In this document: piece by piece, positions 1 through 64,000 of the stretch
How positions within the stretch are numbered: position 1 is the first letter of the stretch
Layout: every line of letters starts with the position of its first letter
From: an uncultured Candidatus Saccharibacteria bacterium
GTDB taxonomy: Bacteria > Patescibacteriota > Minisyncoccia > Phycocordibacterales > UBA2100
Reading direction: 5' to 3'
Assembly: GCA_964594735.1 (NCBI GenBank)
Contig: CAZQMS010000006.1
Location: 13,982-77,981, forward strand
DNA length: 64,000 bases
The notes under the pieces: model-generated
Databases searched by the model: none
Told to the model about the DNA's origin: nothing
Seen by the model: only the letters and a program-made list of their open reading frames with translations
Made by a program: the position numbers and the translations under genes

Positions 1-7
1 TGGCGCC

Positions 8-1318
8 GTGATCCTGGCTGCACTCGCCGCGATTTACTTCGCAGGCCGCGTGTCGCGGCCGATAGAGTCGCTCCATACCGCTGCGCTCCAGTTCGGGCAG
101 GGCAATCTTGGTCACCGAGCGCCGATTGAGTCTGGCGACGAGATAGGCGACCTCGCCAAGAGCTTCAACACGATGGCCGAAACCATCGGTAAGACGATGC
201 TCAGTCTTCGTCGCGAAGAAGAGGTGGTGAAAGCCGAGCGCAACAAACTCAGTCTCATCCTCGGCGGTATTACAAATGCGGTGGTAGCTGTCGATACCGA
301 AGGGAGAATAGTGCTCTTCAACAAAGCAGCAGAATCTCTCGTCGGCTTCGCGGCCGACCAGGTACTCGGCAAGTCGGTTTCCGAGGTGCTCAAGCTCTAC
401 GATGGCGAGCGAGAAGTGATGCCGGAGGAATTCTGCCCGAATGCAGCCGCGAATGCCGAGGGTGTCGTGTACAGCAAGCAAAATCTCCGCATGCCCATCG
501 TGGGTGGCAAAGAGCACGTCGTAAATCTCGTGTCGGGCCGCATCAAGGAGGGGCTCAGTATCCATCTGGGCTGCGTGCTTACGTTCCAAGATATTACGCG
601 CGAATACGCGGTAGAGCGTATGAAGCGCGAGTTCGTTTCTATCGCTGCGCACCAGCTTCGCACGCCCCTTACGGGCATGAAGTGGGCGGTGGACTTCCTC
701 CTCACGGGTGAAAAGGGGAGTCTCACAGAGCCACAGAAGACGCTTGCAAGCCAAGCGCTCGACGCCGTCAACAGAATGATCCACCTCGTCAACGACCTCC
801 TCGATGTGAACAGGGTAGAGGAGGGCAAGTTTGGCATCCACGCGCAGAAACAGACCATACTCCCGCTCCTCGATAGGGTTCTCGACGCGTACAAACAGAG
901 CGCAGCGAAAAAGGGTGTCGAGTTTAAAGCGCTGGTCGCGCAGGGGATTCCGGAATTGGTATTCGACGCCGACAAGCTCGAGATTGTGCTCAATAATCTC
1001 CTCGACAACGCGATCAAGTACACGCCGCTCCATGGCCACATCTATGTGAATGCTGAGGTAAAAGGCGGCTCGCTCGTAATCTCCGTGCAAGACTCCGGCA
1101 TCGGCATCCCGCGCGACGATGCTGACAGGATTTTCACGAAATTCTTCCGCTCGTCGCAGGCGTACTTGCACCACACTGATGGTAGCGGACTCGGGCTCTA
1201 CGTCGCAAAAAACATCATGGATCAGCATGGCGGCAACATCTGGTTTGAATCCGCTGAGAATGCCGGCACGACCTTCTATGTGTCGCTTCCCCTCAGTGGA
1301 AAGAGCGAGTCAGCGTAG
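8..1318 (+). CDS. sensor histidine kinase (HAMP-PAS-HisKA-HATPase_c); N-terminus truncated by window start
   Basis: H-box HQLRTPLTGMKW, N-box NLLDNAIKYT, G1 DSGIGIP, G2 GSGLGLYVAKNIMDQHGG; upstream PAS-like and HAMP-like segments. Confidence 0.85.
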   Translation: MILAALAAIYFAGRVSRPIESLHTAALQFGQGNLGHRAPIESGDEIGDLAKSFNTMAETIGKTMLSLRREEEVVKAERNKLSLILGGITNAVVAVDTEGRIVLFNKAAESLVGFAADQVLGKSVSEVLKLYDGEREVMPEEFCPNAAANAEGVVYSKQNLRMPIVGGKEHVVNLVSGRIKEGLSIHLGCVLTFQDITREYAVERMKREFVSIAAHQLRTPLTGMKWAVDFLLTGEKGSLTEPQKTLASQALDAVNRMIHLVNDLLDVNRVEEGKFGIHAQKQTILPLLDRVLDAYKQSAAKKGVEFKALVAQGIPELVFDADKLEIVLNNLLDNAIKYTPLHGHIYVNAEVKGGSLVISVQDSGIGIPRDDADRIFTKFFRSSQAYLHHTDGSGLGLYVAKNIMDQHGGNIWFESAENAGTTFYVSLPLSGKSESA

Positions 1319-1362
1319 CGGTAGGCGCGCTGTCCCCACGCAGTCGAGAGAGAAGCGCCACC

Positions 1363-2535
1363 ATGAACTACAATGGTGAGCATATGCCACCATCAGACCC
1401 CCACGTTACCAGTGTGCCCACACCAGCAGCCCCGGCGCCTGCACCGATCGATGCGCCTAAAAGCCGCACGGGCATTGGTATTGGCATCGGACTTGGCATT
1501 GCCGCATTGCTGCTTGCCGCCGGCGGCTACTACTGGTGGTCGGGATCGCAAGGAGAGGCCGCTTTGCGCACGACGCCCGTCAGAATCGGAATCATACAGT
1601 TGCCTCAGGTGAAGGAGGCGGATGAAGGATTCATGCGGAAGATCCGGGAACTCGGCTACGCAGACGCCGAATTCGACCTGCGAGTTGTTCCGATAGGGCC
1701 CAACTACGAAAGCGAAGTGCGGAAGGTTGTTGAGGACTTTCTCCTCGCAGACGTCGACCTCATATTTGCCGACTTCGAGTCGCAGGCCAAAATCGCGCAA
1801 ACAGTGACCGCGGAAAAGGGCAGGACGGATATGCCCATCGTATTTATCTCCCGTCTTCACGATCCGGTGACAATGGGGTTGGTGGATTCGTATCGGTCTT
1901 CGGGCAACAATCTTACGGGTGTGGCCACCAACCTCAGCAGTCTCATCCAGCGCCACATGCAGTTCATAAAGGACATTTCTCCCACCGCGACGAAGCTCGG
2001 CGTCTTCGGAAAGGGCTTCCAAGTGCCCGCGGTTGCCGGAGAGTACTATGATGTGGTCAAGCGCGAAGCGCCGCGGTTCGGCCTCGAGATAGTCGAATAC
2101 ACCACCGACCTCCCGCCTCCGCAGGCCAAACAGGCATTCGACACGGTCGCCGCAACCATCCGCCCCGGCGACATCGATGCGCTCATGCATATCGGCGGTC
2201 ACTACTACGCGACGCAGGAAGCTGGCGAAGGTCGGCTCGCTATCCGGCTCGGCATTCCCATGGCGACCAACTACGAGGATTTCCCGCGCGGCGGGCATTT
2301 CACGCTGAGCAACGGTACATTCGAGTCCGGCGAACAGGCTGCAATCATGGCCGACAAGATTATCAGGGGCGCCGCACCCACCGACATACCGATTGAGTAT
2401 CAGCAAAGGGAGATTCTCTCGCTCCACCTCGGTCGCGCAGCGGAGGCGGGGTTTGCATTTCCCGAATCCATGATATCTATTGCGACACACATCTACGAGG
2501 ATGACTCACAATTCCCCGAGTTCGAAGATCATTGA
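1363..2535 (+). CDS. ABC-type substrate-binding protein, PF04392 (ABC_sub_bind/BMP-like) family, N-terminal TM anchor
   Basis: TM helix then GIIQ...GY...NGN...IVF...DVTIKKLEFLK-type pattern; paralogous to the next two ORFs. Confidence 0.6.
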   Translation: MNYNGEHMPPSDPHVTSVPTPAAPAPAPIDAPKSRTGIGIGIGLGIAALLLAAGGYYWWSGSQGEAALRTTPVRIGIIQLPQVKEADEGFMRKIRELGYADAEFDLRVVPIGPNYESEVRKVVEDFLLADVDLIFADFESQAKIAQTVTAEKGRTDMPIVFISRLHDPVTMGLVDSYRSSGNNLTGVATNLSSLIQRHMQFIKDISPTATKLGVFGKGFQVPAVAGEYYDVVKREAPRFGLEIVEYTTDLPPPQAKQAFDTVAATIRPGDIDALMHIGGHYYATQEAGEGRLAIRLGIPMATNYEDFPRGGHFTLSNGTFESGEQAAIMADKIIRGAAPTDIPIEYQQREILSLHLGRAAEAGFAFPESMISIATHIYEDDSQFPEFEDH

Positions 2536-2628
2536 TTGGATTCTGTGCCGCAAGCATCAAGGATAAGATGTCGATATACACAGGCGTCGTCTGTCAAAGT
2601 CCGGCCGCGCGCATTACCATGACCCAAT

Positions 2629-3765
2629 ATGCCTCCATCAAATAATTCTCGTACCGCGAACGCGCAGTCGCAGCCCTCCGCGCCGATTCCTGAGCAGCCG
2701 CATGTGCCTCACAAGCACGCGTGGCCGGTCGCGCTCGTCGCAGTGCTCGTCGCCGTGGCTGCAATAGGGGGTGCGGTACTCGCTTTTGCACCGAAAATGG
2801 GTGACCAGGCGCGTCGCTCGGAGCCGCTCAAAGTCGGTATCATTCAAAATGTAAAGCATCTAGACCAAGTCATTGATGGGTTTAAGCAGGGGCTTACGGA
2901 AATGGGATACGAAGAGGGGGTAGATGTCGTGTATGAATACCAAAATGCCAACGGTGATTCTGCTGCAGCACAAGCTATCGCAGAAGATTACATTGCAAAG
3001 AACGTTGACCTCATGCTGGTGGTAACGGAGCAAGCCGCCAAGGCGGCGTATGCCGCGACGGAGGCAGCTGGGGTGGAGATACCCATCGTCTTTACCAATG
3101 GTCTTGGCATGGTGGAGACTGGCTTTCTTGAGAGCTATGCATCATCAGGGACTTACGTGACGGGTGTAGTTCCCGATGACGTGGACGTGACTATAAAGAA
3201 GCTTGAATTCCTCAAGCAGATAAATCCCGACGCGAAGCGGGTAGGTGTCTTCTACAGCTCGCTCATCCCCATTTATCCTGCGGTCGCGACTCGTGAGGCT
3301 CTGGCAGAGCAGGCGCCCAAGCTCGGCCTCGAAATCGTCGAGTACGATATCAAGACGCCTCCCGGGCCTCCCACGACCCCGGCCATGCAGGCCCTCGCCG
3401 ACGCGATAAAACCGGGCGACATCGATGCCATCGTGACGATTCCCGAAGTCGCTTCCAACTACCAGGACAATCCCAAAATTCTTCTTGAGCTCTCAAAAAG
3501 AATCAAAGCCCCCATTCTTTTCCTCACCGTGCCGCGTGTCTTCGAGGGTGGACTCCTCTCGTATAGCCAAGACTACATAGTCTTCGGTAAACAAGCCGCT
3601 GCGCAGGCGGACAGGATATTTCAGGGCGTGCACCCGAGTCAGATACCGATAGAGTACTCGCACGAGAATCTCCTCATCATCAACATGAAGACCGCAAAGG
3701 AGCTGGGGCTCACGATTCCTGATACGCTTCTTTTTAACGCCGACCAGATTATTCCCGCGGAATAA
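2629..3765 (+). CDS. ABC-type substrate-binding protein, PF04392-like, paralog 2
   Basis: KVGIIQNV...GYEEGVDVVYEYQNANGD...IPIVFTNG...DVTIKKLEFLKQI; N-terminal TM anchor. Confidence 0.65.
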   Translation: MPPSNNSRTANAQSQPSAPIPEQPHVPHKHAWPVALVAVLVAVAAIGGAVLAFAPKMGDQARRSEPLKVGIIQNVKHLDQVIDGFKQGLTEMGYEEGVDVVYEYQNANGDSAAAQAIAEDYIAKNVDLMLVVTEQAAKAAYAATEAAGVEIPIVFTNGLGMVETGFLESYASSGTYVTGVVPDDVDVTIKKLEFLKQINPDAKRVGVFYSSLIPIYPAVATREALAEQAPKLGLEIVEYDIKTPPGPPTTPAMQALADAIKPGDIDAIVTIPEVASNYQDNPKILLELSKRIKAPILFLTVPRVFEGGLLSYSQDYIVFGKQAAAQADRIFQGVHPSQIPIEYSHENLLIINMKTAKELGLTIPDTLLFNADQIIPAE

Positions 3766-3785
3766 CACCTTAGACACAAAGACAT

Positions 3786-4889
3786 ATGCCACCAGAAAAT
3801 TCACCCATGCAGAATCCCACCACAGTTGCGCAGCCTGTCGCTCAAGAGCACCCATCGCACCGTCCCCTTGTTATCGGGGTAGGGGTGTGCGCAGCGCTTC
3901 TCGGCCTCGCTATGCTCGCGTACCTGTGGCTCGGCGGGCGCGAGCCTGTGAGCGCAGGCCCGCTCCAGATAGGTATCGTGCAGAACGTACAGCTCCTCGA
4001 CGGAGCTGTCGAAGGGTTCAAACTTGGCATGACCGACCTTGGCTACGAGGAAGGCACCGATGTCGTCTATGAGTACTACAACGTCAACGGCAACGTCGAC
4101 GAAGCAAAGCGCGTCGCCCGGGAATTTGCAGAAGAGGGCAAAGACCTCATTCTCGCGGTCACGAGCACTGTCACGCCTGCGGTCTGGCAGACGCTCCAAG
4201 ATCTCGGCGTCGATATACCGATAGTCTTCACCAACGGCACGTCCTTCGACTACGACGGCTTTATCGACAGCTACCAATCATCGGGCAAAAACTTGACCGG
4301 CATCATCCCCGACGACTTCGACGTCACGATAAAGAAGCTCGAATTCCTCAAGCAGATTCAACCAGAGGCGAAACGCTTCGGCGTCTTCTACAGCAATGTC
4401 GGCCCCGGCGGCAAGCTCGTCGAGCGGCTGCAGGCGCAAAAAGATGCCCTGGGTCTCGATATGATTGCAGTCAAAATTGACTCTGTCGGTCCCGCAAGCC
4501 CGCCGGAACTTCAGGCGAAGGCGGATGCTGTGCAGAGGGGTGATATCGATGCCATCATGACGCTGCCGGATTCTGTGGTGAATTTCAGGGACAATCCGCT
4601 CATTCTCATCGCGCTCGGCAAGCGCATCGGGGCACCCGTGTACGCCCTCAATCACTCCATCGTGCAGCAGGGCGGCATTCTCGCGTACAACGAGGATCAC
4701 ATCGCGACAGGGAAGCAGGCTGCCGTGATGGCCAACAAAATACTCACCGGTACGCCCGCGATACAGATACCGATAGAGAAGTCCGGCAAGAACTTCCTCT
4801 CCGTAAACCTCAAAGCGGCCAAGGAGCTGGGGCTCACTGTCCCAGATTCGCTCATCTACAACGCCGACGAAGTGATACCAGCAGAATAG
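3786..4889 (+). CDS. ABC-type substrate-binding protein, PF04392-like, paralog 3
   Basis: QIGIVQNV...GYEEGTDVVYEYYNVNGN...IPIVFTNG...DVTIKKLEFLKQI; ends ...LIYNADEVIPAE as paralog 2 ends ...FNADQIIPAE. Confidence 0.65.
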   Translation: MPPENSPMQNPTTVAQPVAQEHPSHRPLVIGVGVCAALLGLAMLAYLWLGGREPVSAGPLQIGIVQNVQLLDGAVEGFKLGMTDLGYEEGTDVVYEYYNVNGNVDEAKRVAREFAEEGKDLILAVTSTVTPAVWQTLQDLGVDIPIVFTNGTSFDYDGFIDSYQSSGKNLTGIIPDDFDVTIKKLEFLKQIQPEAKRFGVFYSNVGPGGKLVERLQAQKDALGLDMIAVKIDSVGPASPPELQAKADAVQRGDIDAIMTLPDSVVNFRDNPLILIALGKRIGAPVYALNHSIVQQGGILAYNEDHIATGKQAAVMANKILTGTPAIQIPIEKSGKNFLSVNLKAAKELGLTVPDSLIYNADEVIPAE

Positions 4890-4903
4890 CCGCCAAACAA
4901 AGA

Positions 4904-4934
4904 AAAACGCCCCCATGGGGGGGCGTTTTTCTTT
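4904..4934. terminator. bidirectional rho-independent terminator hairpin
   Basis: AAAAACGCCCCCATGGGGGGGCGTTTTTC between convergent genes. Confidence 0.7.
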
Positions 4935-4947
4935 TAGACTGCGCACC

Positions 4948-5220
4948 TTACTGAGAATTGTGGGTCGTGCGCTTCGTGAAGTCGGAGAGCTTGGCTCCCG
5001 AGACGACGAAGAGATAAATAATCTCAAGGATGCCGAGCGTGTTGAGGAAGAGAAATGCGATGAACCACCACATATCCCCGCGCTTTGCGGCTCGCCAGAG
5101 CGCGAGGCCTTTCCACAGGAGCGACCACACCGCGACCAATAAAAAGGCAGAGATGACGAGCGGGATACCAAACCCCGCGCCCCACTCCGCACCCGGACCC
5201 CCGTAATTCATGTAATTCAT
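4948..5220 (-). CDS. small two-TM membrane protein, unknown function
   Basis: ORF with two hydrophobic helices; convergent with upstream gene across terminator. Confidence 0.4.
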   Translation of the reverse strand: MNYMNYGGPGAEWGAGFGIPLVISAFLLVAVWSLLWKGLALWRAAKRGDMWWFIAFLFLNTLGILEIIYLFVVSGAKLSDFTKRTTHNSQ

Positions 5221-5284
5221 ATGCGTACAGTATAGCGTGATTCTGGACCGCTCGCGTGGTATGGTAGAGCGCGTAGAAAGTATT

Positions 5285-5374
5285 GGAGAGGTGCCAGAGT
5301 GGTCGAATGGAGCACACTGCTAATGTGTTGAACGGGAAACCGTTCCGAGGGTTCGAATCCCTCCCTCTCCGCCA
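5285..5374 (+). tRNA. tRNA-Ser (anticodon GCU), type II with long variable arm, CCA encoded
   Basis: Manual fold: acceptor GGAGAGG/CCTCTCC, anticodon loop CTGCTAA, variable arm, T-loop GTTCGAATCC, ends GCCA; coordinates within 1-2 nt. Confidence 0.85.
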
Positions 5375-5406
5375 AGACAAAATCCCGCCGAACGGCGGTT
5401 ATTTTG
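5375..5406 (+). terminator. terminator hairpin after tRNA-Ser
   Basis: CCCGCCGAACGGCGG followed by TTATTTT. Confidence 0.55.
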
Positions 5407-5542
5407 TTGGCGGAGAGGAGAAGCGTGCCTGCGCACGCTTCGTGTGGGATTCGAACGGCGGAGCGATGCCGCAGAAGCTTGCGCGGCCGCGAGCCGGTGC
5501 CTAACCCGAGTTGCGTGACGACGCGACGAGAGGTGAAGGAGT

Positions 5543-5559
5543 ATCCCTCCCTCTCCGCA
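5543..5559 (+). repeat. direct partial copy (16-17 nt) of tRNA-Ser 3' end (att-like scar)
   Basis: ATCCCTCCCTCTCCGC identical to tRNA 3' end. Confidence 0.6.
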
Positions 5560-5622
5560 CGAAGTTTTGAGTATCGGAAGACAGGAGTGCTCGATTTTTC
5601 AGATGTAAGGTAAGATATTTAC

Positions 5623-5898
5623 ATGAAGACTTTCGAGAAAAAATGGCTTTCGGCTGGCGCTATAGTATTAGCGGTTTTGTTTATTTGGTTCGCTATCCCT
5701 AAGGAAAAAGACGGGACTCTAGACTTAGGAGACCGTTTATCGGAATGTAAGGTGCATGTGAGTGTAGAACCTGGATCCTCAGACACTTACTTCAAAACTT
5801 TCTACTGCAGTTATTTTACAGACGTGGTCAGATGCTACTCTCCTCGTTACCAAGGGGGTATGTGTACGAAAGTTTATCAATACGACCGGGAACCTTAG
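5623..5898 (+). CDS. small secreted/membrane-anchored protein, Cys-containing, island-borne
   Basis: N-terminal hydrophobic helix; low-GC ORF. Confidence 0.45.
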   Translation: MKTFEKKWLSAGAIVLAVLFIWFAIPKEKDGTLDLGDRLSECKVHVSVEPGSSDTYFKTFYCSYFTDVVRCYSPRYQGGMCTKVYQYDREP

Positions 5899-5901
5899 TT
5901 T

Positions 5902-6216
5902 ATGACTGAAACCCATTTGACGCTCCTCATTGCAATATCCGTACCTTTCCTGGCAGTCGTTGTTAGCTGGATTGCACTCATGGTGGCAATGCACAAAACC
6001 ACTGGTGAGCTAAAGCACTGGTTGACGCCTGACAATCTTGTGAAAGGTATTGCCATTATATTTGTTATTACTGCAGCACTCGCTCTCGGTGTTCTACAAA
6101 TCCTAGAGGGAGACGTAATTGCTACAATCCTCAGTGGCATTATTGGCTATACTTTGGGCACTTCCTTCCTACCTCTGAAAACTAACCCCGACCCGAGTGC
6201 CTCAAAAAACTCGTAG
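5902..6216 (+). CDS. small polytopic membrane protein, island-borne
   Basis: 3 predicted TM helices; start 4 nt after previous stop. Confidence 0.45.
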   Translation: MTETHLTLLIAISVPFLAVVVSWIALMVAMHKTTGELKHWLTPDNLVKGIAIIFVITAALALGVLQILEGDVIATILSGIIGYTLGTSFLPLKTNPDPSASKNS

Positions 6217-6354
6217 AAAAGTCGCTGAAATACCCTCACGGTACCTCACCGCTCTGGTACTGAACCCGAGTAGCCCGCATAATATTAGACAAGGAAAAGT
6301 CGCTTTCTGACGTGCTTAGCCCCAACACCGAAATTAGTAGTTAATTTTCGAGCT

Positions 6355-6696
6355 ATGTACGTGGTGCTAACAAAAAAAGAGAAAGAGGAAGAGGTGCTGA
6401 GAAGGGGGCGGGAGCGCCAGCAGCGCGAGATACTTGAACGCGAACAGATAACACAGCAGCGACAAACGGAAGCGACCCTTGCCTCTTCGAAACAAGCGTT
6501 CGCGGTGATAGCAATAGTGCTTTTTTATGGCTTCGTCGCGTACCTATTTGTTGCAGGGTTTCTCGGGGGGCAGAAAGATTACTCCGTTAAGGTCAACTGC
6601 ACGACGGATGCCTGTCATGAATACTATGGTCAGAAACTGTACGAGCAGGGGCAGGACAACTCCAGACCAGACTATCTTGATGTTCAGGGTCTTTAA
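6355..6696 (+). CDS. hypothetical membrane protein with charged N-terminus, island-borne
   Basis: KE-rich N-terminus then a TM helix. Confidence 0.4.
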   Translation: MYVVLTKKEKEEEVLRRGRERQQREILEREQITQQRQTEATLASSKQAFAVIAIVLFYGFVAYLFVAGFLGGQKDYSVKVNCTTDACHEYYGQKLYEQGQDNSRPDYLDVQGL

Positions 6697-6724
6697 TCTT
6701 TTTATCAACTTATTCGATAACTAT

Positions 6725-7093
6725 ATGAACAAATATCTTAAGTGGAGTCTGATTCTTGCCGCTGTTTACGCTGTGCTTGCCGTTGCTACAGGGTTTCTTG
6801 TAGGCATAGAGGGGACATTGTCGGAATTCGTAGTTAACAACGTCGGCTCTTGTTTCTCGTCCGGCGAATTTTCCTCGCTCTGCTACTTCGCGGTTTACAG
6901 TGGAGGTGGCGCGATTTTGTCTGTCGCTTTCTACGGCATGATTCTCGCCGCGCTAGCCTCAACCATCACTGGTCTTATCGCCGTGTACCAATCTCTCAAG
7001 TCTCACGCTCGTTGGTGGCATGTGATTACGATTTACGGGGCACTTAACGCGCTGCTCGTGTTCGCTACAGCATTCGCAATGTTGACGACCTAA
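6725..7093 (+). CDS. hypothetical polytopic membrane protein, island-borne (internal ATG of ORF 6527..7093 chosen)
   Basis: MNKYLKWSLILAAVYAVLAV... multiple TM helices; avoids overlap with the previous gene. Confidence 0.4.
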   Translation: MNKYLKWSLILAAVYAVLAVATGFLVGIEGTLSEFVVNNVGSCFSSGEFSSLCYFAVYSGGGAILSVAFYGMILAALASTITGLIAVYQSLKSHARWWHVITIYGALNALLVFATAFAMLTT

Positions 7094-7364
7094 AATGAAC
7101 GGCGAGTTAGCGGAAAAGTATCCACTATCTGACGAGCATATCGCTGAGCTTGCGGCGTTCTTTGCGCTGTTAGCGAAGTTCGATATGGAGGACAAACAAA
7201 GAGAGATGTCTCGACAACATGCTGACCATTGAGGCATGCCGTGCTCTCATACCGGACGGCGACAAACTTTCGGATGAGGAGATAGTTAAAATCCGCGAAT
7301 CACTATATGGCTTCGCGAAGCTAGCCCTTGACGTATATTTCAAGGAAAAAGGGACGGAGAAAAA

Positions 7365-8138
7365 CTAGGCCTGCTGCGCGTATGCGTCTTTGTCGTACAC
7401 AACCTCAGTTATTTCTTCTCTCGCTTTTAGTACTGCTATTACCTTTCCAGCTGCAAAATAATTCTCGAAATCTCTTGCGTGTACAAAAATGGGTGGATAA
7501 TCCTCTGATGACTCAGATACCAAGACGACTTGATGTTCTAAATCATTTAAGAGCAGTCTTTTTATATTTGCTAGTCCGTTGATGATAGATAAAACATAAT
7601 CTCCACTACTGAAGTCTTTATCCTCTCCGTCAACTATTACATAATCGCCATCTTGTATTGTCTTGCCAGCAATGCTCGCCCTATTCATTGAGTTGCCCAC
7701 AGCCTTTACCGCAAACAATGAGCTGAGATTCGTGTCTCTTTTAACTAAACGGGGTGATATTTGTAGCACGCTCTGTTCCACACTTCCGGCGAGGACAGTA
7801 GCTGGCCCACAGTTGGCAAGCCCATACAGTGGAATTGAGACCAACAATTTCTTGTCCACCGTAGAGCGAGTCTGCGTATCACTTATACGACCAGAATCGC
7901 GGATTTTATCCAAAAGATTCAGCTTTTGTAGGTGATATTTAATCTTCTGCGGGTGGGGTTCTCCTACAAGGCGACCCACTTCACGCAGGCCAAGACCCTC
8001 TAACCCTCTTTTTTGAGCGAGTTCCAGAAGCTTCCTCTGTATCGGATGCACACCCACACCATATCCGTACGAGTTCAGGGTGTCAACGGGCATGTGTTGA
8101 CAATTTCTGCCGTTGACGGGGATTTCCTCCATTGACAT
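7365..8138 (-). CDS. LexA/CI-like transcriptional repressor with S24 peptidase domain
   Basis: N-terminal LexA-like wHTH (HPIQRKLLELAQKRG...KIKYHLQKL); C-terminal Ser-Lys dyad region AVGNSMN...IKRLLL; about 45% GC. Confidence 0.65.
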   Translation of the reverse strand: MSMEEIPVNGRNCQHMPVDTLNSYGYGVGVHPIQRKLLELAQKRGLEGLGLREVGRLVGEPHPQKIKYHLQKLNLLDKIRDSGRISDTQTRSTVDKKLLVSIPLYGLANCGPATVLAGSVEQSVLQISPRLVKRDTNLSSLFAVKAVGNSMNRASIAGKTIQDGDYVIVDGEDKDFSSGDYVLSIINGLANIKRLLLNDLEHQVVLVSESSEDYPPIFVHARDFENYFAAGKVIAVLKAREEITEVVYDKDAYAQQA

Positions 8139-8514
8139 TCCAACAGCGGGGTCTACACTTCACACAGCTCTCACACAAAACGAAAGCGACGGCCACTCGC
8201 AAAAGTTAGACCGCCGCATTCGTTCATCATCGAATAGGAGCGTAGCGCTTTCTATTCTCTGTGCGAGAGCAGGGCTTACGCCCCGACTCTGTACATGCAA
8301 GATAGCATCGTGCGTGCCGATTACCAAGCGCTACGATAACGTGATACGACGTATGTCTCAATACAGACGGCGGCGCGGGTACGACACTTGGCACTTTTGT
8401 TCCAACTGCTCCAACTATCCGCACTACGACTTCGATTCGCGCGACACCAAGCCCTCAAGCGGAGAGTTCTGCAACGAGTGCCTCGCGAAGCAGAAGGCGG
8501 GTACCTGCTACTAA
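8113..8514 (+). CDS. possible Cys-rich zinc-ribbon protein (real start probably internal)
   Basis: C-terminal CSNCSN...CNEC pairs; weak. Confidence 0.2.
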   Translation: MTGISSIDIPTAGSTLHTALTQNESDGHSQKLDRRIRSSSNRSVALSILCARAGLTPRLCTCKIASCVPITKRYDNVIRRMSQYRRRRGYDTWHFCSNCSNYPHYDFDSRDTKPSSGEFCNECLAKQKAGTCY

Positions 8515-9012
8515 CAATCGAAGCCCGAGGGACGGGGCGTGGTGTTGAAACCGCATCGCGCCCCCAACTCAGGGTTCTAAAATCATTACTTACTATCAAC
8601 TAACACGTTATGTCTCATCGAAAAACAAGTTCACGCGCTGCTACCGCAGCCTCTAAGGTTCTGAGAGACCCCACATCTACCAGAGCTGAGAAATCTGCTG
8701 CTGCAAGTGCGCTCTCGCAGCGAGCTACAAACGATAGGCGACGCCATAGATAGTATGGTTATCGTCGCAAGAGATGCCGCTCCTCGTTGGGTCAGGAACT
8801 CACTTCGAGCGTTCCTGGAGGGCGAACAGAATCTTACTTGGATTGCGGGGATTTTGAGGGGTCAGCCCGCTGACTATATACGTTCATTGGTACACTCGAT
8901 GCAAGGTGCGCCGGAACGCAAGGCTGAACTGAATCAGTGGCTGAACGAAATCCGGTAGGGTGGGCCGAGTCCCTCTCATGTCGCCTCGCGCATCGAGGCG
9001 CATACTTCTCAT

Positions 9013-9786
9013 ATGGAACAACACATAAAAGACGCTCATTTATTGAGACTAAGGAAAATATTTCGAGAGAACTTTCTCAGAGAGCTATCGGACGAACAGG
9101 CGTCCGAGTATCTGGATAAGATGTACACGCAGACCCGCGCTGAACTTGCGCGGCTACCGAACTTTGGCGCAAAGGCCACCGAGAAGTATCTATCCGGCAA
9201 TCTCGAAATCGTGTTCTCGCCCAACGCAATAAATGCCGAGGTGCTGCGTGTCGTCAACGAGATAGGCATTGAAGCTCTTGAGGCTTCGTCCAAATACAAG
9301 CGTATGGCCGAAATGGTGGACGCTTCATGCCTCGCTTTGGCACTTAAGAAAGCGGGCAAAGGCGAGTGGGTCATAAAAGGACAAGACGCACCGGACATTC
9401 TTCTGGTGCAGCCTGACCCTGAACACACGATGGGCAAGCCTTTTAGGGCTATCTCACTCGAAATCATGCAGATACCAGAGTTCGCAAAGGAAAAGTTTGG
9501 CGCGGACGTGGAGGCTGACGCGGCACAGTTCATTCAGGACAAGAAGTACACAAAGCGGTACGAGGGCATACCGCACCTGCTCGTGCATCTCAATTTCGAC
9601 CACATCGGCTTCAAGACGAAGCGACTAAGCGAGAAGTTGTGCGAGGAAAAGAACAGCCCATTCCGACAGATTTGGATAAGAGTTAACGCCGACCCTGTGT
9701 CTCAGGTGATGAAAATGGTTCTCGTCTATCCCGTGTACATGGAGTTTGAGTTCGACTTTCTAAATGACCGCCACCTGATGTTTTAG
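9013..9786 (+). CDS. hypothetical protein, island-borne
   Basis: 257-aa ORF with no recognisable motif; low GC. Confidence 0.45.
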   Translation: MEQHIKDAHLLRLRKIFRENFLRELSDEQASEYLDKMYTQTRAELARLPNFGAKATEKYLSGNLEIVFSPNAINAEVLRVVNEIGIEALEASSKYKRMAEMVDASCLALALKKAGKGEWVIKGQDAPDILLVQPDPEHTMGKPFRAISLEIMQIPEFAKEKFGADVEADAAQFIQDKKYTKRYEGIPHLLVHLNFDHIGFKTKRLSEKLCEEKNSPFRQIWIRVNADPVSQVMKMVLVYPVYMEFEFDFLNDRHLMF

Positions 9787-9861
9787 ACGAGCCAGCTGTT
9801 CCATCTCGTGGATAAGGATTCCAACCGCCTTATATAGTCGGGCAGACGAACAAAAGCCGCC

Positions 9862-9885
9862 CTAAGGCGGCCTTTGCTACGCTCC
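9862..9885. terminator. terminator hairpin inside island
   Basis: AAAAGCCGCCCTAAGGCGGCCTTT. Confidence 0.5.
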
Positions 9886-10085
9886 ATCACTTCTCCCTGT
9901 ACTGCTCTTTGCTAGTAATGCCCCATTGACAACGGGTTGCCCAAAAAGTGATGAAATGTGATTAATTTTGATTTCTGGTAAGTACGTTTGCGAACTTCGC
10001 CTTTTGCCGATAATCCGCACACTCTCTAGCTTTTTCCTTGTTTTGCTCGACGTTTCGACATACCATCAGAAATTATCCGAGAGTA

Positions 10086-10107
10086 TTCGAATCCCTCCCT
10101 CTCCGCA
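10086..10107 (+). repeat. direct repeat (21 nt) of tRNA-Ser T-arm/acceptor 3' end; putative attR-like island boundary
   Basis: TTCGAATCCCTCCCTCTCCGC matches tRNA-Ser 5350-5371. Confidence 0.65.
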
Positions 10108-10110
10108 AAT

Positions 10111-10758
10111 CTATGCCCTTGCTAAAGCGATGAGCGATACGGTAGCTCCTGCGCGGCGGAGCGGTGTCGCGGCGTTGGCGAGCGTAGCGCCGGTGGTGGT
10201 CACGTCGTCAATGAGATAGACGTGCGTTTTTGATACATCGACGCCTTCGCGTAGTGAAAATGCTCCGGCGACGTTGGAGAGGCGCTCGGAGCGATGCAGC
10301 TTTGTCTGGGGTTTTGTCGCGCGCGTGCGCACGAGTATGTCGGTCGCAAGGCGAGCGCGCGTGCCGTCGCGGAAGTCGTGCGGGAGTCGTTGCAAAACGG
10401 ACTCTATCTGGTTATACCCGCGTTCACGGCGACGCGATGTGTGGAGCGGGAGGGGTAGAATCAGGATTATCTTAGTCGAAAAAGCGGCATCTCCCGCGAT
10501 TTCTTCGGTGAGGTATTCGGCGACGAGTGTTGCGAGCAGGCCGGCGGCCTTTCCGCCGCCATCGTACTTGAGTGATTGGATAAGGTCTCGCGCAGCCTCT
10601 GTCTTGTAGTCCATGAGGGTCGTGATGCGCGCACCGAGGAGTTCGTGCGACGTAGGGCAGAGAGGGACGTGTTCCACTTCCAGAGTGGAGAGGCGTGCAG
10701 TGCGTGCCTTGGGCGGCACGATGGCGTCGAGCACGGCTCTGAGGGCGCGCAAAACCAT
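10111..10758 (-). CDS. comFC: ComFC-family competence protein (phosphoribosyltransferase fold)
   Basis: C-terminal PRT motif VYLIDDVTTTGATL, RGYNQ motif, ComFC-like tail. Confidence 0.7.
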   Translation of the reverse strand: MVLRALRAVLDAIVPPKARTARLSTLEVEHVPLCPTSHELLGARITTLMDYKTEAARDLIQSLKYDGGGKAAGLLATLVAEYLTEEIAGDAAFSTKIILILPLPLHTSRRRERGYNQIESVLQRLPHDFRDGTRARLATDILVRTRATKPQTKLHRSERLSNVAGAFSLREGVDVSKTHVYLIDDVTTTGATLANAATPLRRAGATVSLIALARA

Positions 10759-10795
10759 TCACATATTGTACTGTGTCGCGTGGTAGAGTGCGCGT

Positions 10796-11098
10796 ATGTC
10801 AGAACTACTCTCGTCAGATGAAGTATCGCGTCGCGTCGCGCAGTTGGTCGGCTGGGAAGTCGCGGAAGATGGCACCGAGATAGAAAAATCGTACGATTTT
10901 CCCGATTTCAAGAGCGCGCTCGCGTTTGTGAATCGTGTCGGGGAGGTAGCGGAGGCGCAGAATCATCATCCAGAGATTGATTTGGGATGGGGAAAGGTGG
11001 AGATAGAGCTCTCTACGCACTCTGCGGGAGGTCTTACGGAGAAAGATTTCAATCTTGCGTCGAAAATTGACGCTCTCGAAGCGAACGAGGTGCTATAA
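10796..11098 (+). CDS. pterin-4a-carbinolamine dehydratase
   Basis: E-x-HHPE motif (EAQNHHPEIDLGWGKVEIEL), about 100 aa. Confidence 0.75.
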   Translation: MSELLSSDEVSRRVAQLVGWEVAEDGTEIEKSYDFPDFKSALAFVNRVGEVAEAQNHHPEIDLGWGKVEIELSTHSAGGLTEKDFNLASKIDALEANEVL

Positions 11099-11105
11099 TT
11101 TTTCA

Positions 11106-12248
11106 ATGGCGTTCTCCCTAGGCAATCTTCTCAAGAATTTTGGAGGGAAAAAAGACGAAGGAAGCGTCGTCGGCATCGATATTGGTACATCGACCGCAAA
11201 AGTCGTGCAGCTGCGCTCTTCGCGCGGCATCGCCATACTCGAGACGTATGGCGAAATTGCACTCGGTCCGTATGCTGACCAGCCTATCGGCAAAGTGGTA
11301 AAGCTCGCACCCGAAAAGACAGCGCAGGCGCTCAAAGACCTCATGAAAGAGGCGAATGTGACGGCAAAAAACGCGGGTGTGTCTGTGCCATTCTCCTCGA
11401 GCCTCATCTCGATACTCGATTTGCCGAAGGTGGACGCCGAATCACTTAAGCGCATCGTGCCCATCGAGGCGCGCAAGTACATTCCCGTAGCGGTTTCAGA
11501 TGTCACCCTCGATTGGTTCATCATCCCGCAAGATGAAGAGCGCGACAGCGCCTTTGACCAGCTGCAGACCACCACCAAGGTGCAGGTAAAAGGGCAAGAG
11601 GTGCTCCTCGCAGCAATCCACAACGACACACTGTGCTCGTACCAGGCAATCATGGAAGACATCGGGGTCAATGCAGGCTTCTACGAGATAGAAATATTCA
11701 GCGCAATTCGCAGTTCGCTCGGACATGGGCTCGCGCCGATTATGATTGTGGACCTTGGAGCGAGTACGACGAAGATGTACATCATCGAGCGCGGTATCGT
11801 GCGCATGACGCACCTCCTCACGGTCGGGGGACAGCAGATGACAGAGACGCTCGGTCGCACCATGACCTGGGAATTCGAGAAAGCAGAGCGCATCAAGAGG
11901 GAGCGCGGTCTCGTGAGCACGAGCGCGTATGCCGACGACGAAAACACGCGCATCAAAGAAGCGCTGTTATCAACATTGTCCCGAGTGTTTTCCGAGGTGA
12001 ATCGGGTACTATTGAGTTACGGGCAGCGATACAATAAGAATGTATCGAATGTGGTTTTGACGGGCGGTGGTGCATCGCTTCCCGGAATCGTAGATGCAGC
12101 GAAAGAATCTCTGAGTGCTGAGGTCAGCCTCGCTGATCCGTTCTCGCATACTGAGGCACCCGCATTTCTCGGCGACGTCCTTCGCGAAATTGGTCCAGGC
12201 TTTTCTGTCACCGTGGGGCTCGGACTCCGAAAGCTCAAGCGTTCATAA
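11106..12248 (+). CDS. pilM: type IV pilus assembly protein PilM (actin-like ATPase)
   Basis: VVGIDIGTSTAKVVQL N-terminal actin-fold motif; size and locus context. Confidence 0.8.
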   Translation: MAFSLGNLLKNFGGKKDEGSVVGIDIGTSTAKVVQLRSSRGIAILETYGEIALGPYADQPIGKVVKLAPEKTAQALKDLMKEANVTAKNAGVSVPFSSSLISILDLPKVDAESLKRIVPIEARKYIPVAVSDVTLDWFIIPQDEERDSAFDQLQTTTKVQVKGQEVLLAAIHNDTLCSYQAIMEDIGVNAGFYEIEIFSAIRSSLGHGLAPIMIVDLGASTTKMYIIERGIVRMTHLLTVGGQQMTETLGRTMTWEFEKAERIKRERGLVSTSAYADDENTRIKEALLSTLSRVFSEVNRVLLSYGQRYNKNVSNVVLTGGGASLPGIVDAAKESLSAEVSLADPFSHTEAPAFLGDVLREIGPGFSVTVGLGLRKLKRS

Positions 12249-12251
12249 ATT

Positions 12252-12965
12252 ATGGAATCCGGCATACAATCGTCGTTCATTCCGCAGGATGCGGGACGTC
12301 CCTCGCAGGCGCCTCGGCAGGTGCGTTCGGGGGGGCTCGGCGAACTCGGCTTTCTCATAGGCATCGTACTTTTCGTTGCATCCGCCGCGCTCGCGGGTGC
12401 GGTCTTTCTCTATGAACAATTCACTATTTCCAACGCGAACAGCAAGAGCGAGCAGCTCCAAAGGGCGAAGGAGGCGTTTGAGCCGGCGCTCATTCACGAG
12501 ATAACGCGGCTCGATGACAGGATGCGTGCTGCCGACCAGGTACTCGCAGCGCATCTCGCTCCCATCGCGCTTTTCGATGCGCTCCAGGTCACGACGCTCG
12601 CGACGGTATCTTTTAAGTCACTCTCGCTCGAGGTCGTCGATTCGCAGAATATCAATGTGAAGATGTCGGGTATCGCGCAGGGGGTCAACTCCATCGCGCT
12701 CCAGGCCGATCTCTTCTCGAAAAGCGGTGTTCTCGCGAACCCCATTTTCTCCGATATCAACAGGCAGGCCGATGGCGTACATTTCAACCTGAGTGCCCTT
12801 GTGAATCCTTCTGCTATCAACTACGTGCGGCTCATGAACACGGCAGGTGCGGCAGTATCGGTGCCCCAGCAGCAGGCACCCGTTTCGCCGTTTGCACCAC
12901 AGCAAGGGGCGCAAACCGACGCCTCGGTACAGCCTCTGCAGGGCGAAGCGGCTCCTACACAATAA
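12252..12965 (+). CDS. pilN: type IV pilus assembly protein PilN-like (single TM)
   Basis: N-terminal TM then coiled region; position after pilM. Confidence 0.6.
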   Translation: MESGIQSSFIPQDAGRPSQAPRQVRSGGLGELGFLIGIVLFVASAALAGAVFLYEQFTISNANSKSEQLQRAKEAFEPALIHEITRLDDRMRAADQVLAAHLAPIALFDALQVTTLATVSFKSLSLEVVDSQNINVKMSGIAQGVNSIALQADLFSKSGVLANPIFSDINRQADGVHFNLSALVNPSAINYVRLMNTAGAAVSVPQQQAPVSPFAPQQGAQTDASVQPLQGEAAPTQ

Positions 12966-12969
12966 GCGT

Positions 12970-13539
12970 ATGTTCAAAACCATCATTTCAGTCGTCTGTT
13001 TCGTAGCCGCGGGAGCGATTTTCTTCCTCTATACGCAGCCCACGTACGATGCCGTGAAACTGTCGAGTCAACAGATAGCGCAGTACGACGAAGCGCTAAG
13101 CAAGGCAGCGGAGCTCCAGCAGCTCAAGCAAGCACTGCTCTCCAAATACAACACGTTTAATCCGAACGACATCGAGCGATTGCAGAAGCTTCTTCCTGAC
13201 CACGTGGACAACGTGCGACTCATTCTCGATGTCGACAGCGTCGCAGGGCGCCACTCCATGGCAATTCAGAACGTGGTCGTGAGTTCGTCCCAAAGCGCGA
13301 AGACATCGCAGACTGCCATCGGGACCGTAAGCTCATCGCGGCAGAAGTATGATTCGCTCACTATCAAATTCTCGACACAGGGCACGTACGAGAGCTTCCG
13401 TGCATTTATCGAGGATATGCAGCGGAGTCTCCGCATAGTAGACCTCACGTCGCTTGGCATGACGCGCATCGATGCGGGAGGTACGGCGAGCCCGCTCTAC
13501 AATTTTGAAGTCGTGATGCGCACGTACTGGCTCAAGTAA
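12970..13539 (+). CDS. pilO: type IV pilus assembly protein PilO-like
   Basis: Internal ATG MFKTIISVVCFVAAG...; single TM plus periplasmic domain; locus context. Confidence 0.55.
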   Translation: MFKTIISVVCFVAAGAIFFLYTQPTYDAVKLSSQQIAQYDEALSKAAELQQLKQALLSKYNTFNPNDIERLQKLLPDHVDNVRLILDVDSVAGRHSMAIQNVVVSSSQSAKTSQTAIGTVSSSRQKYDSLTIKFSTQGTYESFRAFIEDMQRSLRIVDLTSLGMTRIDAGGTASPLYNFEVVMRTYWLK

Positions 13540-13544
13540 TCACT

Positions 13545-13895
13545 ATGTCCTGGATTCTAAAGAACAAACTCGTATTCATCCTGCTCATTGCCGTCTTAGC
13601 GGGCGGCGTATGGTACGGCCTCTCAAGCGGGGGAGACGCGCCACCGCTACTCACGACGACCTCGCCGGAGGGTGCCACGATTCAGCAGCAAAACGCTGAC
13701 CAGGAAATCATCGGCACACTTCTCGCGCTGCGCGCGGTCACTCTCTCAGGCTCAATTCTTACCGATCCGAGCTTCATGTCGCTTCAAGATTTCGGGACGA
13801 CGCTCGTACCGGAGCCGATAGGCCGCCAGAATCCCTTTGCGCCGCTGGGGGCGACGCGTGCCACGAGTACACCTCTCCCTACTTCCGCGAGGTAA
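13545..13895 (+). CDS. pilus assembly protein, PilP-like (TM-anchored)
   Basis: TM helix then Pro/Thr-rich tail; locus context. Confidence 0.4.
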   Translation: MSWILKNKLVFILLIAVLAGGVWYGLSSGGDAPPLLTTTSPEGATIQQQNADQEIIGTLLALRAVTLSGSILTDPSFMSLQDFGTTLVPEPIGRQNPFAPLGATRATSTPLPTSAR

Positions 13896-13899
13896 CGGT

Positions 13900-15576
13900 A
13901 TGGCCGCTCTCACTGCAGCGCCGGCAGAGCCCGAGACCCCGGTGCGCGATCTGGGTGACCTCAAGGTGCCGTACGATGTACTCAAGTACATTCCCGAAGA
14001 ATCGGCAGAGCACTACAAAATAGCGCCGCTCGCTCTTACCGACGGGGTACTCGAGGTCGGCATGGTCGACCCCGACAACATCCAGGGTATCGATGCATTG
14101 AACTTCATATCTCGCTCGACGGGCGTCCCGTACAAAGTATTTGCCATCTCAAATGCAGACTTTGAGAAGATTCTCGCGATGTACCGCGGACTTCGCGGCG
14201 AGGTCGACAAAGCTGTTTCAGACCTGCAGACAGAACAGCACGCCAATCCTATGCCAAAGGCAGAGACGGAAACCACCTCGGTCGACCTCGAAGATCCGAG
14301 CATATCCAAATCGAACGGCGGAAGAGAAGATATACAGGAAGACGCACCCGCGATAAAGATTGTCTCGACGATTCTTCGCTACGCTATCGATGGTCATGCA
14401 TCCGACGTTCACATCGAACCGCTCAGCACGGGTGTCAGAGTGCGCTATCGCGTCGACGGCGACTTGCACACGAGTGTCGTGCTACCGCCGCAGACGCACC
14501 GCGCCATTGTCGCGCGCATCAAGGTGCTCTCGAGCATCAGGCTCGACGAACGTCGCAAACCGCAGGACGGTCGTTTCTCCGCGACTATCGACAACAGGCA
14601 GATAGACTTCCGCGTGTCGACATTCCCTTCGTACAACGGCGAGAAAGTCGTGATACGTATCCTCGACCGCGAGCAGGGATTTATCCCGCTCGACCAAATA
14701 GGGCTCTCCGAGAGGAACCTCAAGGTCATGCGAGAGGCGATTCAGAAGCCACACGGACTCATCCTCATCTCAGGCCCTACGGGAAGCGGAAAGTCGACGA
14801 CGCTCTACTCGATGCTCTCAGAGCTCGACCGCGAGCACAAAAATGTGCTCTCGCTCGAAGACCCGATTGAATATTTCGTCGACGGCATCATCCAATCGCA
14901 GGTACACCCGGAGATTGGGTACACCTTTGCATCGGGTCTGCGCACCACGCTTCGCCAAGACCCCGATGTCATCATGGTCGGCGAAATCCGCGACGGTGAG
15001 ACGGCAAAGCTTGCGATTCAGGCAGCGCTCACGGGTCACCTCGTCTTCTCGACGATTCACACCAACGACGCGGTCGGCACAATACCGCGCCTCATCGACA
15101 TGGGTGTGGAACCGTACCTTATTCCTCCCGTCCTGATTCTCTCTATCGCGCAGCGCCTCACGCGCACATTTTGCGAGGGTGGGGCACAAGAGTTTCAGCT
15201 ATCCCCAAGCGATAGAAAGAACATCGAGACTGACATGGCGAGCCTGCCGGAGCAGTACCGATTCCCGATACCCGGCGTCGCGTATGAGCCGCAGCGCACT
15301 GCGACATGCCCGACGGGTCTGCGCGGTCGTATGGCGGTCTTCGAGCTCATGGAAATGTCGCCCAAGCTCGAGCGCATCGTGCTTGAGAACCCCGTCGAGT
15401 CGAAGCTGTGGGATGTGGCTCGCGCTGAAGGCATGCTCACCATGCGCGAGGATGCTATGATGAAAGCGTTCGATAAAAAGATTCCTTTCTCGGAGGTTAA
15501 CGGCTTGAGTAGGGCGATGCTCGTCGGCGACCCCATCGAAGAAAGTGCACAACCTCCGACCAAAAAAGACGTATGA
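13900..15576 (+). CDS. pilB: type IV pilus assembly ATPase PilB (GspE family)
   Basis: N-terminal GSPII_E_N region, Walker A GPTGSGKSTT, Asp box, His box, tetracysteine-like region. Confidence 0.9.
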   Translation: MAALTAAPAEPETPVRDLGDLKVPYDVLKYIPEESAEHYKIAPLALTDGVLEVGMVDPDNIQGIDALNFISRSTGVPYKVFAISNADFEKILAMYRGLRGEVDKAVSDLQTEQHANPMPKAETETTSVDLEDPSISKSNGGREDIQEDAPAIKIVSTILRYAIDGHASDVHIEPLSTGVRVRYRVDGDLHTSVVLPPQTHRAIVARIKVLSSIRLDERRKPQDGRFSATIDNRQIDFRVSTFPSYNGEKVVIRILDREQGFIPLDQIGLSERNLKVMREAIQKPHGLILISGPTGSGKSTTLYSMLSELDREHKNVLSLEDPIEYFVDGIIQSQVHPEIGYTFASGLRTTLRQDPDVIMVGEIRDGETAKLAIQAALTGHLVFSTIHTNDAVGTIPRLIDMGVEPYLIPPVLILSIAQRLTRTFCEGGAQEFQLSPSDRKNIETDMASLPEQYRFPIPGVAYEPQRTATCPTGLRGRMAVFELMEMSPKLERIVLENPVESKLWDVARAEGMLTMREDAMMKAFDKKIPFSEVNGLSRAMLVGDPIEESAQPPTKKDV

Positions 15577-15971
15577 CCGACGCATCAAAGGCAAATGTGC
15601 TCCTCGTCGATGACGACAAGTTTCTTCTCGACATGTACGCGATGAAATTTACTCAGCAGGGTTACACTGTGCAATCGTCTGTTTCCGGCTCTGATGCCGT
15701 AGCGCAACTCAAACAGGGCTTTGCGCCAGACGTCATCATCTTCGACCTCATTATGCCGGAGTGCGACGGGTTTCAATTCTTGCAAGATATTCACGACAAC
15801 AAGCTCGGCGAAAATGCGCTCAAGATTGCGCTGACAAATCAGAGTACGGATGCAGAAATGAAAAAAGCGATGGAGCTTGGTGCAGATGAATTTATCGTAA
15901 AGGCGACGATGATACCCTCTGAGGTTGTCAACACCGTAGAGACACTGCTTTCTAAGAGAAAGACGTCATAA
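15573..15971 (+). CDS. stand-alone response regulator receiver (CheY-like)
   Basis: LLVDDD, phospho-acceptor D in FDLIMP, conserved T and K. Confidence 0.8.
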   Translation: MTDASKANVLLVDDDKFLLDMYAMKFTQQGYTVQSSVSGSDAVAQLKQGFAPDVIIFDLIMPECDGFQFLQDIHDNKLGENALKIALTNQSTDAEMKKAMELGADEFIVKATMIPSEVVNTVETLLSKRKTS

Positions 15972-15978
15972 TAGAACC

Positions 15979-17040
15979 ATGGACTACGCGACCCTTCTGA
16001 AAAAATACATCAACATCGTCGTCAACGAGGGCGCGTCCGACTTGCATCTTTCGACAGCGATGCACCCGACGCTTCGCGTCTCTGGTGTGCTCACGCCGAT
16101 GCTCAAAGAAGATGTGCTGAAGCCTGAGGACACGAAGGGTTTTGTGGCTGTGATGCTAAAACCAGAGCAGCAGAAGCAGTTTGCCGATACGCAGGAGATA
16201 GACTTTGCCTATCAGACGGAAGACGGCAATCGATTCCGAGGCAACGCGTACGTGCAGCGCGGCGCAGTCTCCATCGCACTTCGTCTTATCCCGAAGAAAA
16301 TTCGCACGATTGCGGAGCTCAACCTCCCTGAGATTGTCACGTCGTTTGCCCGCCGCTCGCAGGGGTTCTTTCTCGTTGTAGGACCAGTGGGGCAGGGTAA
16401 GACGACCACGCTTGCTGCGCTCATCGACCTCATCAACACCGAGCGCATGGAACACATCGTGACTATAGAGGACCCGATTGAATACATTTTCGAGCCGAAG
16501 CAGTCTCTCATCGACCAGCGCGAAGTGCGGGTGGACACCAAGGACTTCGCGACAGCGCTCACGGCAGCATTCCGCCAGGACATCGACGTCTTGCTCGTCG
16601 GCGAGATGCGCGATGCTGAGACCACCGCGGCCGCGGTTTCGGCCGCAGAGACGGGGCACCTCGTCTTCTCCACACTCCACACCAACAACGCCGCGCAGAC
16701 CGTAGACCGTATCATCGACATCTTCCCCGCAAGTCAGCAAGACCAGATACGTCTCCAGCTTGCATCATCGCTTGCCGGCATTTTCTCGCAGCGCCTTATC
16801 CCACGCATTTCCGGCGGGCTCATCCCAGTGTGCGAGCTCCTCATCAACAACAAGGCGGTCGCCAACCTTATCCGCGAGAAGCGGACGCACGAAATCAACA
16901 CGGTCATCGAGACGTCGTCGCAAGACGGCATGATTGATATGAACAGGAATCTCGCAGAGCTCGTCGCGCGCGGCGAGATAACGACTGAGACCGCGTACCA
17001 GTACTCACTCAACCCGAATTCACTTGAGAAGTTGATGTAG
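15979..17040 (+). CDS. pilT: twitching motility ATPase PilT
   Basis: Walker A GPVGQGKTTT, GEMRD, HTNNA His box, 353 aa. Confidence 0.9.
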   Translation: MDYATLLKKYINIVVNEGASDLHLSTAMHPTLRVSGVLTPMLKEDVLKPEDTKGFVAVMLKPEQQKQFADTQEIDFAYQTEDGNRFRGNAYVQRGAVSIALRLIPKKIRTIAELNLPEIVTSFARRSQGFFLVVGPVGQGKTTTLAALIDLINTERMEHIVTIEDPIEYIFEPKQSLIDQREVRVDTKDFATALTAAFRQDIDVLLVGEMRDAETTAAAVSAAETGHLVFSTLHTNNAAQTVDRIIDIFPASQQDQIRLQLASSLAGIFSQRLIPRISGGLIPVCELLINNKAVANLIREKRTHEINTVIETSSQDGMIDMNRNLAELVARGEITTETAYQYSLNPNSLEKLM

Positions 17041-17041
17041 T

Positions 17042-18250
17042 ATGGCCGTTTTCAACTACACGGCGCTCGACAGCGAGGGGAATGAGAGGCAGGGCACGAT
17101 AGATGCCGTCACGCAGGACGTTGCTATTACTGCACTCCAGCGCCGTGGACTCATCGTTTCTTCAGTAGCACCCGCTTCGTCCAAAGCGGTGCTCGATACG
17201 AGAATCTCGTTTACGGAACGCATAACGAACTCAGACATCGTCATGCTCTCTCGGCAGATGACGACGCTCTTCGAGGCGCAGGTATCTGCGCTTCGTGCGT
17301 TTCGTCTTCTTGCTGCCGAGTCGCGTACCGCGGCACTCGGCGATAGGCTCACCGAGGTTGCCAATGACATACAGAGCGGAAGCAGCATATCGTCGGCGCT
17401 CTCCAAACATCCCAAAGTTTTCTCGTCGTTCTACGTCAACATGGTGCGCGCGGGCGAAGAGTCGGGCAAGCTCGATGAGACATTCGCATTCCTCGCGGAT
17501 TACCTCGACAGAAACTACGAGATAACACAGAAGGCGCGCAACGCTCTCATTTACCCCGCATTCATTACCGTCACGTTCATCGCGGTCATGATACTCATGC
17601 TCACGCTCGTGATTCCCAACCTCTCGAGCATGCTTACCGAATCGGGGCAGGCGATACCGATATACACAAAAGTGGTTATAGCGCTCAGTGACTTCTTTAG
17701 GCACTACATCGTGCTTATCCTCGTCCTTCTTGTGATGGGCGGTGTATTTCTTGTCCGCTACGGCAAAACGAAGGCGGGAAGGGAGCTTTTCTCGCGCGCA
17801 CGCCTCGAGGCGCCGGCAATTGGTGGCATCTACCAGAAGATTTACCTCTCGCGTCTTGCGGACAATCTCTCGACGATGCTCAAAAGCGGAATTCAAATAC
17901 TTCGCGGCATCGAAATTACCGCAAGTGTCGTGGAAGATGCGACCTACGAGCGCATCCTGACCGCCGCGGCAGTCGATGTAAAAGCGGGCATGCCGGTCTC
18001 CGAGGCGCTCCGCAAGCATCCTGAGATACCAGGCATCGTCGTCGCTATGATGAAAATCGGTGAAGAGACGGGCAACATGGGTCAGATACTGGAAACCATC
18101 GCGCGATTCTACCGGCGCGAGGTCAACAACGCCGTCGATACGCTCGTCGGGCTGATCGAGCCGTTTATGATTGTCTCGCTCGCGGTGGGCGTCGCTATTT
18201 TGCTCGCATCGGTACTCATACCTATCTACAACGTCGCGTCGAGCTTCTGA
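17042..18250 (+). CDS. pilC: type IV pilus platform protein PilC (T2SS F domain x2)
   Basis: Two GspF-like repeats, 3 TM, 402 aa. Confidence 0.85.
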   Translation: MAVFNYTALDSEGNERQGTIDAVTQDVAITALQRRGLIVSSVAPASSKAVLDTRISFTERITNSDIVMLSRQMTTLFEAQVSALRAFRLLAAESRTAALGDRLTEVANDIQSGSSISSALSKHPKVFSSFYVNMVRAGEESGKLDETFAFLADYLDRNYEITQKARNALIYPAFITVTFIAVMILMLTLVIPNLSSMLTESGQAIPIYTKVVIALSDFFRHYIVLILVLLVMGGVFLVRYGKTKAGRELFSRARLEAPAIGGIYQKIYLSRLADNLSTMLKSGIQILRGIEITASVVEDATYERILTAAAVDVKAGMPVSEALRKHPEIPGIVVAMMKIGEETGNMGQILETIARFYRREVNNAVDTLVGLIEPFMIVSLAVGVAILLASVLIPIYNVASSF

Positions 18251-18338
18251 TTTTGTTATCCACAGAGGCGTCATGAAAAAGTCGCAGCCGGTATACAATT
18301 GTCATACTTACTAGAACAGCATTTATTTAACTGAAATT

Positions 18339-18794
18339 ATGATGAATATTACAAGACGCGGCTTTACGCTCATCGAGCTCCTCGTCGTCATTGCAATCAT
18401 CGGCATTCTCTCGTCGGTGGTGCTCGCGTCGCTCAACAGCGCGCGTCAGAAGGGTCGCGATGCGCGCCGCATTGCAGACATCAAGCAGCTCCAGCTCGCG
18501 CTCGAGCTCTACTACGATGCCGAGGGAAGCTATCCAAACGCAATCTCTACGTCGACAGTCGTTTCAGACGGATACATCGCAGCACTTCCGCTCGACCCGT
18601 CGACTGGCGCGGCATACAGCTACGCAGGTCTCGGCAGTGGTGCAACATGCACAAGCTACCACCTCGGGGCCACGCTTGAGCAGGAGAATCACACAGCGCT
18701 CGACGGCGACAACGATGCGGCTGCCGGTACGGCATGCACCGGTTCCGCCGCAGACTTCGCTGGCACAGATCCAATCTACGACGTCAAACCGTAG
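18339..18794 (+). CDS. pilA: type IV major pilin (prepilin N-methylation motif)
   Basis: Leader MMNITRRG then FTLIELLVVIAIIGIL; followed by a strong terminator. Confidence 0.85.
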   Translation: MMNITRRGFTLIELLVVIAIIGILSSVVLASLNSARQKGRDARRIADIKQLQLALELYYDAEGSYPNAISTSTVVSDGYIAALPLDPSTGAAYSYAGLGSGATCTSYHLGATLEQENHTALDGDNDAAAGTACTGSAADFAGTDPIYDVKP

Positions 18795-18813
18795 TCCGGC
18801 AATCTACTTGAAA

Positions 18814-18838
18814 AGCCCCGCCTCGCGCGGGGCTTTTC
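18814..18838 (+). terminator. rho-independent terminator after pilin gene
   Basis: GCCCCGCCTCGCGCGGGGC then TTTT. Confidence 0.7.
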
Positions 18839-18867
18839 GCTATTTGGGGGCGGTATACTAGTAGGTA

Positions 18868-19686
18868 ATGTTGGTACTTTTCTCCTTCTTTCTTGGCGCA
18901 ATCATCGGGAGCTTTCTGAATGTCGTGGTCATTCGCCATGGTGCGAAGTCTCTCTCGGGCCGCTCCGCATGTCTCTCATGCGCGGCCACTATTCGATGGT
19001 ATGACAACATACCCATCGTATCGTGGTTCGTCTTGCGGGGGCGCTGTCGTGCCTGCGCAAGCCGCATATCCTTCCAATATCCGCTCGTTGAACTGCTGAC
19101 CGGTGTGCTCTTCGCGCTCGCTGCGGCAGCTCTTCTCCCGTCCTTGGTCCTGTGGCACGCACAAGCGATGCTAGTGCTCTTTTTGCACGCTGCCCTCGTC
19201 GCCGCATTCGTCGCGATAGCAGTGTACGATGCGCGTCACACGATAATTCCGGATGCATGGGCGTACGTTGCCGCTCTTGCGGCGCTCTGCATCGCTTTCC
19301 TGACGAGTTACGCGCCGATACATATGACGCTTCTCGCGGGTCCCGCCGCCGCGCTGCCACTTTTTGCACTCTGGCTCGTCTCGCAGGGGAGGTGGATGGG
19401 GCTCGGCGACGCAAAGCTCGCCCTCGCGATAGGGTGGATGCTGGGGCCAGTCTATGGCATAGCGGCAATTTTCCTCGCCTTTGTGATCGGGGCGGTCGTG
19501 AGCCTTGGCGTGCTTTTGCCGCTTCCATACCTTGTCGCTTTTGCACAGCGAGCGGGGATAGTGCGATGGCGAGCTGTGCCTTCGCGCTTTACAATGAAGA
19601 GTGAAGTGGCGTTCGGGCCGTTTCTTATCGCCGCATTCTTTACCGTATGGTTTGCACTTCTCTACCACGTCCCACTGCCGCTATGA
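18868..19686 (+). CDS. pilD: prepilin peptidase PilD (A24 family)
   Basis: N-terminal CxxC...CxxC zinc motif, polytopic membrane domain. Confidence 0.85.
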   Translation: MLVLFSFFLGAIIGSFLNVVVIRHGAKSLSGRSACLSCAATIRWYDNIPIVSWFVLRGRCRACASRISFQYPLVELLTGVLFALAAAALLPSLVLWHAQAMLVLFLHAALVAAFVAIAVYDARHTIIPDAWAYVAALAALCIAFLTSYAPIHMTLLAGPAAALPLFALWLVSQGRWMGLGDAKLALAIGWMLGPVYGIAAIFLAFVIGAVVSLGVLLPLPYLVAFAQRAGIVRWRAVPSRFTMKSEVAFGPFLIAAFFTVWFALLYHVPLPL

Positions 19687-20252
19687 TGCGGCGGCTGCAC
19701 GTGCGCGCCTTTACGCTCATTGAGATGCTCGTCGTCATCGGCATCATGGCGGTTATATCGGCGCTTATACTGGCCAACAACAACCGCTTCGGTGGGGTTG
19801 TGTTGCTTCAGAATCTTGCGTACGACATTGCGCTTTCGGTGAGGCAGGCACAGATATACGGTATCGCAGTCCAGCGCTTCAACACGAGCTTCGACGCCGG
19901 ATACGGTATGCACTTCCAGATAGACGCGAACCCGAGTACGCAGTCCGCGTACGTTCTCTTTGCAGATGTAAACGACAACGGACTCTACGACCCGACCGCG
20001 GAGCTCGTGCAGTCGACCTTTATTGCGGGCGGCTACCGCGTCTCAGAGCTCTGCGTTACGCCAGCGGGCGCGGGAGAGCGCTGCGACATCACGTCGCTCG
20101 ATGTCACATTCATCCGACCCGAGCCAGACGCATATATCCGATCGTCGCAAATCGCGGGGCTCTTCGAGGAAGGCTCTGTGACAGTCGTGTCGCCCCGCGG
20201 TGACACCAAAACGATTCGCATGCATGCAAACGGGCAGATATCCGTTGAATAG
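19683..20252 (+). CDS. minor pilin / pseudopilin 1
   Basis: Leader ...RA then FTLIEMLVVIGIMAV; overlaps pilD stop (ATGA). Confidence 0.7.
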   Translation: MMRRLHVRAFTLIEMLVVIGIMAVISALILANNNRFGGVVLLQNLAYDIALSVRQAQIYGIAVQRFNTSFDAGYGMHFQIDANPSTQSAYVLFADVNDNGLYDPTAELVQSTFIAGGYRVSELCVTPAGAGERCDITSLDVTFIRPEPDAYIRSSQIAGLFEEGSVTVVSPRGDTKTIRMHANGQISVE

Positions 20253-20314
20253 TATCTAGTATGGAGTATTTAGTATTCGGTATAGAAAGAGTCAGGAGTG
20301 CGATACGATCGCGA

Positions 20315-20926
20315 ATGCGTGTACGAAATACTACACACCGCGGACGACATACCAGCCGAGGTTTTACGCTCGTCGAACTCATCGTGGCGGTAGGACTCTT
20401 TGCGGTCGTCATGCTCATATCCATAGCGGCGCTCCTCTCCCTCGTCGAGGCAAACCGTCGTGCGCAGGCACTGCAGTCGGTCATGAACAACCTCAACGTC
20501 GCGGTCGATGGTATGGTTCGCTCGGTGCGGGAGGGCTCCAACTATTACTGTGGCGCGATTCCTTCAGACCCCGATGCCACGCTCGATTGCGCAGACAATG
20601 GCGAGGAGATTTTCGCCTTTACGCCATTTTCCGACGGCATTACGGACCCGCCACGCTGGATCTATTGGTTTGCGGAAGACGATAATGGCATTGGACGTCT
20701 CTGGAAATCTGAAGATGGTACGCTCGATGGCGGACTACCCATCACATCGCCGGAGGTCTCCATCGATTCGGTGACATTCTATGTCATTGGTTCCACGCGC
20801 GGTGGTGGTGATGTCATCCAGCCGAAAGCGATGGTCGTGATAAAGGGTACGGCAGGACAGAAAGTAACATCGCGCTCAACATTTCACATCCAGGCAACCG
20901 CTGTGCAGCGTCTCTTAGACCTATGA
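20315..20926 (+). CDS. minor pilin / pseudopilin 2 (alternative start 20261)
   Basis: Leader ...SRG then FTLVELIVAVGLFAVV. Confidence 0.7.
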   Translation: MRVRNTTHRGRHTSRGFTLVELIVAVGLFAVVMLISIAALLSLVEANRRAQALQSVMNNLNVAVDGMVRSVREGSNYYCGAIPSDPDATLDCADNGEEIFAFTPFSDGITDPPRWIYWFAEDDNGIGRLWKSEDGTLDGGLPITSPEVSIDSVTFYVIGSTRGGGDVIQPKAMVVIKGTAGQKVTSRSTFHIQATAVQRLLDL

Positions 20927-21558
20927 GAAAAGAGTTTACAGTTTACAGTTTACAGTTGACAGAAAGGAGTCGGGGTTTCCGGACTGTGCTGTCATCTGTC
21001 AACTGCCGACAGTCAACTCGAGCGTTCACGCTCATCGAGACGCTCGTTGCGGTAGCTTTCCTTACGGTGGCCATCATCGCCCCCATGACACTGACGCAGC
21101 AGAGTCTTTCAAGTGCGTACTATGCGCGTGACCAGATAACCGCGTACAACCTCGCGCAAGAGGGAATCGAGTCGGTGCGCGCGATTCGCGACGGGCAGAT
21201 ACTCACGATTTCGCAATCCGCGGATGCGACAGCGATCGATCTCTTTGGCGCAATACCCGTCAATCAAGACTTTATAATCGATGGTCTTGATACGAATCCC
21301 GAGACGGCTATGGAGACGTGTTCGGGAATCTGCCCCAATCTGCAACTCAGTCCCGACGGAACACTCTACGGGTACGGGGCCGGCTGGACGCCGACGAAGT
21401 TTATCCGCACGCTCACCGCATCGTACGTGGGGGAGTCGACGGACGAGATACAGCTCGAGGTCAACGTGTCCTGGGAAACTGACGGAGGCCAAACGCGCAC
21501 GTTTTCAATCCATGAAAACGTGTACCGCTGGATAATCGACGGAAGTGGCGCAAATTAA
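20923..21558 (+). CDS. minor pilin / pseudopilin 3 (start uncertain; TACAGTT repeat lies in the annotated 5' end)
   Basis: ...TRA then FTLIETLVAVAFLTVAII. Confidence 0.6.
   Translation: MRKEFTVYSLQLTERSRGFRTVLSSVNCRQSTRAFTLIETLVAVAFLTVAIIAPMTLTQQSLSSAYYARDQITAYNLAQEGIESVRAIRDGQILTISQSADATAIDLFGAIPVNQDFIIDGLDTNPETAMETCSGICPNLQLSPDGTLYGYGAGWTPTKFIRTLTASYVGESTDEIQLEVNVSWETDGGQTRTFSIHENVYRWIIDGSGAN
20934..21016. repeat. TACAGTT-heptamer repeat with inverted partner CTGTCAACTG
   Basis: GTTTACAGTTTACAGTTTACAGTTGACAG...CTGTCATCTGTCAACTGCCGACAGTCAACTCG. Confidence 0.6.
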
Positions 21559-21560
21559 GT

Positions 21561-22112
21561 ATGAATCACGACGCACGAAGCACGAAGCAAGGAGTACGAA
21601 GAGCGAGTCGACACAGAGCGCAGCGCGGCTTTACGCTTCTTCTCGCGGCGCTGGTCGCATCCATCGTACTCGCGCTCGGCAGTTCGATATTCCTTATCGC
21701 ACGCAAGCAGGTGACACTCTCATCGCTTGGCCGAGATTCGCAGTTTGCATTCTATGCAGCAGACACGGGTGCAGAATGTGCACTCTACTGGGACATCCGT
21801 CACAGCGCCTTCGGTTCATCAACGCCGGAGACTCCGCCCACGTGCGCCGAGCAAGTTCTCGGCGAGGTGGTGACGGAGGGAGAGAGGTCTTCCGGCCCGC
21901 CGTACACAATCGAGTTTGAAATGGACCTTTTTGTCAACGCTGATGGCGTGGCGGGCACGTTCGACGATTCGGGCTACTGCGCCCGTGTATCCGTGCAGAA
22001 AAATACGAGCAATCCGTTTACCGTGATTCACGCCGATGGACACTCGACTCCGTGCGAGGCAATCGAGAGCAGTGCGCGGTCACTTCAGCGCTCAGTCCAG
22101 CTGCGGTATTGA
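21561..22112 (+). CDS. minor pilin / pseudopilin 4 (lacks Glu5)
   Basis: ...QRG then FTLLLAALVASIVLAL. Confidence 0.6.
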   Translation: MNHDARSTKQGVRRASRHRAQRGFTLLLAALVASIVLALGSSIFLIARKQVTLSSLGRDSQFAFYAADTGAECALYWDIRHSAFGSSTPETPPTCAEQVLGEVVTEGERSSGPPYTIEFEMDLFVNADGVAGTFDDSGYCARVSVQKNTSNPFTVIHADGHSTPCEAIESSARSLQRSVQLRY

Positions 22113-24430
<2,318 letters not shown>

Positions 24431-24433
24431 GAT

Positions 24434-25849
24434 ATGGATCTCTCTTCGCTCACGCTCGCTTCGGCGCGCGCATCACTCGACAAGAAGGAATACTCTGCCG
24501 TCGAGCTCACCGATGCGTATCTCTCCGAGATAGGGAAGCGTGATGCCGACATCCATGCGTATCTCGAAGTATGGGGAGAATCGGCTCGTGCTGAAGCTAA
24601 AGCCGCCGACGAGCGCATTGCCCGCGGCGATGCTGCTGCACTCACGGGCATTCCACTAGCGGTGAAAGACAATATTCTCATTGAGGGCAGGACAGCGAGT
24701 TCTGCGTCGAAGATGCTGGAGCACTACGTGGCGTCGTACGACGCGCATGTGACCGAGAGGCTCAAGGCGTCGGGCGTAGTCTTCCTCGGGCGTACCAACA
24801 TGGATGAGTTTGCGATGGGTAGCTCGACGGAAAATTCTGCGTTTGGTCCGACAAAAAATCCTCTCGATACGTCGCGGGTGCCTGGCGGCTCCTCGGGCGG
24901 ATCCGCTGCCGCTGTCGCCGCACATCTTGCACTCGCGGCACTAGGCTCCGACACAGGTGGCTCTATCCGCCAACCCGCCTCACACTGCGGCATCGTGGGA
25001 CTCAAGCCGACGTATGGGTCAGTATCCCGATTTGGCCTCATGCCGATGGGAAGCAGTCTCGATGTCATCGGGCCACTTACCAAGACTGTGGCAGACGCGC
25101 GTCTTGTTTTCGAGGCAATCCGCGGGCGGGATGCGCGTGACAGCACATCCGTCGCAGCAGACTTTTACGCGCCGCATGCCGAGAAAAAAATCGTCGGTGT
25201 TCCGCGCGCCTTTATACAAAAAGGTGTCGACGCCGACGTACTCGCGCGATTTGAGGTGACATTGAAAAAACTCGAAGCGTCGGGGTACACAATCCGCGAT
25301 GTGGATATGCCCAACCTGCCATACGCGCTCCCGGTGTACTACATCATCTGTCCTGCAGAAGTGTCGACCAATCTCGCGCGCTATGATGGCGTCCGGTACG
25401 GACTTTCCGTACCGGGAGATACGGTGGGCGAAATGTATGAAAAATCGCGCGCATCGGGTTTCGGTAGGGAGACGAGGCGTCGCATCATCATTGGCACGTT
25501 TGTACTTTCATCCGGCTATGCCGATGCGTACTATCGCAAGGCGCGTGCCGTGCGTGAACTCGTGCGTCAGGACTTTGTACGCGCATTCGAGGAGGTCGAT
25601 GCGATAGCAATGCCGACCGCTCCTGGTCCCGCGTTCAAGCTCGGAGAAAAGGCGAACGACCCGCTTGCCATGTATGCGGAGGATATTTTCAGCGTCACGG
25701 CAAACCTCGCGGGGGTGCCGGGTATTTCGGTACCCGCAGGCACTGTAGAGCGAGAAGGAAAGACACTGCCAGTCGGATTCCAGTTGCTTGCGCCACATGG
25801 GGGCGAAGAGACTTTGTTTACAATCGGTTCTGAAGTCGAGAGGGTGTAG
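24434..25849 (+). CDS. gatA: Asp/Glu-tRNA(Asn/Gln) amidotransferase subunit A (amidase)
   Basis: Amidase signature GGSSGGSAAAVA; 471 aa. Confidence 0.9.
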   Translation: MDLSSLTLASARASLDKKEYSAVELTDAYLSEIGKRDADIHAYLEVWGESARAEAKAADERIARGDAAALTGIPLAVKDNILIEGRTASSASKMLEHYVASYDAHVTERLKASGVVFLGRTNMDEFAMGSSTENSAFGPTKNPLDTSRVPGGSSGGSAAAVAAHLALAALGSDTGGSIRQPASHCGIVGLKPTYGSVSRFGLMPMGSSLDVIGPLTKTVADARLVFEAIRGRDARDSTSVAADFYAPHAEKKIVGVPRAFIQKGVDADVLARFEVTLKKLEASGYTIRDVDMPNLPYALPVYYIICPAEVSTNLARYDGVRYGLSVPGDTVGEMYEKSRASGFGRETRRRIIIGTFVLSSGYADAYYRKARAVRELVRQDFVRAFEEVDAIAMPTAPGPAFKLGEKANDPLAMYAEDIFSVTANLAGVPGISVPAGTVEREGKTLPVGFQLLAPHGGEETLFTIGSEVERV

Positions 25850-25872
25850 TTTTTTCGGGATATAATTCCGTC

Positions 25873-26577
25873 ATGGAAGGTGATGCTTCACTCACAGGCG
25901 GCGTTTTGTGGGCGCTGCGATTTCTCAGCGACGTGGCATTCCGGTGGATACCAGGCACTGTGCAAGTCGCCGTGGGCACGGCTCCGCAGACAGGCGAAGC
26001 GCCTCTTCCGCTCAAACCCATCACGGAACCGATTACCACGACCGATGTTGTCCAGTTCCTCCAGACGAGCGCCTCTGCCGAGGCATACGGTGGCCTCTAT
26101 CAATTCTGGACTGTGTGGATCGCCATCGTTGTAATAGGGGGACTCCTCCTCGGTGCGTGCATCATCTACTGCGCACTCCGCATCATCCAGGTTCGCCGAC
26201 ACGAGCGCGACATGTGGCGGGCAAGTGCACATACTATCGAAGCCCACGATGTGCCGAAGACCCAGTTGCGTTGGAACAGGGTGCTTGAGCAGGTGCACTC
26301 GGAGAGCGAGCAAGGCTGGCGGCTGGCAATACTCGAAGCCGACATAATGCTCAACGAGCTTCTCGATGTCTTGGGTTATCGCGGCGAGACGATGGCAGAC
26401 AAGATGAAGCAGGTCGACAGGCACCGATTTCATACCATCGACCTCGCGTGGGAAGCGCACGGCGTGCGCAATCAGATAGCGCATCAAGGCTCGCACAAAC
26501 AGCTCGATTCGCGCGAGGCGCGTCGCACCATCTCTCTGTACGAAAAGGTATTTAAGGAATTTCAGTTCGTGAACTAA
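25873..26577 (+). CDS. TM-anchored protein with C-terminal HEPN-like Rx4H motif
   Basis: TM helix FWTVWIAIVVIGGLLLGACII; C-terminal HGVRNQIAHQG. Confidence 0.45.
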   Translation: MEGDASLTGGVLWALRFLSDVAFRWIPGTVQVAVGTAPQTGEAPLPLKPITEPITTTDVVQFLQTSASAEAYGGLYQFWTVWIAIVVIGGLLLGACIIYCALRIIQVRRHERDMWRASAHTIEAHDVPKTQLRWNRVLEQVHSESEQGWRLAILEADIMLNELLDVLGYRGETMADKMKQVDRHRFHTIDLAWEAHGVRNQIAHQGSHKQLDSREARRTISLYEKVFKEFQFVN

Positions 26578-26618
26578 ATTTGCGGCACCACTCCGCATGT
26601 AGTAAAGTGCGCAGCGAT

Positions 26619-26691
26619 AGCGGGGTGGAGCAGGAGTAGCTCGCCAGGCTCATAACCTGGAGGTCGCGGGTGCAATTCCCGCCCCCGCAAC
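26619..26691 (+). tRNA. tRNA-Met, initiator-like (CAU), no encoded CCA
   Basis: Near-identity to bacterial tRNA-fMet core (GCGGGGTGGAGCAG...GCTCATAACC...CCCCCGCAA), mismatched 1:72 pair; coordinates within 2 nt. Confidence 0.8.
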
Positions 26692-26700
26692 ACGATGGAG

Positions 26701-26729
26701 AAAAACGCCGCATCAAGCGGCGTTTTTCT
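26701..26729. terminator. terminator hairpin after tRNA-fMet
   Basis: AAAAACGCCGCATCAAGCGGCGTTTTTCTC. Confidence 0.7.
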
Positions 26730-26908
26730 CAGTCCGATAGAATCCCAAGCACGACTTCTGCGATGGTGAACGCGAGAAAAATGATGATTGCAACGATAAG
26801 CATTTTCCACTGGAGTGTCATCACGGCCCGGCCAGCGGCATAGAGGACGAAGACAAAGGCAGCAGGCCAGAAGAGGAACGAATTGATTCCCATGAGTCTA
26901 TTCCACAT
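26729..26908 (-). CDS. possible small 2-TM membrane protein (59 aa, below ORF-track cutoff)
   Basis: Manual translation MWNRLMGINSFLFWPAAFVFVLYAAG...IIIFLAFTIAEVVLGILSD. Confidence 0.25.
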   Translation of the reverse strand: MWNRLMGINSFLFWPAAFVFVLYAAGRAVMTLQWKMLIVAIIIFLAFTIAEVVLGILSD

Positions 26909-27022
26909 GAAAGGGAGTGTACTAGTCGTATATGCAAAAACAAGTTCGTTCCGCCAGGCGTCGGGGAGAGGCGCGAGCTGATATTGGCGGAGAAATATCC
27001 ATGGGGTATAGTTTTCCTCATC

Positions 27023-27096
27023 GTCGGGGTAGCTCAGTCGGTTAGAGCGAGCGTTTCATAAGCGCTAGGTCGTGGGTTCGATTCCCACCCCCGACA
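27023..27096 (+). tRNA. tRNA-Met/Ile2 (CAU), elongator type
   Basis: Acceptor GTCGGGG/CCCCGAC, anticodon loop TTCATAA, T-loop GTTCGATTC. Confidence 0.8.
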
Positions 27097-27141
27097 CTCG
27101 CAGGGCAGGGGAATATGCGCTATTCTCTCTGTGCTGCGCAT

Positions 27142-27215
27142 GCGGGTGTAGCTCAATTGGTTAGAGCACTCCCCTGTCACGGGAGAGGCTGCGGGTTCGA
27201 GTCCCGTCACTCGCG
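27142..27215 (+). tRNA. tRNA-Asp (GUC)
   Basis: Acceptor GCGGGTG/CACTCGC, anticodon loop CTGTCAC, T-loop GTTCGAGTC. Confidence 0.8.
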
Positions 27216-27271
27216 CAATCGCATAGGAAATGTTCTCAAGTGCAAGCATGGATGTTACTATCCATGCCACG

Positions 27272-27356
<85 letters not shown>

Positions 27357-27407
27357 ATTGTTCAACTCTAGACCTCACATCCATACTGCGCTTGGTATGA
27401 TGTTGAG

Positions 27408-27872
27408 ATGGTGAATTCGAGACGTCCGAGAAAGCCCTGTCGCAATTGTGGCAAAGAGCCCGCAAGCCATACGTATACATATTGCAGCAACCTATGCCAA
27501 CGTGAGCAAGAACACAAAATCTATATAAAAAAATGGAAACGAGGGGAAATATCTGGACTAAGTACCATAGGGACAGTTTCGTCTAATCTTAAAAGATACT
27601 TGCGGAATAAATTTGGCAATAAGTGCTGTCTGTGCGGGTGGGCAGTAGTGAATGAAAAGACTGGGCAGGTACCTTTGGTTGCCGATCATATCGATGGAAA
27701 CTGGAGAAACAATCTAGACACAAACTTGCGTCTACTGTGTCCGAATTGCGATGCCATCAGTCCCACGTTTGCGGGACTCAACAGAGGGAAAGGAAGAACA
27801 AATCGTGGAGTAAGTAATCGGGTCAGGGAAGGGGGTCTTCTTGCGAGAAGTAGAAAACGGCGCAGGACGTGA
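27408..27872 (+). CDS. HNH endonuclease (low-GC insertion in tRNA cluster)
   Basis: CRNCG...CSNLC and CLCGW...HIDGNWRNN...LLCPNCD HNH/zinc motifs; about 45% GC. Confidence 0.75.
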   Translation: MVNSRRPRKPCRNCGKEPASHTYTYCSNLCQREQEHKIYIKKWKRGEISGLSTIGTVSSNLKRYLRNKFGNKCCLCGWAVVNEKTGQVPLVADHIDGNWRNNLDTNLRLLCPNCDAISPTFAGLNRGKGRTNRGVSNRVREGGLLARSRKRRRT

Positions 27873-27893
27873 TATATTCTTACTCGCTCGTCT

Positions 27894-27966
27894 GCCGGAG
27901 TAGCTCAGTTGGTAGAGCAATGCTTTCGTAAAGCATAGGTCACCGGTTCAAATCCGGTCTCCGGCT
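27894..27966 (+). tRNA. tRNA-Thr (CGU)
   Basis: Acceptor GCCGGAG/CTCCGGC, anticodon loop TTCGTAA, T-loop GTTCAAATC. Confidence 0.8.
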
Positions 27967-27984
27967 CAAAGGTATACTTCTTCT

Positions 27985-28881
27985 ATGTCGAAAGAAGCTA
28001 CGCAGGCACGCATCGCTGAGATAGAAGCGGCGATGGCCTCACCCGATTTTTGGACCAACAAGGACGCCGCGCAGGCGACACTAAAGGAGTACCAAGATCT
28101 CAAAGCGAAACTTGTCGGAGGCACGGGATACGATAAAAACGACGTGATTGTGTCTATCGTGTCAGGCGCGGGTGGTGACGATGCGGAGGATTTTTCCCGC
28201 ATCCTTTTTGAGATGTACAAAAAATATGTCGCATCAAAGGGGTGGGGTGTTTCTATGCTCTCGTCCAACGAAAATTCCATGGGCGGGTATCGCTCTGTCT
28301 CCTTTGAGGTGAACGGGAGCGGTGCATATGGCACGCTCCGGCATGAAGCCGGGGTGCACCGGCTCGTCCGCATGTCGCCCTTCAATGCTGCGGGCAAGCG
28401 CCAGACTTCATTTTCGCTCGTCGAAGTATTGCCGCAGCTCCCCGATGGAGGCGACCTGCACATTCCCGAATCCGACCTCGAGATTTCTGTCGCACGCTCC
28501 GGCGGCCCCGGAGGACAAAATGTGAACAAGCGTGATACGGCGGTGCGCATGCTGCACAAGCCGACAGGCCTTGCGGTACATGTCACGAGCGAGCGCAGTC
28601 AGGCACAAAATAAAGAAAAGGCACTCGAGATGCTCCGCGGTAAGCTCTTCCAGATACGTCAGGCCGCCCAGGAGAAAGAGGCTCGCGGCATGTCGGCGGG
28701 AGCATCGACGAAGATAGAGTGGGGAAGTCAGATACGTTCCTACGTCCTGCATCCGTACCAACTCGTGAAAGACCACCGAACCGATCATGAAAGGCGAGAC
28801 GTGGATAAAGTGCTCGAGGGAGACATCCAGTCTTTCATCGATGAAGAGAAGAATTTGGATACTGCTGCTACCGGGGTATAA
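27985..28881 (+). CDS. prfB: peptide chain release factor 2 (short N-terminus, no frameshift site)
   Basis: SPF tripeptide (RMSPFN), GGQ motif [11 protein letters not shown]; 298 aa. Confidence 0.85.
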
Positions 28882-28890
28882 TAACGACCG

Positions 28891-29580
28891 TTGTGTATGA
28901 TCTATTTCGATAAAGTCACCAAGGTTTATTTCGACGGTGCTCCTCCTGCCGTCCAGGATATAACGCTCGGCATCGACCCGGGCGAATTCGTTTCAATAGT
29001 GGGACACTCCGGAGCGGGAAAAACGACGCTCCTCAAGATGCTTTTTGCCGAAGTCTTCCCGACGGAAGGCTCAGTCTATTTCGGGTCTCGTCAGATACGA
29101 GAGCTCTCCAATCACGAGCTCCTGAAACTGCGTCGCAACATCGGCACGGTGTTCCAGGACTTTCGGCTTCTTGGTACGAAAAATGTCTATGAGAATATCG
29201 CGTTCGCGCTCGAAGTCGCAGGGAAGAGCGACGAAGACATCCAGGCGGACGTACCGCACGTCCTCGAGCTCGTGGGACTGTCCGACAAAATATGGAGTTT
29301 CCCGCACGAGCTCTCGGGAGGGGAACAGCAGCGCATTGCGATCGCGCGCGCCATCGTCAATCAGCCTGATGTCCTCATCGCAGACGAACCGACCGGCAAT
29401 CTCGATCCCATCAATGCGCACGATGTCGTCGAGATTCTAAAGAAAATCAACGACCTGGGTACGACGGTTCTGCTCACCACGCACAACAAGGTGGTGGTGG
29501 ATTCCATCGGGAGGCGCGTGGTCACCATGGACCAAGGGCGCATCGTGCGCGACGACAAACAGGGGAAATACGTATTATGA
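28891..29580 (+). CDS. ftsE: cell division ABC ATPase FtsE
   Basis: Walker A GHSGAGKTT, signature LSGGEQQR, Walker B ILIADEPT. Confidence 0.85.
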   Translation: MCMIYFDKVTKVYFDGAPPAVQDITLGIDPGEFVSIVGHSGAGKTTLLKMLFAEVFPTEGSVYFGSRQIRELSNHELLKLRRNIGTVFQDFRLLGTKNVYENIAFALEVAGKSDEDIQADVPHVLELVGLSDKIWSFPHELSGGEQQRIAIARAIVNQPDVLIADEPTGNLDPINAHDVVEILKKINDLGTTVLLTTHNKVVVDSIGRRVVTMDQGRIVRDDKQGKYVL

Positions 29581-29582
29581 AA

Positions 29583-29672
29583 ACAGTCAACAGCGTACAG
29601 TCTACAGTTTACAGTTTACAGAATGATTATGATCAGACTTCAACTGTTAACCGTTAACTGTAAGCTGTAAAC
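29583..29672. repeat. TACAGTT-heptamer palindromic element (second copy of the family at 20934)
   Basis: CAGTCAACAGCGTACAGTCTACAGTTTACAGTTTACAG...CAACTGTTAACCGTTAACTGTAAGCTGTAAAC forms a long imperfect inverted repeat between ftsE and ftsX. Confidence 0.6.
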
Positions 29673-29679
29673 TTCGCAT

Positions 29680-30609
29680 ATGTCTTTCTGGGTAAACGCA
29701 AAACGAGTAGCACGGTACGGAGTCGCGGGATTCGTCCGCAACGGCTTCATTTCGCTAGCTGCCATCATGATTCTCTCTATTACGCTCTTTGTGGTGGCAT
29801 GTCTCATGCTCGCCGGCGCGGCGCTCAGCAGCACGCTCACTGAACTCACCAATAAAGTCGACGTGAGCGTCTACTTCACGACCGCGGCCACCGAAGACCA
29901 GGTGATGGCAGTGAAGCGTTCGCTTGAAGCACTCCCGGAAGTGGCTACAGTATCGTACGTGAGTCGTGAGCAGGCACTTGCCGACTTTAGGGAGCGCCAC
30001 GCGAGCGACCAGCTCACCATCCAGGCGCTCGATGAGCTCGGCGAGAATCCACTCGGGGCAGCGCTCGAAGTACGCGCCAAAGAGACCTCGCAGTACGAGA
30101 GCATCGCGGCATACGTCCGCACCCAGCAGGAGAACGGCACGGAGACAGCCGCTGTGATCGACAAGGTCAACTTTTTCCAGAACAAGACAGCAATCGACCG
30201 GCTCACGCAGATTATCGATACGTCGCGTACGCTTGGATTTGCCATCGCACTCGTGCTCGGTGCCGCATCGGTCCTTATCGCGTTCAACACGATACGCCTC
30301 GCTATCTACACGTCACGCGATGAGATCGGCGTCATGAATCTCGTGGGCGCCAATCGCTGGTACGTGCGCGGGCCATTTATGATTGCGGGCATTCTGTACG
30401 GTGTCGCGTCTGCGGTCCTCGTGCTGCTCGTCCTGTATCCCGTCACCATATGGCTGGGTCCCGGCTCGCAGCGTTTCCTCGGCACATTCAACCTCTTCAC
30501 GTACTTCACGGAGCAGTTCCCGATTATATTCTTGGTCATCATGGGTTCCGGTATCGCGCTCGGTGCGCTCTCCAGCTTCCTCGCAGTGCGACGGTACCTC
30601 AAACAATAG
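29680..30609 (+). CDS. ftsX: cell division permease FtsX
   Basis: 4 TM with large extracytoplasmic loop; follows ftsE. Confidence 0.85.
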   Translation: MSFWVNAKRVARYGVAGFVRNGFISLAAIMILSITLFVVACLMLAGAALSSTLTELTNKVDVSVYFTTAATEDQVMAVKRSLEALPEVATVSYVSREQALADFRERHASDQLTIQALDELGENPLGAALEVRAKETSQYESIAAYVRTQQENGTETAAVIDKVNFFQNKTAIDRLTQIIDTSRTLGFAIALVLGAASVLIAFNTIRLAIYTSRDEIGVMNLVGANRWYVRGPFMIAGILYGVASAVLVLLVLYPVTIWLGPGSQRFLGTFNLFTYFTEQFPIIFLVIMGSGIALGALSSFLAVRRYLKQ

Positions 30610-30611
30610 CT

Positions 30612-32273
30612 ATGGCACAAAAGCGCGGCGGCAGGTCGGGTCACAAGTACATATTCGTCGTAGGGGGCGTAATGTCTGGGGTCGGAAAGGGAATATCAAC
30701 AGCGTCGATAGGCAAGATTCTATCGGCGCGCGGACTCAGGGTGAATTTGATGAAAATTGACCCGTACCTCAACGTAGATGCAGGCACCATGAATCCCACC
30801 GAACACGGTGAGGTATTCGTGCTCGACTCAGGGCTCGAGACCGACCAGGACATGGGCAACTACGAGCGCTTCTTGGGTCGCGACTTGGGTCCCGAGGATT
30901 ACATGACTAGTGGTATGGTCTATCAGACCGTTATTGAGCGTGAACGTAATTTGGGGTATGGAGGTAAATTCGTTGAGGCTATCCCGCATGTGCGCGATGA
31001 GATAGTCGAACGAATCAAACGTTCTGCCGAGATAGGTCAGACGGATGTTACCGTCATCGAAATCGGTGGGACAATCGGTGACTTCCAGAATGCGCTCTAC
31101 ATTGATGCGGCGCGCGTAATAAAGATGAAGAATCCTGAGGATGTGCTCTTTGTCATGGTGTCGTACCTACCGGTCCCCGGCACGATTGGAGAGATGAAGA
31201 CGCGTCCCACGCAACACGCGGTGCGCGAACTCAACTCCTACGGCGTACAGCCTGATATCCTCATAGCTCGTTCGACTCATGCACTGGACGACAAGCGCAA
31301 GGAAAAACTTGCGATTTGGTGTAATCTGGAACCCGACCATATTATCTCCGCGCCCGATGTCGCTTCCATATACGATGTTCCGCTGAATTTCGAGCGCGAC
31401 AAGCTCTCCGACATTTTACTGAGGGCTCTTGGCAAGAAGGTGAAGCAGGGATCTGATTTCGGCGACTGGAAGCACTTCGTCGAGAGGGTGCACAATGGAA
31501 ATGGCACCGTAAAAATCGGCGTCGTCGGCAAATATTTCGACACGGGCGACTTCGTGCTCTCTGATGCGTACATCTCCGTCATCGAGGCGATTAAGTTCTC
31601 CGCATACGCACAGGGTGTAAAGCCCCAGATAGATTGGCTGAACGCGAAGAAGTACCAAGACGACCCTGAATCGGTCAAAGAGCTGGCTCAATACGATGGC
31701 ATCCTTGTGCCCGGCGGATTCGGTGAGACCGGCATCGAGGGCAAGATTGCCGCGATACGATTCGCGCGCGAAAACAAAATCCCATATTTTGGTCTCTGCT
31801 ATGGCATGCAGCTCCTCACGGTCGAGTACGCGCGCAATGTAGCGGGTCTCGAAGGCGCTCACACGACAGAGATCAACCCCAAGTCGCCACATCCGGTCAT
31901 CATGATTCTGCCTGAGCAGGTAGAGAAGCTTGCGAAGAAAGACTATGGGGGCTCCATGCGGCTCGGTGCATACCCGTGCAAGCTAAAAGACGGCACTATT
32001 GCGCGCGAGGCGTACGGCGAGGCCACGGTGTCGGAGAGGCATCGTCACCGCTACGAAGTGAATCCCGACTATGTCGAGAGGCTCGCTGAAGCAGGGCTCG
32101 TATTTTCCGGCACGTCGCCCGACGGCAGGCTCATGGAAATCGCAGAGCTCCCGAAAGACGTCCACCCCTTTATGCTCGGGACACAGTTCCATCCGGAGCT
32201 GAAAGCACGTCCGCTTTCGCCTCATCCGCTCTTCGACGCCTTTATCAAGGCGGCAAAAGCCCGCAAGACCTAA
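30612..32273 (+). CDS. pyrG: CTP synthase
   Basis: N-terminal KYIFVVGGVMSGVGKGI, C-terminal glutamine amidotransferase GLCYGMQ; internal ATG of ORF 30450..32273. Confidence 0.9.
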   Translation: MAQKRGGRSGHKYIFVVGGVMSGVGKGISTASIGKILSARGLRVNLMKIDPYLNVDAGTMNPTEHGEVFVLDSGLETDQDMGNYERFLGRDLGPEDYMTSGMVYQTVIERERNLGYGGKFVEAIPHVRDEIVERIKRSAEIGQTDVTVIEIGGTIGDFQNALYIDAARVIKMKNPEDVLFVMVSYLPVPGTIGEMKTRPTQHAVRELNSYGVQPDILIARSTHALDDKRKEKLAIWCNLEPDHIISAPDVASIYDVPLNFERDKLSDILLRALGKKVKQGSDFGDWKHFVERVHNGNGTVKIGVVGKYFDTGDFVLSDAYISVIEAIKFSAYAQGVKPQIDWLNAKKYQDDPESVKELAQYDGILVPGGFGETGIEGKIAAIRFARENKIPYFGLCYGMQLLTVEYARNVAGLEGAHTTEINPKSPHPVIMILPEQVEKLAKKDYGGSMRLGAYPCKLKDGTIAREAYGEATVSERHRHRYEVNPDYVERLAEAGLVFSGTSPDGRLMEIAELPKDVHPFMLGTQFHPELKARPLSPHPLFDAFIKAAKARKT

Positions 32274-33034
32274 TGGCACTCAAGCTCGCATCGGTGAACA
32301 TCGAGCGCTCGAAACACCTCGACCGTGTCGCTCAGTTTGTTGCTCGCGAGAAGCCGGAGGTACTCTGCATCCAAGAGTTGATGCAAAAAGACGCGGAGAA
32401 GATTCGCGGTATGGGACTTTTTGCGTCTGAAAGCTTCGTGCCTATGTGCCGTCTTACAAAAGAGCATCCGGGTGAGGTGATGGGTCTCGGGATTTTCACC
32501 CGCCAAGCGGCAAAGGGCTTCTCGCACGGGTACTATGTCGGCGACGATAGGAATGTTCCCGATGTTGATCCGCTCACGCCTTCGAGCGAAGAAAACAGAG
32601 CAGTGCTTGTGTGTGACATCGAGCGTGACGGGGCGACATATCGCGTCGCGACAACGCACTTTACATGGACTCCCAACGGCAAGCCCAATGAAAAGCAGCG
32701 TCATGAACTCGTATCGCTCTTTTCGCTTCTCGATACACTTGGCGAATTCGTGCTCACCGGGGACTTCAATGCGCCGCGGGGAGGGGAGATATTTTCATCC
32801 ATTGCAGATAGGTACAAGGACAACGTTCCGGCACAGTACGGTTGGAGCCTCGATTTGAATCTTCATCGTGCGCGGGGAGGAAGCATTGAACGCGATGCGA
32901 AGGAAGCGGGGCTGCCGGGACTCATGGTAGACGGGCTTTTCTCGACCTCAGCCTACGACGTAAAAAATGTGACACTCCAAGACGGCGTGTCCGACCACAT
33001 GGCCATCGTCGCAGATATCTCCAAAGCACAGTAA
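32273..33034 (+). CDS. endonuclease/exonuclease/phosphatase (EEP) family protein
   Basis: ASVNIERSKH...LCIQE, TGDFNAP, SDHMAIV motifs. Confidence 0.7.
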   Translation: MALKLASVNIERSKHLDRVAQFVAREKPEVLCIQELMQKDAEKIRGMGLFASESFVPMCRLTKEHPGEVMGLGIFTRQAAKGFSHGYYVGDDRNVPDVDPLTPSSEENRAVLVCDIERDGATYRVATTHFTWTPNGKPNEKQRHELVSLFSLLDTLGEFVLTGDFNAPRGGEIFSSIADRYKDNVPAQYGWSLDLNLHRARGGSIERDAKEAGLPGLMVDGLFSTSAYDVKNVTLQDGVSDHMAIVADISKAQ

Positions 33035-33122
33035 CTACTGCTGACTTCAAATGGGCACGAAAGGGCGCAGCGTGCTGCGCCCTTTTGCTGTTGCACTATT
33101 TGTATATGGAGTATACTCAGAC

Positions 33123-34166
33123 ATGGCAGCCAAGATTGTTGAAGGCTATACATTCGACGATGTACTCATTCGTCCTGCGAAGTCCGCCATGGAACCATCA
33201 GAGGCTTCGCTCAAAACGAGCGTGGCAGGTATTGCGCTCGAACTCCCATTTCTTTCTGCGGCGATGGACCGCGTTACCGAAGCGAAGCTTGCTATCGAGC
33301 TCGGGAAGCTCGGGGGTCTCGGTGTCCTGCACCGCAACTGCTCCGTAGAAACCCAAGTCAAAATGGTGGAGGAAGTCAAAAAAGCAGGAGTAAAGGTGGC
33401 CGCCGCATGCGGTCCGTTCCATGTCGAGCGCGCACTCGCGCTCGACAGCGCAGGATGTGATGCAATCGTCATCGACTGCGCGCATGGGCACAATCTCAAT
33501 GTCATTGCCAGCGCAAAGAACATAAAGAAGCAGCTCAAGCACGCAAAAATGATTTACGGCAACATCGCGACCGGTGAGGCCGCGAAGGCAGCGTGTGCAT
33601 TTGCGGACGCGGTGAAAGTGGGCGTGGGCCCGGGCTCGATCTGCACCACGCGGCTCATCTCCGGCGTCGGTGTCCCGCAGCTCTCCGCGGTCATGGAGGT
33701 CGCTGCGGTGGCGAATAAGAAGAAGGTGGCCGTCATCGCCGACGGCGGCATACGCAACTCCGGCGACATCGCCAAAGCGATGGCGGCCGGTGCCTCGGCT
33801 GTCATGTGTGGCAACCTTTTTGCTGGCACAGATGAGGCGCCGGGAAAGATTGTCGAGAAGAATGGCAAGAAACTCAAGGAGTACCGCGGCATGGGTTCAC
33901 AGTCGGTCATCAAAAGCGCGAGCGGCTCGGAGCGCTATTTTACGCACGGCAGAAAGGCAGTTCCCGAGGGCGTCGAAGCGCTCGTCCCGTGCAAAGGCCC
34001 GCTTTCAGAAATCGTCGCGTCGCTGGCATCGGGGCTCCAGGTCGGCATGGGATACGTCGGCGCACGCAATTTCAAAGAATTTCAAAAGAACGTCTCGTTC
34101 ATCCGCATCACGCACGCCTCGATTGCAGAAGGAAAGCCGCATTCCCTCGAGGGCATTACGGGGTAG
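33123..34166 (+). CDS. guaB: IMP dehydrogenase-family enzyme lacking CBS subdomain (IMPDH or GMP reductase)
   Basis: [17 protein letters not shown], catalytic-Cys loop [21 protein letters not shown]; no CBS pair; internal ATG of ORF 33051..34166. Confidence 0.7.
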
Positions 34167-34175
34167 AATACGCGC

Positions 34176-34697
34176 ATGAACTTGTGGCAGCGTTTCTGGG
34201 GTTGGTATGAGCGCACCTACACGCTCAACATATCGATAGCTCTCGGGCTTTTCCTGCTGCAAATCATCCACCTGATCTGGCTTTCCGGCGAGGTGGTGTG
34301 GGGGCGCATTCATGAGCACTCACTCTTTGAGTTTACGGGCATCTGGCAGACGCTCATCATCCTCGTGGACTACACGGAAATCCCCGCGCTGATCTCCGTC
34401 TCGCTCGTGTACATCAACGAGCTTCGGAAGGGCTTTAGCTGGCTGAGCCTTATGTACCTCGTGTTTCTCAATTCGCAGTGGCTGCACATTCTCTGGATAA
34501 CCGACGAATTCGTCGTCGCGGCATTTGCGGGCGCGGCAGCCGTCGCAATACCGATGTGGCTCGCATGGGTGGCTATCCTCATCGATTACCTCGAATTGCC
34601 CGTCATGTTCGACACGCTCAAGAAATTCTTCGCCGCTCTGCGCGAGGGGAGGACAAAAGAATTTCTCAAGCATGAGCTGCGGGAGGAAGACATATGA
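34176..34697 (+). CDS. polytopic membrane protein, unknown function
   Basis: 4-5 TM helices; translationally coupled to next gene (ATGA overlap). Confidence 0.45.
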   Translation: MNLWQRFWGWYERTYTLNISIALGLFLLQIIHLIWLSGEVVWGRIHEHSLFEFTGIWQTLIILVDYTEIPALISVSLVYINELRKGFSWLSLMYLVFLNSQWLHILWITDEFVVAAFAGAAAVAIPMWLAWVAILIDYLELPVMFDTLKKFFAALREGRTKEFLKHELREEDI

Positions 34698-35779
34698 GCA
34701 TGGAAGAGCGTCGCTTTAGACACAGTGTACGGGTCGATGCTGAAGCCCAGCGTCGCCTGAAGGGTGATTCGGAAACGGGAGAACTGTCGAACAAGATCAT
34801 GGCTTCGCTCATCGGAAGTGAAGGGAGCGTTGACTCCGCATTTGAAGCGAGCTCCGCATACCTAACTGATGGATTCGAAAGGCAGGCCGACGGGTTGAGG
34901 ACGCTGCGTGGGATTAATGATAAGGAGGTTCGCCGCCGTAAGGCCATCCCTCTTTTGCAAAAGCGGAAGAACATGCTCAATAGCCTGAAATTCGCTCTTG
35001 GTTCCCATTCGTTTACGGAGCTTGAAGACGAGCAATTGCGCTGGCTGTACAACATGGGCTCAGCTTTCAGTAACTACCTGTCAAAAAACTTGGGCATTTT
35101 TGAGACACAATATGGCATGAGCCGAGAACAGGGGTCGGTATTGTCGAGTGTCTCCACGGTAGAGACACTGCAATGTCTCGCAGAGATACTCGTCGCAGGC
35201 TATCGCCAAGCTTCTGACGTTGAGTCAGTAGAGCATGCGCCGAATGGAGCTAAGTACCTTGAAGAGACCGCGTTCGCCCTTTTCCATTCAATGGCGGTGA
35301 AGGCGATGGGGTTGGAAGCTGGAACTCATTTGTACAATATAACTCAATCGGGAGCCCGAGGAATGGCCGCAGCGTATCTAATGTACAGTGACGCCACGAA
35401 GAATAGGTTTGGGAAATCATTCCGTGTATTCTTCCCGCCTCCGCACCTAGACGCGCTAGAGCAAACGGATCTACTTCTTGTCGACGAAGAGGGCATGAGC
35501 GCGGAGGTGAGACAGGAAATCATGAGTGCGCTCGAAGCGGGCACTCAGGACGACTACGATGCTATCAACAAGATTAGTGACGCCGCGAAGCAACATGTGT
35601 ACAAGGTGCAGGTGAAAATGAATTCAAATGGAAAAAGTCGTGACGTCGCCCAGGACACTGTGGAGAGAGAAAAGTTCGCGTCTGCTAGGTGTACGAGTAA
35701 AGGATTTGACAACTATGATTATCTAGTGCTAAATAATGACCAGGTGCGCGATGTCCTGCGCGCAGGGAGACCAGCATGA
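34694..35779 (+). CDS. hypothetical protein (361 aa), no recognisable motif
   Basis: Long ORF, about 51% GC, overlaps both neighbours by 4 nt. Confidence 0.5.
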   Translation: MSMEERRFRHSVRVDAEAQRRLKGDSETGELSNKIMASLIGSEGSVDSAFEASSAYLTDGFERQADGLRTLRGINDKEVRRRKAIPLLQKRKNMLNSLKFALGSHSFTELEDEQLRWLYNMGSAFSNYLSKNLGIFETQYGMSREQGSVLSSVSTVETLQCLAEILVAGYRQASDVESVEHAPNGAKYLEETAFALFHSMAVKAMGLEAGTHLYNITQSGARGMAAAYLMYSDATKNRFGKSFRVFFPPPHLDALEQTDLLLVDEEGMSAEVRQEIMSALEAGTQDDYDAINKISDAAKQHVYKVQVKMNSNGKSRDVAQDTVEREKFASARCTSKGFDNYDYLVLNNDQVRDVLRAGRPA

Positions 35780-36018
35780 AAGAGCGAATCGCAGGGGCTG
35801 GAAAGGTGGCCCGCACGTCGAGCGAACGCATCCGAGGTGCGGTCATTAGCATCACCAGGGACCAGGCCGAAGCCGTGGTGGTCCAGTTTGAGGAGGGAAA
35901 TGGCACGGAGGTCGATAGCGACACAGTGCAACTTCTCGAAAGATTCTTCCTCGAGCGAGATGATGCGGCGGATCTGTCGCAGCGCTTCGACGAAGCGCTA
36001 AAAAAGTACACACTCTGA
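35776..36018 (+). CDS. small acidic hypothetical protein (80 aa)
   Basis: ATGA overlap with upstream gene; followed by terminator. Confidence 0.4.
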   Translation: MKERIAGAGKVARTSSERIRGAVISITRDQAEAVVVQFEEGNGTEVDSDTVQLLERFFLERDDAADLSQRFDEALKKYTL

Positions 36019-36034
36019 TTTCACTGGACGAAAA

Positions 36035-36062
36035 AAAGCCGCCATTTAAGGCGGCTGTTTTC
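36035..36062 (+). terminator. rho-independent terminator
   Basis: AAAGCCGCCATTTAAGGCGGCTGTTTT. Confidence 0.7.
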
Positions 36063-36105
36063 ATACCCGATTGCACTTAGGGACACTTTGCGACAAAGTG
36101 TGCCA

Positions 36106-37044
36106 ATGGAATGGCTTGCGGGTATCATTGCGGCGGTAGTCGGCTTTTTGGTCGGCATTATTCCGACATTCGGCGAGGAGCTTCGCTACCGTATGCCGCT
36201 CCCGGCATCGATAGTGCGCCCAGAGGTCACGGTGCTCTTCGGGGGTGACATGATGTTCGACAGATCGGTGCGGCAGTACATGGAGCAATATGGCGACGAC
36301 CACGTGTTCTCGTGCATCGTCGACGTACTGAACAAGCCTGACCTCGTCGTGGCCAATCTCGAGGGGCCGATAACCGACAATCCATCCATCAGTGTCGGCA
36401 GCACACCGGGGGACAGCAACAATTTCACTTTTACTTTCCCGCCATCCACGGCGGCGCTCCTCGCACGACACAACGTCCGCCTCGTGAACCTCGGCAACAA
36501 TCACATGCTTGATTTTGGATGGGACGGTTTTTCGCAGACGAAACAGCGCCTCGAGGCCGCTGGCGTGGGCTACTTCGGAAGCGTCGGCGATGATGTGTCG
36601 GTGTATTCCACCGACACGCACGGTGTCCCGCTATCGTTCGTGAATTTCAACGAATTCGCTCACAGCTCGACTGATATGATATATCATATCAGTCGTCGGA
36701 TCGGGTCGGAGAGCGATGCTGGTCGCATCGTCGTGGTGTATACGCACTGGGGCGAGGAGTACGTGCCTGCGACTGAGAGGCAAAAGGCGCTTGCGCGCGA
36801 TTTCGTCGATGCCGGAGCGGATATTGTCATCGGCTCTCACCCGCATGTGGTGCAGGAACATGAACTGTACGAGGGGAAACACATCTACTACTCACTCGGC
36901 AACTTTGTCTTTGACCAGTATTGGGAGGATGCGGTACGAGCCGGTCTTTTGGTGGAGGTGAGCTTTGATAGGAATGGGGTAAAGACAACTCGGGACATCC
37001 CCATACGCCTCGACCGCGACCGGCGGACTTGTATTTCGGGGTAA
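36106..37044 (+). CDS. capA: CapA/PgsA-family metallophosphatase (poly-gamma-glutamate synthesis-type)
   Basis: TM anchor; VLFGGDMMFDR, NLEGPIT, NLGNNHMLDFG, SHPHVVQ, YSLGNFVFDQ motifs. Confidence 0.7.
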   Translation: MEWLAGIIAAVVGFLVGIIPTFGEELRYRMPLPASIVRPEVTVLFGGDMMFDRSVRQYMEQYGDDHVFSCIVDVLNKPDLVVANLEGPITDNPSISVGSTPGDSNNFTFTFPPSTAALLARHNVRLVNLGNNHMLDFGWDGFSQTKQRLEAAGVGYFGSVGDDVSVYSTDTHGVPLSFVNFNEFAHSSTDMIYHISRRIGSESDAGRIVVVYTHWGEEYVPATERQKALARDFVDAGADIVIGSHPHVVQEHELYEGKHIYYSLGNFVFDQYWEDAVRAGLLVEVSFDRNGVKTTRDIPIRLDRDRRTCISG

Positions 37045-37091
37045 GCACATCTTCACTTCATCGTCTGTATGAGTACAATGGGCAACACCGT

Positions 37092-37619
37092 ATGACTTCC
37101 TACCGAACAATCGCTATCGCCCTGGGCGCGGCAGTACTGCTCGCCCTGGTGCTCATCGCCGCGGTCCTGCTCATCAAACCGGACGGGGATACGGCGGCGC
37201 GCGCCGTGGCAACCGATTTTGTTGCACAGTTGAAAAATGTATCTCTTGCGGCGGATGACGAAGAGCTTCAGAGCGCAATTCGTGAGTACTATGCACCGTA
37301 CGTGACAGAGGAATTGCTCGCGGAGTGGCTCGAAGACCCGCAGTCGGCACCGGGCAGAGAAACATCGAGCCCCTGGCCCGATCGGATTTTCATCAAGCAA
37401 GTCGCGCAGCAGGGCGAGACGTACGTCATCAACGCCGACGTGCTCTACATGACGAGCGTCGAGGAAGCGAGTCCTGAGGAAGATGCATCCGGCGTGGTTG
37501 TGGTCACGATACTTGTCATGCGCACCGATGACGGCTGGCGTGTCGCGGCGTACGAGGAACTCTTCGGCGAGGAGCTCGACGAAAGAGCCACGACGACCGA
37601 CGAAGAGCTTCGCGGCTAA
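37092..37619 (+). CDS. membrane-anchored hypothetical protein
   Basis: Internal ATG MTSYRTIAIALGAAVLLALVLIAAVLLI then acidic extracellular domain. Confidence 0.4.
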   Translation: MTSYRTIAIALGAAVLLALVLIAAVLLIKPDGDTAARAVATDFVAQLKNVSLAADDEELQSAIREYYAPYVTEELLAEWLEDPQSAPGRETSSPWPDRIFIKQVAQQGETYVINADVLYMTSVEEASPEEDASGVVVVTILVMRTDDGWRVAAYEELFGEELDERATTTDEELRG

Positions 37620-37841
37620 TCCACACCCGCATTCTGAATTCATAGGCGATACTACCCCGCATGTCGCAGAAGAAATACACGTACTTCACGATTTTCTTCG
37701 TCGTCGCGCTCCTCGTGCTCTCGAGTGTGGCGTGGAAGGACTATGTTGTTTCGCTCGGTGTTGCCGGCGGTGTCTGACGCGTGAAAAAAAGGAAGATTCT
37801 GCTACACTGCTCTGCACTTGGGGGCTCGGCCCCTGACGTAT

Positions 37842-37912
37842 TGCGGGATCGTCTAATGGTAGGACTACTGCCTCTGGAGCAGTGTATCTTGGTTCGAATC
37901 CAAGTCCCGCAG
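37842..37912 (+). tRNA. tRNA-Gln (CUG)
   Basis: Acceptor TGCGGGA/TCCCGCA, anticodon stem ACTGC/GCAGT with loop CTCTGGA, T-loop GGTTCGAATCC. Confidence 0.75.
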
Positions 37913-37913
37913 C

Positions 37914-38492
37914 ATGAAGTACCTCTTTATCTCTTTGCTCGGTATAGCCGTTCTGCTCGGCGCTGGGTTTTACGTGTTGAACGCCTACATATACGAAGAG
38001 AAGCAGCCTTTTGCTGCACCGCACTACAAGGATGCGGAATACGTGATTGACGGGCAGCGCGTGAGACTCCGGGATGGAGTATCCGAGACAGAGATTGCGC
38101 CCGGCTCTGCGAGTACCCTCGTGACGCGCTACTTTGGTAATGAACTCGAGACCGACCTCGACGGAGATGGTGATACCGATGTCGTCTTTCTACTCACACA
38201 AGAAGGCGGTGGAAGCGGCACGTTCTTTTACGCTGTTGCAGCGCTCAAGACTGAACGCGGCTATGTCGGGTCAGACGGCTATCTCCTCGGCGACCGCATT
38301 GCGCCGCAGTCGACGAACCTCAGCACCAATCCGCGGCACGTGCGCGTCGTGGTCGTCAACTACGCCGAGCGCGCCCCTGGTGATCCGATGACTGCGTCGC
38401 CCTCCCTCGGCAAGAGTGCGTACCTGAAGCTCGACGCGGAGCGCATGCAGTGGGGCATCGTGGAGCCCAATTTCGAGGGTGAAGCGCGTTGA
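37914..38492 (+). CDS. secreted hypothetical protein
   Basis: Signal-peptide-like N-terminus MKYLFISLLGIAVLLGAG; starts 2 nt after tRNA-Gln. Confidence 0.45.
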   Translation: MKYLFISLLGIAVLLGAGFYVLNAYIYEEKQPFAAPHYKDAEYVIDGQRVRLRDGVSETEIAPGSASTLVTRYFGNELETDLDGDGDTDVVFLLTQEGGGSGTFFYAVAALKTERGYVGSDGYLLGDRIAPQSTNLSTNPRHVRVVVVNYAERAPGDPMTASPSLGKSAYLKLDAERMQWGIVEPNFEGEAR

Positions 38493-38525
38493 TGCTCTCC
38501 TTTTCCGCGGGTGTATAATTGCTCC

Positions 38526-38999
38526 ATGACACTCCCGTACCCTGCAGGTCACCCGTCGCAGTATCCTTTTGGCCAGATACGCCACTACTACGGCGATGTT
38601 GTCCGCGCACTATTCATCACGCTCGCGGTTCTCTGCGGCATATCAATACCCACGGTTGGCGATCTGCAAACGACGGCGCCCATCGGCGTCCTCGTCATCG
38701 TCGTTCTTCTTGTTCTTGCTGGTCTCACGAGCCCGCACGGAAAGATTGTACTCGTTCTCAATGCTGTCACTTCAGGCGCCCTCCTTGTTGGTGCCCAACT
38801 CACCGCGCTCGGGTACTACGCGCGCGAATTCTACGTAGCGTTTGCTTTGCTCGAAGCTGTGTCGATTGTCGCCATGGTTGCGCTTTACTACAGCGTCAAG
38901 ACGGTGCGCGCGAAGTTTGCAGGCAAGATTGGAAAAGTAGAAAGCCCCGAGGAGTTTGCTACTGAAGCCGCGTCCGCCCGTCCCACGGAATTCGAGTAA
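38526..38999 (+). CDS. polytopic membrane protein, unknown function
   Basis: 4 TM helices; internal ATG of ORF 38511. Confidence 0.45.
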   Translation: MTLPYPAGHPSQYPFGQIRHYYGDVVRALFITLAVLCGISIPTVGDLQTTAPIGVLVIVVLLVLAGLTSPHGKIVLVLNAVTSGALLVGAQLTALGYYAREFYVAFALLEAVSIVAMVALYYSVKTVRAKFAGKIGKVESPEEFATEAASARPTEFE

Positions 39000-39003
39000 G
39001 CAT

Positions 39004-39393
39004 ATGAAAGGTTACGTAACAGACATAGAGAGTGCATCACGCGAGAATTCTGACTTCCGCCGTGTTCTTTACACGGGAAAACATTCCCAGCTCGTCCTCA
39101 TGAGTTTGAAACCGGGAGAGGAAATCGGCAAAGAGGTGCACGAGCTCGACCAGTTCCTGCGATGTGAAAGCGGGGAGGGGAAAGCGATACTCGATGGCGT
39201 CGAGCACATCGTCAAGGACGGGACTGCAATCGTGGTACCTGCGGGGGCAGAGCACAATATCATCAACACCTCACCCACCGAGGACATGAAGCTCTACACT
39301 ATCTACTCACCGCCGGAACACAAAGATGGCACGGTTCACGTCGCAAAAGCGGACGTAGTGGAGGAGCATTTCGATGGGATTACAAGCGAATAA
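39004..39393 (+). CDS. cupin-domain protein
   Basis: Two His-containing cupin motifs (G.EIGKEVHELDQ, VPAGAEHNIINTS). Confidence 0.65.
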   Translation: MKGYVTDIESASRENSDFRRVLYTGKHSQLVLMSLKPGEEIGKEVHELDQFLRCESGEGKAILDGVEHIVKDGTAIVVPAGAEHNIINTSPTEDMKLYTIYSPPEHKDGTVHVAKADVVEEHFDGITSE

Positions 39394-39400
39394 CTTTTTC

Positions 39401-39865
39401 ATGTCTACCGATAAGAAAAACGAAGCGCTCGCTTTCTTGAAAGCTCACAATGCAGGTGTGCTTGCGTCTGCCGGCACCGATGGCAAGCCGCACGCGAGCG
39501 CCATCTACTACGTCGCAGACGAGAATTTCAACATCTATTTCATGACCCTTTTCGCGAGTCGCAAGTACCAGGCGATGCGCGCCAATCCAGCCGTCGCCTT
39601 TACGGTGGGCACGCTCGATGTCCCGCAGACGCTCCAGATAGAAGGCACTGCGACAGAGCTTACGCACGAAGAAGAAAAGACCGAGCGCATCTCGCAAATC
39701 ATCGAAATCCTCATGTCGAGCAGCACGCACTACGCACCGATTACGAAGCTCGACCGCTCTGAGGTGGTTGTAATGTGGATCAAGCCCTCGTGGGTGCGGT
39801 GGGCCGATTATGCTTCGGGGGAGACGGGGACCGACAAGGTCCTCACAGAGTTGCCGCTGTCTTGA
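39401..39865 (+). CDS. pyridoxamine 5'-phosphate oxidase-like FMN-binding protein
   Basis: PNPOx split-barrel pattern (GVLASAG.DGKPHASAIYY...AMRANPAVAFTV). Confidence 0.6.
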   Translation: MSTDKKNEALAFLKAHNAGVLASAGTDGKPHASAIYYVADENFNIYFMTLFASRKYQAMRANPAVAFTVGTLDVPQTLQIEGTATELTHEEEKTERISQIIEILMSSSTHYAPITKLDRSEVVVMWIKPSWVRWADYASGETGTDKVLTELPLS

Positions 39866-41129
39866 GACTTGCCGCCGCGGTAGTCCCTGCCACAAAGCCC
39901 GTGGTCCAGCAGAGTTGGAGACTGTACCCGCCAGAGGGTCTTTGCACATTGAGGATGTCGCCGACAAGGTAGAGGTTGTTGCACTTCAGCGAGCGCATTG
40001 TTTTAAAATCGACTTCCTTCATATCAACTCCACCCGCGGTGATGATGGCCTTATCCATACCGAGGAGGTCTCGCACCTGGACGCGCAGGTGCTTGAGTGT
40101 GCGCATGAGGCGCAGGCGTTCGTCTCGCTTTACGCTGTTGCACGGCGTTTCCGGCGATATCTCTGCGAGTGAAAGGACAATCGGCACGAGCGCCGGTGCT
40201 GTGAGCGAGCCCAAAGCATTCTTTATCAGCTTGACGTGGTGCTCCTTGAGGAGAGCCTGTAGTGCGGCGTTGGCTTTCTCGTATCCCATGTCTGGCAGCA
40301 TGTCGATTTCGACTGTCACGTCACCATACTTGAGAAGCTCGCCGATTTCGTGACTCATATTGAGTATGCCTGGGCCTGAAAGGCCAACGTGCGTGAAGAG
40401 CACCTTGCCGCAAGCCGATGCTTGTTTCACCTCATTTTGGTAGAGCGTAATCTTCGCATCCTGCAGACTCACCCCCGCGGCGCGGTGTACCCACGTGTCC
40501 TTGGTGCGAATCGGCACAAGTGCGCCGCCTCCTTCAACGACGGTGTGACCTACCTCGCGCAGCCAGGCGTACCCGTCGCCCGTCGAGCCGGTCTCGGGGT
40601 GTGAGGTGCCGCCCGTCGCAAGGATGAAAGAGTGGGCACGGATGGTACGACCGCCCCTCAGGACGACGTGCGTGATACGCGTCCCGTCTAGTGCAATATG
40701 CTTCACCGCGGCATTCAGCACCACCTCCACACCGCCCATGCGCATGTAGTCCACGAGCACGTCCCATACCGCTCGCGCGGTATTTGCGAGCGGAAAGACG
40801 CGCTTCTCCGCCTCCTCTTTCGTGGGCATGCCCCGCGTATGAAAAAAATCGAGTGTGTCTTGCACCGCGAACTCGGAAAAGGGGGAGAAGAGGAATTTTC
40901 CACTCTCTTTAAATTTCGCGAGTAGGACTCGGTTGTCGAACTCCGCATTGGTGACATTGCATCGACCACCGCCCGTGATGAGAAGCTTTTTTCCGAGCCC
41001 CGTATTCTTCTCCAGCAGAATGACTCTCGCGCCCATTTCAGCAGCGCGACCTGCAGCCATCATGCCGGCAGGGCCGCCGCCTATCACCGCGACATCCCAG
41101 AGCTCTTCGCTTTTCTCGCCCCCCTTCAT
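39843..41129 (-). CDS. HI0933-family FAD-dependent oxidoreductase
   Basis: DVAVIGGGPAGMMAAGRAAEMGARVILLEK, GGGRCNVTN; 428 aa. Confidence 0.8.
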   Translation of the reverse strand: MKGGEKSEELWDVAVIGGGPAGMMAAGRAAEMGARVILLEKNTGLGKKLLITGGGRCNVTNAEFDNRVLLAKFKESGKFLFSPFSEFAVQDTLDFFHTRGMPTKEEAEKRVFPLANTARAVWDVLVDYMRMGGVEVVLNAAVKHIALDGTRITHVVLRGGRTIRAHSFILATGGTSHPETGSTGDGYAWLREVGHTVVEGGGALVPIRTKDTWVHRAAGVSLQDAKITLYQNEVKQASACGKVLFTHVGLSGPGILNMSHEIGELLKYGDVTVEIDMLPDMGYEKANAALQALLKEHHVKLIKNALGSLTAPALVPIVLSLAEISPETPCNSVKRDERLRLMRTLKHLRVQVRDLLGMDKAIITAGGVDMKEVDFKTMRSLKCNNLYLVGDILNVQRPSGGYSLQLCWTTGFVAGTTAAASLKTAATL

Positions 41130-41328
41130 GCGGCCATCCTAGCAGTTTGACAGGGCAATAGCTATATGCTACTATTAATTTACCAACGTTCTCACCCCAA
41201 TCGCGCGAGCGAAAGAGGAATAATGCTTGTCTTGGAGCTTCATTCAGGACCGTCCTGCCAGTCGATAGAAAGGATGAAAGCTTCGAGACGCTGGATTACT
41301 TCGCCCTTTCAGGGCACCAGCTTAGAAC

Positions 41329-42540
41329 ATGTACCAGAGAAATTATGCGTCCCGTTCGGGAGGCCGGCCGTATCACGGCAACCGCAGCGGCGGATACCGC
41401 CAGAGCGCACCTCGTACGAGGCGTCCCGCCCGCGCCGGGCAGCACATCGACGTGTCACGTTTTATCAACAAAGCAGTCGTCACGGAAGTAGAACAAAAGT
41501 TTGTGCCTCAGCACCGCTTTGCGGACTTCGCAATCGATGACCGACTCAAGACCAACATTGCCGCAAAGGGCTACGAGACCCCGACGCCTATCCAAGACCG
41601 TGCGATTCCGCACGCGCTGCTCGGACAAGACGTCGTCGGTATCGCGAATACGGGTACCGGTAAGACTGCCGCGTTCCTCATTCCGCTCATCCATAAAGTG
41701 CTTACGGACAGGAACCAGCGCGTCCTTATCATGGTGCCGACGCGCGAACTCGCGACGCAGATAGAAGAGGAGTATTGGGGCTTCGCGGCGCACATGCGCA
41801 TCGGTGCTGTGACGTGTGTCGGAGGCGCCAACATCAATCGCCAAATAACGACACTCCGCCGTCATCCCAACTTCGTCATCGGTACGCCGGGCCGTCTCAA
41901 GGACCTCATGGAGCGCCGCGCGCTCGACCTCTCGAGGTTCTCGACGGTCGTGCTCGACGAAGCAGACCGCATGCTCGACATGGGTTTCATTGCGGACATG
42001 CGCATGATTCTCAGCCACATGCGTCCCGAAAAGCAGACACTCTTTTTCTCGGCGACCATGTCGCGCGACATCGAGAAGCTCATCGGTGATTTCCTTCACA
42101 ATCCGGTATCGATTTCCGTAAAGACGGGGGACACTGCAAAGAGTGTCGACCAGGACATCGTGCGCACGCAGGGGAAGCACAAGCTCGACGTGTTGCACGA
42201 CCTCCTCACGCAGCCGGGTTTCTCAAAAGTAATTGTGTTCGGGCGCACGAAGCACGGCGTCGAGAAGCTCTCGAAGCTTCTCGCTGAGCGCGGCTTCAAG
42301 GCAGAATCAATTCACGGCAACAAGACGCAGGGGAAGCGCGAGCGCGCCCTTTCGAGCTTCAAAAAGAACCAGATTCAAGTGCTTGTCGCGACCGACGTCG
42401 CCGCGCGCGGTATCGATGTGGAGGACGTGAGTCACGTCATCAACTACGACATCCCGACGACGTACGAAGACTACGTGCATCGCATCGGACGCACTGGTCG
42501 CGCTGGAAAGGGCGGGAAAGCCCTCACGTTTATCGACTAG
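41329..42540 (+). CDS. DEAD-box ATP-dependent RNA helicase with RG-rich N-terminal extension
   Basis: Q motif, Walker A ANTGTGKT, DEAD box VVLDEADRML, SAT, HRIGRTGRAG. Confidence 0.85.
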   Translation: MYQRNYASRSGGRPYHGNRSGGYRQSAPRTRRPARAGQHIDVSRFINKAVVTEVEQKFVPQHRFADFAIDDRLKTNIAAKGYETPTPIQDRAIPHALLGQDVVGIANTGTGKTAAFLIPLIHKVLTDRNQRVLIMVPTRELATQIEEEYWGFAAHMRIGAVTCVGGANINRQITTLRRHPNFVIGTPGRLKDLMERRALDLSRFSTVVLDEADRMLDMGFIADMRMILSHMRPEKQTLFFSATMSRDIEKLIGDFLHNPVSISVKTGDTAKSVDQDIVRTQGKHKLDVLHDLLTQPGFSKVIVFGRTKHGVEKLSKLLAERGFKAESIHGNKTQGKRERALSSFKKNQIQVLVATDVAARGIDVEDVSHVINYDIPTTYEDYVHRIGRTGRAGKGGKALTFID

Positions 42541-42679
42541 CGCACGGAAGGGGCGGCTACAATGCCGCCCCTTGCGCTTTTTGAGAAGAAAGTGCATAAA
42601 GGTGGATATTAGCCCAGGATTTAGGCAATTGGTCAACCCAAAAAGCCATAATGTTAGCCATTATTCTTCGCATCATTAT

Positions 42680-44380
42680 ATGAAAAAGCTCATCGTTTCT
42701 GCAGTCGGTCTTGCAACGCTTCTTTGCGCCTCGGCCGTGTCGGCCCAGGCGTACTACACGGGCGGAACCTACGGCACATCCTACAACTATGCGACATGTG
42801 CCTCGCTCTCACGCGACCTCTCAATCGGCATGCGTGGCAGCGACGTATCGGCTCTCCAGAGCTTTCTCGTGAGCCGCAACTATCCTGGCGGCGGCTCCTG
42901 GATGGTCACCGGCTACTTTGGCCGCGCGACGCAAGCTGCGGTGCAGATTTTCCAGCGTGAGCGAGGCATTGCTGCGACGGGCGCAGTGGACAGCGCGACG
43001 CGCGCAGCAATCTGCCTGCCCGGCCAGGGTGGCAACGTCGTGAATCCGTTCCCGACGTACCCGACATATCCGACGTACCCCACGTATCCGACCTATCCTA
43101 CGTACCCAACGTATCCGTCGACCGTCACGATTTCGTCACTCTCGACGAACTCGGCTGCTCAGGGTGCTCCGATTACTGTGTACGGCACGGGTTTCGATTA
43201 CAACAATAACACCGTCTACGTCGGCTCTGTCCCGCTCACCGGCATCTCGTCGCTAAGCGGCACGTCGCTCACGTTTACGGTGCCGACGTACCTTACGGGC
43301 ACCGTGCAAGTGTACGTCGCGAATACGCGTGGCCAGAGCAATGCGCTCTCACTCTCCATCGTGCCCTTTACGCAACCGTGCCTGCCCGGCCAGGGTGGCA
43401 CGTACCCGTACACGACGAACTGCGGATGTTCATACCCGTACAACAATTGTCCGACCGGACAGCTCTCGATTTCGTACCTCTCACCGACGAGCGGTGCGGT
43501 CGGCAGCACGGTGACGATATACGGGACGGGCTTCAGCTCTACAAACAACACGGTCATGTTCGGCCAGGGGATTATCACCGGCATCAACTCGTTCGACGGC
43601 CGCTCGCTCACGTTTACTGTCCCGTCGCAGCTTGTCGGCTACGGAACGCAGCAAGTAACGCTCGCGACGTACCAAGTGTCCGTCAAGAACAGCGCAGGGT
43701 TCTCGTCGAATTCGCTTCCGTTCACGGTGACCTCGCTCGGCTCTGCTGGTGCGCCGATTATCTCGAGCATCTCGGGTCCGACATCGCTCCAGACCGGCTC
43801 GACGGGCACGTGGTCGGTCCAGGTCTACAATACGCCACAGAGCTACAGCAACTTTGTCACGGTGTCCGTGACCTGGGGCGATGAAAATCAATACGGTTCA
43901 TCTCTTTCTCCCGCGCAGACATCGTACGCGCAGGGGAGTCAGACATTCACCTTCTCGCACACCTACCAGCAGGCGGGTACGTACACAGTGCGCTTCACAG
44001 TGACGAACGCGTCTGGCCAGACGAATAGTTCGACCGCTATGGTGAGCGTGTCGGGCTCAAACACCGGTTCGCTCGCACTCTCATCAGTGTCTCCCGCTTC
44101 TGGTCGTGTGGGCACGCAGGTTGTGCTCACAGGTAGTGGATTCAGTGCGACCGACAACACCGTGCGATTCGGCGTCGGCGGTACGCAGCACCTCCCGTCG
44201 TTCAACGGTGGCACGACCATCTACTACACCATTCCGCAATACGTCTCTCCGTGCGATGTCATCGCACAGGGTCAGGTCTGCGCGCAGTACTTCCAGCAGG
44301 TAACACCGGGCACATACTCGATATCGGTACAGAACGGTTCGTACACGACGGGTGCGCTCAACTTCACGGTCACGCAGTAA
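42680..44380 (+). CDS. secreted surface protein: signal peptide, peptidoglycan-binding domain, PTY tandem repeats, multiple IPT/TIG-like domains
   Basis: MKKLIVSAVGLATLLCASAVSAQA; PGBD_1-like DVSALQSFL...ATQAAVQIFQRERGIAATGAVD; (PTY)x7; repeated ITVYGTGF, VTIYGTGF, VVLTGSGF motifs; internal ATG of ORF 42572. Confidence 0.7.
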   Translation: MKKLIVSAVGLATLLCASAVSAQAYYTGGTYGTSYNYATCASLSRDLSIGMRGSDVSALQSFLVSRNYPGGGSWMVTGYFGRATQAAVQIFQRERGIAATGAVDSATRAAICLPGQGGNVVNPFPTYPTYPTYPTYPTYPTYPTYPSTVTISSLSTNSAAQGAPITVYGTGFDYNNNTVYVGSVPLTGISSLSGTSLTFTVPTYLTGTVQVYVANTRGQSNALSLSIVPFTQPCLPGQGGTYPYTTNCGCSYPYNNCPTGQLSISYLSPTSGAVGSTVTIYGTGFSSTNNTVMFGQGIITGINSFDGRSLTFTVPSQLVGYGTQQVTLATYQVSVKNSAGFSSNSLPFTVTSLGSAGAPIISSISGPTSLQTGSTGTWSVQVYNTPQSYSNFVTVSVTWGDENQYGSSLSPAQTSYAQGSQTFTFSHTYQQAGTYTVRFTVTNASGQTNSSTAMVSVSGSNTGSLALSSVSPASGRVGTQVVLTGSGFSATDNTVRFGVGGTQHLPSFNGGTTIYYTIPQYVSPCDVIAQGQVCAQYFQQVTPGTYSISVQNGSYTTGALNFTVTQ

Positions 44381-44395
44381 GGCTGTCATGTGATG

Positions 44396-44430
44396 CACGA
44401 AAAAACCGCCGCACGGCGGTTTTTTCGTGC
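44396..44430. terminator. strong terminator hairpin
   Basis: GCACGAAAAAACCGCCGCACGGCGGTTTTTTCGTGC. Confidence 0.7.
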
Positions 44431-44441
44431 ATACTGTTGGT

Positions 44442-45083
44442 ATGCGCAGGCTTATTCGCTACGGTGGATTTTTTGCGATTATCGCAGCCGCGCTTCTTGT
44501 TGCCGCGCCGATTTTGATGCGTTTCGCAGTGAGACCATACATCCACGAATCTATTTCACATATCCGGCATAGCGATGTCGCGCTCGTGCTCGGTGCGTCG
44601 ATATACCAGGGGAAGCCGTCTCCCGTCCTCGAGCGGCGCGCAGCAAAAGCCGTCGAGCTCTATAAAGCGGGACACGTCGACCATATTCTCGTGACAGGAG
44701 ACAACGGTGAAGAAGCGGTCGATGAGGTGACTCCTGTGCGCAAGTATTTGCTCGAGATGGGCATACCTGCTGAGGACATTTTCCTCGACCACGCCGGTTT
44801 TGATACCTATAGCAGCATGTATCGAGCGCGGGATGTGTTCGGAGCGCAATCGGTCATAGTCGTGACGCAGGATTTTCACATGCCGCGCGCGCTCTTTATT
44901 GCGCGCGAGCTCGGAATCGATGCATATGGCGTCCTCGCCGAGGGCGACGGTGCCGAGAAAGACTACGTGCGCGAAGTGCCCGCTTCGGTCAAGGCGGTGT
45001 TTGATATTGTGACGGGGCGCATGCCGCAATACCTCGGTGAGAGAATTCCTTTGGAAGGGGATGGAAGTGCGACGTGGTATTAG
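44442..45083 (+). CDS. sanA: SanA/YdcF (DUF218) family protein
   Basis: TM anchor; ILVTGDNG...YEV-type DUF218 core; ORF may start at 44427. Confidence 0.65.
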   Translation: MRRLIRYGGFFAIIAAALLVAAPILMRFAVRPYIHESISHIRHSDVALVLGASIYQGKPSPVLERRAAKAVELYKAGHVDHILVTGDNGEEAVDEVTPVRKYLLEMGIPAEDIFLDHAGFDTYSSMYRARDVFGAQSVIVVTQDFHMPRALFIARELGIDAYGVLAEGDGAEKDYVREVPASVKAVFDIVTGRMPQYLGERIPLEGDGSATWY

Positions 45084-45110
45084 CCTTCGCGCCATTGTAG
45101 AATACGCGGC

Positions 45111-45404
45111 ATGAAATTCTCTCTTCCTCACCAAGGTAATACGGAGCAGGGGGTTGCGCGCCTCAAGCAACTCCTCGATGAACACCGCTCTCAGATGTCT
45201 GAAAAGGCGACGGATGTGAAAGAGGAGTGGAGCGACAACGTACTTTCTTTTGCATTTACAGTAGAAGGCAAGCACATTGAAGGTACGGTCACGGTGCAAG
45301 ACGGCGCGTACGACGTGTACGCAAAGCTTCCGCTCGCACTCAGACTTTTTGAGGGCACCATCGAGCGCATGATTGCAGCCGAAGTGCAGAAGTTGAAGCT
45401 CTAA
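45111..45404 (+). CDS. small protein resembling polyhydroxyalkanoate-system family (TIGR02610-like)
   Basis: 97 aa; [35 protein letters not shown] pattern; from memory only. Confidence 0.35.
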
Positions 45405-45492
45405 ATCGGTACACCGTGTCGGCGTTCATGAACGCGGCATTCCACATCATTTTTTCAAAGACCTTGTAAGAGAGTGTTGGTATACTCCGTCT

Positions 45493-47013
45493 ATGACAGT
45501 GATGAAGCGCTCTCGCATTTTCTTGTTGCTGTTCGTTGCGGCGTGTGTCTTTCCGAGTGCGGCGGCAGCGCAGACGTCAAAATTCGAAGTAACGGGCTGG
45601 ATACCGTACTGGAGGAGCGCGACAGGTACGGCGGATACGCTCCCGCACCTCGACAAGCTCACCGAAGTGAATGCGTTCGTGTACACACTGAAGCAAGACG
45701 GTACGCTATCCGACAACGGCAATCTTGATCAAGAACCGTGGCTCTCGTTGCATGCTGCAGCCAAGGCAAAAGGCGTGCGCGTCATCCCGACGGTGATGTC
45801 GGGCGATCGGCCGCTCATGCACCGCATCCTCAGCAATCCGACGACACGCAAAGCGCTGGTGGATGAAATCGTGCGCACGGTCAATCAAAAGGGTTTCGAT
45901 GGCATCGATATCGACTTCGAGCACAAGCTCGCTGAGACGCGCGACCACTTCTCAGCATTCCTCCGCGAGCTCCAGGCGGCGCTTGGGACGAAGTGGCTCA
46001 TGTGTACTATCGAGACTCGAATACCGCTGAGCGATCAGTACTACGGAGTGACGATGCCCGCGGGTGCTGGTGAGTACTCCAACGACCTCAAAGCGATCAA
46101 CACCTACTGCGACCGCGTGCGCATCATGGCGTACGACCAACAGCGCATCGACCGCAGCGTCAATGCGCAGTACGAAGCGCGCGGCGAACTCTACGCACCT
46201 GTCGGCGACCCTGCGTGGATAGAGAAAGTGGTCAATTACATGAGCGCCGACATATCAAAAGACAAGATGCTCATCGGCATCCCCACCTACGGCTACGAGT
46301 ACGCGGTGACGTCCTACGCGAACAACCAGTACGTCTACGATATTCTCTGGACATTCAATCCCGGCTACGCATGGCCGCTTGCGCAAGAGCGCGGGCTCAC
46401 CCCGACGCGCGCCTCCTGGGGTGAAATGCACTTCTCCTATATCTCCGCAATCCCCACGAGCACACAGCCAAGCAATCTCGGTGCAAACTCGGCGCTCCTC
46501 GCCGCCGCGGCATCAAGCCTCTTTGCGAACCAAAACAATTCCAACATGACATTTCGCTACGTCGTGTGGCCCGATGCCACATCGATCCAGCAGCGGGTAG
46601 ACCTCGCGAAACGATTGGGGGTGCGCGGCGTCTCGGTGTTCAAATTCGACGGCGGTCAGGATCCGGGCATGTGGGGTGTCCTCTCTGGCGTTCGTGGCGA
46701 GATTGAGCAGAAGACCGTATCGGCAGCTCCAGGCGGTGGCATGCTGAAGGCCGTCACGCGTCCACTCTCGCTCAATTCGGTCCACGCTGATGTAAAGACT
46801 GTCCAAATCATCCTCAACTCAGATCCTGATACGCGCGTGGCGCAAAGCGGCGCCGGCTCGCCAGGGCAGGAGACTACCAGGTTCGGCCCACTGACGCGCG
46901 CGGCTGTTCAGAAATTCCAGGTCAAGCACGGCATCGCGGGCCCCGGCCAGGCGGGCTATGGCACCGTCGGCCCCAAGACCCGCGCCAAGCTCAATCAGCT
47001 TATTGCGCTTTGA
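45493..47013 (+). CDS. secreted glycoside hydrolase family 18 protein with C-terminal peptidoglycan-binding domain
   Basis: Signal peptide; GH18 DGIDIDFE catalytic motif; C-terminal PGBD_1-like VQIILN...[27 protein letters not shown]. Confidence 0.75.
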
Positions 47014-47050
47014 GCTATTGCTGTGCTCTGCGCTGATATACTAGACCGAC

Positions 47051-48307
47051 ATGATGTCGGAGCGCCTTCCACGTAAATCCAATTCCTCATTTGAAAAAGA
47101 ACGTGCATTCCACGACGAGCGCTGGTCAAAGAAGACGGAGGGTTTCAATCTGAGACGAAAGACTAGCGATGATTTCATGCGCGATGAAGCGAATCGCGAT
47201 AACGCAGATTTCGATAAGCGTCAGCACGTGGAGTTCGAAAAATGGCAGGAATCGTTGCGTGTCGTGATTGAAAACCTAAAGTCTCGAATCGAGAATCCTA
47301 ATGACCCCGACAATACGGTGATGCTGATCATGATGGGGGGCGGGATGAAGGGACCTTATACGGCGGGGCAAGGACTGGCTCTGCAGATGGTAGGCCTCAC
47401 TCCTGAGAAAGTAGACATGGTCGTTGGCACATCAACAGGGGCGGTTGTCGCGACCGCATTTGTCGCAGGTATCGAGGCGATGAAGAAGAGTACAACCATG
47501 ATGCTTGAAGAGCTTTCGTCAAAAGACTTCATCAATCCAGCGCGGTTTTGGGAAGTCATCAAGATTCGGATGATAAAGAAACTATGGACTGAAGAAGGAG
47601 AGTATGCGCTAAATATAGACGGTATCAAGAAAGCGAAGCCAGATCTGATTTATACTGCGACGGAGCCTGTCAAAGGCGACGAGGAGCCGATAGTACGATT
47701 GCTCGATGCGAAGACCATAGAGCCGGGAATGGTCGATGGAGTTATGGCATCTATGTCCATTCCATACATAACAGGCGAGATTCCGGAGATTGACGGGGAA
47801 ACATACTACGATGGGGGATTCGGCCGAATGGATATAGAGGCGTACATAGATGAATTCACCAAGCGACACGGCAAACCTCCAAAAAATATCCTGATATTGC
47901 CAACGATGCCTTTCGACGTACTCGAGAACATTAAGCCCTCAGTCGCCGAAATGAAATTAGCGGAATTTGCTCAGAAGAGAGCAGGCTCATTGGTGCAAGC
48001 AGGCTCTCTCGATAAGGCTGCTTCGCTTCGTCAAATAGAAAAGGGACTCTTGCTCAAAGCGGAGCAGCGCAAGGCCTTAGAATTGATTCAACAGAGAAAG
48101 GGTATCCATATTGGGATAATGTGGCCGCCGAATTCTGACCTCACGACGATGAGCATCGATGGGGGAGAAATGAAGGAGGCAGTACTCTCGTCCGCGCGAG
48201 ACACAATCAAACAATTCGGCGAAAAGCAGCCTGATGAGATACCGCTCTATGTCTCGCTAAAACAGAAACTCAAGGATGCCATCTCAAAATTCAAGACAGC
48301 GGCGTAG
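47051..48307 (+). CDS. patatin-like phospholipase with charged N-terminal extension
   Basis: GGGMKG oxyanion, GTSTG nucleophile elbow, DGG; about 48% GC. Confidence 0.7.
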   Translation: MMSERLPRKSNSSFEKERAFHDERWSKKTEGFNLRRKTSDDFMRDEANRDNADFDKRQHVEFEKWQESLRVVIENLKSRIENPNDPDNTVMLIMMGGGMKGPYTAGQGLALQMVGLTPEKVDMVVGTSTGAVVATAFVAGIEAMKKSTTMMLEELSSKDFINPARFWEVIKIRMIKKLWTEEGEYALNIDGIKKAKPDLIYTATEPVKGDEEPIVRLLDAKTIEPGMVDGVMASMSIPYITGEIPEIDGETYYDGGFGRMDIEAYIDEFTKRHGKPPKNILILPTMPFDVLENIKPSVAEMKLAEFAQKRAGSLVQAGSLDKAASLRQIEKGLLLKAEQRKALELIQQRKGIHIGIMWPPNSDLTTMSIDGGEMKEAVLSSARDTIKQFGEKQPDEIPLYVSLKQKLKDAISKFKTAA

Positions 48308-48350
48308 AGTATGTTTGCTCCTCAGGAAGATGGTGTAGAATGGGCTGACT

Positions 48351-49070
48351 ATGCCAGAACAAAAAAGGGACCTTAGCAGTCTGTACACTCCGATTGCAAT
48401 CGTGGTCGCGGGTGTGATTATCGGCGCTTTCGTCATGGTGGGTCTCTCGAAAATGGGAGGCACGGCGAGTGGAGGCACAGCAGTGCTTCCCGATGTTGAT
48501 ATCTCCGACGTGAGCATCGAGGGACATCCCTTCATCGGTGATGCGAATGCGCCAGTCGTCCTCGCGTATTGGTCCGACTACCAGTGCCCATTCTGCAAGG
48601 CTGTAGAAGTGGGACACCCACAGATACCGACCGAGCCCGTACTCCCTGTGCTCATCGAGGAATACGTCGACACCGGGAAGCTCAAGATTGTTTTCAAAGA
48701 CTACGCATTTCTCAGCGAAGACTCGGTCACTGCAGCGCTCTGGGGCAGGGCTGTGTGGGACCTCTATCCGGAAAAATACTGGGAATGGCGCGAAGCGATG
48801 TACGAAGCGCAAGATGAAGAACACGGTGGATTTGGCAACGAGGAGACTATTCTCCAGCTCACGCAAGGAATCAGCGGCATCAACGCGAGCGCCGTCCGCA
48901 CACGTGTCGCATCCAACAGCGCCGAGTACATGACCCTCATCGAGGCAGACAAGACGGAAGGGACGAATCTCGGTGTGCAGGGTACGCCGGGCTTCATCAC
49001 GGGGAAAACGCTGATCCCGGGCGCGCTCCCGCTCAGTGATTTCCGAGCAGCCATCGACGCGCAGCTCTGA
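48351..49070 (+). CDS. DsbA-like thiol:disulfide oxidoreductase (TM-anchored)
   Basis: CPFCK active site; thioredoxin fold length. Confidence 0.75.
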   Translation: MPEQKRDLSSLYTPIAIVVAGVIIGAFVMVGLSKMGGTASGGTAVLPDVDISDVSIEGHPFIGDANAPVVLAYWSDYQCPFCKAVEVGHPQIPTEPVLPVLIEEYVDTGKLKIVFKDYAFLSEDSVTAALWGRAVWDLYPEKYWEWREAMYEAQDEEHGGFGNEETILQLTQGISGINASAVRTRVASNSAEYMTLIEADKTEGTNLGVQGTPGFITGKTLIPGALPLSDFRAAIDAQL

Positions 49071-49262
49071 TTGACGCGTCCATAAAAATAGGGCAGAATA
49101 GAGCCACGGGGTGCCCCGCAAAGGGGCACTTTCCTCTACGAAAAGTGTTCAGGCGAGGGCGGATCTAGGCGCGAGCGAGGACCCAACCGAGCTGTATGAA
49201 CAATACAGTGAGGGAGGACCGCAGCTCGCAACAACGAGACGACCCGCATCAACACTTTTAAT

Positions 49263-51092
49263 ATGGAAATACGGAATATTGCGATTATTGCGCACGTCGA
49301 CCACGGCAAGACCACGCTGACCGATGCGATTTTGCGCCAGACGGGTGTCGCCGAAGAAGGTGTCTCGATGGACAGCAATGCGCTCGAACAGGAGCGCGGC
49401 ATCACTATCTACTCCAAAAACGCAGCCGTATTTTACCCTTCGGCGAGCTCAGGGCGAGCAATGACGAAGATAAACATCGTCGACACACCTGGCCACGCCG
49501 ACTTCGGCTCCGAGGTCGAGCGCGTCCTCCGCTCCATCGACTCCGTGCTCCTCGTCGTCGACGCGCAAGAGGGTCCCATGCCGCAGACACGATTCGTACT
49601 GAAAAAGTCACTCGAGCTGGGCCTCCGTCCCATCGTCGTCATCAACAAGATAGACAAGCCTGCGGCCGACCCCGCGCGCACAGAAGAGCAGGTGCTCGAA
49701 CTTTTCCTCGAGCTTGGCGCAAGCGATGCGCAGGCAGAGTTCCCCATAGTGTATGCCATCGGCAAACAGGGACTCGCCAAGAGGAAACTGACCGACGAGT
49801 CCACCACCATGGACCCACTTCTCGACTGCGTGCTCGAGCACGTGAAGCCGGCCAATGCGAACGTCGATGCATCTGCACCATTGCGCGCGCAGCCGTTCAA
49901 CCTCGGCTACGACAACTTCCTCGGACGTCTCGCGGTCGCACGTGTCTACGAAGGCACGCTTCGCGCCGGCGATACTGTGTATGTGAAGAAGCCGACTGGT
50001 GAGACGCGGCAGGGGAAAATCACCAAGATGTCGACGTTCAAGGGGCTTCAAAAGATTGATGCGGCAGAAGTGAGTGCAGGGGACATTGCGCTCATCGCGG
50101 GTCTCCCAGACATCTACATCGGCGAGACGATTACGACGAGCGAAGCGGTGGAGCCGCTTCCTGCTATCGCCATCGACGAGCCGACCATCACACTCAACTT
50201 CCTCGTCAACAACTCACCCTTTGCCGGCAAGGAGGGCAAATTCGTCACGTCCCGACAAATTCGCGATCGGCTGGAAAAGGAGCTCGAAATCAACGTGGGT
50301 CTCCGGGTAGATTTCTCCGGCGGCGACACAATGAAGGTGTCGGGTCGCGGTGAACTCCACATAGCAATTCTCATCGAGAACATGCGCCGTGAAGGGTTTG
50401 AACTCCAGGTCTCGCAGCCCCAGGTCATCATCCGCGAAGAAGCGGGCAAGCGCATGGAGCCTTTCGAGGAAGTCATCGTCGATACGCCGAGTGAATACCA
50501 GGGCCCGATTATCGAGCGTCTCGGTGTCCGCAAGTTTGTGATGAAGGATCTCAAAGTGCACGAAAATTCCGTGCGCCTCATTTTCGAAGGACCGACGCGC
50601 GGGCTCCTTGGCTACAAGAATCAGTTCGTGCTCGATACGAAAGGAGAAGGAATACTTTCGTCGCGTGTCATCGGATTCAAAGAATACGCAGGAGAGATTA
50701 AGAAAAAGCAGGTGGGCTCGATGATTTCGATGGCGAGCGGTAAGGCGCTGGGCTTCTCTCTGTGGAACCTCCAGGAGCGCGGCGTGCTCTACATCGGTCC
50801 GGCAGTCGAAGTGTATGAAGGTCAAGTCATCGGCAATACATCAAAGGGCGAAGAAATGGCGGTCAATCCCACAAAGGGCAAGCAGCTCACCAACATGCGC
50901 TCCAAAGGCACCGATGAAGCGCTCAACCTCATACCTCCGTTTGACCTCACTATCGAGCGCGGTCTCGAAGTCATGGCAGAAGACGAGTACCTGGAAATCA
51001 CGCCGTCGTCGGTACGTCTGCGCAAGAAGTACCTCTCCGAGACCGAGCGCAACCGCGCGGGTCGTGGGGTCGATGCGAAAATCCCGGGTTAA
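49263..51092 (+). CDS. typA: translational GTPase TypA/BipA
   Basis: G1 AHVDHGKTT, DTPGH, NKID; 609 aa with BipA C-terminal region. Confidence 0.9.
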   Translation: MEIRNIAIIAHVDHGKTTLTDAILRQTGVAEEGVSMDSNALEQERGITIYSKNAAVFYPSASSGRAMTKINIVDTPGHADFGSEVERVLRSIDSVLLVVDAQEGPMPQTRFVLKKSLELGLRPIVVINKIDKPAADPARTEEQVLELFLELGASDAQAEFPIVYAIGKQGLAKRKLTDESTTMDPLLDCVLEHVKPANANVDASAPLRAQPFNLGYDNFLGRLAVARVYEGTLRAGDTVYVKKPTGETRQGKITKMSTFKGLQKIDAAEVSAGDIALIAGLPDIYIGETITTSEAVEPLPAIAIDEPTITLNFLVNNSPFAGKEGKFVTSRQIRDRLEKELEINVGLRVDFSGGDTMKVSGRGELHIAILIENMRREGFELQVSQPQVIIREEAGKRMEPFEEVIVDTPSEYQGPIIERLGVRKFVMKDLKVHENSVRLIFEGPTRGLLGYKNQFVLDTKGEGILSSRVIGFKEYAGEIKKKQVGSMISMASGKALGFSLWNLQERGVLYIGPAVEVYEGQVIGNTSKGEEMAVNPTKGKQLTNMRSKGTDEALNLIPPFDLTIERGLEVMAEDEYLEITPSSVRLRKKYLSETERNRAGRGVDAKIPG

Positions 51093-51117
51093 AAGGCTGA
51101 ATCTGTATACTAGGGGC

Positions 51118-51762
51118 ATGGTGTATGCCGATAGAAAAGAAGCGGGGCAAAGACTCGCTGTCGAAATCGCGGAGCGTGACTACGCGCGTCCGCTCGTGCT
51201 CGCACTCCCGCGCGGTGGCGTCCCGGTGGGGTACGAAGTGGCGCGAGCACTGGAATGCCCGCTCGATACACTCGTCGCGAGGAAAATCGGCGCGCCCTTT
51301 AATCCAGAGTGGGCGGTAGGAGCGATAGCACCAAAGGGCATCGTTCTTTTTGACGACGAAGCTATCGCCTTTGCATCGATCTCTCGCGCGGCCGTCGAGG
51401 GAGTCGTCGGTTCGGAGCAGCAGGAACTCGAGCGCAGAGAACGTACGTACCGAAGCGGTACGTTTTCGGCGGGCTACATCCCGCAGACGGTCATCCTTGT
51501 CGACGACGGCATCGCGACGGGGATGACGGCACGCGCGGCGCTCATGGCGGCGCGTCTGAAGTTCCCAAAGGCACGGCTCGTCTTTGCGGTGCCGGTGTGC
51601 GTAGGTGAGAGCGCCTCGCTCGTGAGAGACCTCGCCGATGACGTGATGTGCCTCGAACAATCTGCGGCGACGTCTGTCGGCGCATCGTACACCGATTTTT
51701 CGCAGCTAGAAGACGAGACAGTCGTACAGATTCTCTCCGGCGATCCGCCGCCTGCGACATAA
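51118..51762 (+). CDS. phosphoribosyltransferase-family protein
   Basis: PRT motif VILVDDGIATGMT; internal ATG of ORF 50815. Confidence 0.65.
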   Translation: MVYADRKEAGQRLAVEIAERDYARPLVLALPRGGVPVGYEVARALECPLDTLVARKIGAPFNPEWAVGAIAPKGIVLFDDEAIAFASISRAAVEGVVGSEQQELERRERTYRSGTFSAGYIPQTVILVDDGIATGMTARAALMAARLKFPKARLVFAVPVCVGESASLVRDLADDVMCLEQSAATSVGASYTDFSQLEDETVVQILSGDPPPAT

Positions 51763-51777
51763 GGACTTTGATACAAT

Positions 51778-52179
51778 GTGCGCATGACACGAGTCCCCAT
51801 GCCGGAGAGTGAAGAGGAGTGGAAGGAGGTGCTCACTCCCGAGCAATATGCTGTTCTGCGCGAGAAGGGGACTGAAGCGCCCTTTAGTGGCGAGTACGTT
51901 CACGAAAATGCCGATGGTACGTATGCGTGCAAAGCCTGCGGCAACCCACTTTTCGATTCGACAGCAAAATTCGACTCAGGCACGGGATGGCCGTCCTTCG
52001 ACCAAGCCCGCGAGGGTGCCATCGAGACGCACAGTGATACCACGCTGGGCATGGCGCGCACCGAAATCACGTGCGCGCGGTGCGGCTCGCACCTAGGACA
52101 CGTCTTCGACGACGGTCCCACGAGAACAGGTAAAAGATATTGTATAAATTCGGTCTGTCTGGATTTAGAGGAGAAGTGA
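51778..52179 (+). CDS. msrB: peptide methionine sulfoxide reductase MsrB
   Basis: CxxC...CxxC zinc site and catalytic RYCINS; GTGWPSF. Confidence 0.85.
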
Positions 52180-52267
52180 TACTGCGACCGAGCGTAGAGC
52201 GAGGAAGTGCCGTAAGCCAGCAGGCGGCGGCCATAAATTCTGTGTGTCTCGATTTGGAAGAGAAATA

Positions 52268-52296
52268 GAAAAGGTCCCGCGCACGCGCGGGACCTT
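52268..52296. terminator. bidirectional terminator between msrB and vWA gene
   Basis: AAAAGGTCCCGCGCACGCGCGGGACCTT. Confidence 0.7.
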
Positions 52297-52308
52297 CGCC
52301 GCTCTGCA

Positions 52309-52998
52309 TCACCGAAGCCCAGCGATCTCCAGCACCAGCTTTCTCCGCACGGCTTGAGCGAATTGACCGTATGAGCTGACTTCGATGACGAAGCTGCCTA
52401 GACCGCCGATGACTTGTTGCCTGTAGTAATCGACGACATCCTTCTCTTGTGCAGTAATCGCGAGGCCATTGATGACAAACCCGCGGCTCACCGCCTCGTC
52501 TCTCGCGTATCCAGCGGAAGGGCTCTCGCTGTTCTTGCCATCGCCAGACACGTCAATGATCTTCTTGAGTGAGCGGAATGGCGCGGCATCCAGGAGCTGT
52601 GTGGCGAATGCAATTCCTCCTGTCACTGAAGTAGAGGTGCAGTTGTACACGCGGGGTACCGCATCGAGAACTCGAGCGAGGCGCAAGAGTGACGCTTTGT
52701 CAGAAAGTCGCGTCCACGGGACGACGACCCGCTGACTCATCAGGTCGCACCAGTGCACAACTGCGACAGCGATAGACTGACGGATGCCCCTCTGTATTGC
52801 GGCTGCAACTTGCTGGGAGCGAAATGCCTCGGCGTAGCCCGACATTTGCAGCTGGTAGCGGTCTGCGTTGACGCTGCCTGACGTATCGATGGCAAGCACG
52901 AGCGCGACATCGACCTCGGGGTTGTCGGTGGGGTTTCCGCCGGTTGGGGTGAACGTGAACGTAATGACAACGAGCAGAATGATCAGACGTTGCAACAT
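52309..52998 (-). CDS. secreted vWA-domain protein (DUF1194-like)
   Basis: Signal peptide; MIDAS-like AIDTSGSV; 229 aa. Confidence 0.6.
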   Translation of the reverse strand: MLQRLIILLVVITFTFTPTGGNPTDNPEVDVALVLAIDTSGSVNADRYQLQMSGYAEAFRSQQVAAAIQRGIRQSIAVAVVHWCDLMSQRVVVPWTRLSDKASLLRLARVLDAVPRVYNCTSTSVTGGIAFATQLLDAAPFRSLKKIIDVSGDGKNSESPSAGYARDEAVSRGFVINGLAITAQEKDVVDYYRQQVIGGLGSFVIEVSSYGQFAQAVRRKLVLEIAGLR

Positions 52999-53141
52999 TT
53001 CAACCTCCCTGAGCGTGTGTTGAACGTGAGGGGAGCATACGCCTCAGAGCTTATTGGTCAAGTTATCCAGAGGTAGGGCAAAAATGCGCTTTCAATGAAA
53101 TGTTGCGTGATAAAATCCGCGTATATCAATAAATTATTCGT

Positions 53142-53519
53142 ATGCTCCTCTCACAACTCCTCGGTCTTTACTTTATAATCGTCGGCGTCATCGTGCTCTA
53201 TCGCCGCAGGTCTATCATGCCGGCGATCTCCCAGCTCGTGGCGAATAGGCCGCTTCTCCTTGTTATCGCACTCGCCGAGATCCTCGCCGGTCTCGCGATT
53301 ATTCTTACATACCCCAACATCACTGCAGATGCCGACGGAGTGATTGCACTCATCGGTTGGGTACTTGCGGTGGAAGGCGTGCTCTACCTCGCGATGCCGA
53401 TACAGTCGGTCCAGCGCTTCGTCCGCAAGTTCAACAACGAAACCTGGTACGGCACAGGCGGCGCTATCGCGGTCCTCCTCGGCGGCTACCTCGCAGCCAC
53501 CGGATTCGGCCTTCTCTAG
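53142..53519 (+). CDS. small 4-TM membrane protein
   Basis: Hydrophobic profile; followed by terminator 53530-53560. Confidence 0.45.
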   Translation: MLLSQLLGLYFIIVGVIVLYRRRSIMPAISQLVANRPLLLVIALAEILAGLAIILTYPNITADADGVIALIGWVLAVEGVLYLAMPIQSVQRFVRKFNNETWYGTGGAIAVLLGGYLAATGFGLL

Positions 53520-53529
53520 GTATTTTCTC

Positions 53530-53560
53530 CCCCAAAGACCCCGGCACCCCGGGGTCTTTG
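53530..53560 (+). terminator. rho-independent terminator
   Basis: AAAGACCCCGGCACCCCGGGGTCTTT. Confidence 0.7.
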
Positions 53561-53722
53561 CCCGTGCACACAAAGTGGCATGGACAAAATACCCTGCCGC
53601 GTCCTTTGAAATACTTTGCTGTTAGGCGCCGTACGACCCAATCCAGAAGCACTGCTTCGCAGTGTTATGCCACTTTGTGTGACCGGGCTTTGCATTTTCT
53701 GTGGGAGTGGCACTATGGGGGT

Positions 53723-54601
53723 ATGGTACAGAAAGTACTCATCGGCGTTATAGGGCTTGCCCTCGTCGGCGCAGCGGCATTCTACTTTTTTGGCGGGAAA
53801 GTCCCTGGATTTGGCGAGAAGCCCATCAGCACGGCGCGCTTTGTGTGTGATGCCGACAAGAGCATCACGGCGACGTTTTACGAATCAAAAGTGGCGCTCG
53901 AGCTCAGCGATTTTCGTTCGCTCGAGTATCCGCAGCTCATCTCCGCGTCCGGCGCTCGCTACGGGAGCGAAGACGAGAGCTTTATATTCTGGAACAAAGG
54001 CGACACGGCATTCATCACCGAAAGTGGCGTCGAGACTTTTAGCAACTGCGAGATAGAAATCGCGGGGCAGTCTACGCGCGCGACATATGCCTCGAGCTCG
54101 ACAGGCGTCACCATCAAATACCCGCGCACGTACCGACTCGATGCGGGCTACCAGTACGAGGGAGTTCCGAACAAGCCGATACCTGGCGTGAAGTTCCTGA
54201 TTCCACTCGAGATGGCGACGGGCACCAACCTCTCAGCAGCGGATAGCGGGGTATCTGTAGAGCAGCTCCCGCGCGCACTCGCGTGCACGGGGGACATCTT
54301 TGTGCTTCCGAATGTGAAAGCGACGGCGATGTCCGAAAACGGAGTGACATACTCGCTTGCCACCACGAGTGAGGCGGCGGCAGGGAATCGGTATGAGGAG
54401 TACGTCTACGCGATTGCAGGATCGAGGCCCTGCACGGCGGTGCGCTACTTCATACGCTACGCGGCGATAGAGAACTTCCCTAGCCAGGCAGGCGAGCCCG
54501 GAGCCGTGCGCGAGTTCGACCGCGCGGCACTTCTCGCAGATTTCGACAAGATCCGCACCTCGCTTGTGTTGACCGCCACGTCATCAGCGGGTACCCCTTA
54601 A
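53723..54601 (+). CDS. membrane-anchored protein with MliC-like (lysozyme-inhibitor family) N-domain plus extra C-terminal domain
   Basis: TM anchor; CDADKSITATFYE...ISASGARYGSEDESFIFWNKGDTAFI...SNCEI resembles MliC core; internal ATG of ORF 53357. Confidence 0.5.
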   Translation: MVQKVLIGVIGLALVGAAAFYFFGGKVPGFGEKPISTARFVCDADKSITATFYESKVALELSDFRSLEYPQLISASGARYGSEDESFIFWNKGDTAFITESGVETFSNCEIEIAGQSTRATYASSSTGVTIKYPRTYRLDAGYQYEGVPNKPIPGVKFLIPLEMATGTNLSAADSGVSVEQLPRALACTGDIFVLPNVKATAMSENGVTYSLATTSEAAAGNRYEEYVYAIAGSRPCTAVRYFIRYAAIENFPSQAGEPGAVREFDRAALLADFDKIRTSLVLTATSSAGTP

Positions 54602-54665
54602 TTGACGCCTCGAATGCGGTGAGGCATAGTCTTCGCAGTTCCATATCCACATTGGGGAGGTAGCC

Positions 54666-55703
54666 TTGGACATCGTCTTCGACTTCTTCATCGGTATCGC
54701 GAAGGTGCTCGGTGCATTCGCACTGCTCGCCCTCGTTGTCATGTTTGTGATTCGCTTTGCGCGGAACACGTTCACTCTCGCGGGCGGCGCTCCGTACGGC
54801 GCGATTCCGTACATCTCAAGCAAGAACACAATTCTCGTGTTCAATCTCAGCGGTCCCGTCCTGACCGACCCGACGACCGTCAGCCCCTGGGCTCGGCGGT
54901 TCGCGTCCTTCGGCGAGGAACTGAAACTCGCGCTCATGGCTGCCGCGAACAACGACGCCATCAAGGGCGTTGTCGTGCGCTGCTCCACGCCGGGCGGCTC
55001 TCCCGTCGGGAGCCAGCTCATTGCTGAAGGCATCGAGGCATGCAAGGAGAAAAAGCCAGTCTTCGTGCACGTGACCGACATGTGCGCGTCCGGCGGCGTG
55101 TGGGCGCTCTGCGGCGCCACGCGGATCTTCGCCGCGCGCGACGCGATCGTCGGAAGCATTGGGGTGCGCGGTGCGTCACTCGTGCGATACAGCGGCGTGA
55201 CGGAGCTTGGGAGCGGCCTCCTCGGAGGCCACATCCGCGCGAAGAGCGTCACGGTCGAAACGATGCATCGGGGCAAGGGCAAGATCTTCGGAAGCCCCTT
55301 TGAGGCGGAAGACCCGGAGGTGCGCAAGCACTACGAGCATCACCTCGAAACGATGTACGGGCGCTTTCTTGAGCGCGTCGCATCGGCGCGCCGCACCTCC
55401 GTCGAGAAATTGCGTTCGCTTGGCGCTCTCATGTTCGAAGCGCCAGATGCAGTGCACTACGGCCTCATCGACGCGGTCGGGACCTACGAGGAAGCCAAGG
55501 TCGCGCTCGCCAAGGAGCTCGGCGTGCCGGTCCAGGAGTGTTTCTTCCTCAAGACGCGGAAGGTGGGGCGTTTCGGTCCCTCGCTTTCGCCCTCCGCGCT
55601 CCTCAGTGGTGGAGCGGGTTCGCACACCGCTATGCACGAGCTGCGTGCGGCGCTGCGGCAGGAGAGCGTCCTCACGGTGGCGCCAATGTTCCTGAGCGAG
55701 TAG
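54666..55703 (+). CDS. sppA: signal peptide peptidase SppA (S49, 36K type)
   Basis: TM anchor; catalytic Ser context TDMCASGGVWALCGA; Lys region. Confidence 0.8.
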   Translation: MDIVFDFFIGIAKVLGAFALLALVVMFVIRFARNTFTLAGGAPYGAIPYISSKNTILVFNLSGPVLTDPTTVSPWARRFASFGEELKLALMAAANNDAIKGVVVRCSTPGGSPVGSQLIAEGIEACKEKKPVFVHVTDMCASGGVWALCGATRIFAARDAIVGSIGVRGASLVRYSGVTELGSGLLGGHIRAKSVTVETMHRGKGKIFGSPFEAEDPEVRKHYEHHLETMYGRFLERVASARRTSVEKLRSLGALMFEAPDAVHYGLIDAVGTYEEAKVALAKELGVPVQECFFLKTRKVGRFGPSLSPSALLSGGAGSHTAMHELRAALRQESVLTVAPMFLSE

Positions 55704-55770
55704 TCCTCGCGGACTTCTCACGGCTGCGCCCCTCACGGGGCGCAGTTTCTTTATGCGGTAGAGTGTACCT

Positions 55771-56070
55771 ATGGGGCCTGTCTACAAAGTCAAAGGCAAG
55801 GTCTGGCTCTGGCCGGGGGAGATGGCGGCGTGGCACTTTGTACATGTCGACAAAAAGACATCGGACGCGATCAAGGCACGGCACACGGGGCCGCGTCGCG
55901 GTTTTGGGGCGGTGAAAGTACGTGTGACGATTGGGAAGACGAGCTGGAGCACCTCGATTTTTCCCGACAAAAAAAGCGGCACCTACCTTCTTCCGCTCAA
56001 AGCGGCGGTGCGCCGCGCCGAGGCGGTGGAGAGCGGCGACGAGATTCAATTTTCTCTTAGTGTGCAATAG
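55771..56070 (+). CDS. DUF1905-family protein
   Basis: 99 aa, VYKVKGKVWLWPGEMAAWHFVHV pattern. Confidence 0.5.
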   Translation: MGPVYKVKGKVWLWPGEMAAWHFVHVDKKTSDAIKARHTGPRRGFGAVKVRVTIGKTSWSTSIFPDKKSGTYLLPLKAAVRRAEAVESGDEIQFSLSVQ

Positions 56071-56133
56071 ACGAGACGACTGTGCGGAGAGGGCGGAATC
56101 TAGCCTGCACGGTGCGAGTGGTACAGTGGACAC

Positions 56134-56706
56134 ATGATGTACACGGAAAGGATGCAGCGCGCGATTCGCTTCATGCTCAAGACACACGAGGTCTACCAGA
56201 AGCAGAAGCGCAAGGGCAAGGACATTCCGTACCTCGCTCATCCACTCACAGTGGGTCTTATCCTCGCGCGCGCCGGTGCTTCGGAAGCCGTGATTATTGC
56301 GGGGATTTTGCACGACACGATAGAAGACAGTACCGAAGAGAAGAAAGTGACGAGCGCGATGCTCGCAGAGCGCTTTGGTGCGAGTGTCGCGCGACTTGTG
56401 GAAAGTGTGACGGAAAAAATAAAGACAGGCTCGTGGGATGAGCGCAAGCAGGAAGCCCTCGAGCACATCGCGCACTTCTCGCATGATTCCGTACTCCTCA
56501 AGAGCGCCGATGTCATCGCCAACAATGCGGAGCTCCTGGAAGACCACGCGCTTTTGGGCGACGCGACATTCGAACGCTTCAATGCCTCGAAAGAGAAGAC
56601 ACTCGGTCACACGCAGCGAGTCATATCCGCGCTTCTCTCACAGTGGCCTGAAAGCCCACTGTCGTCGGATCTGGCGAATCTTACGCGGCTTTTATCAAGC
56701 ATATAA
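56134..56706 (+). CDS. HD-domain phosphohydrolase, RelA/SpoT-type ((p)ppGpp hydrolase-like)
   Basis: YLAHPLTVGLILA...ILHDTIEDS HD motif. Confidence 0.7.
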   Translation: MMYTERMQRAIRFMLKTHEVYQKQKRKGKDIPYLAHPLTVGLILARAGASEAVIIAGILHDTIEDSTEEKKVTSAMLAERFGASVARLVESVTEKIKTGSWDERKQEALEHIAHFSHDSVLLKSADVIANNAELLEDHALLGDATFERFNASKEKTLGHTQRVISALLSQWPESPLSSDLANLTRLLSSI

Positions 56707-56713
56707 AAACAAG

Positions 56714-56745
56714 CAGCCGCCCGGGAAAGCCCGGGCGGCTGGCTT
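56714..56745. terminator. bidirectional terminator
   Basis: CAGCCGCCCGGGAAAGCCCGGGCGGCTG. Confidence 0.7.
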
Positions 56746-56754
56746 GAGAGACTC

Positions 56755-56964
56755 TTATTTGCGAGCGAGCTTCATCGACGTAGCGGCGAGGTAGATTGCC
56801 GCGACACCGACGAGACCGTAGACAATGCGCGAGAGCATCGTCATGTCGCCGAAGAGCGTAGCGACGAGATCGAAATCGGCCGCCGCGACGAGGCCCCAGT
56901 TGAGGCCACCGACGATAACAAGCGCGATTGCGACCCAGTCGATGGTGCTAAGTGGATTCGACAT
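56755..56964 (-). CDS. DUF378-family small membrane protein
   Basis: GGLNWGLVAA hallmark, 69 aa, 2 TM. Confidence 0.7.
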   Translation of the reverse strand: MSNPLSTIDWVAIALVIVGGLNWGLVAAADFDLVATLFGDMTMLSRIVYGLVGVAAIYLAATSMKLARK

Positions 56965-57101
56965 AGGTTTCTTGGTGAGGGTAAAAAATACTTCTCGACC
57001 TTTTCATTAAAATCCTACCACGTCCTAAAAGCCCCAGTGTCCCCAAAAGGATGGCGAGGTGCATATCTCTTTCGCGACGTACTGTGCTCGTACCCTGTGG
57101 A

Positions 57102-57305
57102 ATCTATTCTAGTGTTTTGCCCTCCTTCGCATAAAGCTACGGACGGGCAGGCAAAAGACTGTAATAAGAAATCGGGGGATGGGATAGGGGTGAGGTGGGG
57201 GAATGGATGGATGGGGGTGGATGGGGAGGAGAATGGAGGGTGGCTGGGGAGACGAATGGGGGCGGCATCATGCCGAGTTCCCCAAAATCAAGATCCGTGG
57301 GATTC
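57102..57305 (+). repeat. repeat module copy A: hairpin (TAGTGTTTTGCC...GGCAAAAGACTG), purine-rich tract, junction motif GTTCCCCAAAATCAAGATCCGTGGGA
   Basis: Aligns along about 150 nt with copy B at 58347-58497. Confidence 0.7.
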
Positions 57306-57436
57306 TTGGTTGGGAGGGCTTTTACATGAGTGCCCGTCTGGGGGGCAGGTCTCGTATAACCGTGAAAAATAGCGTTTTTTCCACAGTTTTCACGATTATG
57401 ATTGCAATTAGCGTGAAAGCATGCTATACTTGAACT

Positions 57437-58330
57437 ATGGCTCGTACTCCGCACGTTTTTGGACAAATAAACTCGCTTCGAGAGCGCTACTACCGTGCAT
57501 TGCCGGGCAAAGAGTCGCTTATTCGAACACTCAACGAGGCGGAGATCCCCGAGCATGTCTACAACTCAAACGCGATCGAAAATAGTACTCTCACACTCGA
57601 AGAGACCGAAAAAATTCTTCTCCAGATCGACCTCGATCGCTTTGTAAGCGAGCGTGAGCTCTTTGAGGCAAAAAATCTTGCCCGCGTGATGGACTATATA
57701 GACAAAAAAGCCAAAGAAGTCGAGCTCTCCTTGCCGCTCATACTTTTTCTCCACCAAACACTCATAGCCAACATCCGCAACGAGATTGCCGGCCGCTTTC
57801 GCAAAGAAGGGGAGTGGGTGCGCGTGGGTGCGCACATCGGTGCGGATCCAAAAGACATAGAGCGCCTACTTACCGACATGGTTGCCACGTATCATGCAGA
57901 CGCCAGTGGTCATGTTGTTTCTCGCATAGCGCGCCTCCATCTTGTTTTCGAGGGTATCCATCCATTTTGCGACGGCAATGGTCGCATTGGCCGGGTGCTC
58001 AACAACTTCGCGCTTCTGCGCGAAGGATACGTGCCGATCAATATTGCCTTCGTAAACCGCGCGCGCTACTACGACGCGTTTAAAGAGTATGAGCAGAAAG
58101 GATCCACCAAGATAATGGAGGAATTGATCGGCCGAGCACTCACCAACAGTTACCACAAGCGCCTCGCGTACCTCGAGGGCAAAAATATTGTTACGCTCAA
58201 AGATTACGCAAAAAAGCACAAACTCTCCTACACCAACCTGCTCAACAAAGCGGGGCGCCAGACCATCCCTGCGTTTATGGAAAAAGGCGTCTGGAAAATC
58301 GCGGACGAGCCCACCCAGTTCGAAAAATGA
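57437..58330 (+). CDS. fic: Fic-family AMPylase (class II, intrinsic inhibitory motif)
   Basis: HPFCDGNGRIGR Fic motif; N-terminal SNAIEN matches (S/T)xxxE(G/N) inhibitory helix. Confidence 0.85.
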   Translation: MARTPHVFGQINSLRERYYRALPGKESLIRTLNEAEIPEHVYNSNAIENSTLTLEETEKILLQIDLDRFVSERELFEAKNLARVMDYIDKKAKEVELSLPLILFLHQTLIANIRNEIAGRFRKEGEWVRVGAHIGADPKDIERLLTDMVATYHADASGHVVSRIARLHLVFEGIHPFCDGNGRIGRVLNNFALLREGYVPINIAFVNRARYYDAFKEYEQKGSTKIMEELIGRALTNSYHKRLAYLEGKNIVTLKDYAKKHKLSYTNLLNKAGRQTIPAFMEKGVWKIADEPTQFEK

Positions 58331-58346
58331 AGATTTTGTGGGTCCG

Positions 58347-58497
58347 GATTCTATTTCAGTGTTTTGCCTGACCGGCCAGGGCAAAAGACTGTAATGAGGA
58401 TTGGGGGAATTGGGGAAAATTGGAAAAAAGGATTCGGAATGGGTGAGGACGGCTCGGCACCATGCCCAGTTCCCCAAAATGAAGAATTGTGGGAGCA
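58347..58497 (+). repeat. repeat module copy B: hairpin (CAGTGTTTTGCC...GGCAAAAGACTG), purine-rich tract, junction motif GTTCCCCAAAATGAAGAATTGTGGGA
   Basis: Homologous to copy A; bracketed by junction-motif copies at 58324-58341 and 58469-58494. Confidence 0.7.
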
Positions 58498-58504
58498 TTA
58501 GACC

Positions 58505-59047
58505 ATGTTTGGCGTGAGTGAAATGTTGCCGTTGTTTTTGTGGGCGCTAACGATCGCCGTCTTCGTCGCGGCTGTCGTGATGGCCGTGATACTTTTCATC
58601 GTGCGCCGCCGGGAGACGCCGCTCAGCTACACACGAAAGGAATCCATATTTGATATACACACTGAGCGCGAACTTTTTGACACATTGCAGGAGTTGTACG
58701 GAGACCGGTACTTCGTTTTCCCTCAAGTCCATTACAGTCATCTCTTGCGGCCGAGTAAAGAACTTTCGTATCGCGACAGGCTTGTTCTGAGAAACAAGGT
58801 AGACAGGAAATCTGCAGACTTCGTACTGTGCGAAAAGAGTGACGTAAGCGTCAGGCTTGTTATCGAGCTGGACGGCAGCAGCCATGACCGACCAGACAGG
58901 CAGGAGCGAGACACATTCATAAATTCGATTGCAAACACTTCCAATTTGAACCTGCTTCGTATGCCGACGAATCGCATGGATAGAGCGTCAGTACTAGAGC
59001 AAGTAGACGCCAAGTTGGCGCAGATTCCCGCAGGTTCCCCAAAATGA
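58505..59047 (+). CDS. DUF2726-like (NERD/PD-(D/E)xK-fold) protein with N-terminal TM
   Basis: YFVFPQVHYSHLL...KSADFVLCEKSD..VRLVIELDGSSH pattern. Confidence 0.65.
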   Translation: MFGVSEMLPLFLWALTIAVFVAAVVMAVILFIVRRRETPLSYTRKESIFDIHTERELFDTLQELYGDRYFVFPQVHYSHLLRPSKELSYRDRLVLRNKVDRKSADFVLCEKSDVSVRLVIELDGSSHDRPDRQERDTFINSIANTSNLNLLRMPTNRMDRASVLEQVDAKLAQIPAGSPK

Positions 59048-59060
59048 AGATTCGTGGGAT
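59033..59060 (+). repeat. junction motif copy C (GGTTCCCCAAAATGAAGATTCGTGGGAT) overlapping DUF2726-like stop codon
   Basis: TGA stop lies inside the motif. Confidence 0.65.
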
Positions 59061-59071
59061 GATTTTCACGC

Positions 59072-59794
59072 ATGCACAAATTGTCGCGCGCGACGATAGA
59101 GAAGTTGGGATATTACGTCTACATCCTCTCTGATCCGCGCACGAACAAGGCTTTTTACGTCGGCAAGGGTAGGGGCAATCGCATCAATTCGCACCTGCTC
59201 GGTGCTCTCGAGGAAAATACCAAAGAGACTCTGAAGATCCGCACTATTCGCGAGATTCAGGCTGCCGGCCTGGAAGTCGGTCTCACCATCTTGCGCCACG
59301 GCCTTTCTGAAAGGGAGGCGTTTGAAGTAGAAAGTGCGATTATCGATGTCTTTGGGTTGGAGAATCTTACCAACATCGTCACGGGTCACTATGCGCATGT
59401 GCGCGGGAAAATGAGCGTGCGTGATATCGAGATTGAATACCAAGCCAAACCGGCCGTCTTCGACGAGCCTGTTTTGCTTATCCGAATCAACAGACTATAC
59501 AGGCACGACATGCCCGCTGAAGAATTGTACGAAGCAACACGCAAGTATTGGCGAATCCGATTGCGAGATGATATGCCTCGTGTCGTCTGCGCAGTGTATG
59601 CGGGCATTATTCGCGAAGTCTACCTTGCGCAGACGTGGATACGCCCCAACGGCTTGAAGGGAAAAATTGAAGGCCGCATCGCTTTCGAGGGCGCGATCGC
59701 GCCGCCAGGAATCCGCGAGAAGTATCTGAACAAATCCGTCGTGCACGTTCTCAAGCAGGGGAGCCAGAATCCTATTAAGTACGTCGGGCGCTGA
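59072..59794 (+). CDS. GIY-YIG nuclease-domain protein with C-terminal extension
   Basis: GYYVYILSD...KAFYVGKGRG GIY-YIG motifs; about 240 aa. Confidence 0.7.
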   Translation: MHKLSRATIEKLGYYVYILSDPRTNKAFYVGKGRGNRINSHLLGALEENTKETLKIRTIREIQAAGLEVGLTILRHGLSEREAFEVESAIIDVFGLENLTNIVTGHYAHVRGKMSVRDIEIEYQAKPAVFDEPVLLIRINRLYRHDMPAEELYEATRKYWRIRLRDDMPRVVCAVYAGIIREVYLAQTWIRPNGLKGKIEGRIAFEGAIAPPGIREKYLNKSVVHVLKQGSQNPIKYVGR

Positions 59795-59888
59795 CTCCCA
59801 ACGGCTCAGACCCCCCCCGTCTGAGTCGTGGGATGGTGCCGCGCCTCCCATTTCCCAAAGCTCGGATTTGTGATCTAATCCTCCCGTT

Positions 59889-60773
59889 ATGAAGGAGGTG
59901 CCGAAATATCACGAAACGTTCATACCTATCCTTAAAACCCTTGCAGAGATGGGTGATGTCTCCACGGCTGCCTTGAAAGTCCTGGTCGCAAAGAAGTTTT
60001 ATGGGGATCTGCCCAAGGACCTGCTCGAACAAAGGACGAAGTCGGGACATATCCTTATTCTCAATAGGATCGGCTGGGGTAAGGCGTACCTGAAACAGGC
60101 GGGGATGATAGAGCAACCGGAGCGAGCGCTTGTGCGCATCACTGACAAAGGCCGAGAAGTTCTCAGAAAGGGCAAGCTCTCGCTCAAAGAGATCAAGTCA
60201 GACCCGGAGTTTCAGGCGCATCAAAAGACAGAGAGTGGCACCAAAGTGTCTCATGACCTCGACGAGACAGCTACGCCGCAGGATCAGATAGATGCCGGAT
60301 TCAATAAGATAGAGAATCAGGTCAAGACAGAGTTGCTCGCGAAGCTCAAGACGATAGACCCATTTTACTTTCAGAAAGTTATCCTGACGCTCCTCGAAAA
60401 GATGGGATATGGCGACTTGGTGGAGACACCGAAAACAGGGGACGGCGGTATCGACGGCATAATCACACAGGACAAGCTTGGGCTCGATAAGATCTACATC
60501 CAGGCGAAGCGCTTTGCAGACAGCAAGGTGCGTGAGTCGGACATTCGCGATTTCATCGGTGCGATGAGCCGCGATACCAACAAAGGCATCTTCGTCACGA
60601 CGTCAAAATTTGACCAAAAAGCACTTAGCAAGGCCAAAGACGCGAGTCACAAGATCATCACGGTCGATGGCGACCAGCTCGCCGACCTCATGTACACGTA
60701 CGGCGTCGGCGTCCAGGTGACCGACACCTACGAGGTCAAACAACTCGACGAGGACTTCTTCGAGCAGGCCTAG
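59889..60773 (+). CDS. mrr: Mrr-type restriction endonuclease (Mrr_N wHTH plus Mrr_cat)
   Basis: C-terminal GDGGIDGIITQD...IYIQAKRF PD-(D/E)xK; N-terminal winged helix. Confidence 0.8.
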   Translation: MKEVPKYHETFIPILKTLAEMGDVSTAALKVLVAKKFYGDLPKDLLEQRTKSGHILILNRIGWGKAYLKQAGMIEQPERALVRITDKGREVLRKGKLSLKEIKSDPEFQAHQKTESGTKVSHDLDETATPQDQIDAGFNKIENQVKTELLAKLKTIDPFYFQKVILTLLEKMGYGDLVETPKTGDGGIDGIITQDKLGLDKIYIQAKRFADSKVRESDIRDFIGAMSRDTNKGIFVTTSKFDQKALSKAKDASHKIITVDGDQLADLMYTYGVGVQVTDTYEVKQLDEDFFEQA

Positions 60774-60827
60774 TGCGCCGCAAGGCCAGCGCGGCGCGCA
60801 CTGGGTTATACTGGATCAAAATGCTTT

Positions 60828-62579
60828 ATGGTCAAGAAAATTGATTACGAAAAATGGTCGAAAGAGGAGTTGATAAAGGAGATCCAGCGAATCAAGGAAA
60901 CGACCTACGGCCTTGTGTGGCATAGGGATTTACCCGAGGAGAAAATCGACGTCCTCATAAATCCGGATGCTAGGACACCGAGCGAGATGTTCCCCAACGA
61001 AATGGCGGGCAAGCCTTTCCCCGTGCTGAAAGAGGTGAAATCAAAGGCGGTAGAAACCGACGCAAAAAAGCCAGTAAATATTCTCATTGAGGGCGATAAC
61101 TATCACTCGCTCGCCGTGCTCAACTTTACGCACCAAGAAGCGATTGATGTGATTTACATTGACCCGCCCTACAATACTGGAAACAATGACTTTATTTATA
61201 ACGATTTACAAGCACGCGTCGTCCAAAAAGATGATCCGTATCGGCACAGCAAGTGGCTTGCTTTCATGGAAAAGAGGTTGAAGCTTTCAAAAGGGCTACT
61301 CAAGAAAACCGGCGTGATTTTCATAAGTATTGATGACAACGAACAAGCTCCTCTAAAAATGCTCTGCGATGAAATTTTCGGAGAGAAAAATTTTATAGGA
61401 ATGTTTAAGTGGAATAGAGTCGCGAAAGCACCAAGTCTTTCGTATTCTATGAGAACGAAATATGAGTATATTCTCGCGTATTATAAAGAAACACGAATAG
61501 AGTTGTTTGGTAAAAGTTCATACAATACACAAGGACCTTTATGGCACTTGCCGAATAAAAGAGTCCAACTAAACTTTCCGGCTGGCAGTTTGAAAGTGAA
61601 GCAGACATTTAAGAAGGGTGACTACGGCGGATCGTACAAGGTGGAATTGCTTGACGATATTATTGAAGAAGGTGGTTTCAACAAAAATGACGTGAGAATC
61701 CTTGCCCATTCAGCGTGGGGTCAAGCAAGAATTAATCAATACTTAAAAGACGGGCTTACTTTTGAAATAAAGAAGACTCCGGCAACCGTATATACGACCC
61801 TAAACAGCGAGGGTAATTTCATTGCTCCCTCTGATTTAATAACGAAGGAAGAGTGTGGCGTTGAGACAAATACAGACGCAAGTGATGCATTGAAAGCCAT
61901 GGGGATTCCATTTGATGCTCCGAAGCCCGTGTCTCTAATAAAGTATCTGGCAAACATGGCCACGCACGACAACAAGTCGGCAGTTATACTCGACTTTTTT
62001 GCCGGTTCTGGGACTACGGGACATGCTGTTTTGGAATTGAACAAAGAGGATGGCGGCAATCGAAAGTTTATTCTGTGTACAAATAATGAGGAGCTTGATA
62101 ACAACGGAGGCAAAATCAAGCATAGGATTTCTACAGACATATGCTACCCGCGCGTGTCAAAAGTCATCAAAGGATACAAAACTACAGACGGGCAAAAAAT
62201 CGATGGACTAGCCGGCAATCTCAAATACTACACAACCGCATTTGTCGAAGCCGAGCCGTCGGACAGGAATAAACGCAAACTGGTGGACGAGTCGACCGAG
62301 ATGCTTTGCATCAAGGAGGCGGCGTTTGAATTGGTAAAGGAGGGCAAGGACTTCAAGATTTTCAAAAATACTGACAAGTATCTCGGCATCGTATTCCACG
62401 AGGACGCCATCGATTCGTACAAAGAGGCCATCAAGAAAATGGACGGGCATTTCAACACCTACGTCTTTTCGCTCGGCGACGAGCCTCACGAAAAAGAATT
62501 TGCTGATGTAAAAAGCAAAGTAACGCTCTGCGCTATCCCCGAAGTGATACTGAAAGTGTATCGGGAGATATTCAAATAA
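60828..62579 (+). CDS. mod: Type III restriction-modification methyltransferase (Mod, N6-adenine)
   Basis: Motif IV DPPY (IYIDPPYNTGNNDF) before motif I FFAGSGTTGHAV; 583 aa; about 42% GC. Confidence 0.85.
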   Translation: MVKKIDYEKWSKEELIKEIQRIKETTYGLVWHRDLPEEKIDVLINPDARTPSEMFPNEMAGKPFPVLKEVKSKAVETDAKKPVNILIEGDNYHSLAVLNFTHQEAIDVIYIDPPYNTGNNDFIYNDLQARVVQKDDPYRHSKWLAFMEKRLKLSKGLLKKTGVIFISIDDNEQAPLKMLCDEIFGEKNFIGMFKWNRVAKAPSLSYSMRTKYEYILAYYKETRIELFGKSSYNTQGPLWHLPNKRVQLNFPAGSLKVKQTFKKGDYGGSYKVELLDDIIEEGGFNKNDVRILAHSAWGQARINQYLKDGLTFEIKKTPATVYTTLNSEGNFIAPSDLITKEECGVETNTDASDALKAMGIPFDAPKPVSLIKYLANMATHDNKSAVILDFFAGSGTTGHAVLELNKEDGGNRKFILCTNNEELDNNGGKIKHRISTDICYPRVSKVIKGYKTTDGQKIDGLAGNLKYYTTAFVEAEPSDRNKRKLVDESTEMLCIKEAAFELVKEGKDFKIFKNTDKYLGIVFHEDAIDSYKEAIKKMDGHFNTYVFSLGDEPHEKEFADVKSKVTLCAIPEVILKVYREIFK

Positions 62580-62583
62580 AGAT

Positions 62584-64000
62584 ATGGCATGGATTCAATT
62601 CAAGGACTACCAAGAGACAGCCGTCGTTGACCTAAAACGCGAGTCAAACAAATTGCTCGATGCGGATGGCAACAAGGTGCTGATTTTCAAAGCGCCCACC
62701 GGCTCGGGCAAGACGTTGATGGTGGCCGAGTTTCTGAAGCGGCTTATCGACTCGCGTATCGATGGCAAGCATTTCTCTTTCGTATGGATAGCCGTCAATA
62801 AACTACACGACCAGAGCCGAAATAATCTAAAGAAATACTACGACCAGTACGGCGTGGGGCTAAAATGCTCCTATTTCTCCGATCTGCAAGAACGGAAAAT
62901 CGCCGAGAATGAAATCTTGTTTCTCAACTGGGCCAGTATCAACAAGGGTGAGAAAGGCATCATCACTCGCGCGAACGAGCGCGATAACAATCTAACGTCG
63001 GTCGTTCAACGCACGAAAGACGAGGGACGCATCGTCGTGCTCATCATCGATGAAAGTCATCATACAGCAAAGGGCGAAGAATCGTTGAAGGTTATTGAAG
63101 GAATCGCTCCAAAACTAACAATTGAAGTGTCCGCAACGCCTCAACTGAGAAGTCTCAAGGGTGTTGAAGTCGAACTGAAAGATGTAAGAAACGAGGGCAT
63201 GATAAAGAAAGAAATCGTCATAAACCCCGGCTTCGAGCACTATGTCATCGATAAGAAAAAGAACGATAAAACGGCAGACGAACTCGTGCTCGAAAGCGCG
63301 CTCAAGCGTCGTGCGGCGCTAAAAAAGAAACTCGAAGCCGAGGGGTCAAGTGTAAACCCACTACTGCTGATACAAATCCCCGATGCAAAAGCTGGACTTG
63401 CCGACAAGAAGGATGATGTAGTAAAAACGCTTGGTAAGTACGGCATAACGACCGAAGGCGGCAGACTCGCCATATACCTTTCCGAAAAAGACAATAAAAT
63501 AAACCTTGAGAATATTGAGAAGGACGAGAACGAAGTCGAGGTGATGATTTTCAAGCAAGCAATCGCGCTCGGCTGGGATTGTCCACGTGCGTCGCTTCTC
63601 GTCTTGTTCCGGCAGTGGCGGGAAGAAAACATGACATTTTCTATCCAAACGCTCGGACGCATTATGCGTATGCCGGAGCAGAAACACTACGACGACAACG
63701 AATTGAATCTCGGCTATGTTTTTACGAGTCTGCCGGATATCAAGGTCGCCGAGGATATTTCCCGCGAGTACATCACGGTATACGAGGGCAAACGGCGGGA
63801 CGACTACAAGGATATAAACCTCGAATCATGGCACTCAAAGCGGTTCCGTGAGGAAACGCGGCTCTCGCCGGATTTTGATCCTATTTTCCTCGATGCGGCA
63901 AAAGCGCTCAAAACAATGTCGCGCATAAAAAAAGACCACAGTATCGTCGACACGAAGCTCGTAGCGAGCGGCCGTATCTACGACATCGATCAGGAAGCAA
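62584..64000 (+). CDS. res: Type III restriction enzyme Res subunit (helicase domain), 3' end truncated by window
   Basis: Walker A KAPTGSGKT, DEAH-like IIDESHH; starts 5 nt after mod stop; not in ORF track because there is no stop codon in the window. Confidence 0.8.
   Translation, partial: MAWIQFKDYQETAVVDLKRESNKLLDADGNKVLIFKAPTGSGKTLMVAEFLKRLIDSRIDGKHFSFVWIAVNKLHDQSRNNLKKYYDQYGVGLKCSYFSDLQERKIAENEILFLNWASINKGEKGIITRANERDNNLTSVVQRTKDEGRIVVLIIDESHHTAKGEESLKVIEGIAPKLTIEVSATPQLRSLKGVEVELKDVRNEGMIKKEIVINPGFEHYVIDKKKNDKTADELVLESALKRRAALKKKLEAEGSSVNPLLLIQIPDAKAGLADKKDDVVKTLGKYGITTEGGRLAIYLSEKDNKINLENIEKDENEVEVMIFKQAIALGWDCPRASLLVLFRQWREENMTFSIQTLGRIMRMPEQKHYDDNELNLGYVFTSLPDIKVAEDISREYITVYEGKRRDDYKDINLESWHSKRFREETRLSPDFDPIFLDAAKALKTMSRIKKDHSIVDTKLVASGRIYDIDQEA

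Follow-up and report, generated by a model that had tools for sequence, protein, structure and literature searches.

A probable restriction-dominated defence island of single-gene modules at a variable site in a Patescibacteria genome

The last 7 kb of the window (the whole 64-kb stretch of DNA that was analysed) hold six consecutive plus-strand genes, all of known families according to Pfam and PADLOC. Five of the six proteins matched PADLOC defence models, the exception being the DUF2726 protein. The domain calls of the first-pass annotation, which had listed six consecutive nucleic-acid-targeting or toxin genes here, all held in Pfam profile searches. Judged by sequence, the host belongs to the Patescibacteria (CPR) and is uncultivated; both the flanking HD_4 gene and the island genes had their closest relatives in metagenome-assembled genomes of Parcubacteria, Moranbacteria and other Patescibacteria. 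The genes and the terminator at the left edge were as follows, with the evidence in parentheses.

56714–56741, minus strand: intrinsic terminator hairpin, 12 bp with 11 GC pairs, between the convergent HD_4 and DUF378 genes (sequence)
56755–56964, minus strand: DUF378 small membrane protein gene, divergent from Fic (Pfam PF04070, E 1.6e-22)
57437–58330, plus strand: class II Fic protein (AMP-transferase family), 297 aa (Pfam E 7.5e-18; PADLOC; FICD alignment)
58505–59047, plus strand: membrane-anchored DUF2726 (Vsr/DUF559-like PD-(D/E)xK) nuclease, 180 aa (Pfam 1.3e-25; homologues; structure model)
59072–59794, plus strand: GIY-YIG protein, 240 aa, full-length homologue of CMoRE/PD-T4-3 (Pfam; PADLOC; PDB; PMC12923530)
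59889–60773, plus strand: Mrr-type Type IV restriction endonuclease, 294 aa (Pfam; PADLOC)
60828–62579, plus strand: Type III restriction-modification (R-M) Mod, 583 aa, beta-class N6-adenine methyltransferase (Pfam; PADLOC; PDB)
62584–64000, plus strand: Type III R-M Res, first 472 of 749 codons in the window (Pfam; PADLOC)

The left edge coincides with a break in synteny. The hairpin there had been described as a bidirectional terminator; it is present, but its T-run lies on the minus strand only, so it is clearly the terminator of DUF378, which is divergent from Fic as annotated. Collinear homology with the related locus L003 (blastn) extended from 45.2 to 56.68 kb and stopped at 56678, before DUF378 and exactly after the HD-domain gene. 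The same site is occupied by TspO, ArsR and an MmeI-type R-M gene in L003, by ArsR and a different Mrr (30% identical) in L002, and by MazG, a SLFN-helicase/S24 fusion, a Dcm-type methylase and a HATPase protein in L084. Since relatives hold other restriction genes at this position (the MmeI-type gene and the different Mrr), the site is by sequence comparison a lineage-specific variable hotspot, directly downstream of conserved DUF1905-HD_4 genes. The interpretation of the region as a defence island, already made in the first-pass annotation, is supported by the PADLOC matches, the synteny break and the restriction genes of relatives.

The Fic protein matched the PADLOC models PDC-S04 (6e-33) and SoFic (2e-30), and we rejected it as a SoFic orthologue, as its 41 bits fall far below the equivalog cut-off of 550. 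Its active site (H175PFCDGNGRIGR) and N-terminal motif S44-N-A-I-E48-N49 (S44xxxE48N) correspond to the HxFx(D/E)GNGRxxR site and the (S/T)xxxE(G/N) inhibitory helix that class II Fic proteins carry on one chain (human FICD/HYPE, Clostridioides CdFic, PADLOC PDC-S04 and SoFic). E48 aligned with the inhibitory Glu of human FICD, the best PDB match (E 1.4e-21), confirming that the protein carries its own inhibitory helix. The 65-aa C-terminal tail had no Pfam match. This Fic differs from other class II members in the unusual conservation of its family across CPR and in its putative defence role.

The DUF2726 protein, which matched no PADLOC model and is not a recognised defence system, begins with a transmembrane helix (about residues 4–34) followed by RRR, and this architecture of helix plus basic stretch was kept in all homologues. 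The putative catalytic residues D105, E121, D123 and H127 were invariant among 30 aligned homologues, and an AF2 model (pLDDT 93) gave restriction-endonuclease-fold matches. The DUF2726, GIY-YIG and Mrr assignments of the first-pass annotation were all upheld by the profile searches.

The GIY-YIG protein was recognised by the LEM-3-like GIY-YIG model of Pfam (4.9e-19), by PD-T4-3 in PADLOC (3.9e-52, residues 3–237 of 240) and by PDB entries 9U75 and 9U7U (E 5.5e-39 over residues 7–237), the structures of the Escherichia coli GIY-YIG Type IV restriction endonuclease CMoRE/PD-T4-3 (PMC12923530). Like CMoRE (262 aa) it is encoded by a single gene and is of similar size (240 aa), the alignment takes in the nuclease domain as well as the C-terminal modification-sensing domain, and the GIYxY-YIG signature (GYYVY13-17, YVGKG29-33) and catalytic Arg and Glu (R37, E85/E87) are present. 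It differs in its host, a CPR bacterium rather than an enterobacterium, and in the acidic "inhibitory" loop, which lacks three residues and has EEN..E where CMoRE has DDDD. Specificity for hydroxymethylcytosine (hmC) or glucosyl-hydroxymethylcytosine (ghmC) is predicted from this homology. The Mrr protein matched Mrr_N (winged helix, 8.5e-19) and Mrr_cat (9.3e-32) in Pfam and mREase_IV in PADLOC (2e-53, residues 4–292), and no PDB entry by sequence. Its two-domain layout and catalytic motif (D185GGID ... Q205-A-K207) are those of E. coli Mrr, with Mrr_N followed by Mrr_cat and its D...QxK. In contrast to E. coli Mrr, it directly adjoins an m6A methyltransferase, and its target would therefore have to exclude the product of the resident Mod.

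Mod matched N6_N4_Mtase in Pfam (4.3e-34) and MTase_III in PADLOC (8.5e-79), contains DPPY at residue 112 and FAGSG at 391, and matched the structures of Helicobacter pylori Mod (PDB 6k0w) and EcoP15I Mod (4zcf). Res matched ResIII (Pfam, 3.3e-20) and REase_III (PADLOC, 1.4e-20), with helicase motifs GSGKT40, DESH156 and SAT183. As annotated, Res is cut by the end of the window; an identical Logan contig, which ends 60 nt after the gene, encodes the full 749 aa. The two genes had been said to overlap by a few nucleotides, which was incorrect: the TAA stop of Mod (62577–62579) and the ATG of Res (62584) are separated by 4 nt. The pair resembles EcoP15I-type systems in having mod upstream of res in one operon, a beta-class N6-adenine methyltransferase, and a Res with ResIII/SF2 helicase motifs. 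It differs in the short Res (749 aa against about 970), whose C-terminal half matched no region of the REase_III model, no other model and no PDB chain and contains only a nuclease-like D...D-x-K motif (D668...D682-T-K684, beyond the window), read by eye.

Differences in composition were uneven across the cluster. The region had 49.1% GC overall (42%–53% per kb) against a background of 55.8%, and it is the lowest-GC 7-kb segment of the 64 kb; the lower GC reported earlier thus stands, but not the figures given for it (42%–50% against roughly 60%). Mod, at 43.7% GC the most compositionally foreign gene of the island, was atypical at the codon level (GC z −6.2, GC3 z −3.0), and Res was weakly so (GC z −4.0, GC3 z −1.7). 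In Fic, DUF2726, GIY-YIG and Mrr, GC3 z ranged from −1.3 to +0.3 and codon-usage distance was inside the host range; their lower GC is due to codon positions 1 and 2, that is, to amino-acid content. The idea that the whole region is atypical in GC and codon usage therefore fails for these four genes, which are host-like and thus not recent imports, and the compositional argument for foreignness holds only for the Type III pair. Because of the z values of Mod and an 85% nucleotide-identical Res in an unrelated contig, the pair seems to have been acquired separately from the other island genes and more recently.

The sole unexpected feature of the island, here and in related genomes, is a 29-nt promoter-like motif between single-gene units. 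The motif, TTCCCCAAAATGAAGATTTGTGGGATGAT, looks like a −35 element followed by an extended −10, ends 6–8 nt before the start codon, and precedes the DUF2726 and GIY-YIG genes. It occurs three times in the island (0.00 expected) and nowhere in the remaining 57 kb of the window, where housekeeping genes lack it. These copies, their degenerate versions and the associated gene remnants were distributed as follows, all on the plus strand.

57032–57062, plus strand: degenerate motif copy (CCCCAGTGTCCCCAAAAGGATGG...) (repeat search)
57099–57262, plus strand: module 1, the 3'-end remnant of an ArsR-type HTH gene and then a G-rich tract (repeats; ArsR ends of relatives)
57278–57306, plus strand: motif copy A (TTCCCCAAAATCAAGATCCGTGGGATTCT), 5 mismatches to consensus (motif scan)
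57402–57430, plus strand: promoter-like site of Fic, TTGCAA, 17 nt, TG-n-TATACT, ending 6 nt before the ATG in leaderless geometry
58318–58345, plus strand: degenerate motif copy (GTTCGAAAAATGAAGATTTTGTGGGTCC) over the last codons and stop of Fic (sequence)
58346–58454, plus strand: module 2, a second ArsR-3'-end remnant, a hairpin and a shorter G-rich tract (repeats; alignment)
58470–58498, plus strand: motif copy B, 3 mismatches, ending 6 nt before the DUF2726 ATG
59035–59063, plus strand: motif copy C, 1 mismatch, ending 8 nt before the GIY-YIG ATG
59851–59879, plus strand: degenerate motif copy (TTTCCCAAAGCTCGGATTTGTGATCTAAT), 19/29 match, TG-n-TCTAAT, ending 9 nt before the Mrr ATG

Copy A is probably a decayed promoter, as no open reading frame (ORF) directly follows it, and copy C contains the DUF2726 stop codon (AAAATGA). 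An exact-pattern scan found the motif in 18 metagenome contigs, where the genes downstream included Tsp45I, DpnI, NYN, MazG, DUF2000 and a SAM methyltransferase. In L003 it stands 8 nt before the MmeI ATG, and in L107 tandem copies precede TspO, DUF2726 and MazG. The promoter-like elements of the island end 6–9 nt before start codons (15 nt for Mod), which implies leaderless or near-leaderless mRNAs; many housekeeping genes have hexamers of the TGnTATGAT type 6–8 nt ahead of their ATG, and this geometry is, as far as the sequence tells, the general style of the host. Each island gene appears to be transcribed alone from an extended −10-type promoter near its start codon, with DUF2726, the CMoRE homologue and, in degenerate form, Mrr sharing a lineage-specific motif that in relatives precedes other nuclease and restriction genes. 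The promoter-like element beside each start codon, together with the closest GIY-YIG homologues, which stand alone in unrelated contexts, supports the earlier reading of these genes as single-gene modules.

The repeats around Fic suggest how the units came together. Module 1 has the layout ATTCTAGTGTTTTGCC..loop..GGCAAAAGACTGTAATAAG, an interrupted palindrome, with a 7-aa ArsR remnant at 57100–57120 (tblastn), and module 2 is 82%–87% identical to it. As ArsR-type 3'-end remnants flank Fic, the units may have been stacked one by one. The remnants, each followed by the motif, would be scars of a stepwise stacking of flank, promoter and gene at this site; circularised DNA from relatives could, for instance, have integrated by single crossover (Campbell-type), a mechanism that we infer from the repeats only.

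Two other readings concern the motif itself. It is possible, though we consider it somewhat unlikely, that the motif serves as promoter-operator for a regulon under a lineage-specific factor, and that the co-regulated genes handle DNA or nucleotides without all serving defence. The factor could be an alternative sigma factor, such as one induced by competence or damage, or the ArsR-type HTH protein encoded nearby in relatives. Conservation of the −35 and −10 elements extends to the spacer, the motif has an ArsR-type gene immediately upstream of it in L002, L003, L083, L089, L093, L104 and L107, non-defence genes are among those downstream (MazG, TspO, DUF1905, DUF2000, small membrane peptides), and the absence of the motif from the window's housekeeping genes also fits. 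However, the locus in the window retains ArsR 3' remnants rather than an intact gene, and a regulon would be compatible with a defence island. We think it improbable that the motif is primarily a recombination core site (dif/Xer-like or integron-like) separating single-gene cassettes, with promoter activity secondary. In a dif/Xer-like version, arms of about 11 nt would surround a 6-nt centre; in either version a recombinase encoded elsewhere would insert and excise cassettes. By inspection, arms TTTCCCCAAAA and TTTGTGGGATG are complementary at 7 of 11 positions around TGAAGA, a weak symmetry. Integron cassette arrays and the pdif modules of Acinetobacter consist of small single-gene units separated by a short repeated site, with an ORF-less unit. 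Sites and genes likewise alternate here and in L107, and an ORF-less segment twice lies between motif copies. Moreover, the motif is identical (27/27) between contigs whose proteins are only 53%–80% identical, and MazG and DUF2726 each follow differing upstream neighbours, with homology breaking at the 5' edge of the motif. Yet the conserved stretch is exactly that from −35 to −10, ending at the −10-like hexamer, its distance to the start codon is a fixed 6–8 nt, as a promoter predicts, and the −10 variant goes with the downstream gene (GATAGTCT before MazG in four of five cases). Unlike integron arrays and pdif modules, the motif lacks an attC structure and a GTTRRRY core, its copies all share one orientation, a crude regular-expression search found no recombinase (integrase or tyrosine-recombinase signature) in the window or related loci, and the motif coincides with a putative promoter supplying the predicted leaderless mRNA start.

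Other alternatives concern the genes. Part of the cluster might serve functions other than defence, with DUF2726 (and MazG in relatives) acting in DNA uptake or nucleotide salvage, on which CPR bacteria depend, and Fic acting as a housekeeping regulator; the probability of this seems low to us. In relatives DUF2726 adjoins MazG and TspO and may therefore act in the handling of DNA or nucleotides, and the TM-DUF2726 gene is common in CPR contigs, often adjoining a MazG-like pyrophosphohydrolase; its lack of a PADLOC match points the same way. Fic has more than 8000 homologues, the best 120 cluster representatives being 73%–86% identical across CPR classes, which is unusual for fast-evolving defence genes, and PDC-S04-type Fic showed no defence activity in the E. 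coli NILS69 assay (PMC12409345). Against this, RRR directly after the helix places the nuclease domain of DUF2726 in the cytoplasm (positive-inside rule), and therefore not facing outward as in uptake nucleases. Other neighbours of DUF2726 homologues are an OLD/ABC-type ATPase, a helicase, and a GmrSD-HNH gene with a methylase; Fic homologues occur immediately upstream of a Type III Mod (8-nt gap) or overlapping MazG beside a SLFN-type helicase, and PMC3710099 describes DUF2726 as a DNase with a restriction-endonuclease fold that is fused to N-terminal domains of the Abi type. A larger mobile element (an integrative element, plasmid-like island or prophage remnant) that extends beyond the window, with the six genes as its visible end, is quite improbable. 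The right boundary of the island does lie outside the window, which ends inside Res on an 83.7-kb source contig, and the Type III pair has a foreign composition and an 85% identical copy elsewhere. However, no integrase, tRNA or att-like end was found at the left edge, similarity to plasmid and phage records did not go beyond short methyltransferase motifs, and the motif was absent from viral contigs. The first four genes have host-style promoters and codons, and relatives hold differing small gene sets at the site, not one large alternative element.

We therefore regard the region as probably the left 7 kb of a defence island dominated by restriction genes, in which five independent modules, all of known kinds, occupy a variable site specific to the lineage. 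Defence-island hotspots and R-M genomic islands described in Patescibacteria, transferred mostly between Patescibacteria, are likewise low-GC variable R-M segments in small CPR genomes (PMC12455944); the present island differs in its single-gene units sharing one 29-nt promoter-like motif and in its duplicated remnants of a flanking gene. By its gene content, the cluster is a real anti-foreign-DNA cluster in a tiny-genome Patescibacteria/CPR bacterium, with enzymatic specificities and an anti-phage role predicted from the families represented. In a single operon, Mod would methylate host adenines and Res would cut unmethylated DNA, while the Type IV enzymes would cut modified DNA, Mrr acting on methylated DNA and the CMoRE/PD-T4-3 homologue on DNA with hydroxymethyl- or glucosyl-hydroxymethyl-cytosine. 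The DUF2726 PD-(D/E)xK nuclease, tethered at the inner face of the membrane, may attack entering DNA, and the auto-inhibited class II Fic AMP-transferase could serve as a toxin-type backstop. Together, the five modules would cover differently modified foreign DNA.

The last 7 kb or so of the window carried six consecutive plus-strand ORFs, running from 57.4 kb to the window end, and Pfam profile searches upheld the domain assignments that the first-pass annotation had made for all six from sequence alone. PADLOC defence models matched five of the six proteins, with no match to the DUF2726 protein among them. The catalytic signatures of Fic, GIY-YIG, Mrr, Mod, and the helicase part of Res were intact by motif reading.

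Genes of the island and the searches that matched them
57437-58330, plus strand: Fic protein (Pfam; PADLOC PDC-S04/SoFic)
58505-59047, plus strand: DUF2726 protein with a weak DUF559 match (Pfam)
59072-59794, plus strand: LEM-3-like GIY-YIG protein (Pfam; PADLOC PD-T4-3, 3.9e-52, end to end)
59889-60773, plus strand: Mrr_N and Mrr_cat protein (Pfam; PADLOC mREase_IV)
60828-62579, plus strand: Mod, N6_N4 DNA methylase (Pfam; PADLOC MTase_III)
62584 to beyond 64000, plus strand: Res, ResIII/DEAD helicase (Pfam; PADLOC REase_III)

We consider this region likely to be a defence island whose components are of known kinds and whose targets complement one another. The Type III restriction-modification (R-M) pair would act on unmodified DNA, Mrr on methylated DNA, and the GIY-YIG protein, a CMoRE homologue, on DNA containing hmC or ghmC, with putative roles for a membrane-tethered DUF2726 nuclease and an auto-inhibited Fic protein. 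All six genes belong to known families, and genomic islands with R-M systems have already been described in Patescibacteria (PMC12455944). What is added here is evidence for a hotspot, a corrected claim on composition, and motif-bounded single-gene units with flank scars.

Comparison with relatives placed the island at a site where gene content varies. In the synteny comparison, collinear nucleotide homology with the relative L003 extended from 45.2 kb up to position 56,678, where the conserved HD_4 gene ends, and then stopped. At or near this site, L003 carries TspO, an ArsR-type HTH gene, and an MmeI-type R-M enzyme, while a second close relative (L002) carries ArsR, a small membrane peptide, and a different Mrr (30% identical). 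In L084, the neighbouring DUF1905 gene is followed by MazG, a SLFN-type helicase/S24 fusion, a C5-methylase, and a HATPase protein. The synteny break, together with the differing restriction genes of relatives, marks the site as a lineage-level variable hotspot that tends toward restriction and defence genes. The nearest relatives of the flanking HD_4 protein (80% amino acid identity) were Parcubacteria-group and Patescibacteria MAGs, and named homologues of the island proteins were likewise from Patescibacteria. The divergent DUF378 gene was confirmed by Pfam (56755-56964, minus strand). The hairpin between HD_4 and DUF378 is also present (56714-56741), but it had been called a bidirectional terminator and has a T-run on the minus strand only. 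Rfam searches for structured RNA in the 472-bp gap and the repeats gave nothing, either with the gathering threshold or with a limit of E ≤ 1. We also note that in relatives the ArsR-type gene and the variable gene are separated by a conserved gene for a hydrophobic peptide of 22-40 amino acids (M.ILI.G.V..AFA.GL...), which is preceded by a motif-like promoter (L003 ~11525-11593, L002 ~3868-3972, L107 1679-1801, L083 ~3267-3386, and L093 5689-5802) and is absent from the window.

The island is the lowest-GC 7-kb stretch of the window, in line with the lower GC that the first-pass annotation had claimed, but the difference is 49.1% versus 55.8% rather than 42-50% versus about 60%. The atypical composition proposed for the whole region was borne out for Mod and in part for Res when each island gene was compared with 38 host genes.

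Composition of island genes as z-scores against host genes
Fic, DUF2726, GIY-YIG, and Mrr: GC -1.9 to -2.9; GC3 -1.3 to +0.3; codon usage within host range
Mod: GC -6.2; GC3 -3.0; codon-usage distance 1.5
Res: GC -4.0; GC3 -1.7; codon-usage distance 0.0

Since the first four genes combine low GC with host-like GC3, their deficit sits in codon positions 1 and 2, and it reflects amino acid content. A compositionally foreign look is limited to Mod, and partly Res.

Other stretches of the window were also noted. A patatin-like phospholipase gene (47051-48307, 48.8% GC), with weak PADLOC "phospholipase effector" matches, lies in a 1.3-kb stretch that is missing from the syntenic relative L003, where window positions 46998 and 48329 map to 2579 and 2624, and is a second, single-gene strain-specific insertion. 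Another lower-GC stretch (46-54%, 5400-10000) directly follows tRNA-Ser (5285-5374) and may be a further variable region. Its ORFs had no Pfam match except an S24 (LexA/signal-peptidase-like) peptidase (7365-8138, minus strand), and an integrase was not found within it. Inside a tRNA cluster, between two tRNA-Thr genes, a 154-aa ORF (27408-27872, 46% GC) showed a weak HNH_3 match (E 0.0024), and a TGGTATGAT promoter precedes its ATG by 6 nt.

The Type III pair had the expected parts of both subunits. In Mod, the DPPY motif (IV) at residue 112 precedes the FAGSG motif (I) at 391 and a target-recognition region separates the two, as in beta-class N6-adenine methyltransferases. The N6_N4_Mtase profile covers residues 106-422 (Pfam), PADLOC MTase_III matched at 8.5e-79, and the solved Type III Mod chains 6k0w and 4zcf (EcoP15I) were matched in the PDB. 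Res contains SF2 helicase/ATPase motifs (GSGKT40, DESH156, SAT183) and matched PF04851 (7.9e-20) and REase_III (6.4e-20, residues 28-410). Its full length of 749 aa was read from an identical 6.4-kb Logan contig, the only hit of exact-protein look-ups for the right side of the island, which ends 60 nt after Res. By inspection, the Res C-terminus holds a PD-(D/E)xK-like D668...D682-T-K684, and residues 410-749 matched no profile and no PDB chain. The mod gene lies directly upstream of res on the same strand, separated by a 4-nt gap and not overlapping it as had been claimed. In Type III R-M, ATP-dependent cleavage requires two inversely oriented unmethylated sites, and the asymmetric site is hemimethylated. 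A 90%-cluster mate of Res occurs in L100 (1-2159, JGI Ga0307786_1000557; matching window 62678-64000) at 84-85% nucleotide identity. It opens an otherwise unrelated contig of 63.7 kb, and homology stops at the Res stop codon, which indicates that the Type III module moves between genomes. Together with composition, this 85% identical Res marks the pair as a separately moving module. In L100, DUF2779 and then a RelB/YafQ pair follow Res.

Two further proteins resemble restriction enzymes that recognize modified DNA. Mrr contains the Mrr_N winged helix (PF14338, 7-93) and Mrr_cat (PF04471, 153-268) with the full profile covered, has a PD-(D/E/Q)xK catalytic core (D185GGID and Q205-A-K207), and matched PADLOC mREase_IV at 2e-53. 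The GIY-YIG protein aligns over residues 7-237 with the CMoRE crystal structures 9U75 and 9U7U (E 5.5e-39), and positions 5-252 of the 256 in the PADLOC PD-T4-3 profile were matched. The alignment reaches residue 237 of 240 here versus 258 of 262 in 9U75, so that the C-terminal modification-sensing domain is covered. A recent study showed that CMoRE (= PD-T4-3) acts as a Type IV enzyme on 5hmC/5ghmC DNA, which it cuts; a GIYxY-YIG motif that includes a third tyrosine is a defined feature, and in "most" members the active site is covered by a negatively charged loop that is auto-inhibitory (PMC12923530). The island protein has the third tyrosine (G13-Y-Y-V-Y17, Y29-V-G-K-G33), aligned with the motif in 9U75. 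Its loop is three residues shorter and partly acidic (A-L-E-E-N-T-K-E versus A-A-D-D-D-D-L-L in 9U75). The closest homologues (75-77% identity) are solitary in unrelated neighbourhoods, which argues for a single-gene module, as first proposed. For DUF2726, which had been described in the same way, a defence role here is suggested by association only. A conserved operon of DUF2726 and GIY-YIG (with or without Mrr) was rejected, as homologues of each gene occur in differing neighbourhoods.

The DUF2726 protein is a predicted membrane-anchored nuclease. It matched PF10881 at 90 bits against a gathering cut-off of 24.7, and residues D105, E121, D123, and H127 were invariant in an alignment of 30 homologues. 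An N-terminal transmembrane helix followed by basic residues was found here and in all retrieved full-length homologues, and by the positive-inside rule these basic residues would place the nuclease domain in the cytoplasm. An AF2 model had a pLDDT of 93, and the top Foldseek matches in the PDB, though weak (best E 1.2e-3, TM 0.35), were restriction endonuclease-fold proteins (BstEII, 3ijm, BpuSI, TnsA, and 3hrl). DUF2726 has been grouped with Vsr/DUF559 PD-(D/E)xK nucleases of unknown function (PMC3424549) and is fused to Abi-type domains in some proteins (PMC3710099). A gene pair that recurs in CPR, often beside DUF2726, consists of a MazG-like pyrophosphohydrolase and then a 666-668-aa protein in which a Schlafen-group-3 helicase is fused to an S24 (LexA-like) peptidase (L084 4756-7113, L102 5448-7805, and L103 1095-3452).

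Fic has the features predicted for an auto-inhibited, class II Fic protein. Its active site, H175-P-F-C-D-G-N-G-R-I-G-R, fits HxFx(D/E)GNGRxxR, and an inhibitory helix of the (S/T)xxxE(G/N) type (S44-N-A-I-E48-N49) precedes the Fic core within one polypeptide. E48 aligns with the inhibitory glutamate of FICD ("tvaiEgn"), and FICD structures were the best PDB matches. Orthology with Shewanella SoFic was rejected, with a score of 41 bits against the cut-off of 550 for the NCBIfam equivalog NF046030. PDB SoFic chains cover only Fic residues 141-215, and PADLOC's looser SoFic model does match (1.8e-30). The C-terminal 65 aa had no Pfam match. The PADLOC candidate PDC-S04, which is related to Fic, had no defence phenotype in E. 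coli (PMC12409345).

The intergenic DNA of the island is repetitive and contains a 29-nt promoter-like motif with the consensus TTCCCCAAAATGAAGATTTGTGGGATGAT. Three copies were found versus 0.00 expected, and within the window they are confined to the island.

Motif copies in the island
57278-57306, plus strand: 27-29-nt match
58470-58498, plus strand: 27-29-nt match
59035-59063, plus strand: 27-29-nt match
57032-57062, plus strand: degenerate copy
58318-58345, plus strand: degenerate copy
59851-59879, plus strand: degenerate copy

The motif can be parsed into a -35-like TTCCCC, a spacer of 17 nt, and an extended -10 (TGg + GATGAT), with a start codon 6-8 nt after its end. Fic and DUF2726 both have their stop codons within motif copies, and the GIY-YIG gene has its own motif. 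Fic also has its own site of the TGnTAxxxT type, a hexamer found 6-8 nt before the ATG of many housekeeping genes in the window, with no Shine-Dalgarno.

Sites of the TGnTAxxxT type (-10), examples
11091-11105: -10 site
22116-22130: -10 site
27393-27407: -10 site
45478-45492: -10 site
47033-47050: -10 site
56119-56133: -10 site

These hexamers suggest that leaderless mRNAs are widespread in this CPR genome and that leaderless-type expression is the host's style, and every island gene appears to have its own promoter-like element.

An exact-pattern metagenome scan found the motif in 18 contigs, of which about 14 were clearly from the same clade (65-85% nucleotide identity in housekeeping genes). 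Four of the 18 matches (L086, L091/L099, and L098) lacked the -10 part or a following ORF and were taken as chance or unrelated. In same-clade contigs, the motif stood directly before Tsp45I with a SAM methyltransferase, DpnI, NYN, DUF2000, and small membrane proteins, and MazG-like genes were preceded by it four times. Three cases were found independently of the scan: 8 nt before the MmeI gene in L003, before a DUF2726 homologue in L101, and three times in tandem, before TspO, DUF2726, and MazG, in L107. The motif-bearing contigs of relatives are L003, L082-L097, L101, and L107. The motif was not found in 1.2 Mb of other fetched loci or in IMG/VR viral contigs, except for one chance in-ORF match in the latter, and it had no counterpart in Rfam. 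Between contigs with proteins only 53-80% identical, it was 27/27 identical, and this conservation goes exactly as far as the -10-like hexamer. Ordinary TGnTATxxT promoters precede the closest CMoRE homologues, so we rejected the idea that the motif travels with the CMoRE gene and assign it to the lineage or locus instead.

Segments of 150-200 bp on either side of Fic (57099-57302 and 58346-58494) are 82-87% identical and align with a region of relatives that comprises, in order, the 3' end of the ArsR-type gene (..SILVFCKRLQ*, with the palindrome TTTTGCAAAA in it), a G-rich spacer, and the motif. No intact ArsR gene was found at the locus in the window.

Remnants of the ArsR 3' end flanking Fic
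57099-57262: remnant before Fic
58346-58454: remnant after Fic

The remnants carry 11-29 nt inserted in the palindrome, forming a hairpin, and are followed by G-rich tracts of different length, in which G-quadruplex DNA is possible. Additional remnant copies lie beside the motif in L002, L089, L093, and L107. Single-crossover integration of a circular molecule carrying flank and gene would leave duplicated flank pieces bracketing the inserted gene. From the duplicated pieces that bracket Fic, we infer that units may have been stacked stepwise at the hotspot by such integrations.

Other readings of the genes fit less well than a defence island. It seems unlikely that the six genes belong to a larger mobile element of which one end is visible here: there is no tRNA near the island and no integrase was found, for which reasons tRNA/att-type integration was rejected. 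A phage or plasmid origin was rejected too: blastn searches of 72,556 plasmid and 50,697 phage records returned only short methyltransferase-motif matches. Housekeeping roles for DUF2726 and Fic would agree with the remarkable conservation of the Fic family, which has more than 8000 homologues, the best 120 cluster representatives being 73-86% identical across CPR classes. We nonetheless think such roles unlikely, given that Fic homologues adjoin Type III Mod (8 nt upstream of it in a Minisyncoccota genome) or overlap a MazG-like gene (in Uhrbacteria). Fic homologues stand beside defence-type genes at L108 5001-7767, L109 987-3753, and L110 5001-6219.

For the motif itself, a possible but tentative reading is that of an operator, controlling a regulon whose members would not all be defensive, which is compatible with the defence-island interpretation. 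A recombination core site is an improbable reading. In Xer/dif-type sites, which span 28-31 bp and are used by XerC/D-type recombinases, a centre of 6-8 bp is flanked by two inverted ~11-bp arms. On inspection of the consensus, the arms are complementary at 7 of 11 positions around TGAAGA; no recombinase was found among flanking ORFs or by a crude signature regex, and no Xer gene was seen in the window. Integrons are marked by an adjacent intI, attC with R''/L''-L'/R' structure, and a GTTRRRY core, and this reading was rejected because the motif has GTTCCCC, no GTTRRRY, and no attC-like paired arms. A CRISPR-like or tandem repeat was rejected on the spacing of 565-1192 nt, with a gene in each interval. 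We give a low probability to a reading in which the motif, (G)TTTCCCCAAAATGAAGATTTGTGGGATGAT, would serve a cassette system so far undescribed in Patescibacteria as promoter and exchange site at once. In such a system, single nuclease or restriction genes would start 6-8 nt past the site as leaderless mRNAs and would be inserted, stacked, and swapped at the hotspot beside the ArsR-type gene, leaving gene-end remnants as scars. If true, ultra-small genomes would in effect possess a "defence integron" of an integrase-less, or else Xer-dependent, kind.

CPR bacteria (Patescibacteria) have genomes of about 1 Mb, mostly without CRISPR, and this locus bears on phage resistance and genome remodelling in the group. 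Under the defence-island reading, one CPR genome spends at least 7.4 kb on layered restriction of unmodified, methylated, and hmC-type DNA, plus a tethered nuclease and Fic. CMoRE/PD-T4-3 homologues are extended to CPR genomes, which suggests that CPR phages may use hydroxymethylated cytosines. If the motif and remnants mark the addition of units, they would explain how islands are built where classical mobile elements are few and would serve as a sequence tag by which unannotated defence genes could be found in CPR metagenomes. Motif-bounded units with scars may point to an undescribed assembly of defence arrays in CPR.
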